Source: a virus | Lineage: Duplodnaviria; Heunggongvirae; Uroviricota; Caudoviricetes | Length of the DNA: 64,000 bases | IMG/VR virus record: IMGVR_UViG_3300032213_000610 | Location: 1-64,000 of that record | Reading direction: 5' to 3' (one strand) | Shown here: one piece after another, positions 1 to 64,000 of the stretch | Layout: every line of letters starts with the position of its first letter | How positions within the stretch are numbered: position 1 is the first letter of the stretch | Notes under the pieces: model-generated | Databases searched by the model: none | The model's input: only the letters and a program-made list of their open reading frames with translations | Told to the model about the DNA's origin: nothing | Position numbers and translations under genes: made by a program

Positions 1-809
1 ATTTCTTTCTCTGTAGATTTACTGTGATAGGAAGGAATACCAAGTGTATCAGCTATTTTAGTAACACCACAAAATACCAAGATTCTATCTTGCTTATGTT
101 TAGCTAAGATTTCTCTTGTCTTCTCCATTTTAGCCACACTGTTCTGTATGATTCTCATTCTAGCTAGACGTAGGAACATTGTTGCTTTTCCTTGTCTTTC
201 TAGCTGATCAATCACCCAAGCATAGCTATCAAATTGTTTCTTCTCTGTACGCTTCTTCCCTTTATAATCGTTAATACGCTTATCATCCAAAGGAACCTTT
301 ATTACAGTGATTTCATAGTCTGTAATAACTCCTTCTGCAATAGCTTGTTCTATTGGATAGGTAGCTAATACATTCATTCCAAGCTCCTCATTGAGAGTCC
401 TTTCTGTAAAGCTAGATAATGTTCCTGTAAGACCAAGCACACTTATGCATTTTAGCTCCTTTACAGCCTCTATTTGTGCTTCTGACAGCAAATGTATCTC
501 ATCTAGTATTACTAGGTCAAATACACCTCCTGTGTGCTTTTTAATAGATAGGTGCGTAGTGTACGTTATATTGGGATTCTTGTATTTTCTAGTCTTGAAA
601 TCAGCTTCCCAAGCCTCCTTAATCTTAAGATCTGGATAGGCTATCAGGATGTTGATATCTTTGTCTAGTTTCTCTAATATGTTGATAGTTGTATAGATCT
701 TCCCAAATCTAGGACATAAGTTTAGAATACCAAACTCTCCATGTTTTAGGAACACCTCAGCAAACTCTTGTTGCCTCTTATCTCGTAGAGAGATTTCCTT
801 TTTTGCCAT
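1..809 (-). CDS. SF2 (DEAD/DEAH-like) helicase, 3'-truncated by window start
   Basis: Manual reverse translation from ATG (complement of 807-809) gives MAKKEISLRDKRQQEF…NLCPRFGKIYT (Walker A-like), LVILDEIHLLS (motif II DEIH), LGLTGTL (motif III). The ORF runs off the window start, so it is not in the ORF track. Confidence 0.65.
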   Translation of the reverse strand, partial: MAKKEISLRDKRQQEFAEVFLKHGEFGILNLCPRFGKIYTTINILEKLDKDINILIAYPDLKIKEAWEADFKTRKYKNPNITYTTHLSIKKHTGGVFDLVILDEIHLLSEAQIEAVKELKCISVLGLTGTLSSFTERTLNEELGMNVLATYPIEQAIAEGVITDYEITVIKVPLDDKRINDYKGKKRTEKKQFDSYAWVIDQLERQGKATMFLRLARMRIIQNSVAKMEKTREILAKHKQDRILVFCGVTKIADTLGIPSYHSKSTEKE

Positions 810-980
810 AGCTTAATATTGTAGTAAATGACCAAAATAACCATTCAAAATTGACAGCCACGTATGGATCATATTTTTGTATGTTGTTCATAATACTAAC
901 TGTAGGCAATACTACAATCTGCCACCAATGATCTTTTTTACTTGGTAGCGTGTTATATACGTTTGTTTTTATACTCATGT

Positions 981-2045
981 TTATTTGTTTAGGAAAAATG
1001 ATTTATTCACGACTGCTGTATAGTCCGCTTCTGTAATGTCTTTCACTCTAGGCAGTTCTTTGAACATACCAATGCTTCCTAAGAAGCCTAAGCCTATTCT
1101 AACATCATCTTCACCATAGCTATTCTTAATTAGCCTGAGAGATCTAAAATACTTGGCACCATAGTTATCCTTCAGTTTATCTAATTCATAGCCTGATGGA
1201 TCAGCCACTTTATATCTCATTGGGTCAAACAATCCTAGTACAACATCAGCATCATTCTGCGTGCTTGAACTCTCTGCAAAGTCTTCTAGTTGTGGTTCTA
1301 CATCACCACTCTTTAATCTTGCCATGTTAGAAATAGATCTATTGAACTGACTAACAACAACAGGACTATATCCATAGAAGTCTCTAGCATATCTGAGCTC
1401 ATCACTCATCTTATCAATAGCATCTTTCTTTGTAGGCTGGGCTTGTGTAGTTTTTAATAAGCCTATATGATCGATAACAACCATAGTGATTTCATTCTCA
1501 TTTGTGGGAACATACTTCTTATTGTATTCATCCACCTGCTCAATGGTTCCATTCTGTAAAGCATGTGCTTTTAGTTCTTTAGCAATACCAACAGCATTCT
1601 CTGGACCATCAATGATTGTAATCACTTCGCTCATCTCTCCTATATAGTCTTCATACATTAGAAATAGATCATGTTCATCTTTGGTCATTTTATCATTCCA
1701 GCCCAACAGTTTGTTAACTGTGATAGTCACACCATGATCGATGAATATTCTTCTACCTACCCATTTAGCCATCTTATAGGTTCTGCTTCTCTCCATGGAT
1801 CTGTATATAATCCTTAGCTTGATGTTTGTTTTATTCTCTTTGCTTATATACCAATCAAATGGATTAAGCACGTACGCATCATCAATAAAGCTAGTTTTAC
1901 CAGAACCAGTGAGACCACCTATAAGCGTATATATGGACTTTCTAATACCAATATATCTATTAAGTCTATCAAACCCCATAGGTATACCACCATTCCTACC
2001 CTCTAAGCCTGCCTGTACCTGTTTTTTTAAGTCTTCAAAACTCAT
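981..2045 (-). CDS. DnaB-family / RecA-fold replicative helicase ATPase
   Basis: 354 aa. Walker A GGLTGSGKTSF, Walker B-like MVVIDHIGLL. DnaB C-terminal-domain-like layout. Sits beside the polymerase and helicase in the replication block. Confidence 0.65.
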   Translation of the reverse strand: MSFEDLKKQVQAGLEGRNGGIPMGFDRLNRYIGIRKSIYTLIGGLTGSGKTSFIDDAYVLNPFDWYISKENKTNIKLRIIYRSMERSRTYKMAKWVGRRIFIDHGVTITVNKLLGWNDKMTKDEHDLFLMYEDYIGEMSEVITIIDGPENAVGIAKELKAHALQNGTIEQVDEYNKKYVPTNENEITMVVIDHIGLLKTTQAQPTKKDAIDKMSDELRYARDFYGYSPVVVSQFNRSISNMARLKSGDVEPQLEDFAESSSTQNDADVVLGLFDPMRYKVADPSGYELDKLKDNYGAKYFRSLRLIKNSYGEDDVRIGLGFLGSIGMFKELPRVKDITEADYTAVVNKSFFLNK

Positions 2046-2281
2046 AATAGTTCTATTTCTTTTTTAACATCTTCCCAATACTTATAGGGTATTACTGCTA
2101 CTATATTTGATGGTAACTCATATCTAACAACATCCATAATATCATCGTGATATTTAATTAGTTCATCTACTGCTATTAATGCACATTGTTTAGCTACATA
2201 ATATGTATAATGATGATATTCATCACCATTATTTGTAGACATTTTATCAAATAATTCTTCTGCCTTATGTTTTGGTGTCAT
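2042..2281 (-). CDS. hypothetical protein (79 aa)
   Basis: ORF tightly packed (4-nt overlap with the upstream gene). No recognisable motif. Confidence 0.4.
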   Translation of the reverse strand: MTPKHKAEELFDKMSTNNGDEYHHYTYYVAKQCALIAVDELIKYHDDIMDVVRYELPSNIVAVIPYKYWEDVKKEIELL

Positions 2282-2387
2282 ATTAATAAATAAATAAAGT
2301 GTATAAAATAATTAGACTAATAATAAAATATAACGCCTCGTTAATTAAATCAATTATTACCATTGCTTTTTCTTTAGGTGTCATAGA

Positions 2388-2573
2388 TTACTTTTTTTCA
2401 TATTCTTCTTTTGCTATAAAACTAACATGTTCTTCGCAATCTTCACACCATGCATTATCTCTGTCCTCTATACAGTCAGCTGCAAACTCACCAGAGTTTA
2501 CATACTGCCAAACTTTAATTTGAATAGAATCTGCTGATCCACATTCTTTACATACCAAAATTTCATTTTTCAT
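2388..2573 (-). CDS. small zinc-ribbon-like protein (61 aa)
   Basis: Cys pairs CKECGS … CEDCEEH suggest a 4-Cys Zn ribbon. Overlaps the start of the next gene by 4 nt. Confidence 0.45.
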   Translation of the reverse strand: MKNEILVCKECGSADSIQIKVWQYVNSGEFAADCIEDRDNAWCEDCEEHVSFIAKEEYEKK

Positions 2574-3193
2574 ATATCTGTGCTTCCATTTGTAGGTGCT
2601 TTATCTTCCACAACATAGCCCTCTTTTAATAGGTCTATAAAGGGTTCAAAAGAACGCTGGTTTAAATAAGTGAGACTATTCTGCATGTATGTTAGCTTAT
2701 TAGTCCCTGTCTTTACAGAATTCTCTTTCTTTTGTAACACATCTAGATTCAATGAATCTATTAGGTCTTTTGCTGTATATTCTCCTTCCTCTAATATCTT
2801 ATCAAATTTCAACTGACAGTCTTCCTTGGTTTTTCTTAACGTTCTATCACCTGAGAACTTCTTCCCTTTGTGCGTAAAGTTGTCTGTACCTGGAAAAGCT
2901 TTCCACCACTCTTCAAACTCTGATGTGATGTCCACCTTCTTTTGTATCCTGACAGTTGGTTCTTTGATGTTAATAAATTTTAGAAGCTCTTTACCTGTGA
3001 GCGTTAGTCCCTTTTCTGTTATTAATCCTTTCCTAACTAACGTCTGATAAAGAGCTTCTATCTTAATGTTATCATCTCTCAATGCACGAACATCATAATT
3101 CTCCTCTATAAGCTTTAATAGGAATACAACATCTAAGCTGTATCCTTTTTTGAGTAGTTCCTCAAAATGGAAGTACGTTATGTCTAACTTCAT
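2570..3193 (-). CDS. hypothetical protein (207 aa)
   Basis: Long ORF in the minus-strand operon. No conserved motif recognised. Confidence 0.5.
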   Translation of the reverse strand: MKLDITYFHFEELLKKGYSLDVVFLLKLIEENYDVRALRDDNIKIEALYQTLVRKGLITEKGLTLTGKELLKFINIKEPTVRIQKKVDITSEFEEWWKAFPGTDNFTHKGKKFSGDRTLRKTKEDCQLKFDKILEEGEYTAKDLIDSLNLDVLQKKENSVKTGTNKLTYMQNSLTYLNQRSFEPFIDLLKEGYVVEDKAPTNGSTDI

Positions 3194-3443
3194 CTCTCTC
3201 TAAGATTTTATCTGTATCCACAATAAATATAGCTGCGGGCTCCCTAAACTTATTTAACTCCTTCTGGATTTGTTTATCAAGCTCATAGCTCTCTTCTTGC
3301 AAATATACTAAATCTTTAAGAAATTCTCTCTCGAAATCTTCGTTAATTTTCAAGGTTTGGTCTCTCATTTTTAAAGTCTTGATTGTTCCAAAAGAATGGG
3401 CATGCTGTTGTGACAACACCAAGATTATCAAGGTTTTCGTCAA
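3162..3443 (-). CDS. hypothetical protein (93 aa; true start possibly the internal Met near 3368)
   Basis: ORF in the minus-strand early block. Its first 100 nt overlap the upstream ORF in another frame. Confidence 0.35.
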   Translation of the reverse strand: MTKTLIILVLSQQHAHSFGTIKTLKMRDQTLKINEDFEREFLKDLVYLQEESYELDKQIQKELNKFREPAAIFIVDTDKILERDEVRHNVLPF

Positions 3444-3570
3444 ACATAAAACTCATTTTAAATGGAGGGTCTTGAAAATAAGATTGTCCTAATTCTTCTT
3501 TAGGACAAGTGTATCTGTGGCAGTTTAATCTTAATAGACAACTACCACCATTGCATGCTGATATATCCAT
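3343..3570 (-). CDS. Cys-rich hypothetical protein (75 aa)
   Basis: CNGGSC…CHRYTC motif. Small ORF in the operon. Confidence 0.35.
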   Translation of the reverse strand: MDISACNGGSCLLRLNCHRYTCPKEELGQSYFQDPPFKMSFMFDENLDNLGVVTTACPFFWNNQDFKNERPNLEN

Positions 3571-3573
3571 AGT

Positions 3574-4290
3574 TTATAATTTAAATATATTACCAAATGA
3601 TGTTAATCCATAAGCAAACTTTCCATCTTCTACGCATGATGCATTAGAAAACTTTGTGTTTGGTAGCCTATGGTAAGTGCTAACTCCCTGATTTTCAATA
3701 TCCTTAAAGTTATGTATGTGTCCAAATAGCACTAGCTTTGGTTTCACTCTCATCACAGCTGTTGCAAGAGCTTTATCACCACACATTTCAAGTTTGTTTT
3801 CTCTATTGTATGTAAGATCACGTACACCTTTAGGTGGTCCATGTACAACTAATATATCTGTATCATCTGGAATAGTATCCCATACAAAATGTGTTTTGTC
3901 TCTAGCCTTCATAAAAGACCATTCACCAAACGTTGGTGTGATAGGGCTTCCCCATATCTTCAGACCTTCTATCTCAATAGATTCATTCTCTAAGTAGATG
4001 ATATCTTTTAATATCATATCAGAATATTCTATTTGTTTTCTATCAATAGCTGTATCATGGTTACCTGCTACAAATATCTTATACTTGACAGGCACCTTTT
4101 CATACCATTCTAAAAACTCTGTTATCTCTCTTTTAGAAGATGCTAAGAATGGACTATTAGAGCAATCACCACTATGTATCACCATATCTATTCCTTCAAA
4201 TCTTTTTTCAGGGAATTGATCATGCATACAATGGGTATCACTGATGTGTAATATGTTCATATGTATTGTTTTATTCTGCAGCCCAACCAA
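3574..4290 (-). CDS. calcineurin-like metallophosphoesterase
   Basis: Motifs in canonical order: ILHISDTHC (DxH), HSGDCSNS (GDxxD), FVAGNHD (GNHD/E), VVHGPP, FGHIHNF (GHxH). Confidence 0.85.
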   Translation of the reverse strand: MVGLQNKTIHMNILHISDTHCMHDQFPEKRFEGIDMVIHSGDCSNSPFLASSKREITEFLEWYEKVPVKYKIFVAGNHDTAIDRKQIEYSDMILKDIIYLENESIEIEGLKIWGSPITPTFGEWSFMKARDKTHFVWDTIPDDTDILVVHGPPKGVRDLTYNRENKLEMCGDKALATAVMRVKPKLVLFGHIHNFKDIENQGVSTYHRLPNTKFSNASCVEDGKFAYGLTSFGNIFKL

Positions 4291-4873
4291 AGAACATCCA
4301 TTTACCTGGTTTTTCTGTTGGTGCTTTCTTGTATGTAATCTTAGCTACTGTTCTATTACCTTTCTCAAGGCTCTTCTCCATACATATATTTGTAGGAGTT
4401 GTAGTTTTCTCTGTATAAGCTCTAGCTTTAGTAACAGCTTCACCTTTTGTATTACAAGAAGCTATCATTCTATCATTATGTGAATCGTACACTACATATT
4501 TAAGAACCCATTTCTTTGTACCAGGTGTAAATATATGCTCCACTTGAGACTTGGTTTTGTTCTTATTTCCAACAGGCTCCTGTAAGCAAATCGAACAACA
4601 GTCTCTTTTATTTAACATTTCCACCTTAGAACGTACAAATGGTTCTAAGTCTAGTTTACTTCTCTTATACTCCTCTGTAATGTCTCTAACACTATGTGTA
4701 GTGCTGATTGTACCATTATATCCTTCTTGATGTCCATACTCAACTTCTGCTTCTTCACAAGCACTCTTGTATGCATCGTCTAATGTTTTACCATATCCCG
4801 TTTGTTGAAACCAACTTGCTCCCATAATTTTAGTTTTTAATACGTAATCCAAATTGTAAATCAAAAAAGTCAA
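4271..4873 (-). CDS. hypothetical protein (200 aa)
   Basis: ORF with codon usage consistent with its neighbours. No motif recognised. Confidence 0.5.
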   Translation of the reverse strand: MTFLIYNLDYVLKTKIMGASWFQQTGYGKTLDDAYKSACEEAEVEYGHQEGYNGTISTTHSVRDITEEYKRSKLDLEPFVRSKVEMLNKRDCCSICLQEPVGNKNKTKSQVEHIFTPGTKKWVLKYVVYDSHNDRMIASCNTKGEAVTKARAYTEKTTTPTNICMEKSLEKGNRTVAKITYKKAPTEKPGKWMFFGWAAE

Positions 4874-5081
4874 ATGTGCTTTCAGCTCTTGACTTATTAC
4901 ATTTAAACACTTTCTTTAATAGTGGTAATGCATAAGCTTTGAATGCATCATGTTGCTCTTGTGTCATGGTCCATTTGTCGTACCATTCTCTTGTCATATG
5001 TGCTTCTTGTATTGATTTACCAATCATATCTAATTGATAATCAAGCAAATGCTCTGAAATATTTTCTCTATTAATCTTCAT
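4830..5081 (-). CDS. hypothetical protein (83 aa)
   Basis: Small ORF overlapping the upstream gene by about 44 nt. Confidence 0.35.
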   Translation of the reverse strand: MKINRENISEHLLDYQLDMIGKSIQEAHMTREWYDKWTMTQEQHDAFKAYALPLLKKVFKCNKSRAESTFDFFDLQFGLRIKN

Positions 5082-5256
5082 TAGATTCTCTTTATTATGT
5101 AATCGTTGAACTTGTCTAGATCAAACTTACTATCAATCTCTTTAAAAAATCTTATATAAGCCCAGTAGTAATCTGATGCTGAAGGATATGTATATCCATT
5201 CTTTTTGCAGTCTTCTATTACTAAGTCTGCTGCAATTTTAAATTGTGATTTTCCCA

Positions 5257-7251
5257 TTAGAATAAACTTAATTGGTTCTTGTCAATATTAACTTTTCTTC
5301 TCTTACCCTCAAACTGTATCTTATGTATAATACGTTCAGCACGTTCTATGTAATAAGCATAATTGATGTTATCAAGAGGATGATCTGGTGGTAGATAATT
5401 ACATACATGCATCACCCATTCACCTGCTTCCACCTGACTAACATCAGCAGCATTAGTTGTACAATCAGGGTTCTTCACCTTTAACAGCTTTTCACCCTTA
5501 TTAGACACATAATATCTGATTAACTTATTGTACACTGTTTTTTTACCATTGGCTACTCCTTCATAATGGAAATCTTTGCTCGCTTTCTGCCTGAGACAAA
5601 AATCATATATGTTTGTATGATTATGAATGGTATCAGCCACAGGGATATCATTAACAAAATAACGCTCGAGAGCAATAGGTACAATCCTAGCTGACTTATT
5701 CTTGTGAAGCTCAAAGTCAGTGAGGAAATCACCTTTCTTTTTAATTTCTCCATTGGTTTTAATTGCTAAATAGTCATTTACTGTAGAGAATATAATCTTC
5801 TGATAATCAGTACGCTCTAATTCATACTGAGTTACATCCATCCACCACTTATTAATAGCAGTCATAGTATCAAAACTTGCATTTTTTACAAGTATTGTCA
5901 CTCCGTCTGTATTAGCAGATATTACATTAATGCCAGCTAGTTCATATGCCTCAATAAGCATTAGTAAGCTTAGCTCACCTGTAATAGTGGTGAACATAGT
6001 TAGTTGTCTATCATAGAGCCAGGATAGCATATCAGAGCTTTTACCATACACAGAGTTAACTGCAAGCTTCAATGCTCCAACAATACCTGCTATCTTCTTA
6101 TCCTTCTTAGCCAAGGGTTTAAGTTCTAGTCTCTTCTCAAACATCTGTTTGTATCCTCTAAGAAACTCTTTACCCAAATGCTGCGGATATTTACCATTGT
6201 TAATGATGATAGCTGGATAGTAAGAACTAACGTCCCAATCTATAATGAGTGTATCATCATCAGCTTCAAATATCTTGGGCTTATTCTCTGTGTGTAGCCC
6301 ACCCTTGGCAAATGTATAAGTGTTATCCTTAAACACTAATGACTCTTTAAAATCATCAGTGAGTGTGAATATCTGCTTTCTTACATGCTTTAGGAAGTCT
6401 TTTAGCTCTGGTGTCTGGAAATCCACATAATGAGCAATACAATCTTTGGCTCTCACTTGCTTTCTGAAATATCCCTTCTTTGGTAAATCACCATAGGACA
6501 TATTCTTTTCTTGGCAGTAATACTTCTTAATCATCTCATCACCTATCTTACTGTCAGAATAGTTTAAGCAAGGAATACCAAACTCGTTGTATATATCCTG
6601 TCTGAGCTCTATTTGGTTATTGCCCTTGTATAAAGGATGGTCTGTTTGACCAGTGGTAACTAAATAGAATTCATATGTGGCATATATATCATTACGACAA
6701 TAGTCAATAGTGAGCTGTATTTCCTCATCTGTCATATCAGTTTTAGTATGATGGATAGGCATTTCTTCAATGTTTGGAAGATCCATCTCAAACTCCAACC
6801 TCTTCAAGCTAACTCTACGATTCTTATTATCATAGTGATTCACTCTGAATAGGTCTATTTGTTTGAGTGTGAGCCATTCTTCTCTATACTCAGGAAATAC
6901 ATCATAGTTAGCATCATGTATTACATCAGCAGCTTTCTGTGCTATTTTAGCACACACTTCTAATGCACTTAAATCATACCAATCACCATGATTGCGTAAC
7001 ACCCACTCAACCACCTGACTATCGAAGCGTAGATTGTTATATCCCACCCAATAGTAATCAGCGTGCTCCTCTGTAAACCTGTGAAATGCATCTAATTGGT
7101 TAAAGTTTCTACTCACCTGGAATTCATACCACTGCTGTGTATCAGGATTGTATATACCTATTAGAAACAGCTCTTGCATGGTTTCTATGTCATGAACTAG
7201 TATTTTCATTATTCTCTTTTTGTTGCTCGTTAAACTTCTTCTGCTCATCAA
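5257..7251 (-). CDS. family B DNA polymerase with N-terminal 3'-5' exonuclease (664 aa; alternative start at Met-15, about 7209)
   Basis: Exo I ILVHDIET. Exo III-like YCRNDIYATYEFY. PolB motif A DWDVSSYYPAII (cf. DxxSLYPS). Motif B KLAVNSVYGK (KxxxNSxYG). Motif C region ISANTDGVTI. KxY-like KKKGDF. Confidence 0.8.
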   Translation of the reverse strand: MMSRRSLTSNKKRIMKILVHDIETMQELFLIGIYNPDTQQWYEFQVSRNFNQLDAFHRFTEEHADYYWVGYNNLRFDSQVVEWVLRNHGDWYDLSALEVCAKIAQKAADVIHDANYDVFPEYREEWLTLKQIDLFRVNHYDNKNRRVSLKRLEFEMDLPNIEEMPIHHTKTDMTDEEIQLTIDYCRNDIYATYEFYLVTTGQTDHPLYKGNNQIELRQDIYNEFGIPCLNYSDSKIGDEMIKKYYCQEKNMSYGDLPKKGYFRKQVRAKDCIAHYVDFQTPELKDFLKHVRKQIFTLTDDFKESLVFKDNTYTFAKGGLHTENKPKIFEADDDTLIIDWDVSSYYPAIIINNGKYPQHLGKEFLRGYKQMFEKRLELKPLAKKDKKIAGIVGALKLAVNSVYGKSSDMLSWLYDRQLTMFTTITGELSLLMLIEAYELAGINVISANTDGVTILVKNASFDTMTAINKWWMDVTQYELERTDYQKIIFSTVNDYLAIKTNGEIKKKGDFLTDFELHKNKSARIVPIALERYFVNDIPVADTIHNHTNIYDFCLRQKASKDFHYEGVANGKKTVYNKLIRYYVSNKGEKLLKVKNPDCTTNAADVSQVEAGEWVMHVCNYLPPDHPLDNINYAYYIERAERIIHKIQFEGKRRKVNIDKNQLSLF

Positions 7252-7345
7252 TCAAATGCACCCAAATTATTGATATAATTGCTGCAAATGCAAAAGATAT
7301 TGCAGAAGCTACTAAAAATGATTCCATATTATTATTGTTACTATG

Positions 7346-7549
7346 TTAAAATACTATTGAAGGTGTAACAAATCCAAATGAAATAGGTCTAGGCATCTCA
7401 TAAATATCAATATCTTTGTAATTGTCCATGTATGTACTAGGACACTCCTCAAAGTCATTAATAATGTCTTGTCTTGTGCCAAATGCCCATAAGTCTTGTC
7501 CTTTATATACTACCATGTATATTTTTTCTTCTTGTTTCTTTGATTTCAT
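7346..7549 (-). CDS. hypothetical early protein (67 aa)
   Basis: ORF in a tightly packed minus-strand array. Confidence 0.4.
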   Translation of the reverse strand: MKSKKQEEKIYMVVYKGQDLWAFGTRQDIINDFEECPSTYMDNYKDIDIYEMPRPISFGFVTPSIVF

Positions 7550-7550
7550 A

Positions 7551-7748
7551 TTAATCCTTTTTAAATAGTTCTACAATCTTTTGAAATACACCCATTACAA
7601 ACAATCCTATGTATGCTATAATACCAAGGGTGAAGAAAGCTATTTTCATCTTCCGTTCATGTACCACAGGATTAACCTTCCTACTAGTCTTCTTAGTATC
7701 TCCCACACTATGATTGTTAATATTATTGTTTTCATTTGATTTTGTCAT
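7551..7748 (-). CDS. small membrane protein (65 aa)
   Basis: Hydrophobic helix IAFFTLGIIAYIGLFVMGVF. Confidence 0.4.
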   Translation of the reverse strand: MTKSNENNNINNHSVGDTKKTSRKVNPVVHERKMKIAFFTLGIIAYIGLFVMGVFQKIVELFKKD

Positions 7749-7977
7749 AATATTTGTTAATTACATCATGTTTCCATGTGCCTGTGTGTCCATCTTCATC
7801 AAAAGCGTACATCATAGCATCTGTTAACATTTGTTTCTCTTCATCAAATAATATATCTAAATTCTCTAATATCCATGTATCAAAATCATTCTGATTCATT
7901 ATGGATCGTTGCTTAATTATTTTACCTATAACTGTCATAACTAAATTAGTTAATGGTGTCAATAAACTCTTGACCAC
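7732..7977 (-). CDS. hypothetical early protein (81 aa)
   Basis: ORF in the array, small overlaps with neighbours. Confidence 0.4.
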   Translation of the reverse strand: MVKSLLTPLTNLVMTVIGKIIKQRSIMNQNDFDTWILENLDILFDEEKQMLTDAMMYAFDEDGHTGTWKHDVINKYYDKIK

Positions 7978-8134
7978 GACTAATCAAATCAATTAGAACA
8001 TGTATTTCTTTTGATTTTAATACACCTTCTACATCATCGTTAGTCCAATAGTCTAAATATTTTGCTCTTGGTATTGCATGCCATAAACCTTGGTAATGGT
8101 TAAAATGGAATAGGTAGTCATATAGTGGATCCAT
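7946..8134 (-). CDS. hypothetical early protein (62 aa)
   Basis: ORF in the array. Confidence 0.35.
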   Translation of the reverse strand: MDPLYDYLFHFNHYQGLWHAIPRAKYLDYWTNDDVEGVLKSKEIHVLIDLISRGQEFIDTIN

Positions 8135-8136
8135 GG

Positions 8137-8325
8137 CTATTGTTTTTTTATCTTTTCAACTTCACTGTCTGCTAATTCAAATGCTGATATAAGTAGGTCT
8201 CTAAACTGATTACCTTCCTCTGATAGTAATACAGAAGCTAAGCCTGCTATTAATGCTGTGTTTTCTCCTTCAACATCAAGTGTAACCTTGGTGTCTGTAA
8301 CGTTTATTAGTATTTTACCTTCCAT
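8137..8325 (-). CDS. hypothetical early protein (62 aa)
   Basis: ORF in the array. Confidence 0.35.
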   Translation of the reverse strand: MEGKILINVTDTKVTLDVEGENTALIAGLASVLLSEEGNQFRDLLISAFELADSEVEKIKKQ

Positions 8326-8334
8326 ATTATTTAT

Positions 8335-8571
8335 TTATTCTGTTTCGTTAAATGCTTTTATTACCTCTGGATTTGTGCTTAACTGGTCATAAATGTACTC
8401 ATATCTCATATTTTGGTACTTTAATGGCACAATCTCATCATATAAACTATCTGATTTTGATTGTATTGCAGACATTTCAAGCTCCATATTATTCTTTTGC
8501 TTCATTAATAAAGCCATAAGAATAACTAATACACTTATAACTCCTGATAAGGCTATGATTATATTTCTCAT
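8335..8571 (-). CDS. small membrane protein (78 aa)
   Basis: N-terminal TM helix IIIALSGVISVLVILMALLM. Confidence 0.4.
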   Translation of the reverse strand: MRNIIIALSGVISVLVILMALLMKQKNNMELEMSAIQSKSDSLYDEIVPLKYQNMRYEYIYDQLSTNPEVIKAFNETE

Positions 8572-8759
8572 AGGTTATGGGTTTCGTTGTAGTATTTTTC
8601 TGAACTAAAGTTCCAATTCCAACCACTTTCAAAAGCAGTTTTTATCTGCTCTTTTTCTTTTTCTAGAAATTGAATTTTATCTTCGTCAAAATTTGTCAAC
8701 TCGTTAATGTAATAAGCCTTTTCTAAATACTCAATAAATTCTTGCATTGCTGTTTTCAT
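8568..8759 (-). CDS. hypothetical early protein (63 aa)
   Basis: ORF, 4-nt overlap with the downstream gene. Confidence 0.35.
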   Translation of the reverse strand: MKTAMQEFIEYLEKAYYINELTNFDEDKIQFLEKEKEQIKTAFESGWNWNFSSEKYYNETHNL

Positions 8760-8762
8760 AGG

Positions 8763-8948
8763 TTATTTGTTTTGGTTGTCTATTTTTGGCTCACTTCTAA
8801 ACATATGTTCTGACAATTTATTTAACTCCTCAATAACTTCATCAGGTGTTTTATTGGTTCTACATTCAGTAGTAATAATTGCCAATGCTGCCATTAATAA
8901 TCTACCCTCATTAATTGAGTAATTAATTTCATTTAGGTCTTGTATCAT
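8763..8948 (-). CDS. hypothetical early protein (61 aa)
   Basis: ORF in the array. Confidence 0.35.
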   Translation of the reverse strand: MIQDLNEINYSINEGRLLMAALAIITTECRTNKTPDEVIEELNKLSEHMFRSEPKIDNQNK

Positions 8949-8959
8949 AGGTTATTTGT

Positions 8960-9271
8960 TTATGCTTCAACAAGCTCTGTTTGTTTCAATAGCTCATCCA
9001 TTGAGAATGTTATATCAGAACAATCTTTAATTAATTCAATTAGTTTCTTTAATGCTTCCTCTGTAAATGCAAATCTATTGGCTAAGAAATATTCATATGG
9101 TAATTCTCTGTCTGTTAGCTCTATTTCAGCTAGCTGTACACCTAATTCCTTCTGTGGTAATACAGTGACAGTGAATATCACTGTGTATGTGTTACCCTTC
9201 TTAACCCATTTGTTTGCTGGTATTTCTTTTGGCTTACCACCGTCATTTATGCAGATTGCTTCTACGCTCAT
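8960..9271 (-). CDS. hypothetical early protein (103 aa)
   Basis: ORF. The antisense +ORF 8940..9323 is judged spurious. Confidence 0.45.
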   Translation of the reverse strand: MSVEAICINDGGKPKEIPANKWVKKGNTYTVIFTVTVLPQKELGVQLAEIELTDRELPYEYFLANRFAFTEEALKKLIELIKDCSDITFSMDELLKQTELVEA

Positions 9272-9279
9272 ATTAGTTT

Positions 9280-9327
9280 ATTTAATGTTAAAAATAAGCC
9301 CCATGTACAAAGATAGTACATAGGGCT
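9280..9327 (-). terminator. minus-strand intrinsic terminator after gene 9339..9542
   Basis: 11-12 bp stem (AGCCCcATGTAC / GTACATaGGGCT) followed on the minus strand by TTATTTTTAAC. Confidence 0.45.
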
Positions 9328-9338
9328 CATTGTTTTAC

Positions 9339-9542
9339 TTACTGCCCAACATTTTTTTTGCGTACAATCTTACCCATAAATACAAATGTATTATTCTTGG
9401 GAACAACTCTACGTTGTTTTGATGCAGCTATAATAGCATCAATAAGCTTTGTAGCATTCCAGTTTGTACTATTGGCATAATACACTGTAATGTGATTTCT
9501 TGGATGTAGTCTTGATGAATAGACTAATGTAGCGTTTGGCAT
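9339..9542 (-). CDS. hypothetical early protein (67 aa)
   Basis: ORF followed downstream (minus sense) by a hairpin-plus-T-run terminator at 9280-9327. Confidence 0.4.
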   Translation of the reverse strand: MPNATLVYSSRLHPRNHITVYYANSTNWNATKLIDAIIAASKQRRVVPKNNTFVFMGKIVRKKNVGQ

Positions 9543-9561
9543 ATGTATTGGTTTTTGGTGA

Positions 9562-9867
9562 CTAGAAATAAAGTCTAACGTGATCTTGGAACACCTCTGT
9601 TTTCTTTGGTGTGAAGTTCAATACAAAATCCTTTGTTGTCTTAACAGCTGGTTTTGCTGGTTGTGCAACAATTGGAGCTGTTGTTGTAGCAACAGGTTTG
9701 TACATCTTACGGAACTTTCTCACCTGGATGTAAACACCAATCTCTGAGCGTTTTAATTGTTTAGAAACTCTTCTAGCTATTCTTTTAGCTGTTCCTTTTG
9801 ATTGAGAAGCTGTTTCAATCAAGTCTAATTCTGCCTGTGTGTAGTTTTTACAGTTTACAGTTTTCAT
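9562..9867 (-). CDS. basic, possibly DNA-binding protein (101 aa)
   Basis: K/R-rich (AKRIARRVSKQLKRSEIGVYIQVRKFRK). An HTH-like role is speculative. Confidence 0.4.
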   Translation of the reverse strand: MKTVNCKNYTQAELDLIETASQSKGTAKRIARRVSKQLKRSEIGVYIQVRKFRKMYKPVATTTAPIVAQPAKPAVKTTKDFVLNFTPKKTEVFQDHVRLYF

Positions 9868-9894
9868 TTGTTTGTTTTTTATAATGAGTAAATA

Positions 9895-9939
9895 ATTGAC
9901 AATAAATAAAAAGAGCCCTCAAACTTAATTGAGAGCTCT
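9895..9939 (-). terminator. minus-strand intrinsic terminator after small gene 9958..10131
   Basis: Stem AGAGCcCTCAA / TTGAGaGCTCT with a 6-nt loop. Minus-strand downstream TTTTTATTTATT. Confidence 0.45.
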
Positions 9940-9957
9940 CTTATCCACCACATAACA

Positions 9958-10131
9958 CTAACCAAGATGGACCGCAGAGCGATCCCAAAGCATTCCAACA
10001 TTGTATTCCTGACACCATTCTTCAAATTGTGGTCTGGTGTCTGGTTCTACTGTTTTAAATTTGATTTCAATCTTTGGTGGCTGTTCTTGGTTTTTAACCA
10101 CCTCTGATAATAAGTTTAGTAATTCTTGCAT
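9958..10131 (-). CDS. small hypothetical protein (57 aa; not in ORF track, below its size cutoff)
   Basis: Manually translated: MQELLNLLSEVVKNQEQPPKIEIKFKTVEPDTRPQFEEWCQEYNVGMLWDRSAVHLG. Fills an otherwise empty gap and is followed by a terminator hairpin. Confidence 0.3.
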   Translation of the reverse strand: MQELLNLLSEVVKNQEQPPKIEIKFKTVEPDTRPQFEEWCQEYNVGMLWDRSAVHLG

Positions 10132-10155
10132 GTTCGTGTGTGTTGGTTAATAATA

Positions 10156-10716
10156 TTATTCTGTATTATGGTCCTCAGGATCCCATACATCATCATCTCC
10201 ATCATCTAAATAGTCTTCATCATCATCCTCATCCCATTCATCCTCATCAATCCACTCATCACTGTCCACTGTATGTACATCTCTGAGTGTCACCTTATCA
10301 TTGTATAATATTGGAATTGGTGTACCATCTTCTTCATCCTCCTCATCATCCATAATCTCCATTTGTACCATTGAATTATCCCACTCCAATATATTATTAA
10401 TGTCTTTCACTGTTATATCCCTTAGATCATCTACATGTTCACCTTCATCCCACCAACCTATCTGTTCAGGAGTAGCGGCTACTACCTCTGTATCATCAGG
10501 ATTAATCATTGGATATACAAGATATGGCTTAACAGGATAGCCATATTGTACGAGATATGAATCCATATCCCTAGGAACTAATGCTAGTTCAGATACATAG
10601 AGATATTCTTGTTTATTCCCATATATCACTTCTGTTTTAACTCTTACAAACCACATACCCTTTTCTAATTTCTCAGGGATGTAGGATTTAAGTACGAGTT
10701 TACAATCTATAAACAT
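10156..10716 (-). CDS. highly acidic early protein (186 aa; candidate DNA-mimic)
   Basis: C-terminal third is almost entirely D/E (…DEEDEEDGTP…DEDEWDEDDDEDYLDDGDDDVWDPED). Confidence 0.5.
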   Translation of the reverse strand: MFIDCKLVLKSYIPEKLEKGMWFVRVKTEVIYGNKQEYLYVSELALVPRDMDSYLVQYGYPVKPYLVYPMINPDDTEVVAATPEQIGWWDEGEHVDDLRDITVKDINNILEWDNSMVQMEIMDDEEDEEDGTPIPILYNDKVTLRDVHTVDSDEWIDEDEWDEDDDEDYLDDGDDDVWDPEDHNTE

Positions 10717-10902
10717 AATATAATAGTTTAATATGAAAGAAAGCCTAGGTTTAATAGCCTAGACTTTCTAAATGTTTTATATCAGCTCTAATAAAGACTT
10801 GTTGTCCTTTAATAAGCTCAATTACATAGTCAAATGTAACCACTTGCTTGAATAAATAGAATTCTCTTGGTGTTAATTGAATTAGTTTCATGTGTATGTG
10901 TT

Positions 10903-11217
10903 TTATCGTCTGTAATATAATGATTTAACTGATTGTTGTTTGTAGAAGAAGTTTGGATCATTTGTAGGACACGAATGCTTACTAGAAGCACATGAGCCCA
11001 ATGATAGCATTACAGCTACAAATATAAATGTTTTAGTTCTCTTCCAAAAATCTATTTCTTTTCTAAGGTCCTTAATAATAAGGAACAATAGACATACAAT
11101 AGCTGCAAGGATAAAAATAACACCTAACATTACGTGTGACATTGTTGGTGCTGTAAGTAATAGATAACTACCTGATGTTGATGTGGTTAAAAAGATTAAT
11201 GCGAATAAAAATTTCAT
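10903..11217 (-). CDS. membrane protein (104 aa)
   Basis: Signal/TM segments (MKFLFALIFLTTSTSG…, GVIFILAAIVCLLFLII). Confidence 0.4.
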   Translation of the reverse strand: MKFLFALIFLTTSTSGSYLLLTAPTMSHVMLGVIFILAAIVCLLFLIIKDLRKEIDFWKRTKTFIFVAVMLSLGSCASSKHSCPTNDPNFFYKQQSVKSLYYRR

Positions 11218-11249
11218 GTGATTGTGTTTAAGTGTTTGATAATGTGTGT

Positions 11250-11309
11250 GTTATGAAAAAACATATCCTTTACCTTTTGTCCGTAGAAGGCTAATCCAAA
11301 AGGATATGT
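11250..11309 (-). terminator. minus-strand intrinsic terminator after gene 11315..11857
   Basis: Perfect 11-bp inverted repeat ACATATCCTTT … AAAGGATATGT. On the minus strand a TTTTTT run follows immediately. Confidence 0.55.
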
Positions 11310-11314
11310 GTTTG

Positions 11315-11857
11315 TTATATTACAACTGCATCTGATGTATCAATTCTCCTGAATAGATTATGAACGTTATTACCACTATAAATACTTCTTACATAAATGT
11401 ATTTGTATTCATCAGTGTTTAATTCAGCAACAGCTGAAAATGCATCTTCCCAATCATAACGACCATATCTTAATGCAACACAGTTCAAATCAGTATAATC
11501 TGTAATATGTCCATCAGCGTTAGAAGGAAACACCATTGTCTCTTCCATCATCTCGCTTGTAGAAGCAATAACATACTCTGTACTGATTTCAGGCTCATTA
11601 TAATCCTGTTCATCATACTCCTGATTTATCTTATCATTATAATCATCCCAAGGATAATCTGTATCAGGAGATAAGAATGAAGCATTATAGTCTTTCCATT
11701 CCCAACAATCATTCTCCATATAAGGAGTTTTAATTGTATTAGAATAAAGACTAACAACAATGATGTCTTCACCATTGGTTAATTGTTCATTGAGACTGGG
11801 CCAATCTCCAAAATGTGTTGTTGTTTGGTTGGTTGTTCTGTTGATAATGTAATACAT
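11315..11857 (-). CDS. acidic hypothetical protein (180 aa)
   Basis: ORF. First gene of the minus-strand block next to the divergent control region. A strong terminator lies downstream. Confidence 0.5.
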   Translation of the reverse strand: MYYIINRTTNQTTTHFGDWPSLNEQLTNGEDIIVVSLYSNTIKTPYMENDCWEWKDYNASFLSPDTDYPWDDYNDKINQEYDEQDYNEPEISTEYVIASTSEMMEETMVFPSNADGHITDYTDLNCVALRYGRYDWEDAFSAVAELNTDEYKYIYVRSIYSGNNVHNLFRRIDTSDAVVI

Positions 11858-12487
11858 ATGTTTGTTTTTTAGTGTATGTGTGTGTAAAAAGCGAATATAT
11901 AGCCTAATGTTGCCTCAGCTATATATTCTATTAGGTTCCATGTGCAACAAATCCCTCTGTACTCAGATGTAATGTATTCTACGGTTGTTTCAACCTGGTC
12001 AAAATGACGTTAGTTTTAATACGTACATTACATCTGTCAGCCCTGGGGAAGCTGAAATGGTACATTAATACGTTCTGTTAACCCACAGTCCGTCAAACAA
12101 GGGATTTCTAACAACCGCTAGAAACAAATGAGCCATATTACAGGCTCTTATGAAAAATACTCACAATCATCTAACTTATATGTAGAAGATAATTTTAAAT
12201 ACATACTATATGCTTCTTTATCTGTAAGAGAAACATCTACTAATGTAAGTACTTGTTGTCCTTGTCTAAATCCTACGAATGTAAATAGTTCTTTCATGTT
12301 ATTTGTATTTAATGCTATATGTATTGTATTATGTTTTACATACAACGGTTTGTAAAAATGTGCTATTTATCTGTCTATGGTCACACAGCTTCTCACATAT
12401 ATTCATAGAATATATTGAGAATCAATGAGTTAAAAGGATTTTATTCCCCACCCAAAGCATTGTTAATGCCCACCCTTATATATGAAT

Positions 12488-12520
12488 AAGAAAGAGAGCC
12501 CAATTAAGAGCTCTCTTTCA
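12488..12520 (-). terminator. minus-strand hairpin terminator after gene 12527..13069
   Basis: 9-bp stem AAAGAGAGC / GCTCTCTTT with a 10-nt loop. T-rich tract downstream on the minus strand. Its GAGCTCTCTT arm resembles the 9931-9942 hairpin. Confidence 0.4.
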
Positions 12521-12526
12521 TTATCA

Positions 12527-13069
12527 TTAAGCAGTGATTGCATCCATAATGCTATCAGTAACAGGAGCAGCATCTACTTCCTTGTAGATTTTATTCAATG
12601 TAGCTTCTGTTTGAGCCATAAAGACTTCTTGGTCAATGTTAGTGCAGCTTAACAATTGTAATGCAGCAACCTTTGCATCATTACCTTCGCTATCTTTGCC
12701 ATCACGTAAACCTTGGTCAAACTTAACGCTGTACAATCTACCCGCATCTTTCCAATTAACAAATTCATCATCAGTACCAACAGTAAACACAGTGCCATCG
12801 TATTGATAAACATTGTAAGTCTTACCGTAGAACTTGTGGTCTTTGTCTACATTGTAAGGATTTTTTGTGCTAATAGTTTTGATGCCCAAAACTTGTCTGC
12901 CTTTGATTTCAAGAGGATTAGTACCCATAGTGTTTGTTGCAGTGTTTATAGTGTCGCACGCACTTTTGATTATGAATTGCAATGACTGGGGACTGCCCCC
13001 AACCACTGCAAGATGTGGAGGGGTTTCAAATAGAAGTACCCTCCCCTCCCATACATATGAGACCCCCAT
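12527..13069 (-). CDS. hypothetical protein (180 aa)
   Basis: Isolated minus-strand ORF inside the control region with its own downstream hairpin terminator. Confidence 0.45.
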   Translation of the reverse strand: MGVSYVWEGRVLLFETPPHLAVVGGSPQSLQFIIKSACDTINTATNTMGTNPLEIKGRQVLGIKTISTKNPYNVDKDHKFYGKTYNVYQYDGTVFTVGTDDEFVNWKDAGRLYSVKFDQGLRDGKDSEGNDAKVAALQLLSCTNIDQEVFMAQTEATLNKIYKEVDAAPVTDSIMDAITA

Positions 13070-13652
13070 AGGTTTAGAAAAATTTTTTTGTCTGGTAGAA
13101 ATGACGTATCTTTGTATTAAATAAAAATGTAATATATGTATGGCATGATGCTACAGCTCAATCCCACAATACCCGTTTGGTGTAAAGCACATGGGGAAGG
13201 GGAAGCTATGTTCATTATGGACTATGGGCTAAACGTGAATACGGTGTGGCTGGTTAGATTACCTGGAGGGGTTATTAAACATTTCTACTCTGATGATATT
13301 AGGGTGTATGACAATCCCATGAATGGTAAGGGGGATGATGTGGAGTTTATTTAGACACTTCTGGGTTTGGCTGTGTTTTACTTCCTAGATTGTCAAGTTA
13401 TAGCTTGACACTTATTTACATTTTGTAAAGGTATAGCTTTACATAATATGTATTATAAGGGACATGCTCAGCTTGACAATGTTGCTTTTATAACACATTA
13501 TGATATGTTATGGCATATAGTGATGGATATTTCCAACAGATTATATGTATTATAATATAATGCTGTACCAGAATTATAACATCCTGCTATAGAAGTTATC
13601 CACAATTTGAAAATAAATTTGTTAATATGAATTCCCTCCCCTTACCTTTGGG

Positions 13653-13922
13653 GTGGAGGGTGGGTTAAAAACAAACAACATGATATATATAATAGCAACA
13701 CTACTGATTGTCACTTCCTTAGTACATGGTTTCTCCAGGTATAACGAAATAGATTTTGCATTGGAGATTAACCTGTTTAGAAGTCCTTATTTCCTTATAG
13801 GCTTATCGTATACAGAATTCACATTAGATGATGGTAATGTAGAGAGAGAATTACGTATAGGTTTCTTTTTCGTAAACATTAGTGTTCTGTTCTGGATAGA
13901 TAACCAAGGAAATGATGCATAA
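13653..13922 (+). CDS. hypothetical small protein (89 aa), uncertain
   Basis: ORF in the control region with an N-terminal hydrophobic segment. Weak support. Confidence 0.25.
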   Translation: MEGGLKTNNMIYIIATLLIVTSLVHGFSRYNEIDFALEINLFRSPYFLIGLSYTEFTLDDGNVERELRIGFFFVNISVLFWIDNQGNDA

Positions 13923-14001
13923 TATAGCATTAGGTGTTATAAATAACTAATTAAGTTATTTGTAGATGATTGTAAATCAATTACCTTTGCCCTAATTAAA
14001 T

Positions 14002-14364
14002 ATGGAACAACCAACAACCAAGAAGACAATAGTTCAGAAGCTTAGAAAACCTGTAGAAGATCAATTTGCTACAGCTGAGAAGTATTATTCCCTATTGTCA
14101 GCATTGAATGGGTTGAAGCTTACACAGAGGGAGATACAGCTCGTGGCATTTACAGCCATAAAGGGGAACATTAGTTATGCTAATATAAGAACAGAGTTCT
14201 GTGAGAAATACGACAGTACAGCTCCTACAATAAACAACATTATTAGTAAGCTTAAAAAGCTAGGTGTGTTTGTAAAGGATGGGACAAAGGTGAAGGTTAA
14301 TCCTCTCATCATCCTTAACTTCGAGAACGATATAGTTTTACAAATAACCCTTAGCCATGGATAA
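14002..14364 (+). CDS. putative winged-helix DNA-binding regulator (120 aa)
   Basis: First gene of the plus-strand block. Segment LTQREIQLVAFTAIKGNISYANI…ISKLKKLGVFVKDGTKV resembles a wHTH. Inference only. Confidence 0.4.
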   Translation: MEQPTTKKTIVQKLRKPVEDQFATAEKYYSLLSALNGLKLTQREIQLVAFTAIKGNISYANIRTEFCEKYDSTAPTINNIISKLKKLGVFVKDGTKVKVNPLIILNFENDIVLQITLSHG

Positions 14365-14707
14365 GCCAATAAGCATGTCCGTCAAGGACTATTTGATTAG
14401 GACGCTAGCTGTTAAGATGCTCACAAGTGAGAAGACAATTGAGGCTGTTGTCAACCATCAGTTCCAATCAGCTAACGAGGCTCTTGAAACAAACCACAGT
14501 GTAGAGATATCTGGATTTGGTAAGTTCATGTTTAACAACAAAAAGGCCATTAAGAAGCTAGAAGCCTTACATGCTAAGGTGGGAGCCATGGAAAAAATAC
14601 TGGCTGATGACACAATTACAGAGCAGAGAAGAAATGCTGCTACAGTGACTCTAGCCAACACACACATAACAATCAATCAACTAAAACCAAAGCTCAGATA
14701 TGATTGA
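14357..14707 (+). CDS. HU/IHF-family DNA-binding protein
   Basis: Signature beta-arm motif VEISGFGKFMFNNKKA (cf. HU ...GFGxF...). About 116 aa, typical of Bacteroidota HU-like proteins. Confidence 0.6.
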   Translation: MDKPISMSVKDYLIRTLAVKMLTSEKTIEAVVNHQFQSANEALETNHSVEISGFGKFMFNNKKAIKKLEALHAKVGAMEKILADDTITEQRRNAATVTLANTHITINQLKPKLRYD

Positions 14708-14993
14708 TCTATCAAAGGTTTATGAAGGATGGAGAAACAAGCTGTTTCCTCCAGCTAAAATGAAAGCTTTAATCGCTAATGTTAGTGAGGAAAGAATGGC
14801 CATTTGTAATGCCTGTGAGAACATATCTACAAAGCATAAGTCTATTAGACCAGATGTACATTGTATAGATTGTGGATGTACACTATCAGCTAAAACAAGT
14901 TGTCTGTCATGTGCTTGCCCTATTGGTAAGTGGAAAGAGATGATGACAGATGACGAATATGATGAAATAAAACAAGCTATCGATGGAAAATAA
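14700..14993 (+). CDS. Cys-rich (zinc-binding?) protein (97 aa)
   Basis: CNACE…CIDCGC…CLSCAC clusters. Confidence 0.4.
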   Translation: MIDLSKVYEGWRNKLFPPAKMKALIANVSEERMAICNACENISTKHKSIRPDVHCIDCGCTLSAKTSCLSCACPIGKWKEMMTDDEYDEIKQAIDGK

Positions 14994-15231
14994 TCATGAT
15001 GTCATATTAAGAAAGATTCCTTTATCAGTCTTATTGGACCACTTAACAGAAATATACAATTCTGGTGTGGATTACATTGATATTCTTGGTGTTAATGGTG
15101 TAGAACAGGATAAGATAGGTATTGCCTTTAACACATCATATATGTCTCCTGAGGAAGATACAAATCTAGACCCAGACGAGTCACAAATAAATATAAAATT
15201 GTCCGACGAGGACTTAAACCAATTATTATAA
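14983..15231 (+). CDS. hypothetical protein (82 aa)
   Basis: ORF in the operon, acidic. Confidence 0.35.
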   Translation: MENNHDVILRKIPLSVLLDHLTEIYNSGVDYIDILGVNGVEQDKIGIAFNTSYMSPEEDTNLDPDESQINIKLSDEDLNQLL

Positions 15232-15236
15232 ATACA

Positions 15237-15527
15237 GTGAGTAAGAAGAATTATTACAACAGTGTAATTCATACGCTTCAAGAACTACATAAGGGATTCC
15301 CAGAGTATAATATGGGAAGACACATAGCTACAGCTCTTGATGAATATGGAGATATATGGGGAATGACAGATAAGGAATTAGCCTTTGCCATGGACAAGTA
15401 TAAAACAAAGCTTGAAATGGATGTCCCTCATACAGATGAGTCTGAGCTTGATAAGATTATTAAGGAAGGAATGGATCTGGACAATATTTTAAAAGAAGAA
15501 GACGAAGATTATGGCGACAACTATTAA
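15237..15527 (+). CDS. hypothetical protein (96 aa)
   Basis: ORF in the operon. Confidence 0.35.
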   Translation: MSKKNYYNSVIHTLQELHKGFPEYNMGRHIATALDEYGDIWGMTDKELAFAMDKYKTKLEMDVPHTDESELDKIIKEGMDLDNILKEEDEDYGDNY

Positions 15528-15846
15528 AAAAACTACATTTATAAATACAGAGCTTGAGTGGGCTGAAGCACAACTTACATCTTGGAAACAATATGTAGAT
15601 GCAAACCCTCTTCATGAACTAAAAGATAGGATTGAGTGGAAACCTACAGCTAAGGGAGGCATGTTACCAATGGTGATAGCTTCTATTGAGGCACAAGGTA
15701 AGTTTGTACAAGAGACAATGAAGAACTACCTAGCTCTTATTGAGGTGGTAGACAAGCTAAGAAGTGTTGAAGAGGCTAAGGTGGAAGTGAGAGGTAAAGG
15801 GGAATTATCTGGTGCTGCAGAAGAGTTCCTTAAGAACAGAAGATAA
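15511..15846 (+). CDS. hypothetical protein; possible small terminase subunit by position only
   Basis: 111-aa ORF translationally coupled (ATAATG overlap) to the large terminase gene. Confidence 0.25.
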   Translation: MATTIKKTTFINTELEWAEAQLTSWKQYVDANPLHELKDRIEWKPTAKGGMLPMVIASIEAQGKFVQETMKNYLALIEVVDKLRSVEEAKVEVRGKGELSGAAEEFLKNRR

Positions 15847-17876
15847 TGAGTAGTGTACACATACAGAGTATAGATTACAAAGACTGGTTTATCAATCAGA
15901 AGCGTCTGCCAGACAGAGCATCTGATGAATATAAACCGTTTTATGATTTTCATAAAGACCTATGTTTAAATGGCTGTATGATGGGGGGTGTATATATCAA
16001 CCCCTTTTTATATTGGCACCTAAACATCTGGCATACAGAGGTGGATGTTATTGATGAGTATGGAAGGATTGCACAGAAATATGCTAATCCTTTATTACGT
16101 GATAACGAGTGGCTGGTAACAAACGAAATTGACAGAGCCCAAAAAGAAAGAAAGGGTTTAGTTATTCTAGGTATTAGACGTTTTGCTAAGTCCGTTATTG
16201 AGGCATCTTATATTGCATGGGGTGCAACATTTGATGAAAACTCACAAAACATTATTGCTGGTTTGAATGCTCCAGATATTAAGCTTATCACAGATAAGAT
16301 TGATAAGGGGCTTAACTTCATTCCAGAATATTGGAGATGGCAGAGAATTGAGGATAACTGGAAAAACCAAGTGACCCTTGGTATCAAGACTAAGTCTGGA
16401 GAACGTATCCCCTTTTCTTCCATCTTAATTCGTAACCTTGATGAAGGTAATAATGAGGAAGCTATTGCAGGTACAAAACCACGTAAATTAATTATAGATG
16501 AGATTGGTAAAGGGAATTTTCTTAGAGGTTTACAGGCAGCTATTCCTGGCTTCACTACACCCTATGGCTGGGGATGTTCTCCTATTCTTACTGGGACGGG
16601 TGGTGATATGAAGAAATTTATGGATGCAAAGAGCTTAATGTTCGATGTAGACAACTTCAATTTCCTTACATATAATAATGAGAAAGACACAGCTCGCATA
16701 CATGGACTCTTTATATCTAATAAATATAGAATGGAGGCCAAAGATAAAAGCTCTCTTGGAGCTTTCCTAAATGAACCTTACACATCTGATTTACATAAGA
16801 TTGAGATGCTTGTAAGTGACCAAGAGAAAGCTGACCAAATCACTGTGCAAAACTTAGAAAGACTTAAGAAAGCTGGTGATAGAGTTGCCTATCTAAAAGA
16901 AAAGATGTACTACCCACAGGAAGTGGATGACATATTCCTCAATGAAGATACAAACATCTTTGATATTGAGGCTGCTAAAAGACAGAAGAGTAAGCTATTA
17001 CAACAAGAAAGAACAGGTACACCTATTATATTATTCAATGATGGAGAGAAGATAAGTCACGAGTTTACAGATACACTTCCTATATCTAACTTCCCCCTTA
17101 AGAATAGTGATCAAAAGAATGCTCCTGTTGTTATATATGAATTCCCTATTGATAATCCTCCTTATGGATTATATGTAGCAGGAGTCGATCCTTATAGACA
17201 AGGACAATCTGCATATTCAAGCTCATTAGGATCTGTGTATGTTTATAAAAGAATGCATGACCTAACAGGTGAGAAATATCAAGATATGTTCGTAGCTTCG
17301 TATTGTGCTAGACCTGAAAAGAAGGAAACTTGGGAAGAACAAGCTAGACTTCTTATCAAGTATTACAATGCTAGAACGCTTTGTGAGAATGATGATATAT
17401 CATTTATAGAATATATGAAAGCTAAAGGAGATGCTCACTATTTAGAAAAGCAACCTCAATGGCTTATGGAGATTGTTCCAAATACAACAGTGAGACGTGA
17501 ATATGGAATACATCGTTCAAGTCAGAAGATAATTGATTATCTTCACAACTGTTTAAAGAAGTATTTGGAAGGAACGATATACAAAGAGACAAATGAAGCT
17601 GGTGAAGTTGTAAGAGAAGTGTTGGGTGTGAGTAAGATATTTGATCCTGTATTGCTTGAAGAAGTTATTCAGTACAATGACCAGGGAAACTTTGACCGTA
17701 TCATTGCTGCAGAACTAGCTATCGCTCAAGCACTTAAGATGGATCCTATATTTGGAAAGATTGGTGGATCTAGTGATGATAGAGTGAAAGCAATGCATTC
17801 AGGATCACCAAAGAACCCTTTATTTTCTACATCAAGAGGAATATTTAATAAAAGAAAACGTAAACTTTTTACATAA
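15846..17876 (+). CDS. terL: terminase large subunit
   Basis: 676 aa. ATPase Walker A-like LVILGIRRFAKS. Later D/E-rich nuclease-type segments. Immediately precedes and is coupled to the portal gene (TAATG overlap). Confidence 0.7.
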   Translation: MSSVHIQSIDYKDWFINQKRLPDRASDEYKPFYDFHKDLCLNGCMMGGVYINPFLYWHLNIWHTEVDVIDEYGRIAQKYANPLLRDNEWLVTNEIDRAQKERKGLVILGIRRFAKSVIEASYIAWGATFDENSQNIIAGLNAPDIKLITDKIDKGLNFIPEYWRWQRIEDNWKNQVTLGIKTKSGERIPFSSILIRNLDEGNNEEAIAGTKPRKLIIDEIGKGNFLRGLQAAIPGFTTPYGWGCSPILTGTGGDMKKFMDAKSLMFDVDNFNFLTYNNEKDTARIHGLFISNKYRMEAKDKSSLGAFLNEPYTSDLHKIEMLVSDQEKADQITVQNLERLKKAGDRVAYLKEKMYYPQEVDDIFLNEDTNIFDIEAAKRQKSKLLQQERTGTPIILFNDGEKISHEFTDTLPISNFPLKNSDQKNAPVVIYEFPIDNPPYGLYVAGVDPYRQGQSAYSSSLGSVYVYKRMHDLTGEKYQDMFVASYCARPEKKETWEEQARLLIKYYNARTLCENDDISFIEYMKAKGDAHYLEKQPQWLMEIVPNTTVRREYGIHRSSQKIIDYLHNCLKKYLEGTIYKETNEAGEVVREVLGVSKIFDPVLLEEVIQYNDQGNFDRIIAAELAIAQALKMDPIFGKIGGSSDDRVKAMHSGSPKNPLFSTSRGIFNKRKRKLFT

Positions 17877-20461
17877 TGGCAATTATACGGTATACAAAAG
17901 ATGCTACGATTAGGTATGCATATTTAAATATATTTCCAGATCAGTTCAAAACTGAGAAGGAGAAGCAAGATGAGAGTTGGATTAAAAACACAATGGATTA
18001 TTTTGCCAACAAATCATACGCTGAGTATGTGAAGAACAGAGACACCTTTGTCAAGAACTATGATCTTGTCAAGGGTATTTTGCGTATGGAGGACTTCTAT
18101 CAAGAGCCTGTTGTAAGTAGCTTTACACAAACATTAGAAGCTAACTTAAATCTTCCTTCGTATGTGAAGATGTATTCTATCATTACCACTCCTCTTAATG
18201 AGTTGGTTGGAGAGATTTCTAAAAGACCAGATGCTTTCCGTGTGAAGGCATTTGATGATGATAGCCAAGCTGAAGAACTAGAATTCAAAACTGGTATTCT
18301 ACAGGAATACATTATTAATCAAGCTAAACAAAAGATATTACAGAAAGCTGATTTACAAGGAGCTGAATTAGAAGAAGAAGAGCTTGAGCAAATGACAATG
18401 GAACAAGTGAAAGATGAGCTTGATAGCTATACATCTATCGCTGAGAAGTGGGCTAACCATATTCTTACATGTCAGAAGGCAGAGTTTAATCTTAAGGAGA
18501 AATCAGAAGATGCCTTCAGAGATATGTTGATTTCAGCTAGAGAGTTCTATCATATATATGAGGACAACTCAAAGCTTGGATTTAACATTGAGGTGGCTAA
18601 CCCTAAGAACACTTGGTTCCTAACTACACCAGATAGAAAGTATGTTTCAGATCCTACAGGTAGAGCACAAGGAGCATACGCTGCTGGTATTGTACAGGTG
18701 ATGGAACTATCTGAGATAATTGAGGCTATCCCTGATTTAACTAAAGATGAAATAGATCACTTACGTAGTTCTTTACAAGACTATGGTTTGATCAATGTAC
18801 GTGAATCAAATCTTGGTAATCCAAATGCGACACCTGGTATTGATTCAGTACAATATGATACATATGATCCATTAGTTCTACAAACTAGAATGATCATTGA
18901 ATCAGAGATGAAAGAGAACGATGATGGACTTAAAGACTTCTTGGGTCTTACATCTAATGTAAGCTCATTTGGTTATAAGTATGTGGTGGTTAGAGCTTAT
19001 TGGATCTCTAAGAAGAAGATTGGTAAGTTAATCTATACAGATGAAATGGGCAATGAGCAATCTATGCTTGTTGATGAAAACTATAAGAGTAAGACAATCC
19101 CTACAGAGATTTCTCTAGAATGGGGTTGGATTAACCAATGGTATCAGGGTATTAAGATTGGTCCAGACATATACCACATTAAACCATACAAATTATTAAG
19201 CTATTGCCCTATCATTGGATTAGTTCATGAGGTTAAGAATACAGAAGCTAAAAGCTTAGTAGACTTAATGAAACCATTCCAAGTGTTATATAATGTATGT
19301 ATGAACCAGCTTTACACACTTCTTGAGAAGGAAGTTGGTAAGGTGTATCTAACATCCATCAGACATATTCCTGTTCCTAAGGACGGTGATGCTCAAGATG
19401 CTTTAGATATTTGGGAACTAGAAGCTCGTAACAGAGGGGTTGTATTTATTGATGACTCTCCTGAAAACTTAAAGAGCCCTTCTAGCTTCAACCAGTTTAG
19501 AGATATTGACCTTACACGTACGCAGGAGATTCAATCTCGTTACACATTAGCTATGCAACTTAAGCAAGAGTGTTGGGAACTTGTAGGTATGTCTAAACAA
19601 AGAATGGGATCTATATCAGCTAGTGAGAGTGCTACAGGTACAAACACAGCTATTACACAGTCTTATTCTCAAACAGAACCTTTATTCGTAGCTCATGAGT
19701 ATGTTCTTGGTCAATTGTACCAAGCTATCATTGATGCTGCTTTATATGTAGAATCTAGTAAACCACAATCCACCCTATCATACATTACATCTGATGGAGA
19801 GTCTGCTTTCGTACAGGTGAATGGAACTGATCTCAGATTCCGTGACCTTAAGGTGTTCTTAACCAATCGTCCTGAAGATCAGAAAATGTTTAACGAATTG
19901 CGTGGATTGTCTCAAGCTGTTATACAAAATGGTGGTTCATTACATGACATCATTGAACTTTACAGCACTGATTCTGTACGTAAGATGAAGAAGGTGTTCA
20001 AGAGTCTTAAGGATAAGCAAGATGCTATGCAACAACAACAGTTGGATATGCAACAGCAACAACAAGAGCAACAACAAGAACAAGTTATGGCTCAATTACA
20101 ACAGGCTCAAGAAATTCAAGATAAGCAATTGGCTAATGATAACTACCAAGCTGAGCTTGATAGAATCAATAAGAAAGAGATTGCTCTTATTGCTGCTGAA
20201 TCAAAGTCAGGTCCTCTATCTGATATGGATACATCAGGAGTTCCAGATGTATTGGAAATCAGCAAGTTAGCGTTTGAGCAATCAAAAGCTGCTAAGGATT
20301 ACCAAGCAAAGATTAACGATATTCAATCTAAAAATACATTAGCTGCCCAGAAACTAAAAATTGAAAAGGAGAAAAATCAAATAGCTAGAGAGAATATGGC
20401 AAATGATTTAGCTGTTGCTAAAGTGAATGCTAAGAACAGAGCAAGTAAGAAAACTAAGTAA
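17876..20461 (+). CDS. portal protein with C-terminal Q-rich coiled-coil extension
   Basis: 861 aa, directly downstream of terL. C-terminus …QQQQLDMQQQQQEQQQEQVMAQLQQAQ… Assigned by position and size only. Confidence 0.5.
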   Translation: MAIIRYTKDATIRYAYLNIFPDQFKTEKEKQDESWIKNTMDYFANKSYAEYVKNRDTFVKNYDLVKGILRMEDFYQEPVVSSFTQTLEANLNLPSYVKMYSIITTPLNELVGEISKRPDAFRVKAFDDDSQAEELEFKTGILQEYIINQAKQKILQKADLQGAELEEEELEQMTMEQVKDELDSYTSIAEKWANHILTCQKAEFNLKEKSEDAFRDMLISAREFYHIYEDNSKLGFNIEVANPKNTWFLTTPDRKYVSDPTGRAQGAYAAGIVQVMELSEIIEAIPDLTKDEIDHLRSSLQDYGLINVRESNLGNPNATPGIDSVQYDTYDPLVLQTRMIIESEMKENDDGLKDFLGLTSNVSSFGYKYVVVRAYWISKKKIGKLIYTDEMGNEQSMLVDENYKSKTIPTEISLEWGWINQWYQGIKIGPDIYHIKPYKLLSYCPIIGLVHEVKNTEAKSLVDLMKPFQVLYNVCMNQLYTLLEKEVGKVYLTSIRHIPVPKDGDAQDALDIWELEARNRGVVFIDDSPENLKSPSSFNQFRDIDLTRTQEIQSRYTLAMQLKQECWELVGMSKQRMGSISASESATGTNTAITQSYSQTEPLFVAHEYVLGQLYQAIIDAALYVESSKPQSTLSYITSDGESAFVQVNGTDLRFRDLKVFLTNRPEDQKMFNELRGLSQAVIQNGGSLHDIIELYSTDSVRKMKKVFKSLKDKQDAMQQQQLDMQQQQQEQQQEQVMAQLQQAQEIQDKQLANDNYQAELDRINKKEIALIAAESKSGPLSDMDTSGVPDVLEISKLAFEQSKAAKDYQAKINDIQSKNTLAAQKLKIEKEKNQIARENMANDLAVAKVNAKNRASKKTK
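20020..20100 (+). repeat. CAA/CAG repeat encoding a poly-Gln coiled-coil in the portal C-terminus
   Basis: caacaacaacagttggatatgcaacagcaacaacaagagcaacaacaagaacaa. Confidence 0.7.
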
Positions 20462-20463
20462 TT

Positions 20464-20994
20464 ATGTTAGATAGGCTGATTGACGTTGTGTTACAATTTG
20501 GCTCAGACGTACTCCCTGGTATTATTATTAGGGATTACGAGGAGGCTGTACTTCTAAGATTTGGTAAATTTAAAAAGGTGTTAAAACCTGGATTCCATCC
20601 AAAGATACCATTTGTAGATGAAGTGATTGAGCAACATGTCGTTGTGACAACATTAAGTCTTCCAGCACAATCTTTGTATACTAGTGATAGACAGAACATT
20701 GTTGTCAAGGGTGTAATCAAATACAAGATATCAGATGTTAAAACATTCCTGTTAGAAGTGTTTGATGCCCAAGATGCAATAGCTGACATGTCACAAAGTG
20801 TCATAAAAAATGTAATCATGTCTATGTCCCTGGAAGAATGTACGGATGCGGAACTTGATAACACATTAACCAAGAAGGTAAGGGTTGAAGCAAGGAAGTG
20901 GGGTGTTGAAATTCAACAAGTTACGCTCACTGATCTAGCTCCAATTAAGAGTTATAGGCTAATAAATGACACAATTACAAACAATCTTGATTAG
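20464..20994 (+). CDS. SPFH / band-7 (stomatin/prohibitin-like) domain protein
   Basis: EEAVLLRFGKFKKVLKPGFHPKIPFVDEV…VTTLSL…NIVVKGVIKYKI matches the SPFH-domain pattern. Confidence 0.6.
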   Translation: MLDRLIDVVLQFGSDVLPGIIIRDYEEAVLLRFGKFKKVLKPGFHPKIPFVDEVIEQHVVVTTLSLPAQSLYTSDRQNIVVKGVIKYKISDVKTFLLEVFDAQDAIADMSQSVIKNVIMSMSLEECTDAELDNTLTKKVRVEARKWGVEIQQVTLTDLAPIKSYRLINDTITNNLD

Positions 20995-21115
20995 AGTGAA
21001 TTACATTAATGCTATATTATCGTGAATAATGAGCCTTATAGTGCACTACCTCTTTGGTATTAAATTAGAATAATATACTTTTACATCTGAAAACCAATAA
21101 TAAAACAAACTACAT

Positions 21116-22381
21116 ATGGCTGAAAATCTAGAAAACCCATCAATGGGAAACTTTAGTATTCAAGATACTATGGAAATGGGTATGGGAAACCAAGAGCTTT
21201 TAAGTGATTTATTTGCTCCTGAAACTTCTACCAGCAATCCTGATGATATCCAAGATATTAAAGATGAACCTGCTCCTGCACCTAAACCTGCAAAGAAGAC
21301 AGTAGCTCCTGTTACTACAGAAGAGAATGATGAGGAAAAGAAAGAAGATGATAAAAAATCTTTACAGGACTTTTTACTAGGTGGAGATGATGAAGAGGAT
21401 GAGGATGAAGATAATTCTCCTGCTCCAACTCCCAAAGCAAAAGCTCCTGTAGATACAAATGATGATGATGATGATGAAGCAGATGGTGATGAGCCAGCTA
21501 GTGCATTTACATCTTTATCTAAAGACCTTTTCAAACTTGGTGTATTCACCAATGATGAAGATGAAGAAGAAGCTGCAATCTCTACTCCTGAAGAATTTCT
21601 TGAGCGTTTCCAAGCTGAGAAGAAGAAAGGAGCTATTGAAGTGGTAAATAACTTCATTGGTCAATTTGGAGAAGATTATCAACAAGCGTTTGATGCCATA
21701 TTTGTAAAAGGAGTAGATCCAAAAGAGTATTTCGGTACTTATAATAATATAAAGAGTTTTGCTGAGATGGACTTAGCAGACGAATCTAACCAAGTTGCAG
21801 TAATTAAACAAGCCCTCAACGATCAAGGATTTGATCCTGAGGATGTTGTAACAGAAGTTGAAAGACTTAAGAATTATGGTGATTTGGAAACTGTTGCTAC
21901 TAAACACCACAAAGTGTTGGTTAAGAAAGAAGCTGCAAAGCTTCAAGAAATGGAGCAAGAGAATGAAAGAAGATTACAACAGCAAGCTGCTGTTAAACAA
22001 CAATACTTTCAAAACGTTCAGTCAGTATTACAAGATAAACTAAAAACAAAAGAGTTTGACGGTATTCCTCTGAACCCTAAATTGGCTGGTGAACTACAAG
22101 ATTTCCTGTTAGTAGATAAGTATAAGACAGCATCTGGTGAGACTCTCACAGATTTTGATCGCACTATTCTAGAACTTAAACGTCCTGAAAACCATGCAAC
22201 AAAGGTTAAGATTGGACTTTTATTAAAGATTTTAGAAAAGGACCCTACTCTATCTACAATACAAAAGACTGGTATCACCAAAAAGTCAAATGAATTGTTT
22301 GGTGAAGTTGCTAGACAAGTTAGCAAAAGTTCTACAAAAACAGGAAATAAGCCTAAGCCTACAACTTCATGGTTTCAATAA
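21116..22381 (+). CDS. acidic coiled-coil protein, putative scaffolding protein
   Basis: 421 aa. Long D/E runs (DDEEDEDEDNSP…DDDDDEADGDE). Sits between portal and capsid genes. The antisense ORF 21160..21657 is spurious. Confidence 0.45.
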   Translation: MAENLENPSMGNFSIQDTMEMGMGNQELLSDLFAPETSTSNPDDIQDIKDEPAPAPKPAKKTVAPVTTEENDEEKKEDDKKSLQDFLLGGDDEEDEDEDNSPAPTPKAKAPVDTNDDDDDEADGDEPASAFTSLSKDLFKLGVFTNDEDEEEAAISTPEEFLERFQAEKKKGAIEVVNNFIGQFGEDYQQAFDAIFVKGVDPKEYFGTYNNIKSFAEMDLADESNQVAVIKQALNDQGFDPEDVVTEVERLKNYGDLETVATKHHKVLVKKEAAKLQEMEQENERRLQQQAAVKQQYFQNVQSVLQDKLKTKEFDGIPLNPKLAGELQDFLLVDKYKTASGETLTDFDRTILELKRPENHATKVKIGLLLKILEKDPTLSTIQKTGITKKSNELFGEVARQVSKSSTKTGNKPKPTTSWFQ

Positions 22382-22415
22382 ACAATTTATAAACATTAAT
22401 TAAAAAAATAACAAA

Positions 22416-23969
22416 ATGGCAATTCAAACAATTCCAGGTTTAACTGGCTTTACGTATGCTCGCGTTGCGTCTATGGACAAGCGTGCAGTGGGTAAGTTGA
22501 CAGATTCTAACCACTTGGAAAGCTTTCACTCAACTGAGCCAGCAGATTATGATAAGAAAATTATCAGTTTGTATACTCAGAGTTCTCTTTACAGTAATGA
22601 CTTCTTGGATATGATTAACAAGAGCACTCCTTACTATATCGATAATAACAGTGATGCTTGGAAGTGGCAAGTACAAGTTCCTTACAAGTTTCCAAAAATC
22701 ATTGACATCCCTGATACCACTCTAGCTTTAGATAAGCCAGGTATCGATGGTCAAGAGTTTTCTCTTGTAATTGACACAAATGAGTTCTCTAAGAACGCTA
22801 TTGTTTCTGTAGGTACTCGTCAGTATGGTCCTCGTTTCTACGTTATCAAAGATCCTCAACCTTGGAACGCTGGTTTCTTGTACACATTCACTCTTGTGAC
22901 TGACAACCCTCAAGTAGATTACGTAAGTGCTACTTTCTTACAAACTGGTATCGAACTAGAATTAGTTGATGCTGCTATCGGTGAATTCGATCAAGACTTA
23001 TTAGGTCTTCCTCGTTTAGGTGAGCAAATCACTATGTTTGAATCTTTAGGTTCTGCATATGGTTATGAGCACAAAATCACTGAGTGGGCTGATGACAAAA
23101 TGATGCGTGATGCTTCTGGTAAGCCTCTTGACATCTTAGTATATGCTCCACAAAGACGTAACCAATTACCTTTAACTCGTAACGATGTTAAGTGGGAACC
23201 ATTTATTGAGTTCTGGATGCGTAAGTCTATGTTAGAATTAAAAGTTAAGCGTATGATCTGGGCTAAGCCTGGTACCGTGAAGACTAATGGTTCTAAGCAA
23301 GAATTAAAGCGTACATCTGCTGGTGTATACCACAGAATGCGTAACAACGGTAACTTAGTACAATACAACCGTGGTGAGTTCACTGCAAACTTGATTCGTT
23401 CAGTGTTTGGTGACTTATTCTACAGACGTGTTGATGTTAAGGATCGTAGAGTTAAAATGTACACTAACGAAGCTGGTTTCGATGTGTTCCAACAAGCTCT
23501 TAAAAATGATGCACTTAATTCTGGTTTAACTTTCATGGCTGATTCTGGTAATCGCTACATGCAAGGAGAAGGTCAACACATCACTTACAACTTTGCATTC
23601 GATGCAATGGTTACACGTGAAACAGGTCGTGTTGAACTAATTCACTTAAAAGAATTAGACCTTCCTCAAACTAACTTAGAATTCGGTCAGAACAAAAAAT
23701 CTACTCCTGTATTCATGGTGTTTGATGTATCTCCAATGAGCGATGGTTCAATGGTAAACAACATCCGTGAAGTACGTATGAAGGGTGCTCCTTCAATGAC
23801 TTGGGGTTATATCGATGGAACTCGTCACCACTTAGGTTTTGCTAAGTCTCAAGGTATGAGTTCTGCGAACAAATTCCCTGGTTATGAGATTTGGATGAAA
23901 GACCGTTGTGATGTATTCATTGAAGATTTATCACGTACAGTATTAATCGAAGAAATACCACAATTCTAA
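22416..23969 (+). CDS. major capsid protein (putative)
   Basis: 517 aa directly after the scaffold-like gene. Marked bias for highly-expressed codons (cgt, ggt, tct, gct, aac, ttc). Followed by a GC-rich hairpin. Confidence 0.55.
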   Translation: MAIQTIPGLTGFTYARVASMDKRAVGKLTDSNHLESFHSTEPADYDKKIISLYTQSSLYSNDFLDMINKSTPYYIDNNSDAWKWQVQVPYKFPKIIDIPDTTLALDKPGIDGQEFSLVIDTNEFSKNAIVSVGTRQYGPRFYVIKDPQPWNAGFLYTFTLVTDNPQVDYVSATFLQTGIELELVDAAIGEFDQDLLGLPRLGEQITMFESLGSAYGYEHKITEWADDKMMRDASGKPLDILVYAPQRRNQLPLTRNDVKWEPFIEFWMRKSMLELKVKRMIWAKPGTVKTNGSKQELKRTSAGVYHRMRNNGNLVQYNRGEFTANLIRSVFGDLFYRRVDVKDRRVKMYTNEAGFDVFQQALKNDALNSGLTFMADSGNRYMQGEGQHITYNFAFDAMVTRETGRVELIHLKELDLPQTNLEFGQNKKSTPVFMVFDVSPMSDGSMVNNIREVRMKGAPSMTWGYIDGTRHHLGFAKSQGMSSANKFPGYEIWMKDRCDVFIEDLSRTVLIEEIPQF

Positions 23970-24129
23970 TCTAACGATTAGGCATAACCTACCGAGAAGA
24001 ATTCCCCCCCACTACTCCACGTGGGGGAGTCTTCTCACACAGATGGATGGATACAGATTACATGTTTGTATTGCACTCTCTTCGCTGAGAACCCATCTGC
24101 AAAAATAAACCAAACAAAAACAACTACAT

Positions 24130-25098
24130 ATGGGTAAGATAGGAAAAATCTCTACATTAAAGAAAGATTACAACAACTCTCAGTTACAAACTATGCAGGG
24201 TGGACTTGCACAGAAAGGCTTAACTAGAATCCCTGGAACAGGTGTATTTAAGTATCCTTACAAGGAACTTGATGGACAGTACAGAACTGGTTTAGATCCT
24301 AATGCTACATACATCCGTAGGATGGGTGATAGTCTTGAAAGAGAAATGGAAGTTGAAAGAGTTACAGCACTTAAAAAGAAACTTGAAGCTTCTTTGGGTG
24401 ATGTTGATTTAGGTCCTCGTTCTAGTTTCTGGAACTATGGATTGTCTACATCTACAGATGATACATTACATGTACAAGCTGTTAAGTTGATGGATGGTGA
24501 TAACTACTTTGATTTCTCTAATCCTTTTCAAGAATTAGCTTTTGCATGGTTAAGAGTTCATCCAACAATTGCCTCTAGCTATCAGGCTTGGGAACGTGGT
24601 GAAGTTCCTGCAGATACACAATTTTACGTTGCTGATGATGAAATTGAAAATGCAGTGATATTCAAGAAGAAACAATTGATCAACAAGGCTATTGTCAAGT
24701 TTGATTCAATGAGTCCTGAGAAGAAGCGTAAGGTGGCAAGATTGTTAGGATTACCTGTTACAGAAGACACTAAAGAAGATTCTGTATACAACCAGGTAGA
24801 TAACCTATTAAAACAAACAGAATTCAAGAATGGTAAACATGCTGGTTTAAACCCTGTAGAGGTGTTCAGCAGATTTGCAGATATGAAGGAAAACTTACTC
24901 CATATTAAAGACTTGGTTAAGCAAGCCATTGCTCACTCAGTATATCGTTTAAAACCTAATGGTAAGGTGTACGAAGGTGAATTTGAGATTGCTAAGGATG
25001 AAGATGATTTAGTTAAATTCCTTGCTGATGAAGATAACCAAGACGAATTATTAACCTTGGAAGGAAAATTAAAAACTAAGAAAATAGCTTCTGTATGA
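24130..25098 (+). CDS. virion structural protein (322 aa)
   Basis: ORF in the late block. Shares the upstream motif ACAAACTACATATGG with the gene at 21116. Confidence 0.45.
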   Translation: MGKIGKISTLKKDYNNSQLQTMQGGLAQKGLTRIPGTGVFKYPYKELDGQYRTGLDPNATYIRRMGDSLEREMEVERVTALKKKLEASLGDVDLGPRSSFWNYGLSTSTDDTLHVQAVKLMDGDNYFDFSNPFQELAFAWLRVHPTIASSYQAWERGEVPADTQFYVADDEIENAVIFKKKQLINKAIVKFDSMSPEKKRKVARLLGLPVTEDTKEDSVYNQVDNLLKQTEFKNGKHAGLNPVEVFSRFADMKENLLHIKDLVKQAIAHSVYRLKPNGKVYEGEFEIAKDEDDLVKFLADEDNQDELLTLEGKLKTKKIASV

Positions 25099-25826
25099 TA
25101 CCCGTAGATAGTTTATTATATAAAATTGACCAGAAACTAAATAAACTATCGACTAACGAGCATCAACAAATTCAATTGGAAGATAAGATTTTAGCTTTGA
25201 ATGAAGCTCAGATCAAGTTGATTAAACAGAAGGTTGACGGTCAAAACACAGTTTCTGGTTTAGGTCTAGATGCTTTTAAAAAGCGTTATGAAGACCTACA
25301 AAGTTTGGTGGTAAATTATAACCATCAACCCCTAGATTTAACATTGCTAAATGCTGAGTTAAATCAATGGAAAGCAAACATACACTTACTCACTCCAAAA
25401 TACATGTTCTATATAGATAGTTATGTACTTGCAGATAAGGGTAGATGTACAGATAGAAAAATATGGATTAATAGAGATCTTGCTAAGCATGGCGATTTGC
25501 AATTTTGCTTAACTAACACTCACTATAGACCATCATTTGAATATCAAGAAACGTTTAATTCTATATCTTCTGATGAGATTTCTGTATTTACTGATGGTAC
25601 ATTTACACCTAAGCAAATATACGTATCATACATGAGATACCCAGTGTATATTAATAAGACTGGATATGTTATGTTAGATGGACAGGATTCTTACGATCAA
25701 AACTGTGAACTAGAAACATACCTGGAAGATGAGTTGTTAGACTTAACAGTTCAAAATCTAGCAATGTATACAGAGAATCAATCTGCAGTTCAAAGTGCTC
25801 AGTTTAGAATTCAGACAAACGAATAG
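25095..25826 (+). CDS. virion structural protein (243 aa)
   Basis: ORF with a 4-nt overlap with the upstream gene. Confidence 0.45.
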   Translation: MIPVDSLLYKIDQKLNKLSTNEHQQIQLEDKILALNEAQIKLIKQKVDGQNTVSGLGLDAFKKRYEDLQSLVVNYNHQPLDLTLLNAELNQWKANIHLLTPKYMFYIDSYVLADKGRCTDRKIWINRDLAKHGDLQFCLTNTHYRPSFEYQETFNSISSDEISVFTDGTFTPKQIYVSYMRYPVYINKTGYVMLDGQDSYDQNCELETYLEDELLDLTVQNLAMYTENQSAVQSAQFRIQTNE

Positions 25827-25853
25827 TTATTTTCACAATTTAAATAAAACAAA

Positions 25854-27020
25854 ATGGCTGATTTTTCATTAACTACCCTCTTCGTGGTACCAGTAGGAAA
25901 CACTCTACCTAGTCCTGGTACTTCTACGCAAAACTTGACCGCAGGTCAGTTTGGCATCTTTAGAAGCGATTACTCTGTAGCTACTGCAGGTAACATTGCT
26001 GCTAAACCGTATTTCTATTTGGCTCAAGGTAGAGTTAACACTTATTTACAAGGATCTAAGCGTTCAGACAAAATTTCTGGATGTCCTACAGGTTCTTCTT
26101 GCAAATCTAACGTTACAGAATGGTACAAGGTGACTGGTAATCCAGTTGCTGCTAACCAAGTAACTCAGATTGGTAACTTTAACGTTAAAGCTGGTGAAGT
26201 TGTAACATTCACATTACGTGCTCATTCTTCTTACATTGACACATTGTATTTCAACGGTTTTACCCGTTCTATTACAGTTGTTGCTCCTTGTTTAGAGTGT
26301 GGTGGCGATCCTTGTGCAGATGTTGATGTTCCTGCTTTTATTGATCAAGCTATCTTAAAGTTTGAACAAGCTGCTCCAGGTAACAACCCTGACAACATTA
26401 GCTTCAACACTTTCTATCAATTCCAAAGAGTTGGTAACGATCAGAACGCTAAGTTAGTTATCTCTGGTAAACCATTAACTAAATATGGTCAACCATGTGA
26501 TGTTGCTGCTTTCCCTTGGGAATACGATCGTATGTACTTCCGTACTTTCGTGTACAGTGGACCAGCTACAACTGCTGACTTCATCGTTGCTGACAATTGT
26601 AACATCGTTGCTGAGGCTGTAGTTACTCAACGTGCTTCTTATGTATCTGGTACTTCAGATGAGATCAAGCAATTAGAGAAAAACTTCTATAGCTACCAAG
26701 CTGGTTACCTTAAGCATTTGTACAGAATGGTTGGTTACAACGAGAACTTTGAGTCTTGGGTAACTGATGGTACTACTTATGACACTTATTACATTAAGTT
26801 TAATGAGTATAACAGATCTGAGTATCAGTGGGGTGATTACATCTATGAAGATAGTACAGTTATTCTTGCTATCCCTAGTGGTGCAACTGCTGCAATCGAG
26901 GCAATCTTAGTTGCTGGTTTAGGTCCTGTTACTGATGATAGCGGTCCTATCACAAGTACAACTTCTACTACAACTACTGTTTGGCCTAGTACTTCAACAA
27001 CAACTACTTTGATTCCTTAA
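25854..27020 (+). CDS. structural protein with C-terminal poly-Thr tail (388 aa)
   Basis: Ends …GPITSTTSTTTTVWPSTSTTTTLIP. Followed by a rho-independent terminator. Confidence 0.5.
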   Translation: MADFSLTTLFVVPVGNTLPSPGTSTQNLTAGQFGIFRSDYSVATAGNIAAKPYFYLAQGRVNTYLQGSKRSDKISGCPTGSSCKSNVTEWYKVTGNPVAANQVTQIGNFNVKAGEVVTFTLRAHSSYIDTLYFNGFTRSITVVAPCLECGGDPCADVDVPAFIDQAILKFEQAAPGNNPDNISFNTFYQFQRVGNDQNAKLVISGKPLTKYGQPCDVAAFPWEYDRMYFRTFVYSGPATTADFIVADNCNIVAEAVVTQRASYVSGTSDEIKQLEKNFYSYQAGYLKHLYRMVGYNENFESWVTDGTTYDTYYIKFNEYNRSEYQWGDYIYEDSTVILAIPSGATAAIEAILVAGLGPVTDDSGPITSTTSTTTTVWPSTSTTTTLIP

Positions 27021-27047
27021 TAGAATACAAGTAGAATCATATAACCT

Positions 27048-27100
27048 ATGCCAGAGGGTGAGAGGATATTTCTCAAGTCCTCTGGCATATTTATTTTAAT
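27048..27100 (+). terminator. rho-independent terminator after gene 25854..27020
   Basis: Perfect 10-bp stem ATGCCAGAGG / CCTCTGGCAT with a 21-nt loop, then ATTTATTTT. Confidence 0.6.
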
Positions 27101-27103
27101 GAC

Positions 27104-27661
27104 ATGATATTAGATATACTAGTAATACCAACTTATAATACATTAACACTAGGTGTGGCTGATGCATCAATTTATGATACAGATCCTCCTGTTGTTTCTT
27201 CTCCAACTATTGAAATAACAATGCCTGGATTTGCACCTGTATTTCTACCATTTAATGTTAATGACTTTAATATATTTAATTCAGCCTCATTAGGACTTAG
27301 TGTTGTAGGAGCTCCTTTGATTCCTTTACCTGATGGAATCTATACATTAACATATTCTGTTGCTCCTGCGTACGATAACTTTGTTACTAAAACCATCATT
27401 CGTGTTGAACAACTACAAGAGAAATTTGACAATGCTTTTATGAAGCTTGATATGATGGAATGTGATCTTGCTATCAAGACACAAGCTAAGGTGGATTTAA
27501 ATAGTGTATATTACATGATTCAGGGTTCTATTGCTGCAGCTAATAACTGTGCTGTAGACACTTCTAACAAACTGTATATACAAGCAGATAGAATGCTTAA
27601 CAACTTTATTAAAACCAATTGTGGTTGTTCAGGAAATAACTACATAATTAATTTCCAATAA
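27104..27661 (+). CDS. hypothetical structural protein (185 aa)
   Basis: ORF after the terminator. Nothing recognised. Confidence 0.45.
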   Translation: MILDILVIPTYNTLTLGVADASIYDTDPPVVSSPTIEITMPGFAPVFLPFNVNDFNIFNSASLGLSVVGAPLIPLPDGIYTLTYSVAPAYDNFVTKTIIRVEQLQEKFDNAFMKLDMMECDLAIKTQAKVDLNSVYYMIQGSIAAANNCAVDTSNKLYIQADRMLNNFIKTNCGCSGNNYIINFQ

Positions 27662-27662
27662 A

Positions 27663-27806
27663 ATGGCAAACTGTAGAGACTGTGGCGTCAAAGTAGGATG
27701 TGGATGTCAATTAATTAATGGCTTATGTTCAGCATGTAACTACAAGCTGAAGCAAGCAACTCAAAGAATAAAAAATGTTATCACCAAGGCTTACAAACTG
27801 TATTGA
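27663..27806 (+). CDS. small Cys-rich protein (47 aa; not in ORF track)
   Basis: MANCRDCGVKVGCGCQLINGLCSACNYK… Three CxxC-like pairs. Fills a gap. Confidence 0.3.
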   Translation: MANCRDCGVKVGCGCQLINGLCSACNYKLKQATQRIKNVITKAYKLY

Positions 27807-28041
27807 TTGTACAACTATACCTGTACTATTAGCTGATATTGATTGCAAGTTAACAAGCTTAGCTAACAATCAATATAACAATATCGTATTCTCTTTAAAC
27901 TATCCTGTGCCAGGAGTTGTAATTGGTGATTTACTAAATTATAAAAGGATCTTGACTTACAAGTTCTGTAACCCTGACTATTGTAGTCAATTTACCGTAA
28001 AGATGATAGCGAGTAAAGTAAAAATCTTAATTCATAAATAA
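27775..28041 (+). CDS. hypothetical protein (88 aa)
   Basis: ORF. Cys-containing. Confidence 0.35.
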   Translation: MLSPRLTNCIDCTTIPVLLADIDCKLTSLANNQYNNIVFSLNYPVPGVVIGDLLNYKRILTYKFCNPDYCSQFTVKMIASKVKILIHK

Positions 28042-28049
28042 TTTATAAA

Positions 28050-29171
28050 ATGTCTTGTACAAATTGTTATAACGGTTGTGTAGAGATTGTTTCTGATAAA
28101 TGTGTTAGATACACAGGAGAATCTGTTCCTTCTTTAGAAATAGAATCTGGTGATAATCTTCTTGTTGTAGAACAATCTCTTATTAATAAAGTGGTTAGTT
28201 TCCTAGATGGAACAGGAATCTCTATCACTATAGATTTGGACGATTATTGTGAACTAGTTACACAATATCTTCCTCCTTGTTTTCCAGAGTGTGGAGATCC
28301 TTCTGCTTTAGATTTATTTACAGCTTTAGTAAAAGCTGCATGTGATTTACAGGTACAAGTTGATGCTGTAGAAGCTGATATTGCTGTATTGAATGCTGAT
28401 TACAATGTAGGTTGTCTTACAGGTGTAACAGCCTCTTCTGATACACATGCTGTTGTTCAGGCTGTTATTACAAAGCTTTGTCAATTAGGTGTAGACCTAG
28501 CTGCATTAGCTCTTGATCTAGATACTAACTATGTAAAGCTTTCTGATTTAAACACTTTAATTCAAGCTTACTTAGATAGTCTTGCTCCTACACAGAACTA
28601 TACAAAGATGATTCCTTATACAGCTGTAGAATACTATGGTCCGTTAAGTTACTTTGATATCACTGGAGCAGGTATTGCTGCTGATGGGTTTGACAAAATC
28701 TACCTATGTAATGGTTTAAATGGAACTCCTGATAAAAGAGGACGTGTTCCTGTAGGTGCTATTGTTGGTATGGGTGGTGGAGCTCTAGATGCTGCTGTTA
28801 ATCCTATTAATGTTGGTAACCCTAACTATGCTCTTGGAGATGGTGGTGGTGCTAACACTGTAATATTAAATGCTACACAAATCCCTGCACACTCACATAC
28901 TGCAACTGTTGTTGACCCAGGTCATTATACAGCAATTAAAACAGCTGTATCAAATGTTGCTGAGTGGGATTACAATAGTACAAGAGATGGTAACCCTATC
29001 ACTAGAATTGAAAATATTGCAGGTAATATGGTGGGCACTGAACAAGTAGCTACTACAACAACTAGAGCCTACACAGGTGTAACTGTAACTAATGGTAACA
29101 CAGGTGGTGGATTAGGTCATGCTAATATTCAACCTGTACGTGCTTGCTACTACATCATGTACATTCCTTAA
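28050..29171 (+). CDS. tail fibre / receptor-binding protein with collar-type C-terminal domain
   Basis: Gly-rich …GMGGGALDAAVNPINVGNPNYALGDGGGANTVILNATQIPAHSHTA. The N-x-x-Q-x-P-x-H-x-H motif is typical of the phage tail-collar (MdpB/gp12-like) domain. Confidence 0.55.
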   Translation: MSCTNCYNGCVEIVSDKCVRYTGESVPSLEIESGDNLLVVEQSLINKVVSFLDGTGISITIDLDDYCELVTQYLPPCFPECGDPSALDLFTALVKAACDLQVQVDAVEADIAVLNADYNVGCLTGVTASSDTHAVVQAVITKLCQLGVDLAALALDLDTNYVKLSDLNTLIQAYLDSLAPTQNYTKMIPYTAVEYYGPLSYFDITGAGIAADGFDKIYLCNGLNGTPDKRGRVPVGAIVGMGGGALDAAVNPINVGNPNYALGDGGGANTVILNATQIPAHSHTATVVDPGHYTAIKTAVSNVAEWDYNSTRDGNPITRIENIAGNMVGTEQVATTTTRAYTGVTVTNGNTGGGLGHANIQPVRACYYIMYIP

Positions 29172-29190
29172 TCGATTAAACTAACTTATA

Positions 29191-30039
29191 ATGGCTTGCG
29201 TACCTGGTACCCCTTGCTTTGAAAATACAGTGAATGCTTATTATCCACAGCAATGTGATAATGGGTGGTTTGCTGGTTATCCTATTCCTACATCATCTAT
29301 TCAATACAATGGTCCTAATCTTCCTAATTCAGGAGTTGATACAGGAGATGGTATGAACGTAGCTATGCAGAAATTAGATAATGCACTTGATCCTATAGAG
29401 CTAGTACAAACCCTTATCACTGTAATCAATCAGAACCCATCTTTAAAGGTGATGTTCTGTACATTGGTAAACTCTTGTATTTATAGCACCACTACAACAA
29501 CTACTACAGTAACACCAACAACAACTAGTACAACATCTAGTTCTACCTCAACAACAACTAGTACATCTACATCTACTACTTCCACTTCTACTAGTACATC
29601 TACTACTAGTACAAGTACTACAACTACCACAACTACTGCTACACCAACTACCACTACTACTACAACATCTGCAATAGCTTATCCTGTAAGTTTCCGTCCT
29701 AGAAGTGCTTCTTCAACTTCTCAACAATTTAAAATTTGGTTTAGTACTAATTTTGGAGGAACATGGACATTGTGGACTACATCAACTTTACCTCTAGCTG
29801 TATATCCTTCTTGGGATGCTTATGGAGGGTTATCATTCAATGGTGGTCAAACTATATATTTTGGATTAACTGATTTGTCTGATAATGATATTGAATTTGG
29901 TATAGGTGTAGGCAACTTAGATAATGATTTTACAAGTTTGTGCGGTCGTTCTAATCCTTACATTATAAATAATATTAATAGTAGTATAATTACTTACTTG
30001 AATGTAAATGTAAATGCAGCAGCACTTGTAACGTGTTAA
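29191..30039 (+). CDS. tail-associated protein with about 80-aa Thr/Ser mucin-like linker
   Basis: …STTTTTTTVTPTTTSTTSSSTSTTTSTSTSTTSTSTSTSTTSTSTTTTTTTATPTTTTTTTS…. Confidence 0.5.
   Translation: MACVPGTPCFENTVNAYYPQQCDNGWFAGYPIPTSSIQYNGPNLPNSGVDTGDGMNVAMQKLDNALDPIELVQTLITVINQNPSLKVMFCTLVNSCIYSTTTTTTTVTPTTTSTTSSSTSTTTSTSTSTTSTSTSTSTTSTSTTTTTTTATPTTTTTTTSAIAYPVSFRPRSASSTSQQFKIWFSTNFGGTWTLWTTSTLPLAVYPSWDAYGGLSFNGGQTIYFGLTDLSDNDIEFGIGVGNLDNDFTSLCGRSNPYIINNINSSIITYLNVNVNAAALVTC
29493..29670 (+). repeat. low-complexity ACN/TCN codon repeat encoding a Thr/Ser linker
   Basis: Runs of act/aca/acc/tct/agt codons. Similar shorter tracts at 26950-27010, 30287-30345, 38521-38550, 38690-38760 and 39085-39115. 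Confidence 0.7.
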
Positions 30040-30063
30040 ACTAATTTTCAATAAACTTATAAT

Positions 30064-30546
30064 ATGACAGTATTAATTACATTAACAACAGCTGGTTCTT
30101 CAACAGGACCATTTAGTCTATATTCAAATGTAGACTCATACTCTGTTCCTTTTGAAACAGGTGTATCAAGATCTAGTCTATTGGCTGGATACACATCTAC
30201 ATTAGTTCCTAACGGTACAACAATCGTTCGTGTTATGTCTACAGGAATATGTACAAACTATACAGATATATCTATAGTACCATGTACTACAACCACTACA
30301 ACTAGTACTAGTTCATCTACAACTACAACTACCACCACTATAAGTCCGTTATCTGTGTGGTATCAAATAACAAATTGTGAAGATAGTTCTGTAGAATATT
30401 CTGAAGAGTATCCGTTTGGAACTTTTTCAATCAATGATAGAGTAACCTCTCCAGGAAATGTATGGGTAGTTACAGGATCTGTAACAGTTAATCCAGGCGG
30501 TATACTATATGCAATATTTTCAACAGGATTTACTAACTGTCCTTAA
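30064..30546 (+). CDS. small tail/fibre-associated protein with poly-Thr linker (160 aa)
   Basis: CTTTTTTSTSSSTTTTTTTIS linker. Shares the AACTTATAAT(ATG) start context with the gene at 29191. Followed by a terminator. Confidence 0.45.
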   Translation: MTVLITLTTAGSSTGPFSLYSNVDSYSVPFETGVSRSSLLAGYTSTLVPNGTTIVRVMSTGICTNYTDISIVPCTTTTTTSTSSSTTTTTTTISPLSVWYQITNCEDSSVEYSEEYPFGTFSINDRVTSPGNVWVVTGSVTVNPGGILYAIFSTGFTNCP

Positions 30547-30584
30547 AATATCAAAAACCTTGTTTTGTTGGTTTTACAAGGTAT

Positions 30585-30616
30585 CCCCTGGCCTTTCTAG
30601 GCTGGGGGTTTTTGTT
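30585..30616 (+). terminator. rho-independent terminator after gene 30064..30546
   Basis: CCCCTGGCC-TTTCTA-GGCTGGGGG followed by TTTTTGTTT. Confidence 0.6.
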
Positions 30617-30727
30617 TAAACTCTAATCAAATTGATTAATGTATATAATTAAATTGGTTAATTAAATTTTGTAAATGTCAAAATTAGTTCGTACCTTTAC
30701 ACTAATTTTAACTAAATTAAACCATAT

Positions 30728-31978
30728 ATGTCTGAAAACCAGTCATTGCTACAACAGCTAGAAGAGATTCTACATTGGAAAAAGAGTAAACAATTCTATG
30801 CTGATAAGCTTGGAATTACAGAGTTTGAGGTGGATGAGTTATTAAAAGAATTAAGAAATCAAGAGAAGAGTGAGGAAGATGCTGAGGTTGGAAATTACAT
30901 TGCTGAGCTAGAGAATGTAATAGTTAAGTTTACAGAGGACATCAGTAAGGGTGTTGGTGAGGTGGTAGCTAACTTTAGCGAAGAAGTTAAGAGTTTAGAC
31001 GAACTAATTGAGAAGTGTCACATAGACACAGATAAATGGGAAATAACTAAATATGTACAGAACTTCTGGGGGAATGGTGGAAATCCCCATTGGCAGGTTA
31101 AAGCCTGGCTAGCAAAGAAGTCTGCAGAGCAAGTTTTTCAAGATAGCTTTGTGGACTTTTTAGCTTCATATCAGCCTGTTAGTCAGGAAGTTATGAGTCC
31201 TAAGTTTGACCCAGAGAGGCCAAATGGTATGTTAGTTATCAACAAACAAGACTCTCATTTGAACAAATGGGATGTAGATGGTAATAACAATATAGTAGAT
31301 AGACTAGCTAAGATTATGTATAAGGTGGAAGTGATTGCTGCACAAGCTCAACTTTCAAACAACCTAGAAGAAATCACATACATTATTGGCTCAGATGAGT
31401 TTAATAGTGAGTACACCAATGCAACTACAAAAGGAACCCCTCAACAGAATACACATACATATCAAACTTCATTTGAGTATATATGTGACCATGAGGTGTT
31501 AATGATTACAATGTTATTACAATATGCTAAACATGTTAATGTAGTGTATGTAGCTGGTAATCACGATGAGTTTGTAGGATGGCATATGGTTAATTGGTTA
31601 CAAACGTATTTTAGAAATACAAACAGACTTACAATTGACAGCTCTCCTAAGTATAGAAAGTATGTAAGTTATGGCAATTCAGCATTAATGTTCAATCATG
31701 GAGATGCAATTAAGCCAGCTAAACTTGCAGGACTGTTCCCAATAGAATATAGAGACCAATGGTCATTCCACCATAACTTCTATATATTCACAGGAGATAA
31801 GCACCATGAAGTGAGTCATGATTTTAACGGTATTAAATTTTACCAAATTCCAGCTTTCTCAAATGCTAAGAGCCTTTGGGATGATAAGAATGGTCACACA
31901 ATGTCTAAAGCTGAGGTGACAGCATTCTTAATCGATCAAGCTGAGGGAATGACAAATATATTCAAACAGTATTTATAA
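30728..31978 (+). CDS. metallophosphoesterase-domain protein with N-terminal coiled-coil (416 aa)
   Basis: QDSHL, IGSDEF, VVYVAGNHDEF, MFNHGD, FTGDKHHE in canonical phosphoesterase order. First gene after the terminator. Confidence 0.5.
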   Translation: MSENQSLLQQLEEILHWKKSKQFYADKLGITEFEVDELLKELRNQEKSEEDAEVGNYIAELENVIVKFTEDISKGVGEVVANFSEEVKSLDELIEKCHIDTDKWEITKYVQNFWGNGGNPHWQVKAWLAKKSAEQVFQDSFVDFLASYQPVSQEVMSPKFDPERPNGMLVINKQDSHLNKWDVDGNNNIVDRLAKIMYKVEVIAAQAQLSNNLEEITYIIGSDEFNSEYTNATTKGTPQQNTHTYQTSFEYICDHEVLMITMLLQYAKHVNVVYVAGNHDEFVGWHMVNWLQTYFRNTNRLTIDSSPKYRKYVSYGNSALMFNHGDAIKPAKLAGLFPIEYRDQWSFHHNFYIFTGDKHHEVSHDFNGIKFYQIPAFSNAKSLWDDKNGHTMSKAEVTAFLIDQAEGMTNIFKQYL

Positions 31979-32706
31979 TGGCAACTTTAAGGAAATTAGT
32001 TTCAGATGTACGTGCAATGCACAAATTGTTATCAACAGATAACCTCATCACTGATAGAGTGGTGGCATCTGAGATTAAGAACAACACACTTTTATTAGTA
32101 AAACGTGAAACAAATCTCAGAAAGCTTTGGGCTACTGATACTTTGTTTACTACCATTCCTTGTTTGGAATTGGTAGAAGTTCCTATTTCTGAATGTTGTG
32201 ATTATGTGGATCCTTGTACTGTAGCTAGAACAAAATTTAAACTTCCTCGTATATGCGAGGGTAATTATCAATACCTCATTCAAGGTGTTTATTCAATAAA
32301 CGCTATGAGTGGGCAAGGCAAAAAGTTAAAAGAGGTTACTATCAATAGATATTTAAATCTCTTAAAACTTCCAATCGTCAAGAATGAGCAATACTACTGG
32401 ATTGCTAATGGAGGATATTTATATGTAAATAATCCTTTATTACAAGCTGTTAGAATTTCTGCTTTCTTTGAAGAAGATGTTCCTAATGAGATCATGTTTG
32501 CTGAATGCTGTTGCAGTGATAATGTTAATCTAGAAGACTATTGTAAAAACCCTCTAGATAAAGAATATGGCTGCCCTGGTTATTTAGAAAAGCAAGTGCT
32601 AGAACTGACATCTCAAAAGCTGTTATCGACCTATTTCAGATTGAAAACAGATCAAACATCAGATGGGGTGGATGGTCAAGCACCAAACACAACCAATGCA
32701 AACTAA
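31978..32706 (+). CDS. hypothetical structural protein (242 aa)
   Basis: ORF coupled (ATAATG) to the upstream gene. Cys-rich centre. Confidence 0.4.
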   Translation: MATLRKLVSDVRAMHKLLSTDNLITDRVVASEIKNNTLLLVKRETNLRKLWATDTLFTTIPCLELVEVPISECCDYVDPCTVARTKFKLPRICEGNYQYLIQGVYSINAMSGQGKKLKEVTINRYLNLLKLPIVKNEQYYWIANGGYLYVNNPLLQAVRISAFFEEDVPNEIMFAECCCSDNVNLEDYCKNPLDKEYGCPGYLEKQVLELTSQKLLSTYFRLKTDQTSDGVDGQAPNTTNAN

Positions 32707-33182
32707 TGCGAACAAAAGTTGATTGGAGAAGCTCCAGCAAAGAAAACTACAATAATTTCTGTAAAAAGAACCCTTCCGTAAAAATCTCATTTGACCAATG
32801 GAGAAACATCATCTATTTGTATAATGAGAGCTTCAAGAACTATATTCTAGAAACTGGAGAGAAAGCTAAACTTCCTTTTGGATTTGGTGACTTCTCAATC
32901 AATAAGAAGAAGAGGAAGAAGATGAAACTAATCGATGGTAAGGAATATGTTAACCTACCAGTTGATTGGAAAAGATCTAAAGAGAAGGGTAAAATAATCT
33001 ACAATTTTAATTACCATACTGAAGGATATTTCTTTGGATGGATGTGGTTTAGAGAATCAGCCAGATTCAAGAACATGAAACTCTGGTATTTCAAACCATC
33101 TCGTACAACCTCTAGGTTACTATCTCACTATCTAAAAACCAACGATCAATATCAACATATTTATCGTGAATGGAAAAAATAA
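32706..33182 (+). CDS. hypothetical basic protein (158 aa)
   Basis: ORF. Start overlaps the upstream stop. Confidence 0.4.
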   Translation: MRTKVDWRSSSKENYNNFCKKNPSVKISFDQWRNIIYLYNESFKNYILETGEKAKLPFGFGDFSINKKKRKKMKLIDGKEYVNLPVDWKRSKEKGKIIYNFNYHTEGYFFGWMWFRESARFKNMKLWYFKPSRTTSRLLSHYLKTNDQYQHIYREWKK

Positions 33183-33187
33183 AATAA

Positions 33188-34111
33188 ATGTCATATTACT
33201 ACAAGTATAACTTCATCTCCCCTGAGCCTGTCTATTCGACTGTGAAAGAAGAGTTTAAAAGCTACTTCGATACAGGTGCTGTAGATGATTTGTTATTCCC
33301 TACATACCTGGATAAATGTCTTAGGAAACTAGGAAGGTCTTCTTATGTTATTAGCGAACAGCTTCTATATATTGAGGACTTTGAAGCTAGGCTTCCTGAT
33401 AACTTCTTTGCTGTAAGAGAAGCTTGGTTATGTACATCAATCCCTGGCTATCCTTATCAAACAGCTAATTCATTCTATTCTCAAGCTGCTTCTCAAACAA
33501 CAATACAGGTTAGTCCTGTTATTTCTGGAGGAGCTCCTTGTACCAATCTAGAATGTACAACAGGTTGTCCTACGTGCATGCCTGAGCTTATTCAAGCTGT
33601 ATATAAGACCAATCAACAAGTGGCTGTAGAATATCATAGACAATACTTATTGAAACCAGGTAACATCTCTGTACAAGCTCATTGTACATTAGACTGTGCA
33701 AACTTTGGTAGCTCTGCTGCAGATTCATTTGACATTAGAGATAACAAGTTTGTAACCAACTTTAGAAATGGCGTAGTTCATTTGATATTCTATTCTACAG
33801 CTTATGATGGAATAGGTAATCAATTGATTCCAGATAACTATCGTGTTAGAGAGTTTGTTGAGGCTTTCATCAAATACAAAATGATGGAAACACTTACTAA
33901 CCAAACTAACGATGAGACATACAATCAGCTAGAGAGGAAGATGATGAACTATAAACAGATGGCTGATGAAGCATTTATCATGGCTGATATTGAGGTGAAG
34001 AAGCAAGATGCTTGGGCTAAGCAAAGAAGAATCATCCAAGACTTAAACAGATTTAACAGATACGAACTACCAAATAGAAGTTACAGATATGGCTGGAGAA
34101 GAAACAACTAA
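33188..34111 (+). CDS. hypothetical structural protein (307 aa)
   Basis: ORF. Overlaps the next gene by 23 nt. Confidence 0.45.
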   Translation: MSYYYKYNFISPEPVYSTVKEEFKSYFDTGAVDDLLFPTYLDKCLRKLGRSSYVISEQLLYIEDFEARLPDNFFAVREAWLCTSIPGYPYQTANSFYSQAASQTTIQVSPVISGGAPCTNLECTTGCPTCMPELIQAVYKTNQQVAVEYHRQYLLKPGNISVQAHCTLDCANFGSSAADSFDIRDNKFVTNFRNGVVHLIFYSTAYDGIGNQLIPDNYRVREFVEAFIKYKMMETLTNQTNDETYNQLERKMMNYKQMADEAFIMADIEVKKQDAWAKQRRIIQDLNRFNRYELPNRSYRYGWRRNN

Positions 34112-37100
34112 TATTAAGCAGGAGTACAACAGTGCTATATCTGGCTTAAACATGGATCAATCTGTAAATCAGGTTGAGAAGGGTAAGCTTACGTATGCAT
34201 TGAATGCTAGTGTTGAGAACTTTGACTCAGATTCTGTAAACTATCAGAATGAGCCAGGTAATGAGTTATGTCTAGACTTTCCTACAGGGTATCATTTAAT
34301 AGGAACTCATTTCATTGTTGAACAAAATAAACATGTATTCTTTCTAACTAATCCTGAAACAGAAGATAGTCAGATTGGATATATGGATAACAATGATTGT
34401 GTATATCGTATATACGTAAGTGCTAAATGTTTAGGCTTTGATGTAAAATATCCTATCCTTAAAGCTGTTCATAAGATTACCAATTGCACTACAGAAGTGT
34501 ATTGGACAGATGGTCTTAATCCTAGAAGATACATAGACCTAAATAATATTCCATATAAGTTAGCTCCTAATGCTGATTTATGTGATCCTATTTATACCAA
34601 TGAACTTGATTGTAATCAATTAAACGTTCAACCTAATTTTAACATTCCTTCATTAGAAGTAACTGATGTTACAACTGGTGGTGACTTAACTTCTGGCACA
34701 TATCAGTTTGCTATTCAGTATTGTGATGCAAGTGGTAATGCTTATTCATCTTTCTACTCTGTTACCAACCCTACACCTATTGCTAATACCAATGTCACTA
34801 CACCAGAGTTCTCTTATCAAGTTGGTAAGTCTATTGTAGTTAGTGTTGGTAATCTAGATACCACTGGATATTTCCAGTATTTTAATCTTGCTGTAATTAA
34901 GACAATAAATGCAATAGCTTCTGTTGAGCTTGTTGGTACATATTTTATTGAAGATGACACTAGAACCATAACTTATACAGGACAGAACGTTACACAGATT
35001 CGTCTTGCTATTGCTGATATATTTGAGAAATATCCATATTACGAGATAGCTCAAGACTTAACCACTGCCCAAGATGTTCTTATCTGGGATAACCTAACCG
35101 TTATTGATAGAATTAACTATCAATCAATTGCTAGTCAAATTGATCTTAAATGGGAAACTTATAGAATCCCTAGTACAGAAACCTATGCTGATGAACTAAA
35201 CGCTACAAATTTTAGAGGTTATCTAAGAGATGAAGTGTATGCATTTGAGATAGTGTTCTTGCTTAAGAACGGTAAGCAAACAGATGGTTTCCATATTCCT
35301 GGTAGAATGATTAGTGCTAATGAAGGTTCTCAACCAGATGTACCAAGCAGTAATCCTGACTTTATTGGAGAGGGTGCAAGTGCACCATATTGGAAGATTT
35401 ACAACACAGGTTCTGTAACAGGGTTTTCTCCTGGATATTCACCAAGTCAATCTTATAAAGGACCTTACCAATATGGTGAGTTTGCTTATTGGGAATCAAC
35501 AGACACCTATCCATGTAACATAGATTTATGGGGTGATCTTGCTAGTCAACCTATCAGACACCATAAGTTTCCTGATGTTCTTGTAAGTCCTATATACGAA
35601 AGTCCTACATACACATTGGGAGGAGCATTTGCACCAGTGATGCAAAATGATGCTGTATTCCCAATGGGTGTACAGATTGATGTTCAACAAGTTGCATACT
35701 TAGTGTATGCATCTAATCTTACACAGGCACAGAAAGAAAGCGTTGCAGGATTTAAGATTGTAAGAGGGGACAGAAGTACAAATAGATCTATTGTAGGTAA
35801 AGGTATTCTTAGAAACGTAGGTAAGTATAAGAGAGAAGAAACAGAATTCTACTTCCCTAACTATCCATATAACGATCTTAATAAGGATGAATTCCTTCTT
35901 GATAATAATAATGGTTATTGTGATGAATGTATCACGTACAAACTTGCTACCACAGGATCTACTATTGTAGAATATACAGACTGTTTTTCAAATACACTAG
36001 TAACTGAAACACTTGTTTCATCTCCAACTAATATATTTTCTCTAAGTACACCTATCATTACTTCTGGTACAGCAGTAGTTACTATAGTTCCTTATGATAC
36101 TTATAGACTAACTAGTAATAGCACTACAACATTTGAATCTAAAGATCCACTAACAGGTAACACTGTTGTCACTATAGTTAATGTTGGAGCTGTTCAATTT
36201 GTTAATTCTACAACTGTTCCAACAATCATTGGTGGTACATCAGATGCTACTATCACTAAACTATCAACTAGAAGATCATTAAAATATCCTAATAAACTAG
36301 ATGCATTTGCTACAGATGAATCTAAATACAGAATGGTATTTAACTCACCTGAAACATCTTTCGGACAACCTTTCTTAGGAACTGTCATGAAACTTGAGAA
36401 CGTTATGTTTGGTGGTGGTATAGCTCATTTTGTAGAGGTTAAGAGGAATGCTATGTATAAGCTTCTCACAGCAGAGGCTCAACGTGATGCTCTTAAATCT
36501 AGTGAGGACATTGGTCATATTACTGTAGACTTTAATGCATCAGCTATGTTTGCTGCATATCAAGCCTATCTGACCATCTACATAAATGGAATCACTAGAA
36601 GAAACTATGGGTATTCATTTAACTCAATAGCTAGTTATGATTACAGTGGAGCTATTGATAACAATCTAGGTATCAAGCAAAGACAATTAGACAATGCTCA
36701 ATATGTATTCCCTGGAGTGCAGTCTGTAAGTGACTTACATGATTTCAACAACTTCAATAGAGAATCATCTATATATGTAAAGACAGTTGATACTAGAGAT
36801 GGTTCATCAGTGATACCTTTACCATTCCCTAATCAAACTCCTAGTTTATTAGTTGGTGGTGTAAGTGGTATCTCTGATACATCAAGATTTACTATATCAC
36901 AAAAGAACAACTGTTCTGTACCTAATAAGAATGAAGCAATTAATGTAGTTTCTTATTATGGATCATTAAAGAACATCTTTATCAATCAGTGGGGTCAAAT
37001 ATATTCTTACGATACAATTGATACAGGTTTCCAAGAAAGCATTGACATTAACAGTTTAATGTTCTCTACACCTAACTCAGCTACTATATTTGGTGGAGAT

Positions 37101-39122
37101 ACATTTATTAGCAGATTTGCATTCAAGACTAAGCTTCCATTCTTTATTGATAATAGAGTGAATTCTCCTGATGATAGTGATGTATTCTATGATGAGATTG
37201 GTAATGTGGCTTATCCACAATACTGGCACTCAGCTAGATCTGTATTAGAAGACTATTCTTTAAATAATGGTGCTGGTCCAGTGCTAAAGAATATGATTTC
37301 TTATAAGGCACACAATTTTGATTGTCCTAACAACCAAAACCCTGCACCTAACTCAGCAACAAATCCCCCTATAGTAAATCCTAACAGAACATTCTACGAT
37401 GGTAAGATGTATATGTTTGCTTATGGTATTCCTTCTTTCTATTGTGAAAGTTCATATAATGTGGATTTACGTCAAGCATTCAATAATCTAGAAGGTGACT
37501 TCTTCCCACACGTGAGCTCAGGTATTCCTGATAACTGGTTACAAGAGTCTGTGGTTCCTATTGTATTTGATAATACATATTATTATAATGTAACATTCTC
37601 AAAGCAAAACAGAGAGAATGTATTTACTCACTTGCCTGCAGATTGGACTGAACAACTTTGTTACACTAAGTATCCGTTTAGAGCTGTTTATTCAGATCCT
37701 CAGGATGCATTTGCTGACAATAGAGTGAATAGCTGGTTAAGCTATGGTGCTACAGCATTCTTTGATTTCCCTCAAAACTTTGGTGGTCTTGTATCACTAG
37801 ATGGTATTCAGAACAAGGCTATATTGGCTAGGTTTGAGAACAAGTCATTGTTATACAATACAATGCTTACAGTTCAAACTAGTAATCCACAAGCTGCTTA
37901 TCTAGGTAATGACACATTATTTAAGAGTGCTCCCCCAATTGACTTTGCTGAAACAGACCTTGGATATGTAGGAAGTCAGAATAAGTTCTTATTAAAGATT
38001 CCTAATGGACAGATTACAGTAGATGCTAAGAGAGGACAAGTGTTTTTAATTGAAGGTTTACAAGCTACTGACTTATCTGCATTTGGTTCAGGACTTAATA
38101 AGTTCTTTACAGACCATTTAGCATTTGAACTATTACGTTACTATCCTGAGGCAAACACGGATAACCACTATAACGGTATTGGATTACATGGAGTGTTTGA
38201 TAGTAAGTATGATAGGGTGATTATATCTAAGCTTGACTATATTCCTAACAGTAAAGATATTAAATACGATGTTGCTACTAGAGAGTTTTATATAGAAAGA
38301 ACATTAGGTGAGAGTATAATAAGAACGGTGGTAAGTGTTTATGATTCAGAATACTTCTGTAACAAGTCATGGACTCTTTCATTTAGTATGAATACTAAGA
38401 GTTGGATTAGCTTCCATAGCTATATTCCTAACTTCTACATAGCAGAGAATAACTTCTTCTATTCTGGATTGAATGGTGGATGTGACCTAGAAGCTATTAC
38501 TTTCTCTGAGATTCCTTGTACCACTACCACAACCACATCAACAACAAAAGATTGTAGAATAATAGGCACAGCAATTGATCTATGTATAGACTGTACACTG
38601 ATAGGAACAGCTTGTGTAGATTGTACAATAATTGGTACGGCTTGTGTAGATTGTACAATAGTTGGAACAGCTGTAGAACAATGTCCAACTACTACCACTA
38701 CAACATCTAGTAGTACAAGTACAACAACTACCAGTACAAGTACCACTACCACTACCACCACTATATGTACTAGTAGACCTGAAGGATTATCAGATTGGCA
38801 ATACTTCTTTACATATACACCTACAGAAGGAGCTGAACCTATTAACTACACTGCAACATTAGAAAGTGCTTGCGATGCTTGTAATTGGTTAAATAATAAT
38901 ACTGCATGGGGTGAAGGAGCTTGGACTGGTCAAAGTTTTACATTTAGTGTCGGAAGTTATGTTTATCTTGGAACATATACTAATTGTGATGGATTATATG
39001 ATGGATTTTATATAACAAACCACGCAACTTGTGAAATAACACAAATAGTTGATGGGTATATTGTAGCTATTACAAATTGTACTATAACTCCAACTACCAC
39101 AACAACAACTATTGCTCCGTAA
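34089..39122 (+). CDS. giant tail fibre / host-recognition protein (1677 aa) with poly-Thr linkers and Cys-rich tandem repeat
   Basis: Long beta-rich sequence. 10-aa Cys repeat CIDCTLIGTA / CVDCTIIGTA / CVDCTIVGTA flanked by TTTTTSTT and SSSTSTTTTSTSTTTTTTT. Ends TPTTTTTTIAP. Confidence 0.55.
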   Translation: MAGEETTNIKQEYNSAISGLNMDQSVNQVEKGKLTYALNASVENFDSDSVNYQNEPGNELCLDFPTGYHLIGTHFIVEQNKHVFFLTNPETEDSQIGYMDNNDCVYRIYVSAKCLGFDVKYPILKAVHKITNCTTEVYWTDGLNPRRYIDLNNIPYKLAPNADLCDPIYTNELDCNQLNVQPNFNIPSLEVTDVTTGGDLTSGTYQFAIQYCDASGNAYSSFYSVTNPTPIANTNVTTPEFSYQVGKSIVVSVGNLDTTGYFQYFNLAVIKTINAIASVELVGTYFIEDDTRTITYTGQNVTQIRLAIADIFEKYPYYEIAQDLTTAQDVLIWDNLTVIDRINYQSIASQIDLKWETYRIPSTETYADELNATNFRGYLRDEVYAFEIVFLLKNGKQTDGFHIPGRMISANEGSQPDVPSSNPDFIGEGASAPYWKIYNTGSVTGFSPGYSPSQSYKGPYQYGEFAYWESTDTYPCNIDLWGDLASQPIRHHKFPDVLVSPIYESPTYTLGGAFAPVMQNDAVFPMGVQIDVQQVAYLVYASNLTQAQKESVAGFKIVRGDRSTNRSIVGKGILRNVGKYKREETEFYFPNYPYNDLNKDEFLLDNNNGYCDECITYKLATTGSTIVEYTDCFSNTLVTETLVSSPTNIFSLSTPIITSGTAVVTIVPYDTYRLTSNSTTTFESKDPLTGNTVVTIVNVGAVQFVNSTTVPTIIGGTSDATITKLSTRRSLKYPNKLDAFATDESKYRMVFNSPETSFGQPFLGTVMKLENVMFGGGIAHFVEVKRNAMYKLLTAEAQRDALKSSEDIGHITVDFNASAMFAAYQAYLTIYINGITRRNYGYSFNSIASYDYSGAIDNNLGIKQRQLDNAQYVFPGVQSVSDLHDFNNFNRESSIYVKTVDTRDGSSVIPLPFPNQTPSLLVGGVSGISDTSRFTISQKNNCSVPNKNEAINVVSYYGSLKNIFINQWGQIYSYDTIDTGFQESIDINSLMFSTPNSATIFGGDTFISRFAFKTKLPFFIDNRVNSPDDSDVFYDEIGNVAYPQYWHSARSVLEDYSLNNGAGPVLKNMISYKAHNFDCPNNQNPAPNSATNPPIVNPNRTFYDGKMYMFAYGIPSFYCESSYNVDLRQAFNNLEGDFFPHVSSGIPDNWLQESVVPIVFDNTYYYNVTFSKQNRENVFTHLPADWTEQLCYTKYPFRAVYSDPQDAFADNRVNSWLSYGATAFFDFPQNFGGLVSLDGIQNKAILARFENKSLLYNTMLTVQTSNPQAAYLGNDTLFKSAPPIDFAETDLGYVGSQNKFLLKIPNGQITVDAKRGQVFLIEGLQATDLSAFGSGLNKFFTDHLAFELLRYYPEANTDNHYNGIGLHGVFDSKYDRVIISKLDYIPNSKDIKYDVATREFYIERTLGESIIRTVVSVYDSEYFCNKSWTLSFSMNTKSWISFHSYIPNFYIAENNFFYSGLNGGCDLEAITFSEIPCTTTTTTSTTKDCRIIGTAIDLCIDCTLIGTACVDCTIIGTACVDCTIVGTAVEQCPTTTTTTSSSTSTTTTSTSTTTTTTTICTSRPEGLSDWQYFFTYTPTEGAEPINYTATLESACDACNWLNNNTAWGEGAWTGQSFTFSVGSYVYLGTYTNCDGLYDGFYITNHATCEITQIVDGYIVAITNCTITPTTTTTTIAP
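38545..38700 (+). repeat. tandem 30-nt coding repeat (3-4 copies) encoding CxDCTxxGTA units
   Basis: …tgtatagactgtacactgataggaacagct tgtgtagattgtacaataattggtacggct tgtgtagattgtacaatagttggaacagct…. Confidence 0.7.
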
Positions 39123-39133
39123 TTAATTAAGAT

Positions 39134-40000
39134 ATGTCTAAAGTAATAACAATAAGATTAACAAAGGCTGGCATTAGAACTGGACCGTTTAAGATTTCTG
39201 ATAACTACGGAAATGTCTTAGGAACTAATATTCCTAAGAGCCAAGTTATTTCTGGAATCACCTATTCGGTTAGTGATGATGTCACTGTTATTATTATTGA
39301 ATCTATAGGGAAATGTAAAACAAGATTACAAATGCCTATAGAGGAACTATGTATTGCAGATGTGGCAGCTATCAAGTTTGTCCCTACAGATACAGCATCT
39401 TTATGGAGACACTTAACTAACACAACAATTTACAATATATTCTACGGAAACATAGAACCTTATATTATAGAATATCCATTTGCCTATCAGTATTATGATG
39501 AGATCTTACAGAATGTAAAAGATTACACAAAGGCATATAGATACCTCCCTATACCAGATGGTGTGTTCAATGATAACGCTAAGATAGAAACAAACACAGT
39601 TTATTTCAACAAAGCTGTCCTATACAATGGACAACAGTCTTCTGGTGTACTAGAACTAGTTCCTAAACCAATTAACAACTTAAAGGAATACTTGAAGTAT
39701 CCTATGTATAACGCTGATAGTAAGACGATTATGTTTACTAAATCAGATAATTTTTATCAATATAATACATTTTGGTCATTAGTTAAAGATAAATCCTTAC
39801 CTTTGTTTGTAACAGGTTGTGACTCATTGTCTATAGATAAGGTTGTAAATCAACCAAATATGGATTATGGAAAGAGATCATTTAAGAAAGAACCTCTACG
39901 TGCGAAAGATTTAAAGGTGAGACACGTCCTAGATAATAGATCAGATGCCCATTTGATAAGTCAATTCATTATCACACCATCTCAAATCTCTTACAAATAA
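39134..40000 (+). CDS. tail-associated protein (288 aa)
   Basis: ORF coupled (TAATG) to the next gene. Confidence 0.45.
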   Translation: MSKVITIRLTKAGIRTGPFKISDNYGNVLGTNIPKSQVISGITYSVSDDVTVIIIESIGKCKTRLQMPIEELCIADVAAIKFVPTDTASLWRHLTNTTIYNIFYGNIEPYIIEYPFAYQYYDEILQNVKDYTKAYRYLPIPDGVFNDNAKIETNTVYFNKAVLYNGQQSSGVLELVPKPINNLKEYLKYPMYNADSKTIMFTKSDNFYQYNTFWSLVKDKSLPLFVTGCDSLSIDKVVNQPNMDYGKRSFKKEPLRAKDLKVRHVLDNRSDAHLISQFIITPSQISYK

Positions 40001-43000
40001 TGGCTAACAACATTAACTGTACATGTGGACATTCTTGGAGCAAGGCAAGCTCTAGCAAGAAAGACATGTATGTATGTCATATATGTGGAAAGGATAACAC
40101 CATGGAAGACGGTGGATGGCTAAGTAAGTTTGAGCAAGGAGGAATGACCTTAGAACAAAAGGGTGATAACTATGGTACAAAACCTAATCCTAATGAGGTG
40201 GATGTGTCTGTAAGTCCTGATTTTGTAGGACTTTCTTATGATACAACAGGTAGAAACTATTCTCCTGCATGGGGTGGGCAATTTCAGAATGGTGGTAATT
40301 TATGGAATACAAATAAGACAGCATGGGTAGATAGTATTCATAATGCTAGAAAAGGTGATTTAAACTTTGTACAAAGAATGTTTGACCAACGTGCAGGATC
40401 AATACAAATACCTGGACAACCTGGTACATCTACACATTACATGGAATCAGGAGATGGAAAAGCATATCCTACTGTAGTACAAATGCCAAACGGAAAACTT
40501 CAGTACTTAAATCAAAATGATAAAGATGCTGCTTGGAACTATGCTAATAAAACAGGACAATTTATAAAGTTTCCTAATGATGAACAAGCTGAATGGTATG
40601 CAAATAATGGATATAAGAAAGGAACAAATGTATTAAAGAAAGCAATGGGTGGTAGCTTACCAGGTGCTGTAGGATTCACGTACGCACGTACAATCAATCC
40701 TGCTCCTAGTAATGGTAAGTATGCTAAGAAGACAAAAGCTTCTGCACAGAATGGTAAGGAGATGAAGTTTTACCAAGAAGGCTTGGATTTCAAACCTAAC
40801 AGTATTGCTCAGGATGGTGCTATTGTAGACCCAATGGGACAATGGGCACACCCAGGAGAAGTAACTATCATACCAGCTACAGACATAACAATGGAAGGGG
40901 TAGATTATCCCGTACTAGGAATATCTGATACAGGGGATACACAGATGATGTACCCTGGAGAAGACTATGATTTTGATGGTGAATATGTTACAGAGTATCC
41001 AATAATGAAAGAGGGTGGTTGGTTAAGTAAGTATCAATCTGGAGGTCCTTTATCTAGATCTAATCTAGAAACAATGGCAGCTCTTGAAAAGGACATTAAG
41101 AATCAGAAAGCTAGAAATGCTCAAGAAACTGTTTCTCAATACACTCCAAAACCTGGAGACCAACAGAGAATGAATGCAGCTAAAGATGCATATAGAGCAG
41201 AGGAAGCAAAACCTTTAAATAGAGCAGCTAGTTCAAGAGTGGCAGCTAAAGCTATGGAGAACATAGTAGAACCTATGTTAGTAATGGAAGGTGTGGCATC
41301 TGGCCTTAGTGGTGTACGTAGTCTAATGACTAAACCAAAATCTATTTCTCCTTCTTATGTTTCTAATCCTTATGAGAAGTCAGGATTCAATCCACTTGGT
41401 TTAGTAGATGATATAGCACCGAGAATAGATCCTATAAAAGCAATGGGTGTAGAGATGGATATAATGGACATGAGTCCTTTAAATCTTATACCTGGATACG
41501 GCAGAAAACTATCTGGTAAAAACCAGACGTTTAGAAAGTTTGGTAACTCTCTAGATGATGTTATACAAAGACAGGCATTAAGTCCTGCTGGTGGTTCTAA
41601 ATTCAGAATGGGCAGAGATCAGATAGTTAGTGAAGGAAACTGGGCAGCTAGAAATCAACCATCTGAAAATTATCCAGGTGTGTTTGAAGCCACCTTTGAT
41701 ATGAACAACCCTGATGCAAACTTATCTACACTTCAGGTACCTGATAGAAATGGTGTACTTATGGTTGATAAGGCAGGAAGAAGACTTTCTGAAATACCAC
41801 TTACAGAACCAGGTATGTCTTTTAACAGAAGGCTTCCTTTTTCTACAAGATATGTTCCTATTGACAAACAGAAGCTGATGAATAACGAGTTTCAGTTTGC
41901 TACCATGGCTCCACATTTACAAAGTCTTGCTGAGAAGTATACACTTGGACTAGGAGCTGCTAGTGTTTTAGGTAAAGAAACAAGAGATACTTATAACAAG
42001 TATACTATAGATCCAGTTATTGACATGGCTAAGAAGCTTGAAATTGAAAAACTTGGACTGAACGTTGACAAACGCAAAGATGGTGGCTGGTTAAGTAAAT
42101 TTGATACAGCTCAAAAAGGTAAGACTATTCCTAAACCTGAGCTTACTTCATCTAATATACCATATACACCAATAACCTTATCTACAAATGTTAAAGCTGG
42201 AACAAAAAAGCCAACCGTTACACTTTCATCTCAAGAGGAAATATTAGATGAACAACAGCAAAAGGAGAATGAAAATAAACCCATTGTTGAAAAGAAGTAT
42301 GAAAATATAGAGACTGTTAAACAAGATAATAGAACAGATTGGCAAAAAGGATTTGCTCAAAAACAGTTAGCAAATCTTATAGTACAAGAAGCTCAAGGAA
42401 CTTCTCCTTTTGCTCAAACATTAAGTTCTTTTACACCAACAGGATATAATCCAGAGGCTGGTAAGATAGCCGCTGAAAACATAGGACAAATGACTCCTAT
42501 GATGGGAACCACTAGATTATTTAACACTGTAAGAGATCCTGAAAATAATCCTTATGGTATTGGTCAAGGGAATGGATTTCTAGCAAATACATTAGGTACA
42601 TTAGGATTACTTGGAGATATTTTTGATGTAGGTGCTGTAAATGCCCCTGCTATAAAATCTGCAGGTAAATACCTTACCGAACAAACACCTTTAAAAAATA
42701 CTTATAAGTTAAATCCTTTTGCTTTCAAACCTACAGAAGAAATGATGTATAGAGGACTTGGAGTAGAGGGAATGGAAGATGCTTTTCAGTCTGGTGTATT
42801 TAGAGCTAAGCAAGATGTAGAACCTTCTATGGTAGGTAACTTTGATCTGTCTAAACGATTTGACAAAGCTTACTTTAGTCCAAAGTTTGATGTAGCAGAT
42901 CAATATGGACAAGGATATATTGCTGAGGTACCAAGAACAGCTTCTGATTGGGGAAAAAGATATAGTAAAAAAGAATGGAGTCAAATAGCTCAAAGAGACA

Positions 43001-44568
43001 TACCTATAACTGAAGGTAAGATATTACAGAAAGATTGGTTAAGAGGGTATAAAGAAGTTCCTCAACCAAGTGGTGTAGCAACCCCTAATTTAGGATCAGC
43101 AATTGAGCAATCAACTCCGTTAAAAAACATATCTGAAATAGAAGCAACATCTCCTAATGTAAAATCATCTTGGGAACCACAAGAACTTCCAGGATTACAC
43201 TTATCCTCTACAATGGAAGGAGGTCCAATTAGTAAGATAGTAGAACCTAAAACAGGACTTGTAAATGTAGAACAAGCGTTAGGTATTATAGCAAAAGAAT
43301 CAGGTGGTGCTAACAAAGCAAGTATTATAAAAAAGGCATTAGGAAAAGAACTTCCTAAGAAGATGGATTATAATGATTTTAGAAAAATAGTGCAGGATCA
43401 ACTTATTCCTTTAGATAAACAACTTGTTAATCATTCTTCTAACTATGGATTAGGTAGAGTTGGTTATCCTGGTCCAAAAAGAAGTAGTTTTGAAATGGCT
43501 ATTGAAAATAATAAAAAAGCAATTGCAGATTTAGAACAACAAATAACTTTAAAAAAATCATTAAACAGTCAAGATGATCTTGTTTTAAAAGATATTAAAC
43601 GATTAGAAGATGAACTGGCTGAAAGTAATAATCAAATAAATATTTCATTAAATGAGTTAAATAGATTACCAATAGAAAATCAAACACTTGTATTATCTAA
43701 TGTAGATAAATTTGGTAGAGGTTCTTCTGCTCATGGTAATCCTATGGAAACTCTTGGTCATGTTCATTTTATAAGAGACGCTGAATCACCAGATGTTCTT
43801 ACAATAACACAAATGCAATCTGATGCTTTTCAAGGCACACATAGATCAATGCCTAAAAGTTTAGAACATGCAGAGTTTTCTTTACAAAGTTTGGAAAATA
43901 TAGTGACTCAGCGTAATAGTATTCTTGAAAGTTTAAAAAAACAAAAAGAAGAACTACTTATAAATAAAGCAGATAAAGAAAGTATTAATCGGGTGAGTGA
44001 GCAAATTGATAATTTTACAAGACTTATAAAAGACCAAACTGGTTTTAATAAACTTAATAAAGTAGAGGTAGAAAACTTTGCACAGAAGTCATTATTAGAT
44101 AAAAATCATCAAGAAAGATATTTACAAGAGCTAGTGGATTATGCTGGTAAACGAGGTGATATAAATAAGATAAGAGTACCTACATCAGAAACTGCAGCAA
44201 AGGTCCAAGGTTATGAGGGTATTGAAGCTGAAGAAATTATAAAAAAATATAATGAGGCAATGGCAGCAAATCCAAACTACACTAAAGAAATTGCTGAAAA
44301 ATCGAATGAGAATGAAATAAAATTAATTAATGATGTTTTAAATGGAAAGTTAAAAGGTAAGATATATGAACCAGCTGCTACAACTATTCTTAAAAAATAT
44401 ACAGAACAACCTAAAGTTATTAAAAAATTATTTGGTGTAGAACCTAAGATGGTAACAGATAGTAAAGGTAACACCTGGTATGAGTTTGATATACCTAATA
44501 AGTTCAAAGGTGGTAAAGGGGAAATTAAAGCATTTAAAGATGGTGGTTGGTTAACCAAATATAAATAA
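40000..44568 (+). CDS. giant internal/ejected-type virion protein (1522 aa) with N-terminal zinc ribbon and four DGGWLSK[FY] motifs
   Basis: N-terminus CTCGHSW…CHICGKD. Motifs EDGGWLSKFEQGG, KEGGWLSKYQSGG, KDGGWLSKFDTAQ, KDGGWLTKYK at the C-terminus. Role inferred from size and position only. Confidence 0.45.
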   Translation: MANNINCTCGHSWSKASSSKKDMYVCHICGKDNTMEDGGWLSKFEQGGMTLEQKGDNYGTKPNPNEVDVSVSPDFVGLSYDTTGRNYSPAWGGQFQNGGNLWNTNKTAWVDSIHNARKGDLNFVQRMFDQRAGSIQIPGQPGTSTHYMESGDGKAYPTVVQMPNGKLQYLNQNDKDAAWNYANKTGQFIKFPNDEQAEWYANNGYKKGTNVLKKAMGGSLPGAVGFTYARTINPAPSNGKYAKKTKASAQNGKEMKFYQEGLDFKPNSIAQDGAIVDPMGQWAHPGEVTIIPATDITMEGVDYPVLGISDTGDTQMMYPGEDYDFDGEYVTEYPIMKEGGWLSKYQSGGPLSRSNLETMAALEKDIKNQKARNAQETVSQYTPKPGDQQRMNAAKDAYRAEEAKPLNRAASSRVAAKAMENIVEPMLVMEGVASGLSGVRSLMTKPKSISPSYVSNPYEKSGFNPLGLVDDIAPRIDPIKAMGVEMDIMDMSPLNLIPGYGRKLSGKNQTFRKFGNSLDDVIQRQALSPAGGSKFRMGRDQIVSEGNWAARNQPSENYPGVFEATFDMNNPDANLSTLQVPDRNGVLMVDKAGRRLSEIPLTEPGMSFNRRLPFSTRYVPIDKQKLMNNEFQFATMAPHLQSLAEKYTLGLGAASVLGKETRDTYNKYTIDPVIDMAKKLEIEKLGLNVDKRKDGGWLSKFDTAQKGKTIPKPELTSSNIPYTPITLSTNVKAGTKKPTVTLSSQEEILDEQQQKENENKPIVEKKYENIETVKQDNRTDWQKGFAQKQLANLIVQEAQGTSPFAQTLSSFTPTGYNPEAGKIAAENIGQMTPMMGTTRLFNTVRDPENNPYGIGQGNGFLANTLGTLGLLGDIFDVGAVNAPAIKSAGKYLTEQTPLKNTYKLNPFAFKPTEEMMYRGLGVEGMEDAFQSGVFRAKQDVEPSMVGNFDLSKRFDKAYFSPKFDVADQYGQGYIAEVPRTASDWGKRYSKKEWSQIAQRDIPITEGKILQKDWLRGYKEVPQPSGVATPNLGSAIEQSTPLKNISEIEATSPNVKSSWEPQELPGLHLSSTMEGGPISKIVEPKTGLVNVEQALGIIAKESGGANKASIIKKALGKELPKKMDYNDFRKIVQDQLIPLDKQLVNHSSNYGLGRVGYPGPKRSSFEMAIENNKKAIADLEQQITLKKSLNSQDDLVLKDIKRLEDELAESNNQINISLNELNRLPIENQTLVLSNVDKFGRGSSAHGNPMETLGHVHFIRDAESPDVLTITQMQSDAFQGTHRSMPKSLEHAEFSLQSLENIVTQRNSILESLKKQKEELLINKADKESINRVSEQIDNFTRLIKDQTGFNKLNKVEVENFAQKSLLDKNHQERYLQELVDYAGKRGDINKIRVPTSETAAKVQGYEGIEAEEIIKKYNEAMAANPNYTKEIAEKSNENEIKLINDVLNGKLKGKIYEPAATTILKKYTEQPKVIKKLFGVEPKMVTDSKGNTWYEFDIPNKFKGGKGEIKAFKDGGWLTKYK

Positions 44569-44586
44569 AACACACAAACGTTCAAT

Positions 44587-47500
44587 ATGAAAGATCAAAT
44601 CTTAAAGATCGCAAAAGTAAAGTCTGAAAAGGAATTCTATAAGAAGTATCCTACAGAAGAAGCATTCATGAAAGCTCATGGTAAAGCATTTAAGAAAGCT
44701 GCTATGGGTAAGACTATGGTTGCTAAACAGTTAACACAACTAACTGACTTTGCTAATCCTCCACAGGCTAATGTTGGTGCATACATAGGTGGTGACACTT
44801 ACCAAAATGCTGCTTTTAAATATGGTGACTTTGCTGATGAAGCAGATGCTAATGTTACAGGTAATGCTGCTCCAATGAGAGTGCAGAACGTTCAACCTCC
44901 TATGGGCGGTGCAAAACAAAACCCTTATGCTTTTAATGCAGGTACTACAGGAATGAGAAACATAGATTGGGAGAATGTAGGTGCTGATATACTTCCACAA
45001 CTAATGCAAATGCAAGGAGGTGGTATTATTTCTGCACAAGGAGGAGTAAGAATTCCTGCTTTTGCATCAACTATACCTACATCAACACGTCCTACTAAAG
45101 CACCTGCTGCTAACATGACCAACATTGGAAACATGTTAAGTAACCCAGCGTTTCAACAAGGTAAGATTAATCAAGCTAAAGGTTTAAAGATGTCTCCGTC
45201 TATGAAACCAACATCGTTAAGTAGCAAGATTGGTTCTGGTGTAATAAACAATGCTGGCAATATCCTACAGGGTATTAACATGCTTAGTGATGAGAGAAGA
45301 CAAAAGAAAATGGCAAAACAATCAGTTGCAGTAACTGATGTAGTGGGTAAGGCTGCTGGTACAAGACCTGAAATAAGTAAACGTAGATACGTTACTCAAT
45401 ATGATACTGCTATTCAACCAGGAGAATTAGGTAACCCTTATGGTGAAGGAACAACTCCTTTAGTGATGCAAGATGGTGGTGGTATTGGAGGTAATCCAAC
45501 TGAGATTCAAAATACATTTGATCCAAATACAATATATACAAACCTTGAATACGAACCATTGAATGATCGTAATATTAAACAATACAATAAAGGTGGTAAG
45601 TTAAAGAAAGCTCAAGTTGGTGCTGGTATTTCTGGTCAACTAGGTGGTGGTTTAGGTAGTGTTATTGGTGGTGGTAGATTTAGTCAAGCTGGTGGAGCTG
45701 GTAAGATTGGTTCTACACTTGGTGGTATTGCAGGAAGTGTTATCCCTGGTGTAGGTACAGTTATTGGGTCTGCAGTTGGTGGATTAATTGGTGGTGCTAT
45801 TGGTGGTAAGAATGCAAGAGAAACTGCAGATCTTGAAGAACAAGCACAGAACAACATCATGGGCTCAGCATTACAACAAGGTGCTCGATCAATCCAATCT
45901 AACTATAGTGGATTTATGCAAGATGGAGGATACATTGAATATCCACAAGCTCAAGCTGGTACAATTGCAGATAGATCTGTAGGTCAGTTCTGTGGTATTC
46001 AACGTGGTATCAATAAAGAAAATGCAAGAATGAACGCAGAGGCTGCTAAACAAATGAAAGGATTAGAAAGACAAGCTACTAGAGATGAGAAACAAGCTGC
46101 AAAAGAGGCAGCTGCTGCACTAGCTGGTCAGACAGAACTTACACATGAATTTGATGATACTCCTTTAGACAAAAAGGTGGTAAAACAATTGAATGCTATT
46201 AGAGATCAGTACTTGCAAACTAATCCTAATGTATTTGTAGCAGATGATACATCTGGATATACTCCTCAACAGAAGTATGCTCTAGCAATTAAATTGATGG
46301 ATAAAGGAAGTCGTCACACTTTTGGTCAGGCATTTCAAAATCAGTTTGGTGTTCCTTCTAAAGGAATAGGTAGTTTAGAACGTGTTCATTCAGAATTAGT
46401 ACCTAAGATGGGTGGATGGGAAGGTGTAAAAAACTGGTTATTCAATCCTATACCACTTAAGTATTATAACATGAAAGAAGATGGTGGATGGGTAAGTAAT
46501 GATTGGCAGCCACAGGTGATTGCTAGCTTTGGTGAACATAAAATGAAAGACTTATTAAAACCTCCTCATGATGCACCAATGTTAAGAGCTGGTGGTCATT
46601 TAAAAGAATACACTGCTCCTAGTGAAAGAGCTATGGAAACATATGATATGGGTGGTGAACTTGAAACACATTGGGGTGGATATATGGAACCTATTTCTCA
46701 AAACCCTTACCTACCAGACGGTGGGGTTACAGTGATGCCTAGAGGACAATCTCATTCAGAGAGTGATGGCAAAGGTAACACAGGTATTGGTATTACATTT
46801 GGTGATAATCCTGTAGAAGTAGAAAGAGGTGAACCTATGGTTAAACTTAAAGATGGTGGTACAGGGGAAGACAATCTAGTGGTGTTTGGTAACATGAAGA
46901 TACCTAACTACGGTTTAGAAGATTTCGATAAGAAAGCTAAGGGTAAGAAGTTTAAAACTTATGCAGCTGATTTAACTGAAACAGAAGCTAAACAAAATAA
47001 GCTAATAAATAAATCAACTGAGAAACTAGATGATCTAGACATGCTTACAGAATTTGACAAACTAGAGTTAAACTCATTACAAGCAAATATTATGGGTGGT
47101 AATATGAAACTAAAAGATATTGCTGACAAGAAACAAAAACTTGGTGACTTACAACAGTCTATACATGCCACTGCTCCTGAGTTTGGATATGAGGATGTAG
47201 ACAAGTTTAATAAAGATGTTATGAAAGGAAAGGTTAAAGCTAAGAAAGGAAAGGTTAATTCTGATATGCCAGAAGCTCAATATGGTTTCAATATAAACAA
47301 AATTGTTCCTCAAGTTAATGTGCCTGGTAAAACACCTCTACCTGATCCAAATGCATCATACCCAGCAAATAGTGCTGTACAAAAATTAATAAAAAGTATT
47401 GTACCTCAACAACCAGTTGCTAACTTCCCGTTAAGACCAGGGTTTATGTACAATCCTCCTGCTTATTTATATCAAAACGTTCCAGCTGTTAATTACAATG

Positions 47501-48426
47501 TTGGTGCAGGGATTCCTACAGTGACAGCACTTAATGCTCCCACTGCTTTAAATATGTATAATCCTGGTTCTCCTGGTTTCCAACCAACTGGAAGTAGATT
47601 ACAAGCTCCTGCAAAAGGACCAGGTGGTAGAGGTATATTTGGTACTATTGGTGATTTCATAAATGAGAATCTTGAAGACAATGGTTCTACATTAGTTAAT
47701 CAATTACTACCTTATTTAAGACCTACAAATCAGACTCCTTTAGATCCTATACAATTGGCTGGAGAGATGTATGCTTTGGCTAACAATCAGGTGGAACCAG
47801 TGTATGCTCAAACTCTACAACCTAGATTAGGCTCACCAATTGATATATCATTACAGAGTGCACTCAATGCTAATCAGGCAGATTACAATGCTTTGCTTAA
47901 GAATGTAGGATATAACCCTGCTGCTCAGTCTTTGTTAGCTGCTCAGAAGTATGAGGCTAATTCTGAGATTAAAGGAAAAGAAGCTCAAATGAACAAGGAA
48001 GAAAGAGCAAGAGTGTTTAATGAAAACAGACAATTGTTGAATGAATATGACTTTAAGAATGCAGGTATCTTGGATCAACAAATGGTAAGACAATCACAAG
48101 CTAGGTCTAATACTAAAGCTCAAACACAAGAAGCTCTTAACTCTATTGGTAATAAATACCTTCAGAATAAGAGAGAGAATAGAGAGGTGGGCATGAATGA
48201 GAACCTTTACAACTTCAGATATGATAGTAGAGGTAGACTTATTAACATGAATCCTCTAGCTCAATTTGCTATTCCAAACATAGCTAATCAACCACTAGCT
48301 CAACAAACAACAGCAACTGCTAACAAAGACTACATTCCTGTATACGATAAAGATCGCAAGAATATAGTTGAGTATGTTAAGAAGGCAAAGAATGGCAATA
48401 TTGTTAAAGCTATCAAAAATCTATAA
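44587..48426 (+). CDS. giant glycine-zipper virion protein (1279 aa), candidate ejection/pore-forming or tape-measure-like protein
   Basis: Gly-zipper stretch GAGISGQLGGGLGSVIGGGRFSQAGGAGKIGSTLGGIAGSVIPGVGTVIGSAVGGLIGGAIGG. [DE]GG[WY] motifs recur (EDGGWVSNDW, QDGGYIEY, KDGGTGED). Confidence 0.45.
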   Translation: MKDQILKIAKVKSEKEFYKKYPTEEAFMKAHGKAFKKAAMGKTMVAKQLTQLTDFANPPQANVGAYIGGDTYQNAAFKYGDFADEADANVTGNAAPMRVQNVQPPMGGAKQNPYAFNAGTTGMRNIDWENVGADILPQLMQMQGGGIISAQGGVRIPAFASTIPTSTRPTKAPAANMTNIGNMLSNPAFQQGKINQAKGLKMSPSMKPTSLSSKIGSGVINNAGNILQGINMLSDERRQKKMAKQSVAVTDVVGKAAGTRPEISKRRYVTQYDTAIQPGELGNPYGEGTTPLVMQDGGGIGGNPTEIQNTFDPNTIYTNLEYEPLNDRNIKQYNKGGKLKKAQVGAGISGQLGGGLGSVIGGGRFSQAGGAGKIGSTLGGIAGSVIPGVGTVIGSAVGGLIGGAIGGKNARETADLEEQAQNNIMGSALQQGARSIQSNYSGFMQDGGYIEYPQAQAGTIADRSVGQFCGIQRGINKENARMNAEAAKQMKGLERQATRDEKQAAKEAAAALAGQTELTHEFDDTPLDKKVVKQLNAIRDQYLQTNPNVFVADDTSGYTPQQKYALAIKLMDKGSRHTFGQAFQNQFGVPSKGIGSLERVHSELVPKMGGWEGVKNWLFNPIPLKYYNMKEDGGWVSNDWQPQVIASFGEHKMKDLLKPPHDAPMLRAGGHLKEYTAPSERAMETYDMGGELETHWGGYMEPISQNPYLPDGGVTVMPRGQSHSESDGKGNTGIGITFGDNPVEVERGEPMVKLKDGGTGEDNLVVFGNMKIPNYGLEDFDKKAKGKKFKTYAADLTETEAKQNKLINKSTEKLDDLDMLTEFDKLELNSLQANIMGGNMKLKDIADKKQKLGDLQQSIHATAPEFGYEDVDKFNKDVMKGKVKAKKGKVNSDMPEAQYGFNINKIVPQVNVPGKTPLPDPNASYPANSAVQKLIKSIVPQQPVANFPLRPGFMYNPPAYLYQNVPAVNYNVGAGIPTVTALNAPTALNMYNPGSPGFQPTGSRLQAPAKGPGGRGIFGTIGDFINENLEDNGSTLVNQLLPYLRPTNQTPLDPIQLAGEMYALANNQVEPVYAQTLQPRLGSPIDISLQSALNANQADYNALLKNVGYNPAAQSLLAAQKYEANSEIKGKEAQMNKEERARVFNENRQLLNEYDFKNAGILDQQMVRQSQARSNTKAQTQEALNSIGNKYLQNKRENREVGMNENLYNFRYDSRGRLINMNPLAQFAIPNIANQPLAQQTTATANKDYIPVYDKDRKNIVEYVKKAKNGNIVKAIKNL

Positions 48427-48512
48427 CCAATTTAATTATACCAGATTAACAAAAATCATTAGAACTCTTGGTATATATAATAATTTAAATTACATTTGCT
48501 AATCATATTATC

Positions 48513-51086
48513 ATGGCATCATTTACCGACCAAATATCAAAATTTAATCCTTACGTAGAACAGCTTCCCGTTGAAACGATGAAGCAGGTGGGTCTGTATA
48601 AACAGCAGAAGTATGATGAGGGTGTTGAGAAAATCCAGGGATATATAGATACTATTGCTGGACTTGACGTTATGCATGACTCAGATAAGGAATATTTGCA
48701 ATCTAAGCTTAATGCTTTGGGTAACAACCTTAAAGGTGTTGCTGCTGGAGACTTCTCTAACCAACAACTTGTTACTTCTGTAGGAGGTATGGCTACACAA
48801 ATTAGTAAAGATTATAATGTTCAGAATGCTGTATCTTCCACCAGTTGGTATAGAAAACAAACTGAAGCTATTGAGGCAGCTAGAAAGGAAGGTAAAACTG
48901 CAGCATCTAATATTGATGATTGGGAAGAACAAGTGAAAGGATGGCTTGGTAAGAAAGAAGCTGGACAAGTGTTCAGAGGACAATATAGTCCTTACAGAGA
49001 TGTAAACAAAAAGATATTTGAAGCAATCAAACTTGTACACTCTGATGCTCAAAGTCTTGATACAGCCTATGGTCTTGATAAAGATGGTAAGGTGGACATG
49101 AATAATGTACTAGCTGCATTAAAAAGACAGGGGATTGAAACTGTAGATGAAGGAAAACTTCGTACAGCTATTGGTGCTGCATTAGATTCAGAAGATTACC
49201 ATCAGTTATACATTGATGGTAAATACCAATTAAAATCTACCACTCCTGAACAGCTTATGAACTATGCTACTAAGGATTATCAAAGATCAAAAGATTACGC
49301 TAAGGCACAAATTGAAAGAATCAATAAAGACCTATTAACTGCATCTACAGCAACTGGTCAAGCTAGACTATTAGAAAGTAGAAAACATTTTGAAGAAGTG
49401 TTAGGTGATCCAGCTAAGGGTATAAAAGGAACATTAGATCAAAACTTTGAAGCTACATTGCAGTCTATTAAAGATAATCCTAATGCTGCTAGAGGTAAGA
49501 TATATACAAAGAATTATATAGATCAGTTTGCTAATGGGTATGCTTGGGCTAATGTTAAAGATGAATTGCTTAATAATCCAGTTAGAGAAGACTATTGGAA
49601 AGCTAAAAATTATAACCTTGCGGTAATTAGTGAAGATCGTGATTGGGTAAAAGCACGATTTGATATGTCTATTGCTGCACGTACAGCTGATAGAGAAGAT
49701 AGAAAAGAGGCTAGAGAAGAACAAGAAAGACTTGGCAGTTCTCCTTTCTTTATAAGAAGTGGTGATCCAACCACTGATACTAATACAGCATATGCAAACT
49801 ACACTGCTAGTAATGCTAAACTAGAAGATCAAAACAATGGTATTCTAAATGATTTAGCAGGCAAGTCTAGCACATTAACAACTAAAGTTTTACCAGCAGA
49901 TATTCTTAAAAATATTAATAATTATCAAGACGGTAAATATAAACCTAAAACAAGGTATGAAGCTCAACAAATGGAGGCTTATATAGATAATCAAAATAAG
50001 CTAGCTAATCAAAAGGCAATCCATGATGAACTTCAAAATCAAGCTACAAAAGAAATTACAGGAACAACGTATGATGGATACTTAAAAGGTATTATAGGAA
50101 ACAGAAGACCTATTACACTTACAGATAAGAATGGACAGAAAGTTACATTTAGTGCAAATGAAGTTTATAATTATCTTTCTAAAGAAAAAGCTACAACAGA
50201 TGTTGCTGGTGATACTCCTGTATCTACAATTAAAATTACAGAACCATTAACCCCTAAAGAAAAATTATTACAGGAGAAACTAAAGAATAGATACTTAGGG
50301 TTACCTGGAGGAGATAAAGTGTTAAATGCTTACATTTCTGATTTTGATAAAGTTAAATCTCAACAGTTTAAAACTGATAAACAAATTGCATTAAAGACTG
50401 CTGAGAAGTTAGCTCCTATAACTGGAGGTTTTGCAACTGAACAAGCTGGTATAGTGTTTGCTAAAGCAGATGATAAAGCTAAACTTGTAACAGATTTAAC
50501 AAATATTGCTCAAGCAGATCTTCAACAAAAAACTGGTGCTCTTGGTTATGTACCTAAAAATTTCATTGCATATCTTACTAAAAAACCTTTAGAAAATGTT
50601 GATTTCCAAACAGTTAGAAAAGGTGATGAATATTTTATAAAAGCTGTAGATAAAACTAATCCAGATGATGTTGAATTAATGCCAGTGACTAAATCTTTTG
50701 TGGCTCAAAATCCACAGCTAGGAAATAAATATCTAAATCAAAATACTGACTTAGCTGATATATTGCTTAGAAACAGTGGATCAACTAATGCATTTAAAGA
50801 TTACAAACACGCTAGCTATCAAAATGGTAAGCTTGGTAATTATGATGTAAATGGAAAGAAGACAGTAAATATACCTGTAGTGGCAGATCTAGAATATATG
50901 GGTGGTCAGTTATATCCTGTTTTCCGTTTTAGAACAAAAGATGGTAACTTTATTAACGTGACATCTTTTGAACCAACAAGTAGAAAAGCTTTTGAAGAAC
51001 AGTATTTACCATCTTTAACAGATGAGAAACTTATGAATTTATTTAAGTCTGCAAATCCTAATGCAGATCAATTAATACAAAGATAA
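48513..51086 (+). CDS. large virion protein (857 aa)
   Basis: Long ORF immediately upstream of the giant gene. Spurious antisense ORFs overlie it. Confidence 0.45.
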   Translation: MASFTDQISKFNPYVEQLPVETMKQVGLYKQQKYDEGVEKIQGYIDTIAGLDVMHDSDKEYLQSKLNALGNNLKGVAAGDFSNQQLVTSVGGMATQISKDYNVQNAVSSTSWYRKQTEAIEAARKEGKTAASNIDDWEEQVKGWLGKKEAGQVFRGQYSPYRDVNKKIFEAIKLVHSDAQSLDTAYGLDKDGKVDMNNVLAALKRQGIETVDEGKLRTAIGAALDSEDYHQLYIDGKYQLKSTTPEQLMNYATKDYQRSKDYAKAQIERINKDLLTASTATGQARLLESRKHFEEVLGDPAKGIKGTLDQNFEATLQSIKDNPNAARGKIYTKNYIDQFANGYAWANVKDELLNNPVREDYWKAKNYNLAVISEDRDWVKARFDMSIAARTADREDRKEAREEQERLGSSPFFIRSGDPTTDTNTAYANYTASNAKLEDQNNGILNDLAGKSSTLTTKVLPADILKNINNYQDGKYKPKTRYEAQQMEAYIDNQNKLANQKAIHDELQNQATKEITGTTYDGYLKGIIGNRRPITLTDKNGQKVTFSANEVYNYLSKEKATTDVAGDTPVSTIKITEPLTPKEKLLQEKLKNRYLGLPGGDKVLNAYISDFDKVKSQQFKTDKQIALKTAEKLAPITGGFATEQAGIVFAKADDKAKLVTDLTNIAQADLQQKTGALGYVPKNFIAYLTKKPLENVDFQTVRKGDEYFIKAVDKTNPDDVELMPVTKSFVAQNPQLGNKYLNQNTDLADILLRNSGSTNAFKDYKHASYQNGKLGNYDVNGKKTVNIPVVADLEYMGGQLYPVFRFRTKDGNFINVTSFEPTSRKAFEEQYLPSLTDEKLMNLFKSANPNADQLIQR

Positions 51087-51088
51087 CA

Positions 51089-54000
51089 ATGCCAGGAACC
51101 GATTTATATTCTACGCAAGATAACGTACTGCCTACCAATAAGATAATGGAAGTTGGATCCCCTAAGGTATCTGGCCCTATGAATCTATTTGTTGAATCTG
51201 GTGAAAGAAGAGCAGACTATCTGCCTCCATTACCTGAACAGATTGCTCCTACAGTTACTACAAAAGAATTGTATGACAATAGGAAGTTTGGATTATACAA
51301 TCCAAATAAGACAGAGGAAGATTATGCTTATGGTCAATCTGCTTTAGATAAAGCTGGTAATGGTATAGCTAAACTTGCTGGTACTACAGCATCAACTATT
51401 GTTAATAACACAGTTGGTCTATTATATGGAATAGGTGCTGCAACGGTTAACCAAAGGTTCTCATCGTTATATGATAATGAGTTCTTTAAAAGAATGGACG
51501 CTGCTTCTGAGGAGATGAGAAATATGTTTCCTCACTATTACACAGAAGCAGAAAAGAAAGATCCTCTTGCATTAAAGTCTGTATTTACAGGTAACTTTTT
51601 ATGGGATAAGATTGTTAGCAATCTAGGATATGCAGCTGGTGCTGCTGTAACTGCTTATGGAGCAACTGCTGCATTAGAAGCATTACAACTATCAAAAGGA
51701 TTGGTAGCTGCTGGTAGAGGATTACAAGCATTAGAAGCTACAGAAGCTGGAATAGCTGAAGGTAGAGGTATGGCTGGTATAGTTCAAGCATTAAAGAATC
51801 CAAGATCTGTTGCAAGTAAACTTGGTCAAGGATTAGAATCATTAGGTACAATAGAAGCAGGGGCACAAGCTTCTAAAGCCACCCAATTACTATCTTCCTA
51901 TTTAGGTATATCTGGAGAAGCTGGTATGGAAGGTTTTCAGAATGCTAAACAGTTCAGAGAAAATGCTATTGCTAAATTTAAGAAAGAGAACGGTGGTCTA
52001 GAACCAACTGGTCAAGACTTACAGAATATTCAAGATGCAGCAACAAGTGTTGGTAACTGGAGTTATGGTTTAAACGTAGCCCTACTTACAGGAACTCAAT
52101 ATGTACAGTTACCAAAGATATTTGGTTCTACATATGCTGGTGAGAAGAAGATATTAAACAATGTTATATTTAAAGATAACTTATGGAAATCTTCTCTTCC
52201 AGAGAAAGGTTTTGGTAAGTTCTTATATAAGACTGGTAAGGTGGGGTCTTTATTCTTTAATACAGCAGAAGGTTTTGAAGAAGGTGCACAATTTGCTATT
52301 GGAGAAGGAACACAAAACTTCTTTAATAAGAAATATAGAAGTGGTGACCAAACAAGCTTCTGGAACTCTCTTGGTGGTTTATTAATGCCAGGTGGAGAAG
52401 GTGTATTAGGTTATGGTACAGGTCAAGCATTAACAACTGACGAAGGATTAGAAAACATATTAATAGGTGGTTTGTCTGGAGCATTAATGACTTCAGGTGT
52501 TGTAGGTACCAAAAGAACAGAATCTGGTGCTACAGTTCCTACCATGTTCCAAACTGGTAAGATTGGAGAAAGAGGTTTCACTGGATATGGTGGAGAAAGA
52601 GGTAGATTTACAGAGGAAGCTACAAAAGCATTAAACTCAGCGAAGGTTACAGACTTAATTGATTCTGTAAACAGAGCAATGACCATCAATGAAGATAGAG
52701 AGAAAACATTAAGACAAGGTGATATTCTACAGAGTAAAGATCTTGAAACTGATTACATGTTAAACTATCTTCTACCAAGAATTAAGTATGGTGGAGAAAC
52801 TATATTTGAAACAGAACTAGATGCCATTAGACAAAAGGCAGCAACAGATGCTGGTTTTGGGGAACTTAAGTCTGCAGGTACAGCAAATGAAAATGACACT
52901 CAAGAAGCATTCATAGCTAGAGCAAATAACATTCAAGCTATGGCTAAGACTGTAACTGAGAACTATGATAAGTTCAAGACCAAGTATGCTGGCTTAGCTA
53001 AGACTAAAGAAGATGGTACTCCTGAGCTAGATGCAGATGGTAACTTACAAAGGAAGTATGACGATGCTACAGTGGACAAGATGGTATACACTGCATCTAA
53101 GATATTTGACTATAACACTAGAATCCCTGCACTAACTACTAAACTATCTACTAGTAATGTAGATGTAACCACTATATTAGGTGAGATTAATTTCACTGGT
53201 AAACCAACTGTAGAATCAGTTGAAGAAGCATTGAAGACAATCAATGATTTAAATGAAACTGATTCTAATAAGACTGAATTAAAAACTTCTCTACAGGATG
53301 TTATTGAATTAGCATTACGTAGAAACAAGTTTATTGATGAGTTCAATAACATTGAAAAGAATCCAGAGAAGTATAAAGAGGGTGTTGATGAAACTATCAC
53401 TAAAGGTGATACGGTTAAGATTAAGCAGTTTGATACTGGCGATAAAGGAAAGATTGTAAGTAAAGAGATTGAGATAGGTAAAGAGTATTCTTTAGCTAAT
53501 CCTCTAGCTAACGTAGGTGGTAAGTTACAATTTGCTCCTAAGTTAACTGTCCTTTCTAAGACATTGAGAGGTGAGTTTGAAGTGAGACTTCCTAATGGTG
53601 AGAGAGCTTTCTTATCTCCTTCAGACTTCAAGAACTACCAATTGTTTGGTGCTTCAGAAGATACCAGTACACTAGAAGATATATTAGACAAGGCTATTAA
53701 TAAGGTGTTGTCTAAGAGTAAATATAATGATGTAGTTAAACCTACAGAAAATAAATTAGAATATATTAACTCATTGAATAACAGTGAGTTAGTAGATGAG
53801 ATTGAAAACGAATTTAGAGCTCAGTCTGAAGAATACTTAAATGAAAGTGCTAAGGAACAAGAAGCTATTGAATCTGCAAACCTTGAAAAAGAGTTAGTAG
53901 AAACTCAAGATGTAGATAATGTTCCAACAGCAGACTTTGATTCTGGTTCATTTGATCCTAGTCCTAAAAAGACAGATCAACAAGTAGTTGATAGTACTAG

Positions 54001-57000
54001 TGCTCCTGTAGAAGGTTTCTCTCAAGATGTACTAGCTCCTCATCATATACGTGCTAATAAGTTTGGTGCTAACTTCTATGATCTTCCTGGGAAAGATAAC
54101 TTCCGTGGTGTTATTGTAACATCAACTAATGAAGCTAAGATTGGCTTACCTGGATTAACACAATGGTTAAAGACTCAGGGAACTAATGCTGCTAGTATCA
54201 AACCAGAAGAAACTATTGCTTTAGTTATAATGGGAACTGATCCTATTACTAATGAAAGATTCTTTGTAGGTGTTAATGGTGAAAGACTAGAAAACCCTAC
54301 ATTAGAAAACACTATATATCAAGTGTTCCCTAAGACTCTTACACAGTCAAATGGTGACTCTATGTTTAGAGTTGATAATGATACAACAGAACAATACACT
54401 AAAGAATATAAAGCTTGGAGAGAAAGCACATTAAAGAATCCTTCAATTGACTTATATAAAATAGGAGCATCGTTTGGTGTTCCTGATAGAATTCCTTCAG
54501 CTTCTATACCTGTAGTTAGTTCTGGTTTAATATCAGCTGATGATTTAAATACTAGAAAAGTTATTGGTATTCCTACAACTGATGGTGCTGTTGTATATGG
54601 TTCTTCTACATTTGAAGGTGCTAAGGGTGTTCCTTTATTATATACATCTAATGGATTAATTAGACTTAATAATAGAAAGAATACTAAAAAAGAAGCTGAG
54701 CTTATATTTGATGTTATTGAGAGATTGGCAAGCAATCTTATTAAAGATAAAAACCTTAAGTCTGGTGAGTCTCAAGCATTATACAATTGGTTAAAATCAG
54801 TTGTATACTGGGGAACTCCTCAAGATGCTAATGGTAATAGAAAGCCTGCAGCTTATAGTAGCATATTCTTTGAGAACATGCAACTATTAATTGGTAAGGA
54901 AGAAACTAAGTTTTCTATCAAGCCTTCTGACCTCAAGCAAAACAGAGAAGCTATCGTTGATAAGTTACAGGAAATGTACAACAACGTTAACTCTACACTT
55001 ATTACTGGTGGTCAAACAAAGCAATGGAATAAGCCATACACTGAAATTACAGGTATTGAGGGAGATAACATATTAACAAGAGATTGGAAGAACTATCAAA
55101 CCTACTTGCTATCTAGTGAGTCACTTCCTCTTTCAACAAGTGTTAGACCTCTTAACAATGAAGAAGATGTTAATAGAAAGGGTATCTACTTCACTGTATA
55201 TGATAAGAAGGGTAATACATCTAATGAGGTTCCTGCTGCAAAACCAGTTAAGAAGGAAACAGCTCCTGCAGCTCCTACAGCTACAGCTGCCCCAAAAGGA
55301 TATGTTATAGATGGAAAAACAGAAAATACTATTTCAGTTCCTAAACTGGGAGATGTATCTTTTATTGTTGACCCTAAAGCATTTGAAGAGTCTAATGGTA
55401 CAAAGGGTGTTGCATTAAGCGTTCCTGAAGTAACATTAGAAATCACAATAGGTAAGTTATTAAGTGTTCCTAACTCTGGCATTACAGAGGAAACCTCTGA
55501 TGAAGAAGCAACAAAGATTGCTGAGAACGTATTAAGGAACATTATTATTAAAGAGATTAAAGCTCAATTAGCTCCTGCTGCTCCAGTTGTTCAACCAACT
55601 GCTGCCCCTGTTTCTACAGATGGTGCTAAAGCTACATTTGATAGTGCCATAGATCAAATCAATAAATCTTTAGGTAATAAAATAGGAACAGGGATATATG
55701 AAAATTCTCCAAGAATCATTTTTGAATTTGATGGTAAAGAACCATCATCTCCTAGTTTCTTGACAGAACCTATAACTAAAGAAGGAACCCTTTACAGAGT
55801 TAAAACTTCTAGATATAATGTTTTAATAGATGACACATTTAATATTAAACAAGTAGTAAGTGATAAAGGGAAAGTGTATACTGTTAAAGAGGATGAACTA
55901 TCTACAGTTGATATACAATCTCCACTATTTGATCAACCAAAAACAACAACTGTTTCTACAGAGTCTGTAGATAAGAAAGCTGATATAGAAAAGAGAAGAC
56001 AAGAAGAGTTAGAACCTATTGGTGATAAAAAGTTTTTAGATTCTAAAACTGAAGTATCAAGAATAACTTATAATGTAGAGAACGCTACCACTGATACTAG
56101 TGCTAGTGGTAATATAAAAGTAACTGTTATTACTTATAAAGATGGTAGTAAAAGAACAATAACTACTGTTGAAGATGGTTCTAAAACTCCATTAAGTGAT
56201 ACGTATGATGGTTCATTATCAGATGAAAAAATTGTACAAACTGCTTCTGGTAATGGAACCATTGTTGGAAATGGAGTAAAAGAAGATACAGTAAAATCTG
56301 CTCAAGAGAATAAAATAGATAAAATCAATGCTAAGTATGATGCAGAGTTAGCTGCTTTAGAAGGACAACCTGCAGTTGCTGTACCTGCTTTAATATCTCC
56401 TGTTATACAGTCTAGTTTAGATATGCTTTCTAAAGCACAGGAGTTGTTAGATGCCCAATCTAAAAAGTTTGAAAAGTACATACCTGCTGTACAGAAGTAT
56501 TTAGATACTAAAAAACAGCAGCTACAAGATCCAAAGCTTACAGTTGAACAACGTGAAAAAATAGCTAAGACTATTGAGATGGATATGAAGATACCGATTG
56601 TATCTTTAAACAACTTAGTTCTTGAATTTGCTCCAAATGGTCGTCCAGAAAAAATATATATCAACAATCCTGAAACTAAAAAGAATTATTACTTTACTGC
56701 TTTCTTTCAGGAAAATGGAGAAAGAAACTTTGAAAACAATCCAAACTATGCTTTTAATCAAAATGAAAGGTTAGGACAGGGAAGTGATTATAAATATAAT
56801 ATTGTTTCTAAAAACTCTATCATACCTGTAGAAGGTCTTAATCTGAGAGAAGCTGAAACCCTAAGACATTTTTTATCTGGAGCTGATTCAGGGGCTACTC
56901 AGTATGCAGCTCATGATACTGATAATCTTGGTCAAGGTCTTTTAATGGGTGTAATTAAACACTACTTTATAGAGAAGGCTGCTGGTAGAATGCAACGTGA

Positions 57001-60000
57001 CTATTGGGATTATCTACAAGATCCTCGTAAAGAGATGCGTGAGCAAATTGAAGCTATGGAAGCCCAACCAGTTGCTGCTCCTGTTGCTCCTACACCAAAT
57101 GTATCTGCTAACTTACAAGCTAAAATTAATGCTAGAAAGAAAGCTGGTCCAACTAAGAGAGGTAGTGAATATAGACTTAAAGTTGAAGATCAATTAAAGA
57201 AGTTCCAATCAGAAAACTGGAGTAAGGTTGAGAAGTTTTTAGCTAAAGCTTTACCAAACGTTCCTGTATATAGAGTGAAGAATCTTATTCAAGCTACTAA
57301 TGGCAAACAAGCTTGGGGTATGCTTAAGGATGGTGCAATCTATCTATATGAGAATGCTGAGGTGGGTACAGTGTATCACGAGGTGTTTGAGTCTGTATGG
57401 AAAATGTTTACAACAGCAGAAGAAAAAGCTTCTATAATCAATGAGTTCAAAGGTAGAAAAGGAAGCTATACAGATGTATTCACAGGTAGAGATATCAAAT
57501 ACTCTGAGGCTACAGATCAAGATATTAAAGAGAAACTTGCTGAAGAGTTCAGAGATCAAATGTTATCTAAAGAAGCTAAGAAAGATAAGTCATTGATTTC
57601 CAGAATATTCTCACAAATCATAGACTTCATCAATAAATTCTTTATTGGAGATGGTGCACAAGAGAATACAGATAAGCTATTCGAGAACATTGGTTCTGGC
57701 TATTATGCACAATACTCTCCATTACATGGAGCCCTATCTTATGCTAAACAAGGAATCATAGATATTGAGGATGCTGTAGGTAACGATGATGCTGAATATA
57801 GAATCACTGGATTCACAGGTACTCAGTTACATGATGTCATCCAACACATGACCTATACAGTGGTTAAGGATTTGTTTGAAACAAACGAAGGTTTGTTTAA
57901 CATCCCTAATCTAAACAAGACTCAAGTCTACTCAAGACTCCAAGATGAGATGGGTGATTTGATTGCTGATAATGTTACTGAGCTAGAGAAAATGACAGAT
58001 GTTTCTGATGAAGAAAGAAGTGTTGCTATTGAGGCACAGAATACATTATATGCTAACATCCTAAACAACTGGGAATCTATTGTAAACAAACACGAAGAAT
58101 ACCTTAAATCTTATTCTATTGAGTTTGATGAGAACGATGAGTTGTCTTTAGGAGATGAAAAAAGCAAAGATGATCCTTATGGTGATCCTTCTAAGATAGA
58201 CCACATGAAGAAGGCTAATGCTGCTATTAAATTATTGTTAGCTAGTCTTCCTGCTGTATACAACGATGGTTCAGAAAGATTATCATCTATTGGTGGCTAT
58301 ACATTAGTACCAATGAGTGAAGCTTACATAGGAGTGATGAACAACGTAAGTAGTTCAAAGACTATTGATGACATGGTTAGTAAGCTAAAACAAATGTCTG
58401 ATAATGATCCTAAGTATACAAAGCTTTACAATCGTTTAACTAAGTTAAAGGAAATCAGTCAGTTAGATAATCAGAATGACATTAAGTTATTATCTGCATT
58501 CTGGAGAACATTCAAGAAGCAATCTCCTACAGTTAAGAACGTATATGTTCTAGAGAATGGTGATGTGCAGGTGGGTGATTCTAACTTTACAGCTGCTGCT
58601 AGACAAGTGGAAGAAGGATTTGCTAATAACATTATTAATGCTGTTAACAACGGAAACAAATATATTACATATTCAGCCACTAGTAACTCATACATAGGTA
58701 ATGAAGATTCTATTAAGGACGCAAAGCTTGATAGTTTACTAGCTCAAGTGAACTTCTTAAAAGAGTTTGGTATTGAGTTTGACTATGATAGACTAGTTAA
58801 AATGCGTGAGAAGACTACATTCTCAGAAGCAGTTAATGGTATTAGAACAAGTATTGCTGGTGGTAAACGTTTAATGACTGTAAGTGGTAGAACTCTTGAC
58901 ATCAACAAACGTCTATATCAACTATCTGAGATTAAGGCTATTATGGATAACCCAGAGTTCAGCAGTACATTCTATAATGTTAATGGTGAACTTACACAAA
59001 CATTTATTGGTACAAACGCAGCTAGTGATCTATTTGATGTCCTATCACAGATTAATAATATCAATGAGTTACAGGGTACACAATACGAATATTTATTAAC
59101 GGATACATTTGCTAAGAATTCAAACATGCTTTATAGAATGTTTGATCGTACAAGTGGTAATCGTATTGCAGATACAGAAGACTTAATGCAAACAGCTTAT
59201 GCTGATGGTACTGTTGATGAAGATAGTGGTAAGCAAAAGCAGTCTTCTAAATTAAACTATAAAGAAAGATTATTACAAGAACTTAACCTTAACCTTTCTG
59301 GTTACTACTTAAACCTAATCCCTGGAGATGCAACTCTTGAGTGGATGATGAATATGGGTAATCCTATTTCTAAAGATGACATTCTCCTTAATCTCAATCG
59401 TGTATATGATATATTCAAAGGATATTTCATAGATGAGATGAACCTAGCTAGAGAAAATCGTAATGTAGCAAAAGATAGAGATGCTTTAGAGTTACGTTTC
59501 TTCAAATCTATTCTTGGTGAGAAGTTGCATAACAATATAATGGCTGAGGAAGGTGAGGTGTTTACAGCAGAAGAGATTTACAATGATAACAAAAAAGCTA
59601 TCGATGATGCTGTTGCTAAATACATCACACTTCAAAAGGACAGATTAGCAACCTCTCTAGAAGATTATGGTATTATGTCTGAAGTGGGTAATGGTTATAT
59701 GGTGGAAGGTTTATCTTTTGCTAAAGAAGATGTAGTTCCATTTGATGAAATGGACAGACAGTTAAAAGTGTTATCTATCAATTACATGATTAATAACATT
59801 GAACTTCATAAGATATTATACTCAGATCCTTACCAATACTCAGATGAGCTTAAACGTATTAAAAGCTTTAACTCACCTAGACAATCTATTGTAAGTGGAT
59901 CTGATTCATTTAATAGTGCTGCAAATAAGATTTGGAATAAGGGTGTGGCTGAAGATAGTATTGGATACACAGACTTCAACAAAGACTTCTTTAGATCTGT

Positions 60001-63000
60001 TACATTAGGAGATGTTATTGCAACTTCTGACCTACCTGATTATGGTTCTTTTGAAGAGACTGATGGTGGTGGTATGATTACCATGAAAGCTTATCGCAAC
60101 TTCTTAATACGTGCTGGTGAGTGGGATGGTAATAAAGAAAGACAATATAAGTATGATATTGCTTATGAGAAAAAGGTTAAGGGTATTAAGTTATCATCTG
60201 TTGATAGGAATGCTTTAAAGAAGGGTAACCCTGGAATTAAGAGTGCTTACACTCCAATCAAACCTATTGTATCTGGAAACAAAGCTAATGGTAGAAACTT
60301 TAATGATATTGTATTAGATAAGTTTGCCCTTTTCCCATTGAGTTTCAGAGTGTTACATGAAATGAATCCTGAATCTAATGCTGTCAAGTTGTATAACAAG
60401 ATGCAAGAAGAGAATGTGGATTATGCTGTATATAATAGTGGTAGAAAGGTGGGAGCTGAGGCTGTTCATGAGTTATATAAGAATGGTAAGTTTAATGAGG
60501 CTCCTTTCCAAACAGAGAAGCAAACAGAAAATAAAGACTTAAAGCAAGGGATTATTAATATTCCATTTAGCATCATGAGCATTCAGTCTGAGGTTCCTTC
60601 TAAAGATGATGGTATTGTTACTAGAGGTTCTCAAATGACTAAGCTTGTTACATTAGACTTCATGGATGCTGGTGTACCTATTGACTACAATCCAACTGGT
60701 ACATTCACAGAACGTTATATGGAATGGTTTGGTCTTTCTGAATCAGAAAAAGAAGCAAAATCTCCTCTATATAAAGAGATTAAGAACAACCAACAAATCC
60801 TAGAGGATATGATGGAGGTTGGTATAGATTCTCTACTTAAGACATTTGGTATTACTAAAGTTGATGGTGGATATAAGATTGATGATTTTGAAAAGGTTGT
60901 AGAAACTTTACGTAAAGAGTTTACAAAGAGAGAAGTTAGTGATAATTTAAGTGCTGCTCTTAGAGGATATTCTACTGGTAATGTAGTGGCTGAAGCAACT
61001 CCTGCATACAAACAAATTAGAAACATTCTATATTCTATTGCTGATAGAGAAGTTATTAGCCCTAAGGTTAGTGGTGGTATGAAGGTACAAATCCCTTCTA
61101 CACTATTAGAATCTGAAAGAATCAAGTCTAAAAAAGGAGCATACACATCTGATGTATTGAAGTTCTATGTAGATAAAGATGGTCAGCGTGTGTGTGAGAT
61201 TATGGTGGGTAGATGGTTTGAATCAGACTTATCTGATGAAGATCTTCTTAAGAAATTAAACAGCACTTCTGAAGGACAAAGAATATTAGAAGGTGTTGCC
61301 TTCCGTATTCCTACACAAAAACAAAACTCTATTGATGTATTCAGAGTGGCTAAGTTCCTTCCTAAGGAGTTCGGTGATTCTGTTGTGATTCCTTCTGCTT
61401 TAGTGAAGAAGGTTGGATCTGACTTTGATATAGATAAATTATCAATCTACCTTAAGAACGTAGATGATAGTTCTAGAGGACTACCTAGACTTATATCTGT
61501 TAATGGTAAGGGTAAGTCAAACCTAGAGAATGCATACATTGAATCTTTAGAAAGGCTTATATCACATCCTTTAAACTTTAAGAACCTAGTTAAACCTAAC
61601 TCTGCAGATCAATTAAAGAAGTTGTCTGGTGAGATAACTGAGAAGTTAGGATTTGGTACATTTGATTATAAGGATCCAGGTAACATGTTAGATAGACGCT
61701 TTATGTCTAGACTTAGACATGCGTTTGTATCTGGTAAGTATGCAATTGGTATTGCTGCTGTTAACCAAACAAACAACTCCTTGAACCAAAGACAACCTAT
61801 CTATATTGACTTTGAAGGAAGATCTGGACTATTAGATGATGGTGATTTAAAATGGCTAGGTGATGGTAAGATTAACTTCCCTGAATACAATAAGATTGAG
61901 ATACCTGGAAAAGGTGTATTCCCTACATTATCAATGACTAGAAATGCTGAGAGAAGTGAAAAATTCCCTCAAGGTGAATACATCTCTGATATTCTTGGTC
62001 AGATGATTGATGGTTATGTGGATATCTCTAAGGGTCCATGGATCATGGAATTAGGTGCTACACCAAACGTAGCTTCTACATGGATGTTCTTAACTAAGGT
62101 GGGTGTGCCTATTGAAACTGTTGCTTATTTCATGAACCAACCAATCATTCGTGACTACTTACGTACGTTAGAAAAGAATGGTCAAAGCTGGTTGTTTAAT
62201 GATAGAACAAACAACAGTATAAAAAGAAAGTACAAAAGTAATAAGATTACTGTTAAAGAGATGCCTTCTCTTGAGAAGTTACAAAACACTGTAGGTAAGA
62301 AAGAACTAACTCAAGTTGAAAAAGCTGAACAAACATTCATATTAAAAGAGTTCTTGAAATACGCTAAGATGGCTGAACAGTCATTCAACGTTACCCAAGG
62401 AACTAACTTTGATACAGCTTCTTTCAATGATCCATTCTTGGTATTCAAGAAGTTGAAACAACTAATGAAAGCTAGAAACACAATCTTCACTTCTGTGGAT
62501 GATATGTTAGACAATGCTTTCATTGGTAAGTTGAAAGATACAATTGTTGAACTAAGAGATGCTTTAGCTACTATTCTTAGAGCAGACCAAGGTAATGTAA
62601 GAGAAGTTATCCAAAAAGTACTCACTCCATACGTAGGTATGAATGATAGAGACTTTGTTAAGACCTCTCAAAGAGTTGTAGCTACATTATTTGACTGGGC
62701 TGTTCAAACACAGAATGGATTAAATGCTGAAATTACAGACATCCTTCTTAACAAGGATACTAATGTGGCTAAGGAAATCAGTGAGTTTGTTAAACCTATA
62801 TTGGATCCTGCAAATGAAAATCATCCTTTACATAACAATCAGGTATTAAGAATATTACAACCTTTGTTTGGTAAGCCAGGTGAGGTGAATAACATTAAGA
62901 TTAAGAACAAAGCTAATAAGGTGTATGACCAAAATCAAATCACATATGCTTTTGTTGAATTAAAAGAATACTTAAAGGGTGAGGGTAAGATTGATTTGTA

Positions 63001-64000
63001 TGACAGATTAGTAACATTGTCTATTCTACAGTCTGGTTTAAATGAGTCTAATATATCATTTACATCTCAGCTTCCTTATGAAGATATTGTAACACAATAT
63101 AATAATGTAATTGCTGACCTACCTGCAAACGCAAACTTAGATACATTTGCTAGCTTGAATGTGTTTGAAAGAAACTTCTGGAACTTTGATGATGTGGTTC
63201 CACATCACAAGGCTACTTACAGATTTGATTTCTATACACAACAAACCTATTACAATGAAGAGATGAAATTTGGAAGTGGTATCTATGATGCAATGAGAAA
63301 AAAAGATCTTCCTTTATTATTGAAGGTGAGATCAGGTAGCAAAGAAGCAAACTATGATGTAATTGTACATACGTGGGAAAAAGAAATCTCTACTTCTGAG
63401 AAGAGAAAAATGAGAAAGGATGGTGACTACTCATATAAGAAAAAAGGTTTATTCAAGTATGTAGGAATCATTCCTAGTGCTGATGGCTTATCTGAAACAT
63501 ATTTATACAAGCTTATCAATGCTTGGGGTGATGGTACAAAAGCTAATGAGTTCTACACAGATAACAGAGAGTCTGTTATAAACAATGGTTTTGAAAAAGC
63601 TGATGAGTCTATACCAGATGATGTTATTCTACAATACTTCGGTGTTACTAAAGAGGAAATGGTTTCTCCATTACCAGAAGAAGTAGCTGTGTCTCCTGAG
63701 ATACAAACCTCAAACGTAGTGGTTAATGCTGTTCCTAAGGAGAATGAAATCATAGGTAACCTTGCTATGCAGAGTGACAATGTAACTAGAATCAAGGCTG
63801 GTACTAAGACTATCACCAACAGAACTGAGAACTACAGAGATGGTGTATATGCTCTTCCTGATGGTTCAAGAGTTGAGTTAACTAACCTTGGTCAGTTCCA
63901 AGTGGTGGGTGATAGGGTGATAAGTGATAGAGTGGTAGATGGTGAAACTAGTTACTCCCTAGATGAGTTTGCTAAGAAGGAAGGATTTCAAGACTGGCGT
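51089..64000 (+). CDS. giant ORF (at least 4304 codons, 3' end beyond window) with beta-prime-like double-psi beta-barrel motif; candidate virion-packaged RNA polymerase polyprotein
   Basis: Manual codon-by-codon reading from ATG 51089 to 64000 meets no in-frame stop. Length 12,912 nt is a multiple of 3. No other ORF of 60 aa or more occurs on either strand here except short antisense or out-of-frame ones. Contains …GVAFRIPTQKQNSIDVFRVAKFLPKEFGDSVVIPSALVKKVGSDFDIDKLSIYL… at 61291-61440, plus coiled-coil and A/P-rich linkers. Confidence 0.7.
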   Translation, partial: MPGTDLYSTQDNVLPTNKIMEVGSPKVSGPMNLFVESGERRADYLPPLPEQIAPTVTTKELYDNRKFGLYNPNKTEEDYAYGQSALDKAGNGIAKLAGTTASTIVNNTVGLLYGIGAATVNQRFSSLYDNEFFKRMDAASEEMRNMFPHYYTEAEKKDPLALKSVFTGNFLWDKIVSNLGYAAGAAVTAYGATAALEALQLSKGLVAAGRGLQALEATEAGIAEGRGMAGIVQALKNPRSVASKLGQGLESLGTIEAGAQASKATQLLSSYLGISGEAGMEGFQNAKQFRENAIAKFKKENGGLEPTGQDLQNIQDAATSVGNWSYGLNVALLTGTQYVQLPKIFGSTYAGEKKILNNVIFKDNLWKSSLPEKGFGKFLYKTGKVGSLFFNTAEGFEEGAQFAIGEGTQNFFNKKYRSGDQTSFWNSLGGLLMPGGEGVLGYGTGQALTTDEGLENILIGGLSGALMTSGVVGTKRTESGATVPTMFQTGKIGERGFTGYGGERGRFTEEATKALNSAKVTDLIDSVNRAMTINEDREKTLRQGDILQSKDLETDYMLNYLLPRIKYGGETIFETELDAIRQKAATDAGFGELKSAGTANENDTQEAFIARANNIQAMAKTVTENYDKFKTKYAGLAKTKEDGTPELDADGNLQRKYDDATVDKMVYTASKIFDYNTRIPALTTKLSTSNVDVTTILGEINFTGKPTVESVEEALKTINDLNETDSNKTELKTSLQDVIELALRRNKFIDEFNNIEKNPEKYKEGVDETITKGDTVKIKQFDTGDKGKIVSKEIEIGKEYSLANPLANVGGKLQFAPKLTVLSKTLRGEFEVRLPNGERAFLSPSDFKNYQLFGASEDTSTLEDILDKAINKVLSKSKYNDVVKPTENKLEYINSLNNSELVDEIENEFRAQSEEYLNESAKEQEAIESANLEKELVETQDVDNVPTADFDSGSFDPSPKKTDQQVVDSTSAPVEGFSQDVLAPHHIRANKFGANFYDLPGKDNFRGVIVTSTNEAKIGLPGLTQWLKTQGTNAASIKPEETIALVIMGTDPITNERFFVGVNGERLENPTLENTIYQVFPKTLTQSNGDSMFRVDNDTTEQYTKEYKAWRESTLKNPSIDLYKIGASFGVPDRIPSASIPVVSSGLISADDLNTRKVIGIPTTDGAVVYGSSTFEGAKGVPLLYTSNGLIRLNNRKNTKKEAELIFDVIERLASNLIKDKNLKSGESQALYNWLKSVVYWGTPQDANGNRKPAAYSSIFFENMQLLIGKEETKFSIKPSDLKQNREAIVDKLQEMYNNVNSTLITGGQTKQWNKPYTEITGIEGDNILTRDWKNYQTYLLSSESLPLSTSVRPLNNEEDVNRKGIYFTVYDKKGNTSNEVPAAKPVKKETAPAAPTATAAPKGYVIDGKTENTISVPKLGDVSFIVDPKAFEESNGTKGVALSVPEVTLEITIGKLLSVPNSGITEETSDEEATKIAENVLRNIIIKEIKAQLAPAAPVVQPTAAPVSTDGAKATFDSAIDQINKSLGNKIGTGIYENSPRIIFEFDGKEPSSPSFLTEPITKEGTLYRVKTSRYNVLIDDTFNIKQVVSDKGKVYTVKEDELSTVDIQSPLFDQPKTTTVSTESVDKKADIEKRRQEELEPIGDKKFLDSKTEVSRITYNVENATTDTSASGNIKVTVITYKDGSKRTITTVEDGSKTPLSDTYDGSLSDEKIVQTASGNGTIVGNGVKEDTVKSAQENKIDKINAKYDAELAALEGQPAVAVPALISPVIQSSLDMLSKAQELLDAQSKKFEKYIPAVQKYLDTKKQQLQDPKLTVEQREKIAKTIEMDMKIPIVSLNNLVLEFAPNGRPEKIYINNPETKKNYYFTAFFQENGERNFENNPNYAFNQNERLGQGSDYKYNIVSKNSIIPVEGLNLREAETLRHFLSGADSGATQYAAHDTDNLGQGLLMGVIKHYFIEKAAGRMQRDYWDYLQDPRKEMREQIEAMEAQPVAAPVAPTPNVSANLQAKINARKKAGPTKRGSEYRLKVEDQLKKFQSENWSKVEKFLAKALPNVPVYRVKNLIQATNGKQAWGMLKDGAIYLYENAEVGTVYHEVFESVWKMFTTAEEKASIINEFKGRKGSYTDVFTGRDIKYSEATDQDIKEKLAEEFRDQMLSKEAKKDKSLISRIFSQIIDFINKFFIGDGAQENTDKLFENIGSGYYAQYSPLHGALSYAKQGIIDIEDAVGNDDAEYRITGFTGTQLHDVIQHMTYTVVKDLFETNEGLFNIPNLNKTQVYSRLQDEMGDLIADNVTELEKMTDVSDEERSVAIEAQNTLYANILNNWESIVNKHEEYLKSYSIEFDENDELSLGDEKSKDDPYGDPSKIDHMKKANAAIKLLLASLPAVYNDGSERLSSIGGYTLVPMSEAYIGVMNNVSSSKTIDDMVSKLKQMSDNDPKYTKLYNRLTKLKEISQLDNQNDIKLLSAFWRTFKKQSPTVKNVYVLENGDVQVGDSNFTAAARQVEEGFANNIINAVNNGNKYITYSATSNSYIGNEDSIKDAKLDSLLAQVNFLKEFGIEFDYDRLVKMREKTTFSEAVNGIRTSIAGGKRLMTVSGRTLDINKRLYQLSEIKAIMDNPEFSSTFYNVNGELTQTFIGTNAASDLFDVLSQINNINELQGTQYEYLLTDTFAKNSNMLYRMFDRTSGNRIADTEDLMQTAYADGTVDEDSGKQKQSSKLNYKERLLQELNLNLSGYYLNLIPGDATLEWMMNMGNPISKDDILLNLNRVYDIFKGYFIDEMNLARENRNVAKDRDALELRFFKSILGEKLHNNIMAEEGEVFTAEEIYNDNKKAIDDAVAKYITLQKDRLATSLEDYGIMSEVGNGYMVEGLSFAKEDVVPFDEMDRQLKVLSINYMINNIELHKILYSDPYQYSDELKRIKSFNSPRQSIVSGSDSFNSAANKIWNKGVAEDSIGYTDFNKDFFRSVTLGDVIATSDLPDYGSFEETDGGGMITMKAYRNFLIRAGEWDGNKERQYKYDIAYEKKVKGIKLSSVDRNALKKGNPGIKSAYTPIKPIVSGNKANGRNFNDIVLDKFALFPLSFRVLHEMNPESNAVKLYNKMQEENVDYAVYNSGRKVGAEAVHELYKNGKFNEAPFQTEKQTENKDLKQGIINIPFSIMSIQSEVPSKDDGIVTRGSQMTKLVTLDFMDAGVPIDYNPTGTFTERYMEWFGLSESEKEAKSPLYKEIKNNQQILEDMMEVGIDSLLKTFGITKVDGGYKIDDFEKVVETLRKEFTKREVSDNLSAALRGYSTGNVVAEATPAYKQIRNILYSIADREVISPKVSGGMKVQIPSTLLESERIKSKKGAYTSDVLKFYVDKDGQRVCEIMVGRWFESDLSDEDLLKKLNSTSEGQRILEGVAFRIPTQKQNSIDVFRVAKFLPKEFGDSVVIPSALVKKVGSDFDIDKLSIYLKNVDDSSRGLPRLISVNGKGKSNLENAYIESLERLISHPLNFKNLVKPNSADQLKKLSGEITEKLGFGTFDYKDPGNMLDRRFMSRLRHAFVSGKYAIGIAAVNQTNNSLNQRQPIYIDFEGRSGLLDDGDLKWLGDGKINFPEYNKIEIPGKGVFPTLSMTRNAERSEKFPQGEYISDILGQMIDGYVDISKGPWIMELGATPNVASTWMFLTKVGVPIETVAYFMNQPIIRDYLRTLEKNGQSWLFNDRTNNSIKRKYKSNKITVKEMPSLEKLQNTVGKKELTQVEKAEQTFILKEFLKYAKMAEQSFNVTQGTNFDTASFNDPFLVFKKLKQLMKARNTIFTSVDDMLDNAFIGKLKDTIVELRDALATILRADQGNVREVIQKVLTPYVGMNDRDFVKTSQRVVATLFDWAVQTQNGLNAEITDILLNKDTNVAKEISEFVKPILDPANENHPLHNNQVLRILQPLFGKPGEVNNIKIKNKANKVYDQNQITYAFVELKEYLKGEGKIDLYDRLVTLSILQSGLNESNISFTSQLPYEDIVTQYNNVIADLPANANLDTFASLNVFERNFWNFDDVVPHHKATYRFDFYTQQTYYNEEMKFGSGIYDAMRKKDLPLLLKVRSGSKEANYDVIVHTWEKEISTSEKRKMRKDGDYSYKKKGLFKYVGIIPSADGLSETYLYKLINAWGDGTKANEFYTDNRESVINNGFEKADESIPDDVILQYFGVTKEEMVSPLPEEVAVSPEIQTSNVVVNAVPKENEIIGNLAMQSDNVTRIKAGTKTITNRTENYRDGVYALPDGSRVELTNLGQFQVVGDRVISDRVVDGETSYSLDEFAKKEGFQDWR

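Follow-up and report, generated by a model that had tools for sequence, protein, structure and literature searches.

Cargo proteins of crassviruses and comparable systems

To our knowledge, it is poorly understood how podoviruses select the proteins that are loaded into their particles and in which order these leave, and the crassvirus cargo seen so far consists only of fragments of one protein. In the phage ΦcrAss001, the gene of the muzzle protein gp44 is followed by those of cargo protein 1 (C1, gp45) and cargo protein 2 (C2, gp46) and then by gp47, gp49 and gp50 (PMC10172136). Both cargo proteins were found in virions by mass spectrometry; aa 425-552 of gp45 are bound to the portal, a transmembrane (TM) helix was predicted at aa 136-158 of the same protein, and the AlphaFold model of gp46 is largely alpha-helical (PMC10172136). 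The Pfam model CARG1 covers aa 424-555 of gp45, and a glycine-rich hydrophobic segment extends over aa 125-160, with IGAIVGGVVGLGSAIGGWL at aa 140-158.

The Cellulophaga phages phi17:2 and phi4:1, in the same way as the locus described here, have three large genes between the muzzle gene and the gp47-like gene (gp042/041/040 and gp041/040/039, respectively). For phi4:1, MS/MS proteomics underlies the annotation of all three as virion proteins. The annotation of phi17:2 gp040 derives from phi4:1 gp039, which is likewise placed before the gp47-like gene, and phi17:2 gp041 is the counterpart of the virion protein phi4:1 gp040. A further class to be considered is that of the polyvalent proteins, which are injected multi-domain proteins of phages and conjugative elements (Iyer et al. 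2017, PMC5512222); the terms 'linker' and 'crAss' were not found in that paper.

Organization of the locus

The window analysed here is a stretch of 64,000 nucleotides (positions 1 to 64,000 of the IMG/VR record IMGVR_UViG_3300032213_000610, Caudoviricetes), and the features given below all lie on its + strand. An earlier note on this DNA had drawn attention to three consecutive very large proteins as candidate cargo or ejection proteins. The three ORFs are indeed present at the positions given there, with lengths of 1522, 1279 and 857 aa (ORF1, ORF2 and ORF3), all on the + strand and each with an ATG start; no terminator-like site was found on this strand inside the three-gene block. TerL, a P22-like portal, Crass_capsid, CrAss_Ring_1, a Ring2-like protein and the muzzle are all encoded upstream, and the order in the window is Ring2, Ring1, muzzle, ORF1, ORF2, ORF3 and gp47-like/RNAP, the same order being found around the block in a related contig. 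The hosts of the nearest deposited phages are Leptolyngbya, Cellulophaga and Flavobacterium, or the phages are of human gut origin.

The gene adjoining the block upstream had been taken for a tail fibre, which has to be corrected: it is a crassvirus muzzle gene (34089..39122, 1677 aa; Pfam PF25731 crAss_MUZ, E 2.4e-36; phrog_37948, E 1e-100), followed by a separate ORF of 288 aa (39134..40000). The former matches the muzzle genes of Lbo-JY46, phi17:2 and csAssE-Sib in tblastn, and the latter is the counterpart of the C-terminal part of the muzzle in relatives, since it matches aa 1461-1654 of the Lbo-JY46 muzzle (BLASTP, E 1.5e-25), aa 2057-2254 of the csAssE-Sib muzzle and the C-terminal end of phrog_15100. 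The stop of the 288-aa ORF overlaps the start of ORF1 by 1 nt, and the muzzle is also split in the related contig (1775 + 288 aa). The downstream boundary was correctly placed before an RNAP-like giant gene. This ORF (51089..64000) has at least 4304 aa and runs off the window; its frame is open from 51062, with the first ATG at 51089, and its counterpart in a relative has 4404 aa. It consists of a gp47-like N-terminal half fused to the catalytic part of a virion RNAP, with DFDID at aa 3445, and its BLASTP matches are crAss001 gp47, phi17:2 gp039, phi14:2 gp66 and crAss001 gp50.

On the basis of this synteny with ΦcrAss001, together with homology to C1 and to phi17:2 proteins, the placement of the three genes in a cargo or ejected-protein block is supported, and ORF1 to ORF3 probably encode the internal cargo (ejection proteins) of a distant crAss-like podophage. 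Synthesis of the three proteins would fall in the late phase; they would be enclosed in the capsid and the tail barrel and leave through the muzzle, either before the DNA or along with it. The layout of the locus, its synteny, the homologies, the shuffling of modules and the motif counts given below were observed, and from them we infer packaging, the order of ejection, insertion into membranes and the function of the motif. The functional analogy is to T7 gp14/gp15/gp16 and P22 gp7/gp16/gp20, in each case three internal podovirus proteins that leave ahead of the DNA; here one protein has a putative membrane segment, and among the relatives one has a transglycosylase, like T7 gp16. The same T7/P22 analogy was drawn for ΦcrAss001 (PMC10172136). 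No sequence or fold similarity to the solved T7 core proteins (gp14/15/16) was found for the proteins of the block. The absence of an obvious enzymatic motif was borne out, in that searches of Pfam, PHROGs and PDB sequences gave nothing specific and none of ORF1-ORF3 could be assigned an enzymatic domain or a solved fold; the Pfam models crAss_CARG1 and crAss_CARGO2 did not match ORF1-ORF3 at E ≤ 0.1.

ORF2, a C1-like protein

ORF2 (44587..48426, 1279 aa; 1410 homologues) appears to be a distant relative of crassvirus cargo protein 1, and its assignment as the C1 counterpart, by remote homology to the portal-bound domain, is moderate, not conclusive. The ORF2 family profile aligned over aa 686-836 (46642..47094) in hhalign to a 28-sequence CARG1 profile with Prob 85%, E 6.2e-6 and 33% identity; the Prob value rose from 67.6% to 80% and then to 85% as the CARG1 profile was enriched, and seven control profiles (ORF1 modules, ORF3) gave at most 1.2% against CARG1. 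The domain aligns to gp45 aa 421-532, the part resolved on the portal wing, and the signatures GGxLxTxGG, G-SH-E, VE-GE and IP are common to both. No Pfam family matched ORF2 at E ≤ 0.1 and the gathering score of PF25725 was not reached; for comparison, this model gives 222 bits for gp45 and 40.9 bits for phi14:2 g070. The phi17:2 and phi4:1 proteins showed no similarity of the ORF2 kind, either to CARG1 or to the glycine-zipper.

The glycine-zipper that had been noted at about 45600-45800 was confirmed by Gly content, GxxxG motifs and Kyte-Doolittle hydropathy as a hydrophobic segment at aa 343-413 (45613..45825): the region of aa 336-420 has 33% Gly and holds 11 of 20 GxxxG motifs, and aa 385-403 is the sole Kyte-Doolittle window above 1.4 in ORF1-ORF3 (maximum 1.58). 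As in gp45 (C1, PF25725), this segment is N-terminal of the CARG1-like domain and the gene is located between those of the muzzle and the RNAP. ORF2 differs from gp45 in its length (1279 versus 842 aa) and in being the second rather than the first gene past the muzzle; moreover, it has an extra insertion (aa 451-625) and a C-terminal block common to a separate gene of Lbo-JY46. This block (aa 1036-1279, 47692..48423), which is one of the three conserved parts of ORF2 along with aa 1-450 and 630-900, matches Lbo-JY46 XAI97384 with hhalign Prob 90% and E 1.5e-6 and with BLASTP E 4.8e-5. In the proposed mechanism, the portal inside the capsid would be the docking site of the CARG1-like domain, and the glycine-zipper would enter the host envelope and contribute to the conduit.

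It could be argued that the three proteins are external or structural parts of the tail (tail-tip lysin, fibre or needle, or tape-measure-like) and not internal cargo, considering that the first post-muzzle protein is annotated as 'tail protein' or 'tail lysozyme' in phi14:2, phi17:2 and csAssE-Sib and that the Gly-rich stretch of ORF2 matches a tape-measure PHROG (phrog_10093, E 3.7e-4). That match is confined to aa 346-410, a Gly-rich stretch of low complexity, and for this reason a tape-measure role of ORF2 was rejected; the surrounding genes are of the crass type (P22-like portal, ring proteins, muzzle) and not those of a long-tailed phage. No tail-fibre family was matched by ORF1-ORF3, and this stretch is their sole likeness to a tape-measure family. 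We regard external tail parts as very improbable and keep to internal cargo.

ORF3, a uniform helical protein

ORF3 (48513..51086, 857 aa; 1714 homologues) is uniform and mostly helical, and without exception its gene lies directly before the gp47-like one. Most of the homologues listed are full-length, with 840-890 aa. The AF2 model has a pLDDT of 78, and its fold matches crAss-like phage proteins in Foldseek, among them one of NIOZ-UU157 (E 1e-27) and a structural protein of phi17:2 (E 1.6e-10); homology to phi17:2 gp040 was also found with hhalign (Prob 81%, E 1.2e-5). A gene of this family directly precedes the gp47-like gene in the related contig, Lbo-JY46, csAssE-Sib, phi17:2 and phi4:1 as well.

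ORF3 resembles gp46 (C2, PF25712) in occupying the slot directly upstream of the gp47-like gene and in being predicted as largely alpha-helical, and it differs in length (857 versus 534 aa) and in showing no sequence or profile similarity. Homology to C2 was tried and rejected: hhalign gave Prob 0.1% against gp46, and PF25712 matched neither ORF3 nor 57 members of its family. The tblastn matches of gp46 are mainly from Bacteroides and uncultured gut crAss-like phages, and the phages with a protein matching the fold of ORF3 are not among them. The equivalence of ORF3 to C2 is thus kept as a positional one only, and ORF3 would be a conserved helical cargo protein that travels with the gp47-like/RNAP giant in the place of cargo protein 2.

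The constant neighbourhood also raises the question of whether ORF3, possibly with the C-terminal block of ORF2, is an accessory subunit of the virion RNAP complex rather than a channel or ejection protein. The family invariably adjoins the gp47-like gene, the gap between the ORF3 stop (51086) and the ATG of the giant ORF (51089) being 2 nt here, and it is uniform in length and conserved over its full length, unlike ORF1 and ORF2. Nevertheless, ORF3 has no similarity to any RNAP-associated protein and adjacency by itself does not show a physical complex, and we consider such a subunit unlikely. It would refine and not replace the cargo interpretation, because ORF3 would still be packaged.

ORF1, a modular protein of the probable polyvalent type

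ORF1 (40000..44568, 1522 aa) is a modular, cassette-shuffled protein and probably cargo of the 'polyvalent' type, with modules that are shuffled and permuted among its 1318 homologues. It gave no match itself in Pfam, PHROGs or the PDB, and most of it was modelled with low confidence (AF2, mean pLDDT 58). The Zn ribbon attributed to one of the three proteins is present at its N-terminus (C7-x-C9 ... C26-x-x-C29, a CxC..CxxC pattern; 40018..40086) and turned out to be optional: among the 120 homologues listed, 31 keep the pattern and the others are missing it, most of these beginning directly with MAKWLDKYEQGG. Module M3 (aa 215-350, 40642..41049) is constant and defines the family, being covered by 100-117 of the 120 homologues listed. 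Its second half (M3b) is also present in phi17:2 gp041, at the N-terminus of that protein (aa 27-87; hhalign Prob 88%, E 2.9e-6), and in Lbo-JY46 XAI97386 (aa 14-99; BLASTP E 2.6e-8), a protein with weak, sub-threshold Pfam matches to transglycosylases. The only part of ORF1 that folds confidently is module M8 (aa ~1067-1512, 43198..44535), for which AF2 predicted an alpha/beta core with long helical hairpins at a pLDDT of about 80-95 (model residues 745-1190). It has the conserved consensus signature ETLGHxH / TQxQSDAFQ and found no fold match in the PDB, the best Foldseek E being 0.34.

Several other relationships were tried and rejected. An ADP-ribosyltransferase (ART) in module M7 (aa ~850-1040), suspected from YRG...FS...AEV, was unsupported: the putative Ser and Glu of an ART are not conserved, AF2 confidence is low, and a profile of 18 diverse sequences had no PDB match at E ≤ 10 and no relevant one in Pfam. 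ORF1 and ORF2 are not paralogues by BLASTP, their common part being only a motif of approximately 10 residues, and CARG1 similarity of the ORF1 modules was dismissed with hhalign values of at most 1.2%.

Like the polyvalent proteins, the ORF1 family is large, has many modules, is encoded among virion genes, and varies in its combinations of ART-PolyVal, transglycosylase, amidase and phosphatase domains. The domains found in homologues are ART-PolyVal, ADPrib_exo_Tox, SLT, Amidase_2+LysM, PG_binding, His_Phos_1 and DUF6321, all but the last of which sit in modules that ORF1 is without; the ART, SLT, amidase and PG-binding domains are of a sort that injected proteins typically have. The Phage_lysozyme2 domain in the first gene of the phi17:2 and phi4:1 blocks is likewise missing from ORF1. 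In contrast to the polyvalent proteins, ORF1 has no recognisable enzymatic domain of its own, and in its family the N- and C-terminal elements are fixed and a dedicated peptide (WLxKY) marks the junctions. By the polyvalent criterion, the location of ORF1 among virion or late genes, with the muzzle on one side and the C1-like gene on the other, would imply packaging and injection. ORF1 is probably a carrier of variable payload, in which conserved N-terminal segments and a conserved C-terminal tail frame interchangeable modules. In relatives, such modules are cell-wall hydrolases, ADP-ribosyltransferases or phosphatases; here, all five or more are orphans with no assignable activity. A putative effector role of ORF1 rests on these relatives, because neither an enzymatic nor a wall-degrading domain is recognisable in ORF1.

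The GG-WLxKY junction motif

The modules of ORF1 are delimited by a linear motif, GG-WLxKY, which is present in five copies: GGWLSKF at aa 38-44 (40111..40131), GGWLSKY at aa 339-345 (41014..41034), GGWLSKF at aa 695-701 (42082..42102), a variant (DWLRGYKEV, with WLRGY at aa 1013-1017, 43036..43050) identified by alignment at the end of M7, and GGWLTKYK followed by the stop at the extreme C-terminus (44542..44565). In the alignment of the variant (A4), the residues W, L, G and Y show little or no variation. The pattern WLx[KG][YF] occurs 333 times in the 120 ORF1 homologues listed, against 1.75 expected from shuffles, and not once in the ORF2 or ORF3 families. GGW is found within the last 12 residues in 96 of these 120, and in most family members the motif is separated from the N-terminus by 2-3 residues (MAKWLDKY...) and from the C-terminus by 1-2. 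The motifs of ORF1 fall in segments with pLDDT below 50 in the AF2 model. Shuffling breakpoints in the family are 3.4-fold enriched at motifs; the largest hot spots (aa ~100, ~210 and 250-270) are not at WLxKY motifs.

A DNA-level recombination joint was rejected as the origin of the motif, since four copies differ synonymously and only about 20 nt of DNA are common to them; conservation thus acts on the peptide. A likeness to the start of CARG1 (FGGWLNTQGG) was also set aside, as it extends over only ~10 residues and includes a Trp that CARG1 sequences do not conserve. None of six motif strings of the junction peptide was found in the papers searched, and phi17:2 gp041 and gp042 gave no alignment with the motif-bearing profiles of ORF1.

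The location of the motif in flexible linkers between independently shuffled modules would also be expected of a polyprotein, with GG-WLxKY as the points where a protease of the phage or the host would cut the modules free before packaging or after ejection. Polyvalent proteins were proposed to be proteolytically processed, and DdrB of P1 is processed before packaging (PMC5512222); each piece freed from ORF1 would share its tail with the natural C-terminus. However, no protease domain was found with Pfam and PHROGs in ORF1-3 or in the scanned ORFs of the structural block, the peptides of ΦcrAss001 gp45 cover much of that protein without reported processing (PMC10172136), and most family members have terminal copies, where cutting would free nothing. 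For us, a polyprotein is an improbable explanation. Because copies of the motif are also placed right at the N- and C-terminal ends of family proteins, we take GG-WLxKY to be a putative docking peptide, short and linear, for a site that recurs within the virion, and not a cleavage site; candidate sites would be the portal, the ring or the muzzle. Docking on a hub protein of the host is a weaker alternative.

Implications for crAss-like phages

The cargo block is extended by this locus to a large uncultured clade of crAss-like phages, with >1300 to 1700 homologues per protein. A tentative reading, possible though in our view doubtful, is that GG-WLxKY is a portable address tag, such that modules between two copies are recruited inside the virion and delivered in a fixed order. 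If this were true, docking would take place at the portal wing, ring or muzzle, genes of the ORF1 type would be plug-and-play cassettes for protein delivery, and orphan modules such as M8 (ETLGHxH) would be unexplored host-takeover or anti-defence effectors. The junction peptide would offer a cheap experimental handle on cargo selection, read out as virion content, and the ORF1 family, rapidly shuffled between fixed ends, may serve as a catalogue of candidate injected effectors without a known fold.

Gene organization

The window comes from a crAss-like phage. Its rightward structural block is parted from a leftward block (1-13069, - strand) by a strand switch at ~12000-15800, where GC and AT skew change sign. 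The block begins with TerL (15846-17876) and includes, likewise on the + strand, a P22-like portal (17876-20461), the Crass_capsid major capsid protein (22416-23969), a tail-fibre-like protein (28050-29171), a Ring2-like protein (31978-32706), CrAss_Ring_1 (33188-34111) and a muzzle protein of 1677 aa (34089-39122; crAss_MUZ, E 2.4e-36). A small ORF directly 3' of the portal gene (20464-20994) matches a 'lipoprotein' PHROG family (E 3e-10). Within the tail-gene block, a 416-aa protein (30728-31978) matches the 'DNA repair exonuclease' family phrog_704 (E 6e-46); phi14:2, too, carries a gene for a calcineurin-like metallophosphatase beside its tail genes.

The three large consecutive ORFs described in the earlier note were found as ORF1 (40000-44568, 1522 aa), ORF2 (44587-48426, 1279 aa) and ORF3 (48513-51086, 857 aa), all on the + strand and with ATG starts. 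They are tightly packed, and no + strand terminator-like site was seen inside the block. The note had placed them after the tail fibres and before an RNAP-like giant gene; the second part holds, but it is the muzzle that precedes them, since 34089-39122 encodes the muzzle and a separate 288-aa + strand ORF (39134-40000) is equivalent to the muzzle C-terminus of relatives. The muzzle sequence is thus divided between two ORFs, 11 nt apart, whereas in Lbo-JY46 and csAssE-Sib it forms one protein; the split is not a sequencing error, as it recurs (1775 + 288 aa) in a related metagenomic contig. In one related contig the gene order is identical. The nearest deposited phages are distant, with muzzle identity of at best 33% (Leptolyngbya phage Lbo-JY46, Cellulophaga phages phi17:2 and phi4:1, and csAssE-Sib).

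The downstream giant ORF

An open frame runs from 51062 to the window end, which it leaves; from its first ATG (51089) it encodes at least 4304 aa, and its counterpart in a related contig has 4404 aa. Residues 76-418 match phi17:2 gp039, 1989-2188 crAss001 gp47, 2895-3689 the catalytic virion RNAP phi14:2 gp66, and 2968-3772 crAss001 gp50; a DFDID motif lies at aa 3445 (nt 61421-61435). The RNAP-like character that had been ascribed to this gene is borne out, and the ORF is, judged by these matches, a fusion of a gp47-like protein with an RNAP catalytic subunit. In ΦcrAss001, phi14:2 and Lbo-JY46, by contrast, these parts occupy two or three genes.

ORF2 and the cargo proteins of ΦcrAss001

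In ΦcrAss001 the gene order is muzzle (gp44), cargo proteins C1 (gp45) and C2 (gp46), and gp47; a virion holds about 6-12 copies of C1 and C2. The virion cargo identified by mass spectrometry comprises gp45, gp46 and three RNAP-associated proteins; gp45 has a predicted TM helix (aa 136-158), and its residues 425-552 are found on the portal wing and 214-245 in the tail barrel (PMC10172136). The Pfam families crAss_CARG1 (gp45 aa 424-555) and crAss_CARGO2 (gp46) match none of ORF1, ORF2 and ORF3.

ORF2 has 1410 homologues, with conserved blocks at aa 1-450, 630-900 and 1036-1279 and variable inserts at 451-625 and 900-1035. Its family profile (aa 686-836) was found to align with gp45 aa 421-532, the CARG1 domain, and support grew as the CARG1 side was enriched from a single sequence (Prob 67.6%, E 5e-5) to profiles of 5 (Prob 80%, E 1.4e-5) and 28 sequences (Prob 85%, E 6.2e-6). 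As controls, the ORF3 profile and the profiles of six or seven ORF1 modules were compared with the same CARG1 profiles and reached at most 1.2%. The signatures GGxLxTxGG, G-SH-E, VE-GE, IP, KGKxF and pxDpL are common to ORF2 and CARG1. The glycine zipper noticed earlier at ~45600-45800 is present at ORF2 aa 343-413 (nt 45613-45825); the surrounding aa 336-420 contain 33% Gly, 11 of the 20 GxxxG motifs of ORF2 and the only strongly hydrophobic 19-residue window among ORF1-3. As in gp45, this segment is N-terminal to the CARG1-like domain. The C-terminal block has its match in a separate Lbo-JY46 gene of 484 aa (Prob 90%). With moderate confidence, ORF2 may be regarded as the counterpart, and a distant relative, of C1.

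ORF3

Among the listed members of its 1714 homologues, most have 840-890 aa and align over their full length; the N-terminal ~130 residues are most conserved. AF2 gave a usable model (pLDDT 78), helical in its N-terminal two-thirds and mixed alpha/beta in its C-terminal third. Against viral models, Foldseek retrieved crAss-like phage proteins, including NIOZ-UU157 (E 1e-27), a 974-aa 'structural protein' of phi17:2 (E 1.6e-10), cr127_1, cr271_1, a phi14:2 structural protein and others. The profile aligns with phi17:2 gp040 aa 1-245 (Prob 81%, E 1.2e-5), whose phi4:1 counterpart gp039 was annotated, with its neighbours gp040 and gp041, from MS/MS virion proteomics. By tblastn, the N-terminus matches, in both Lbo-JY46 and csAssE-Sib, the gene that directly precedes the giant genes. 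Taken together, these matches and the gp039 annotation point to ORF3 as a conserved putative virion protein in the C2 slot, a positional equivalence that carries no claim of homology to C2.

Residues 1-19 (48513-48569; MASFTDxIxQFNPYVQQLP) are near-invariant in 57 homologues with identity to ORF3 down to 29%, and are modelled as disordered (pLDDT <50) despite this conservation. They look like a binding peptide that has been conserved.

Modular organization of ORF1

The 1318 homologues of ORF1 show patchy coverage. Of the 120 homologues listed, 100-117 have the constant pieces (aa ~40-100 and 215-350) and only 17-61 any given cassette (aa ~100-215, 350-690, 700-850, 850-1040 and 1050-1510); the cassettes come in varying orders and combinations, permutations included. 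An N-terminal Zn ribbon had been proposed, and ORF1 indeed starts C7-x-C9...C26-x-x-C29; among the 120, most proteins that lack it start MAKWLDKYEQGG. Other cassettes of the homologues are ART-PolyVal, ADPrib_exo_Tox, SLT, Amidase_2+LysM, PG_binding_1, His_Phos_1 and DUF6321. Across the family, this architecture is that of 'polyvalent proteins', whose injection together with DNA has been proposed (PMC5512222). The second half of the aa 215-350 piece also occurs at the N-terminus of phi17:2 gp041 (Prob 88%), the counterpart of the phi4:1 virion protein gp040, and in Lbo-JY46 XAI97386, the first gene 3' of the muzzle in that phage; the Pfam matches of XAI97386 to transglycosylases are weak and below threshold.

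ORF1's own cassettes gave no match in Pfam, PHROG or PDB, and in agreement with the earlier note, Pfam, PHROGs and PDB sequence searches returned no enzymatic family for ORF1-3. In the AF2 model of aa 323-1522, confidence is high only at aa ~1067-1512 and moderate at ~562-682, and Foldseek found no PDB relative for the model. The confident region (nt 43198-44535) is present in 61 of the 120 homologues and carries a conserved signature, GSxxHxNPxETLGHxH ... TQxQSDAFQ, which might be a metal site.

The junction peptide

The motif [KE][DE]GGWL[ST]K[FY] occurs in ORF1 at aa 38, 339, 695 and the extreme C-terminus, with a variant, DWLRGYKEV, at 1012-1020. Among the 120 listed homologues, GGW was counted 283 times (14 expected) and WLx[KG][YF] 333 times (1.75 in shuffles); the latter is absent from the ORF2 and ORF3 families. 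The motifs fall in AF2 segments of pLDDT <50, and shuffling breakpoints are enriched 3.4-fold within 15 residues of them, with further hot spots at Gly-rich linkers. The DNA copies in ORF1 differ at synonymous sites, so it is the peptide on which selection acts. ORF2 has one related copy, EDGGWVSNDW, opening its universally conserved block, and an insert bordered by FMQDGGY and KEDGGW. Where the portal-bound domain of gp45 first becomes resolved, its sequence is A-F-G-G-W-L-N-T-Q-G-G, a resemblance that is a lead rather than demonstrated homology; in CARG1, GG is invariant and Trp is not.

Such a peptide could be a site of processing or of docking. Cleavage is less favoured: GGW lies within 12 residues of the C-terminal end in 96 of the 120, copies of WLxKY stand at the very termini, where a cut would free nothing, and no protease was detected in ORF1-3 or the scanned structural-block ORFs (Pfam/PHROGs). 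WLxKY is hence preferred as a candidate docking peptide. Neither its motif strings nor a cassette-shuffled polyvalent first gene of a cargo block was found in the literature searched.

Proposed mechanism

The phage would probably make the products of ORF1-3 together, package them in the capsid and tail barrel, and let them go when the muzzle opens. ORF2 would dock at the portal via its CARG1-like domain and supply the segment that inserts into the membrane; ORF3 would travel with the RNAP giant, and ORF1 would deliver variable payloads. Synteny, remote homology and the proteomics of a cultured relative support the note's reading of ORF1-3 as a cargo block, a variant of the module known from crassviruses.

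Follow-up and report, generated by a model that had tools for sequence, protein, structure and literature searches.

The peptide GGWLxK(Y/F), which ends every module of the large protein ORF A and of its relatives, looks from its sequence pattern like an undescribed docking or processing tag; no description of it was found in the literature or family libraries searched. That it is a docking tag on a beads-on-a-string cargo protein was tentatively preferred over its being a cleavage site. The window (the whole 64-kb stretch of DNA that was analysed) is from a crAss-like phage of an uncultured clade, and the motif occurs there four times, always in ORF A.

The motif copies in ORF A

The features of ORF A and its upstream neighbours are as follows.

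34089..40000, + strand: muzzle protein gene (1677 aa) and a separate 288-aa ORF, context only and not part of the motif
40000..44568, + strand: ORF A, 1522 aa, modular, carrying the motif; 1318 homologues with mosaic coverage
40018..40089, + strand: zinc-ribbon-like N-terminal leader, CxC-x16-CxxC, aa 7-30
40111..40131, + strand: motif copy 1, GGWLSKF then EQGG, aa 38-44, pLDDT <50; context MEDGGWLSKFEQGG, nt 40102-40143, aa 35-48
40828..41001, + strand: beta domain marking the ORF A family, aa 277-334, DPMGQWAHPGE...SDTGD...VTEYP
41014..41034, + strand: motif copy 2, GGWLSKY then QSGG, aa 339-345, directly after the beta domain; context KEGGWLSKYQSGG, nt 41008-41046, aa 337-349
42082..42102, + strand: motif copy 3, GGWLSKF, aa 695-701; context KDGGWLSKFDTAQ, nt 42076-42114, aa 693-705
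44542..44568, + strand: motif copy 4, GGWLTKY then K and stop, the C-terminal tag at the end of ORF A; context KDGGWLTKYK then stop, nt 44536-44565, aa 1513-1522

The ORF A gene was located between the muzzle gene and ORF B, a homologue of the cargo protein C1, and its start codon overlapped the stop codon of the upstream ORF (TAATG). The 288-aa ORF matched the C-terminal end of the muzzle family. Because the gene lies between muzzle and C1 homologue, its product is presumed, on gene position only, to be virion cargo and probably travels inside the virion. ORF A had no match in Pfam, NCBIfam, PHROGs or the PDB and contained no recognisable enzymatic domain.

All four copies of GGWL[ST]K[FY] in ORF A (40000-44568) were in frame and lay 1-6 nt from where the initial annotation had placed them. 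Across the 64-kb window the DNA pattern GGNGGNTGGYTNNNNAARTWY matched at these four positions and nowhere else, with a chance expectation of 0.01 from shuffled sequences, and none of 100 shuffles reached four matches. The copies are separated by 301, 356 and 820 aa, and in relatives the distances run from about 85 to about 1300 aa, so that the even spacing originally proposed did not hold. Synonymous codons differed among the four copies (GGA/GGT/GGC, CTA/TTA, AAG/AAA), indicating selection on the peptide and not on the DNA.

An AlphaFold2 model of aa 1-352 had low overall confidence (mean pLDDT 45.3). Motifs 1 and 2, the only copies modelled, had pLDDT below 50-60 and are predicted to be disordered; they were flanked by folded segments at aa 117-203 and 277-335. 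The WLxKY element was weakly predicted as helical, and no confident docking of the adjacent motif onto the beta domain was obtained in the model.

Conservation and module shuffling in the ORF A family

Among the best 120 of the 1318 homologues, 112 carried one to five copies of the motif, which is therefore strongly conserved in homologues. The 271 copies in these 112 proteins comprised 47 after the N-terminal leader, 128 internal copies and 96 at the extreme C-terminus. The lysine (82%) and the final Y/F (96%) were conserved, though both lie outside the fixed positions of the search pattern. Information content exceeded 1.3 bits only from -3 to +10 and fell below about 1 bit outside, and conservation collapsed beyond about 14 residues around the motif. 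The C-terminal copies were the strictest (K 96%, Y 98%) and most ended one residue after Y. They tolerated proline at -1, where D/N was not required (P or K occur). The residue following Y was Q/D/E in internal copies and K/N in terminal copies, and downstream of Y/F only weak conservation of small or flexible residues (xxGG) was found.

The beta domain, of about 60 aa, was present once per protein and had no detectable fold relative. A polar cluster was conserved in it (D73, S105, D106, T107, D109 and E128, A1 numbering). About 30% of the family copies followed this domain (...VTEYP-MMxx-GGWL) within 6 residues, while the upstream flanks of the other 70% or so were unrelated. The low-similarity context described in the initial annotation thus applies to most copies, but not to those directly behind the beta domain. 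In other cases the beta domain was followed by a degenerate motif or by no motif at all (PMAQDGENI, PMMKQGGQLTKLDQ).

Since conservation is narrow, flanks are unrelated, disorder is predicted and codons vary, the motif is a short linear motif and not a domain repeat. This agrees with the original view of the peptide: information is high only from -3 to +10, motifs 1 and 2 have pLDDT <50-60, and most copies are without a long conserved flank.

The motif marks one protein family. Two unbiased DNA-pattern scans of IMG/VR each returned at least 119 stretches, and among the matches listed nearly all belonged to the ORF A family. A second motif-bearing ORF was found in none of the 241 fetched viral stretches, and no other ORF within the 10-kb flanks of 30 related loci carried the motif, indicating that it is not a loading signal common to the other nearby virion-protein genes of these loci. 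In the window, it was not present in ORF B, ORF C or the visible part of the giant ORF. It was essentially absent from cellular genomes (596 Gb), where only one family member was found.

The segments between the copies were shuffled among relatives. The zinc-ribbon leader was the first module in all of them, and GGWLxK(Y/F) stood at the end of every module, the leader and the final module among them. The 175 junctions gave 92 distinct ordered module pairs. End-points of alignments between homologues were enriched 8-fold within 5 aa of the motif (10.2% versus 1.3%), and the site of copy 3 corresponds to the junction to the C-terminal module in relatives, with 29 alignment starts at aa 690-699. 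Relatives usually carried one recognisable domain each; their modules included ART-PolyVal, ADPrib_exo_Tox, His_Phos_1, LysM with Amidase_2, and PG_binding_1. SLT also occurred in the family, and the one SLT-bearing relative scanned (P0046) had no motif copy. In the 241 fetched viral stretches, no module had a tagged gene of its own. Some relatives have a 10-aa cassette, GWLSKYEEGG, apparently inserted in a linker (ISKNG-SVIKDD to ISKNG-GWLSKYEEGG-VIKDD).

Relationship of ORF B to cargo protein C1

The motif had originally been assigned to two adjacent giant proteins, the second being ORF B. The features of this gene are given below.

44587..48426, + strand: ORF B, 1279 aa, homologue of cargo protein C1 (crAss001 gp45)
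45919..45942, + strand: QDGGYIEY, left copy of a duplicated FM[QE]DGG[YW] junction
45937..46449, + strand: insert of about 172 aa (aa 451-621), bounded by the duplicated junction
46477..46506, + strand: EDGGWVSNDW, right end of the insert, not a GGWLxKY copy
46642..46983, + strand: CARG1-like folded domain, beginning MGGELETHWGG
46849-46872, + strand: KDGGTGED loop, inside the CARG1-like domain

The three peptides named in the initial annotation (EDGGWVSNDW, QDGGYIEY and KDGGTGED) were all located in ORF B. They were rejected as motif copies: EDGGWVSNDW is part of a signature of the ORF B family, (G/A)FMEDGGWVSNDWQP, and the Mx[DE]GG(W/Y) junction is all that is in common. A related MxDGG[WY] junction is therefore present in ORF B, but the GGWLxKY tag is not. 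The insert is absent from relatives such as P0128, and a glycine-rich hydrophobic stretch was found at aa 345-407.

Profile comparison by hhalign between the ORF B family and CARG1 gave a probability of 90.6% (E = 1.3e-6). The Pfam model PF25725 itself gave no match in ORF B, which is why ORF B is by sequence placed as a distant member of C1/CARG1 (PF25725). ORF A had no similarity to the CARG1 domain.

Function of the motif and comparison with known systems

ORF A has a beads-on-a-string build, with the zinc-ribbon leader followed by a variable series of interchangeable modules and disordered linkers between them; the chain is presumably packaged in the virion and enters the host by ejection. 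If the motif is a docking tag, a flexible GG hinge would expose WLxKY, a short element of aromatic and basic character, to a binding site that recurs. Candidates for this site are a virion component (portal, capsid interior, tail-barrel rings or muzzle) and the family's own beta domain. Several tags per chain would sum their binding strength, and this summed binding could allow the chain to enter the particle, keep its order there and leave it in the N- to C-terminal direction at infection. Being invariant, the tag may also serve as a crossover point for module exchange between phages.

The conserved WLxKY after the GG hinge and the tolerance of proline at -1 in C-terminal copies point towards docking, which we consider plausible, over cleavage. 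So does the copy at the extreme C-terminus, where cutting would release nothing useful. A further pointer, by analogy, is C1 (crAss001 gp45; PF25725 crAss_CARG1; PDB 7QOG chain M), encoded in the same neighbourhood downstream of the muzzle gene. The portal-wing-binding domain of gp45 starts with AFGGWLNTQGG as its first ordered residues (from 425; PMC10172136), a phi-GG-x-L...GG arrangement resembling the tag, though the likeness is a 4-residue identity and W occurs in only 5 of 150 C1 relatives. At that position phi-GG-x-L-x-T-x-GG (phi, hydrophobic) was conserved in 150 diverse C1 proteins. Unlike the ORF A tag, the C1 element is single, is ordered and borders a folded domain, and in most cases has no W, K or Y; ORF A shows no homology to gp45 or gp46. 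Against docking stand the lack of a confident fit of the motif on the beta domain in the AlphaFold2 model and the restriction of the motif to a single ORF in the 30 related loci.

It is also possible, though rather unlikely, that ORF A is a polyprotein cut at each motif, inside the capsid or after ejection, by a phage or host protease to release effector modules. The cut would most plausibly fall just after Y/F, as by a chymotrypsin-like enzyme with G-G-W-L-x-K-Y as P7-P1, but could fall after GG. The motif stands at junctions between modules with different enzymes, and its seven conserved residues end in a Y/F conserved at 96%, with only a weak xxGG following. The C-terminal copy usually carries one more residue, recalling polyubiquitin, in which a single capping residue follows the last repeat. 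This pattern of a conserved seven, a weak downstream side and a single C-terminal cap also fits a cut after Y/F. That all modules stay in one gene is typical polyprotein logic and counts against docking, since split genes would be expected if one tag sufficed for packaging. The beta domain with its polar cluster often lies directly upstream of the motif and might be a self-cleaving protease, but its histidine is not conserved. For polyvalent proteins as a class, autoproteolytic domain release has been put forward (PMC5512222). Against cleavage, Pfam and PHROGs detected no prohead or other protease among the scanned ORFs of the window (the virion module and DNA polymerase, the latter being the replication-side minus-strand ORF included, in a window that covers 64 kb out of a total of about 105 kb), and none appeared in the precomputed Pfam domains of 240 listed ORF A and ORF B homologues, which again points towards docking. 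The residue after Y differs between internal and terminal copies, and the structural paper on crAss001, with no occurrence of 'cleav', 'proteoly' or 'protease', does not mention cargo cleavage. Docking and cleavage could also be combined, as in the T4 capsid-targeting sequence.

There are three further explanations. That the motif binds a host component after ejection, either the membrane interface through W/Y/K or a periplasmic or cytoplasmic protein, appears distinctly unlikely. One possible form is a colicin-like TolB box aiding envelope crossing or effector localisation. The colicin TolB box is DG[ST]GW, with the ColE9 epitope DGSGWSSENNPW, in glycine-rich disordered sequence; [DN]GGW, and DGGWVSNDW of ORF B, resemble it and probably likewise lie in sequence of this kind, and the modules of relatives are both periplasmic (LysM with amidase, PG_binding_1) and cytoplasmic (ADP-ribosyltransferase, phosphatase). 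The likeness, however, spans four residues and does not include the S/T that the TolB box has, the most conserved L, K and Y/F have no counterpart there, and D/N at -1 is dispensable. A colicin has a single box, close to its N-terminus; it does not repeat the box in each module or at the C-terminus. The combination of DG[ST]GW and a downstream acidic/Trp epitope was not found. Very improbable is a mere recombination linker, offering microhomology for module shuffling with no function of its own at the level of the protein, as the 8-fold enrichment of homology break-points, the combinatorial module order, the apparently inserted cassette and the ORF B insert between duplicated FMxDGG junctions might suggest. 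Amino acids and not DNA are conserved in the four window copies, W, L, K and Y/F stay invariant even between deeply diverged sequences, and the strictest copies lie at the extreme C-terminus with no downstream module to exchange. That the motif is just the border of a folded repeat whose conserved flanks extend further, to which the copies close behind the beta domain might point, is essentially refuted: there is one beta domain per protein against 2-5 motif copies, other copies have unrelated flanks, the domain also occurs with a degenerate or no motif, the motif itself has low pLDDT, and ORF A lacks Pfam, NCBIfam and PDB matches.

Polyvalent proteins (Iyer, Burroughs, Anand, de Souza, Aravind 2017; PMC5512222) are, like ORF A, very large, composed of many modules and encoded beside virion genes, with delivery together with the DNA proposed. 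The ORF A gene likewise has a virion/late-gene context, and its relatives carry polyvalent hallmark domains (ART-PolyVal, lysozyme or amidase, other enzymes) in mosaic architecture. No metallopeptidase (MPTase) or other peptidase domain was found in ORF A or among the recorded domains of its listed homologues, in contrast to polyvalent proteins, and each module as well as the C-terminus ends in an invariant 7-residue tag. A search of that paper for terms on cleavage, processing and linkers brought up no conserved inter-module peptide, and the word 'linker' is absent from it.

The T4 capsid-targeting sequence and the C-terminal cargo-loading peptides of encapsulins are short, terminal, modular and transferable, lie in flexible context and load unrelated proteins into an HK97-fold shell. 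A short terminal peptide in flexible context is also what the 96 C-terminal copies represent, most of them ending one residue after Y. In the fetched stretches, the tag was not common to several cargo proteins of a particle. The T4 and encapsulin tags are single, terminal and on separate proteins, whereas a single chain of the ORF A family carries 2-5 copies. In T4 the gp21 protease takes the tag off, while no protease was seen among the scanned ORFs for the ORF A family.

Polymorphic toxins have demarcation motifs, VENN in CdiA and PxxxxDPxGL in Rhs. Like the ORF A tag, these are short invariant peptides bordering effector domains swapped by recombination, and the Rhs motif also marks a self-cleavage site. 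In CdiA and Rhs a single constant region is joined to a single variable toxin at the C-terminus, and an immunity gene follows; in the ORF A family several modules are permuted, the protein itself also terminates in the motif and there is no evident immunity gene. Viral polyproteins and polyubiquitin share the repeated conserved junction peptide, and polyubiquitin also the one-residue cap, but for ORF A no cognate protease was found among the scanned ORFs and processing is putative.

A broader and unlikely reading is that the tag is the address label of a plug-and-play system of effector delivery. Either a component of the virion would read it, or the SDTGD beta domain, as a self-protease of a new kind, would cut it and set the effectors free. 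Any domain placed between two labels on a chain led by the zinc ribbon would then be loaded into the particle and ejected into the host. If true, tailed phages would have a new code for cargo loading or processing, and there would possibly be an engineering route to protein delivery by abundant environmental phages.

Genomic context of ORF A

The window, which has a G+C content of about 35%, is part of a crAss-like phage. On its plus strand, a block between 15.8 and 51 kb encodes, in this order, the large terminase, the portal, the major head protein, tail and ring proteins, the muzzle and three further large proteins, ORF A (a modular protein presumed to be virion cargo), ORF B and ORF C.

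Features on the plus strand of the window
17876-20461, portal
20464-20994 (+), SPFH/Band 7 (stomatin-like) protein, 176 aa; Pfam PF01145, E = 1.3e-27; 'lipoprotein' in PHROGs
22416-23969, major capsid protein
31978-32706 and 33188-34111, ring proteins
34089-39122 (+), muzzle protein, 1677 aa; Pfam crAss_MUZ, E = 2.4e-36
39134-40000 (+), 288-aa ORF, matching the muzzle family at its C-terminal end; positions 1588-1781 of 1783 in phrog_15100
40000-44568 (+), ORF A, 1522 aa
44587-48426 (+), ORF B, 1279 aa
after ORF B (+), ORF C, 857 aa
51062-64000 (+), giant open frame, more than 4313 codons, running past the window end

The same gene order was found again on a related 100-kb contig. The C-terminal piece of the muzzle forms an ORF of its own (288 aa), the stop codon of which overlaps the start of ORF A (TAATG), suggesting translational coupling of the two. 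In crAss001, the muzzle is followed by the cargo proteins C1 (gp45) and C2 (gp46) and then by the virion RNA-polymerase proteins (PMC10172136). Judging from its position, the giant open frame probably encodes a virion RNA polymerase in fused form, corresponding to gp47, gp49 and gp50 of crAss001.

The SPFH/Band 7 ORF is located directly 3' of the portal gene, and such a domain was unexpected in a phage head-gene block. A DNA-repair exonuclease homologue (416 aa, 30728-31978, +; phrog_704, E = 5.9e-46) was detected amid the tail and ring genes. Coding changes strand near 13.5 kb, and the replication genes, including a DNA polymerase (5257-7251), are localized on the minus strand. No tRNA genes were found in the whole window.

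A peptide tag ends the modules of the ORF A family

The tag GGWLxK(Y/F) is a short linear motif that defines the family and forms the ends of modules; it is under selection at the peptide level and coincides with recombination break-points. The four copies identified in ORF A by the initial annotation are real and had been positioned correctly within a few bases; MKEGGWLSKYQSGG is an example of a 14-mer carrying the tag. A degenerate DNA pattern for GGWLxK[YF] gave exactly these four matches in 64 kb, where shuffles expect 0.01. The even spacing claimed at the same time has no meaning, the gaps being 301, 356 and 820 aa in ORF A and varying widely in relatives. Synonymous codons differ among the four copies, indicating that the constraint acts on the peptide.

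ORF A has 1318 detectable metagenome relatives, the coverage of ORF A being mosaic (7% to 78%), and tblastn against 50,697 deposited phage genomes (INPHARED) gave no match. Among the 120 best of the 1318 relatives, 112 contained GGW[LV] in one to five copies each. These 271 copies comprise 47 that follow the leader, an N-terminal CxC...CxxC zinc ribbon, at about residue 38-47, 128 internal ones and 96 at the extreme C-terminus. Their consensus is [MK][KQE][ND]-G-G-W-L-[DNS]-K-[YF]-x-x-G-G; positions outside the search pattern were also kept (K 82%, Y/F 96%), and the information content was at background beyond -3 to +10. The C-terminal copies were the strictest (K 96%, Y 98%) and were mostly followed by one residue (K 70%, N 14%) and the stop codon. 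Concerted evolution of the variable tag positions, meant as a sign of co-evolution with a single partner, was not detected (0.390 within proteins vs. 0.388 between). The tag was absent from eight of the 120 best relatives (including P0046, P0071, P0080 and P0095), three of which encode an SLT transglycosylase according to a precomputed Pfam list. BLAST coverage of ORF A by these tag-less relatives was only partial (16-33% of its length), so at least the matching part of ORF A has a wider distribution than the tag.

A family-blind scan of IMG/VR for GGWLxK[YF]xxGG detected at least 119 stretches, and nearly all ORFs among the listed matches belonged to the ORF A family. When GGWLxKY[KN] followed by a stop was searched, 81 of the 87 tag-ending ORFs among the listed matches clearly belonged to the family, and of the remaining six at least three displayed the signature of the beta domain, which marks the family and occurs once per protein. 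Across 30 related loci, taken with their 10-kb flanks, no further ORF bore the tag. None of 241 fetched viral stretches contained two tag-bearing ORFs, and no modules were split off there as separate tagged genes. The 596 Gb of bacterial and archaeal genomes yielded 54 pattern matches, of which 26 were out of frame in every ORF of at least 50 aa and 27 occurred once each, within unrelated proteins. The remaining one belonged to the ORF A family and came from a 2-kb contig binned with a metagenome-assembled Kapaibacterium genome.

Two AlphaFold2 runs with family alignments covered aa 1-352, i.e., tag copies 1 and 2; given its low overall confidence (mean pLDDT 45.3), the model of aa 1-352 was used only to distinguish disordered from folded segments. 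Small folded segments were predicted at aa 117-203, with pLDDT about 62-83, and at aa 277-334, where the beta domain scored about 82 in the focused run; pLDDT was below 50 for residues 1-116, 204-276 and 336-352. Copy 2 formed at most a weakly predicted short helix. The low pLDDT around them places copies 1 and 2, of the four in ORF A, in predicted disordered linkers.

Within aa 205-334 of ORF A (40612-41001), the sub-segments of the linker ahead of the beta domain all open with much the same short motif (AMGG-SLPG, AQNG-KEM, AQDG-AIV and MKEGG-WL). A general punctuation phi-x-[QK]-[ND]-G(G) (phi, hydrophobic residue) is suggested, of which GGWLxKY would be the most elaborate form.

The 120 proteins were cut at the tags and the resulting segments clustered (c0, c1, etc.). 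Segments recurred in varied order and combination, such as leader-c0-c6-c3 vs. c3-c6-c0-c9, or c0-c1 vs. c1-c0, giving 92 distinct ordered module pairs among 175 junctions, with the zinc-ribbon leader first in every case. End-points of pairwise alignments were 8-fold enriched within 5 residues of a tag (10.2% vs. 1.3% for random positions). The segment 38-345 of ORF A, from motif to motif, is an internal cassette of other proteins, and in some relatives a 10-residue cassette, GWLSKYEEGG, interrupts an otherwise continuous linker. The recognisable enzymes of the relatives each lay within one module (ART-PolyVal, ADPrib_exo_Tox, His_Phos_1, LysM plus Amidase_2, PG_binding_1); SLT was also present in the family, in a relative without a tag copy. 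ORF A itself had no match in Pfam, PHROGs or NCBIfam, and a PDB sequence search gave nothing meaningful for ORF A or ORF B.

ORF B and cargo protein C1

Profile comparison makes ORF B a remote homologue of the cargo protein C1. From 150 diverse relatives of gp45, a profile was made for the portal-binding domain CARG1, and ORF B matched it at residues 686-799 (hhalign probability 90.6%, E = 1.3e-6). The gp45 homologue search had given only sequences at least 96% identical, and the diversity came from a representative-library search. Pfam's own CARG1 model gave no detection in ORF B.

The ORF B peptides that the initial annotation listed as related copies of the motif exist, but they are not copies of the ORF A tag. 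EDGGWVSNDW belongs to an ORF B-family signature, (G/A)FMEDGGWVSNDWQP, present in 80 of 120 relatives, and KDGGTGED is a loop within the CARG1-like domain. Compared with shorter homologues, ORF B is extended by an insert (aa 451-621, about 172 aa) that has a duplicated junction at its edges (GFMQDGG-YIEYP on the left, NMKEDGG-WVSNDWQP on the right). What ORF A and ORF B therefore have in common is the junction pattern Mx[DE]GG plus an aromatic residue, and not the tag. A homology between the beta domain of ORF A and the portal-binding domain of gp45 was rejected by comparison.

The ordered, portal-bound domain of crAss001 gp45 comprises residues 425-552 (PMC10172136) and opens with AFGGWLNTQGG. 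In 150 diverse C1 proteins the domain start reads A[FLY]GGxLxTxGGDFSNG, with W in only five of them. As read from these proteins, a phi-GG-x-L...GG element is reused among crassvirus cargo proteins, of which the tag in ORF A seems to be an elaborated, lineage-specific form.

In crAss001 (NC_049977), gp45 (11988-14516) contains GGWL twice, at aa 155-158 and 427-430; the former site is inside a predicted transmembrane helix and the latter at the ordered start of the portal-bound domain. Many of the 150 C1 proteins carry more phi-GG-x-[LM] elements upstream.

Possible functions of the tag

We tentatively favour a docking tag, which a component of the virion, or the beta domain of the family itself, might recognize. 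The combined binding of several copies per chain would then serve to load the protein, order it and release it in the N-to-C direction. Docking is favoured because conservation sits in WLxKY after the GG hinge, terminal copies tolerate proline immediately before GG, the strictest copy is at the very C-terminus, gp45 offers a precedent in AFGGWLNTQGG, and no protease was found among the scanned window ORFs or the recorded domains of listed homologues. The main rival, a cleavage site most plausibly cut after Y/F, appears rather unlikely. Modules never divided among separate genes, conservation that is strong upstream but weak downstream, and the usually single capping residue at the C-terminus would all fit it. 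One tag could also combine docking and cleavage.

A host-directed tag, for example membrane-binding or TolB-box-like, is improbable; the argument for it is a 4-residue resemblance to the TolB box. DNA-level explanations were rejected because tag copies differ at synonymous positions, which applies to a Chi-like site or DNA repeat; a purely DNA-level recombination linker, contradicted by the terminal copies as well, is very improbable.

By type, ORF A would be a phage polyvalent or ejection protein, which is a known kind. With enzymes in modules, the ORF A family is similar to the 'polyvalent proteins' described by Iyer et al. (2017; PMC5512222), for which the searched passages of that article describe no such junction peptide. 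The invariant module-ending tag had no precedent in Pfam, NCBIfam, PHROGs, PDB sequences, the deposited phage collection or the full-text literature searched, and the clade and its architecture (a leader, one beta domain, modules in permuted order) were likewise absent from them. The literature search also gave nothing relevant on GGWL or on crassvirus cargo with an ADP-ribosyltransferase.

Crassviruses bear several megadaltons of protein cargo, of which only fragments were resolved by Bayfield et al. (2023). For the question of how such cargo is selected, ordered and released, the ORF A family provides a handle readable from sequence, a single gene per phage with many exchangeable enzyme modules and the same 7-residue ending, and it flags a large clade of more than 1300 metagenome proteins without a match in the searched deposited phage genomes. 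If the tag is a loading or processing signal, it would define proteins that enter the host alongside the DNA, would explain the quick exchange of anti-host effectors among phages and would be an experimental tag to probe or engineer protein ejection.

Follow-up and report, generated by a model that had tools for sequence, protein, structure and literature searches.

The window, a 64,000-nt stretch of the genome of an uncultured, probably crAss-like phage, carries genes in the order terminase, portal, capsid, tail, a Gp44-like gene and three large genes, followed by a giant open reading frame (ORF) at the end of this late block. The features of the region are listed below; amino acid positions are those of the giant ORF.

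40000..51086, plus strand: three large upstream genes (1522, 1279 and 857 aa), which share extreme Cys depletion
51089..64000, plus strand: giant ORF, open at the window end (translation, coding periodicity, extension in the relative L013)
51326..53188, plus strand: N-terminal conserved block, aa ~80-700 (conserved block aa 50-850; tblastn, conservation across 22 loci)
53786..55588, plus strand: second conserved block, aa ~900-1500, present in 15-21 of 22 related loci and bounded by Pro/Ala-rich linkers
55622..57082, plus strand: hypervariable junction, aa 1512-1998 (comparison with relatives)
57086..63688, plus strand: gp66-homologous virion RNA polymerase module, aa ~2000-4200, conserved in 22/22 related loci examined
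57176..57613, plus strand: zincin-like motif module, aa 2030-2175 (alignment to HExxH motifs of relatives)
60263..60625, plus strand: first (beta-like) double-psi beta-barrel, aa ~3059-3179 (model strand pattern, invariant columns, three-way identity)
60704..61057, plus strand: helical connector between the barrels, aa ~3206-3323 (model; corresponds to gp66 Connector 1095-1238)
61064..61453, plus strand: second (beta-prime-like) double-psi beta-barrel, aa ~3326-3455 (BLASTP, model, conserved residues)
61421..61435, plus strand: catalytic motif DFDID, aa 3445-3449 (pairs with gp66 1361-DFDID-1365 in the alignment)
61694..61786, plus strand: bridge-helix equivalent, aa ~3536-3566 (31-residue model helix; BLAST/HMM alignment to gp66 1529-1559)
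61979..62095, plus strand: trigger-loop equivalent, aa ~3631-3669 (alignment to gp66 1598-1636)
63701..64000, plus strand: start of the variable tail at the C-terminus, aa 4205-4304, truncated where the window ends

The interval 51089-64000 is a single open frame of 4304 codons with zero stops, as the first-pass annotation had claimed. At a stop probability of 0.080 per codon, derived from the local base composition, such a run would arise by chance with p ~1e-155, and the remaining five frames over the same interval contain 142-700 stops each. The GC fractions at codon positions 1/2/3 (0.458/0.351/0.239) show coding-type, uniform periodicity. ATG 51089, which sits 3 nt past the stop of ORF 48513-51086, is the first start of the frame because the closest in-frame stop on its 5' side is at 51059-51061, and the start is supported by the N-terminus MPGTDLYSTQDNVLPTNKIM, which is identical in L013 (86% identical). 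The L013 ORF runs 216 aa beyond the point at which the window ends; judged from these sequences, the full-length protein probably has ~4500 aa, and on the pattern of L013 a stop would be expected ~650 nt beyond position 64000, with a further gene of at least 1300 aa behind it. The gene is missing from the ORF list because it runs off the window end, the reason that the first-pass annotation had given, and all remaining ORFs that reach 100 aa within these 12.9 kb are antisense and short (104-173 aa), in line with its description. The giant ORF is therefore a genuine gene, and it spans at least 4304 codons. It reads in the standard code.

A giant frame could also be produced by an assembly or sequencing artefact merging two or three neighbouring genes (gp67-like and gp66-like), given that the modules are separate genes in phages phi14:2 and crAss001 and that the region is split into several frames in the related ENA contigs L004 and L005. 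However, in more than 20 independent IMG/VR contigs, drawn from different samples, this junction is spanned by one intact, colinear ORF of 3763-4828 aa, and 103 of the best-matching cluster representatives are at least 4000 aa long, with the polymerase core at residues ~2400-3700. The even periodicity and the lack of stops in the giant frame argue in the same direction, and the broken L004 and L005 versions resemble indel-prone assemblies. Because of the more than 20 independent intact ORFs the artefact reading was rejected, and we regard it as extremely improbable.

The three large upstream genes contain 5 Cys in 3658 aa, compared with 1-4% in the neighbouring tail genes, and Cys depletion is limited to the last four genes, the giant ORF included; the three genes likely encode further internal or ejected virion proteins. 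The N-terminus of the 48513-51086 product matches an 845-aa gene at the same position in Leptolyngbya phage Lbo-JY46. In relatives, another gene of 1300-1900 aa lies downstream of the giant ORF: those in L008 and L009 give weak matches to gp65 and Gp49, and the match of the L013 gene to gp65 is not significant. The terminase is best matched by that of Lbo-JY46 (39.6%), followed by Cellulophaga Lightbulbvirus phages (33%) and crAss-like phages (27-29%). Neither Lbo-JY46 nor the Lightbulbvirus phages are classified in Crassvirales. A 2748-aa gene of Lbo-JY46 was considered as a polymerase ortholog and rejected, as it lacks the DxDxD motif and gives no profile match. A tRNA scan of the 64,000-nt window returned none, and a megablast search of 50,697 phage records gave no nucleotide match.

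The C-terminal half of the giant ORF is homologous to gp66 of Cellulophaga phage phi14:2 (PDB 6VR4), a crAss-like virion RNA polymerase that the first-pass annotation had cited among the closest parallels of the DFDID motif. BLASTP aligns ORF aa 2895-3457 with gp66 863-1373 (E = 4e-19), the GSDFDIDK segment being identical, and a second HSP (E = 7e-6) covers the bridge helix and trigger loop. A profile built from 42 clade members has 6vr4_A (6VR4) as its sole match in the whole PDB (E = 1.1e-37). The identity to gp66 is only ~22%, and the homology spans more than 700 residues, including both barrels, the connector, the bridge helix and the trigger loop. Single-sequence phmmer searches of the PDB gave no match, whether queried with the entire ORF or with 1000 aa of its core, though the library includes 6VR4; this reflects the sensitivity limit of the method, since BLASTP, profile and fold searches all succeed. 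The ORF, gp66 and cr108_1 share 55 identical residues whose conservation across the clade is 90% or more, among them K3120, R3406/P3408/Q3410, D3445/D3447/D3449/K3450, K3550 and D3645. The assignment of aa ~2000-4200 as an ortholog of the phi14:2 gp66 virion RNA polymerase is thus supported.

The AlphaFold2 model of aa 2880-3720 (pLDDT 81.2, pTM 0.79) gives 6VR4 as its best Foldseek match (E = 1e-23, TM 0.61 over 932 columns), followed by QDE-1 (E = 2.6e-5), plant RDR2 (E = 4.7e-3) and a weak tail of cellular beta-prime chains; the significant matches are two-barrel RNA polymerases only. The first-pass annotation had read the peptide at 61291-61440 as a beta-prime-like double-psi beta-barrel whose motif resembles those of crAss-like virion and QDE-1-type polymerases, and had proposed fold prediction and a search for an upstream beta-like barrel with a conserved Lys. 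Its reading agrees with the fold matches, and both the R-I-P-T-Q segment (aa 3406-3410, from nt 61304) and DFDID (nt 61421-61435) fall inside that interval. The upstream barrel is also present, and its GRKVG segment contains the invariant K3120 (nt 60446-60448), the counterpart of gp66 K1065. G3549 and K3550 of the bridge helix correspond to gp66 G1543 and K1544, and D3645 of the trigger loop to gp66 D1612. Barrel boundaries were read off the model secondary structure, while those of gp66 (Connector 1095-1238, bridge helix 1529-1559, trigger loop 1598-1636, Cleft-blocking domain 196-233) are from Drobysheva et al. (bioRxiv 10.1101/2020.03.07.982082, later Nature). No counterpart of the self-inhibiting Cleft-blocking domain, which would lie near the N-terminus of the polymerase module, was aligned, and the model of aa 1981-2490 has no Foldseek match to 6VR4.

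Were the DFDID match incidental, the gene would encode a structural or other protein with no polymerase function. Such a protein would fit the empty domain searches (Pfam, PHROGs and NCBIfam give nothing over threshold for the whole giant ORF) and the odd RefSeq product names on orthologous genes ('nuclear pore complex protein-like', 'DNA helicase', 'exonuclease V', 'DprA-like'). However, the similarity to gp66 extends far beyond the motif, every significant fold match is to a two-barrel RNA polymerase, and none of the odd names is supported by any domain search run, leaving this reading scarcely credible. A polymerase module that is catalytically dead in this lineage, and serves purely as a structural internal virion protein, is very unlikely. 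It was considered because the gp66 crystal form is self-inhibited and the Ile in the fourth position of the motif makes its conformation non-canonical (bioRxiv 10.1101/2020.03.07.982082). All three Asp nevertheless persist together with the invariant residues around them, and D[FY]D[IV]D is found in 112 of the 120 giant representatives, which indicates that catalysis is under purifying selection; replacing any one of the DFDID Asp residues of gp66 with Ala abolishes activity (Drobysheva et al., bioRxiv 10.1101/2020.03.07.982082).

The N-terminal conserved block is Gly/Ala-rich, with hydrophobic uncharged segments at aa 96-122, 317-342 and 454-472. In tblastn searches it matches crAss001 (Gp47), IAS, cr85_1 and a Dulem virus (E = 1e-11 to 4e-16). 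The matched IAS and cr85_1 genes are annotated 'RNA-polymerase subunit'. Because aa ~80-700 match Gp47, the gene is a fusion of a gp67/Gp47-like and a gp66-like protein, which agrees with the earlier suggestion of a fusion between the polymerase and further ejected-protein domains. Direct BLAST of the giant ORF against phi14:2 gp67 is not significant, with the exception of an 11/13 match of INAKYDAELAAL, so the equivalence to gp67 rests on the similarity to crAss001 Gp47 and on gene position. The second conserved block, with a P/A linker at aa 1381-1403, has no Pfam, PHROG, PADLOC or NCBIfam match, and PADLOC finds nothing in the N-terminal 1627 aa or in the junction insert.

This junction insert is a lineage-specific in-frame insertion of ~370 aa (aa ~1628-1998), absent from L013, despite its 86% identity, and from another relative, P0211. 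It has no PDB match and no homolog among 5.8 billion proteins, the lone match, P0211, covering only the flanking aa 1596-1627. It is followed by the zincin-like module, in which YHEVFE (aa 2096-2101, nt 57374-57391; HEVFE 2097-2101) precedes LAEEFRD. The module aligns to the HExxH of the crAss001 Gp47 C-terminus, cr108_1, cr6_1 and P0051; in the giant ORF the second His is replaced by Glu, giving HExxE in place of the canonical HExxH zincin signature. Among the 90 giant relatives in which the motif was scored, 26 have HExxH and 64 HExxE, and the swap at the second-ligand position occurs within an otherwise identical context, AEVGTAYHEVF[H/E]AVW. For crAss transcription-block proteins, the protease that has been proposed is a zincin-like metallopeptidase. 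Foldseek with the aa 1981-2490 model (pLDDT 72, ~50 around the motif) returns no match at E < 0.7, and Pfam is empty; because neither search gave a significant match, we name this segment only a zincin-like motif.

The H/E polymorphism bears on whether the polypeptide is processed. It might never be cleaved, functioning as a single ~4500-aa chain like the uncleaved ~3500-aa polymerase of coliphage N4, with the N-terminal half as an anchor or ejection conduit, the C-terminal half transcribing, and HExxE a structural relic. The Glu at the second His position here and in 64/90 scored giants, the lack of a zincin fold or family match, the retention of the fusion across a very large clade and the published precedent of the N4 virion polymerase are consistent with an uncleaved chain. 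On the other hand, the alternation of H and E within one conserved context suggests a conserved metal site rather than decay, Pro/Ala linkers flank the modules, the same modules work as separate proteins in other phages, and the authors of the gp66 paper anticipate that such polyproteins are cleaved (bioRxiv 10.1101/2020.03.07.982082). We consider the uncleaved chain possible, if rather unlikely.

At the C-terminal end, homology to most relatives stops at aa 4170-4200. The tail gives an ASCH-like hint in Pfam (E = 0.067, below the cut-off), and relatives bear NADAR or DUF7831 domains at this position; the complete L013 tail matches no Pfam family, and the last 600 aa of the giant ORF have no match among phages.

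The polymerase core is matched by 2364 cluster representatives. The 120 giant representatives have a median length of 4290 aa, and lengths of 4000-5500 aa are typical of the clade. The first-pass annotation had implied that a fusion of more than 4300 aa would be exceptional, which was not borne out: a 4400-aa gene of this kind is present in RefSeq (crassvirus cr6_1), and the gp66 paper already speaks of a 'single huge polyprotein', citing Yutin et al. 2018 (bioRxiv 10.1101/2020.03.07.982082). The giant fused form is thus the usual, standard state in a large, mostly environmental clade, and no oddity, and the enzyme family is already characterised. What may be new are the HExxE zincin-like variant at the junction, the ~370-aa orphan insert and the extreme Cys depletion. 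The analysis provides a correct functional label for a gene left blank by every domain library tried, and whose orthologs carry misleading RefSeq names. The clade also provides natural variation (HExxH versus HExxE, fused versus split, variable inserts and tails) that bears on the question of whether, and in what way, such polyproteins are processed. The current picture of how transcription starts in crAss phages is unchanged by the giant ORF.

Taken together, the giant ORF very probably encodes a DNA-dependent RNA polymerase of the crAss type, packaged in the virion and built as two barrels in a single chain. It would be an ortholog of phi14:2 gp66 and crAss001 Gp50, joined in one ~4500-aa polypeptide to a counterpart of gp67 (phi14:2) and Gp47 (crAss001), which those phages encode as a separate upstream gene. 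The sequence homology, the modelled two-barrel fold, the retention of every catalytic residue and a fused architecture that recurs in many independent contigs stand behind this reading. Presence in the virion, ejection into the host and rifampicin-resistant early transcription are established for gp66 (bioRxiv 10.1101/2020.03.07.982082), and we infer packaging, ejection and activity of the giant ORF product from this ~22% identical homolog. By analogy with gp66, the protein would be synthesized late and stored inside the capsid among the internal proteins, leaving through the tail along with the DNA at ejection; the three Asp of DFDID would bind Mg2+, and the module would transcribe the early genes of the phage without need of the polymerase of the host, which is probably a member of the Bacteroidota. 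Going by sequence features only, the Gly/Ala-rich hydrophobic N-terminal block might assist ejection or envelope crossing, the near absence of Cys would suit passage in an unfolded state, and the HExxE/HExxH module, placed right behind the Pro/Ala linker of the junction, may serve to process the polyprotein or to activate it.

Of the known systems, phi14:2 gp66 is the closest. Both are single-chain two-barrel polymerases encoded where the late/structural block ends, and in both the catalytic segment reads GSDFDIDK; they also share the beta-like-barrel Lys, R-I-P-x-Q, bridge-helix Lys and trigger-loop Asp. They differ in that gp66 is a separate 2180-aa protein, whereas the polymerase described here is the C-terminal half of a ~4500-aa polypeptide, and in that gp66 has no HExxH-type motif, whereas the giant ORF carries HExxE at the start of the module.

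In crAss001, Gp47 ('putative RNA-polymerase subunit', 2341 aa) resembles the ORF at its N-terminus (ORF aa 90-490) and at its C-terminus (ORF aa 1989-2188, including the HExxH...AE(E/G)F motif). However, Gp47 has the canonical HEAFH and is encoded apart from Gp50 ('putative RNA polymerase'), whose gene, like that of Gp49, even lies on the opposite strand. The crassvirus cr6_1 gene KNV52_gp36 (RefSeq, 4400 aa, Suoliviridae) shares the one-gene arrangement of upstream module, HExxH module and DxDxD polymerase. It differs in its human gut origin, its identity of only ~23%, its HEGFH motif and its reassigned stop codon, with 58 in-frame standard stops under table 11, in contrast to the standard code of the giant ORF.

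The eukaryotic RNA-interference polymerases QDE-1 (Neurospora) and RDR2 (plants) likewise have two barrels and a connector in a single chain, but are cellular, non-virion enzymes of ~900-1400 aa with DxDGD-type motifs and no detectable sequence similarity. The virion RNA polymerase of coliphage N4 (~3500 aa, Schitoviridae) is similar in function, being described as a giant polymerase that is packed in the capsid and ejected, and that transcribes early genes. Its fold is T7-like, single-subunit and unrelated to the crAss-type fold, and it is therefore an analogue rather than a homologue.

In polyvalent proteins (Iyer et al. 2017, PMC5512222), a single polypeptide delivered by the virion unites several effector or enzymatic domains that are unrelated to each other, and a peptidase for processing is often among them. 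No effector domain was recognised in the giant ORF itself by Pfam, NCBIfam or, for the N-terminal 1627 aa and the insert, PADLOC; its junction insert and C-terminal tail are variable, with NADAR or DUF7831 in the tails of relatives. A more doubtful proposal, which we consider unlikely, is that the junction insert (aa 1512-1998) and the C-terminal tail are swappable payload slots for lineage-specific host-takeover or anti-defence domains, injected with the polymerase and released by the H/E-polymorphic zincin-like module. If so, the crAss-type virion polymerase would double as a polyvalent effector-delivery protein.

Translation of 51089-64000 on the plus strand gives 4304 codons with zero stops, as the first-pass annotation had proposed for this unannotated stretch. 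Given the base composition of the region, one codon in 12-13 should be a stop, and 4304 open codons would arise by chance with a probability of ~1e-155; the remaining five frames carry 142-700 stops each. The nearest upstream in-frame stop lies at 51059-51061, making ATG 51089, which begins 3 bases past the stop codon closing the 857-aa ORF before it, the first possible start. GC at codon positions 1/2/3 is 0.458/0.351/0.239. The giant ORF is missing from the ORF listing solely because its frame runs off the window, and since an 86%-identical relative (L013) extends 216 aa past the point matching the window end, the complete product is probably ~4500 aa. The features discussed below are as follows:

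51089-64000 (+), giant ORF, open at the window end
55970-57082 (+), in-frame insertion, aa ~1628-1998
57374-57391 (+), YHEVFE, aa 2096-2101
61421-61435 (+), DFDID, aa 3445-3449, preceded by RIPTQ from aa 3406; both occur in the peptide originally quoted
63701-64000 (+), tail of the ORF, cut by the window end

No curated family in Pfam, PHROGs or NCBIfam recognises the giant-ORF protein, and no near-identical phage record was found for it. At the protein level, the annotated phages matching its polymerase core are Crassvirales only (22-31% identity), including phi14:2 g066, annotated "Catalytic RNA polymerase subunit". In BLASTP, ORF aa 2895-3457 align with residues 863-1373 of gp66, the virion RNA polymerase of Cellulophaga phage phi14:2 (E = 4e-19), with GSDFDIDK the same in both. 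A second alignment pairs aa 3494-3689 with gp66 1500-1656 (E = 7e-6), where the bridge helix and trigger loop of gp66 lie by the boundaries given in the gp66 paper. Detection of the solved gp66 structure (6VR4) is method-dependent: a single-sequence phmmer search of window 59489-62488 against the PDB gives no match even at E <= 10, whereas pairwise BLASTP succeeds easily, as does a profile of 42 clade members, for which 6vr4_A is the one PDB match (E = 1.1e-37). The confident AlphaFold2 model covering aa 2880-3720 (pLDDT 81.2, pTM 0.79) has 6VR4 as its top Foldseek match (E = 1e-23, TM 0.61), followed by QDE-1 (2.6e-5) and maize RDR2 (4.7e-3), with cellular beta-prime chains in the non-significant tail only. 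The kinship with crAss-like virion RNA polymerases and the parallel to QDE-1, both put forward from the sequence, thus hold, and the conserved Lys of the other barrel is also present (K3120). In all, the ORF, gp66 and the protein of crAss-like phage cr108_1 share 55 identical residues that the clade conserves to 90% or more, among them:

K3120 in GRKVG, first barrel, equivalent to gp66 K1065
R3406-I-P3408-x-Q3410
D3445/D3447/D3449/K3450
K3550, bridge helix
D3645, trigger loop

CrAss-like phages conserve the gp66 motif 1361-DFDID-1365, each Asp of which is needed for RNA synthesis (Drobysheva et al., bioRxiv 10.1101/2020.03.07.982082). Homology, fold and conserved catalytic residues support the giant ORF as a divergent, previously unlisted member of a known, experimentally characterised polymerase family.

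The RefSeq product names of crAss-like orthologs of this polymerase are 'nuclear pore complex protein-like protein', 'DNA helicase', 'exonuclease V' or 'DprA-like DNA recombination-mediator protein' (NC_055894, NC_055872, NC_055868, NC_055892 and others), and our domain searches support none of these names. In cr108_1 (NC_055878.1, 11380-11671) the annotation splits the polymerase gene into two ORFs exactly at the catalytic motif, gp54 stopping at profile position 655 and gp53 beginning at 656 after a gap of 290 nt, in line with the description by Yutin et al. 2021 of DxDxD motifs interrupted by introns and disruptions.

Upstream of the polymerase, ORF aa ~80-700 match the N-terminus of the 2341-aa Gp47 of Bacteroides phage crAss001, annotated "putative RNA-polymerase subunit", and the corresponding proteins of, among others, IAS virus and cr85_1 (E = 1e-11 to 4e-16 overall), and aa 1989-2188 match the Gp47 C-terminus. 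Direct BLAST of the ORF against phi14:2 gp67 is not significant; Gp47 occupies the position of gp67, directly upstream of the polymerase. By these sequence matches the giant ORF is therefore assigned as a Gp47/gp67-type virion protein fused to a gp66-type polymerase, which gives substance to the earlier suggestion of a fusion with further ejected-protein domains. The fused architecture is under purifying selection. In relatives, the next gene after the polymerase encodes a product of 1300-1900 aa that resembles gp65 and crAss001 Gp49 weakly at best, so the third partner is probably a separate gene past the window end. ORF aa 76-418 also resemble a 5.9-kb structural gene of Cellulophaga phage phi17:2 (NC_021798.1, 7707-13580; 27%, E = 1e-10), with a similar gene in phi4:1; these non-crAss Lightbulbvirus phages give no match to the polymerase core, so the N-terminal module also travels without the polymerase.

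Across 22 related viral contigs the ORF shows the following layout, in which several boundaries coincide with Pro/Ala-rich linkers:

aa 50-850, conserved
aa 900-1500, conserved
aa 1512-1980, hypervariable
aa 2000-4200, conserved
beyond aa ~4200, variable tail

Relative to L013 and the related protein P0211, aa ~1628-1998 form a clean in-frame insertion of ~370 aa, for which a search of 5.8 billion proteins gave no real homolog; PADLOC and the PDB are likewise empty. The insert carries a short motif, INAKYDAELAAL, with 11/13 positions identical in phi14:2 gp67. Immediately past the junction, YHEVFE...LAEEFRD (aa 2096-2158) aligns with HExxH motifs of crAss001 Gp47, cr108_1, cr6_1 and the related protein P0051. 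Among 120 giant representatives (from relatives P0067-P0210), 64 have HExxE and 26 HExxH in the otherwise identical context AEVGTAYHEVF[H/E]AVW, H and E alternating where this zincin-like motif has its second metal ligand. Neither Pfam nor a structure search with a model of the region (pLDDT 72) gives a significant match, so the putative zincin assignment stays at the level of the motif. Past the polymerase module, the relatives P0023, P0034 and P0024 carry differing domains (aa 1408-1553 in P0023, 1385-1493 in P0024), namely NADAR (E = 1.3e-10) and DUF7831 (E = 5e-37); the window tail gives a sub-threshold ASCH hint only (E = 0.067).

The giant ORF has 1 Cys in 4304 residues. The last four late-block genes (window 40000-64000, +) have 4, 1, 0 and 1 Cys in 1522, 1279, 857 and 4304 aa (6 in 7962 aa together), and the extreme depletion is confined to them, neighbouring tail and structural genes having 1-4% Cys. 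In giant relatives the median is 0.044%. Together with the variable insert and tails and the HExxE variant, this depletion leaves room for a "payload slot", a reading we consider unlikely.

In the best-supported reading, the giant polypeptide would be made late, packed as an internal virion protein and ejected together with the DNA at infection, whereupon its C-terminal two-barrel module would make early transcripts via the DFDID Mg2+ site. Packaging, ejection and early transcription are here proposed by analogy with gp66, which is located in the virion and transcribes early genes (Drobysheva et al.). Judging from composition only, the hydrophobic Gly/Ala-rich N-terminus may act in envelope crossing, the Cys depletion may be an adaptation to unfolded-state passage, and the polyprotein may be processed at the linker/HExx(H/E) junction; that the chain instead stays uncleaved and acts intact is possible, if somewhat doubtful.

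The giant form is widespread. Searches of IMG/VR gave 25 related loci, more than 20 with a single intact colinear ORF of 3763-4828 aa. Searching the core against 1.84 billion cluster representatives gives 2364 matches (718 at E <= 1e-30); among the best new representatives 103 reach 4000 aa or more and 69 reach 4300 aa or more. The giants have a median of 4290 aa and a maximum of 5544 aa. In two ENA contigs (ERZ1699696 contig_5834 and ERZ25039459 contig_123092) the gene is colinear over ORF aa 43-4170 and spread across all three frames, which may reflect indel-rich assemblies or genuine gene disruption.

The window is phage. Its replication block (family A DNA polymerase, DnaB-like helicase) lies on the minus strand, and its late block on the plus strand runs through terminase, portal, capsid, tail, a crAss001 Gp44-like 1677-aa protein, three large Cys-poor genes and the giant ORF. 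Inside the late structural block, tail-related genes flank a DNA-repair exonuclease-like gene (30728-31978, +; PHROG 704, E = 6e-46). The nearest terminase is that of Leptolyngbya phage Lbo-JY46 (39.6% identity), followed by those of Cellulophaga Lightbulbvirus phages (33%) and crAss-like phages (27-29%). Like the window phage, Lbo-JY46 (PP438436.1, 62354-88698) has syntenic giant late genes (1654, 845, 1552 and 2748 aa), but it has no DxDxD protein, its 2748-aa product having two HExxH motifs and no DxDxD motif, and from its sequence this cyanophage seems to lack a virion polymerase. Given these terminase affinities and the lack of a DxDxD protein in Lbo-JY46, the window phage is here called crAss-like in the broad sense, as a possible member of the order Crassvirales. 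At the position of the giant ORF, cr6_1 (NC_055894.1, 4490-17692) has a 4400-aa gene, named "nuclear pore complex protein-like protein" in RefSeq, with 58 in-frame standard stops under table 11, consistent with stop-codon reassignment in that phage, whereas the window gene needs no recoding. Fusion of Gp47/gp67-type and gp66-type modules has been described previously, Drobysheva et al. noting a single huge polyprotein with reference to Yutin et al. 2018. What is left as new is the HExxE form of the motif, the junction insert without homologs, the variability of the tails and the marked shortage of Cys.
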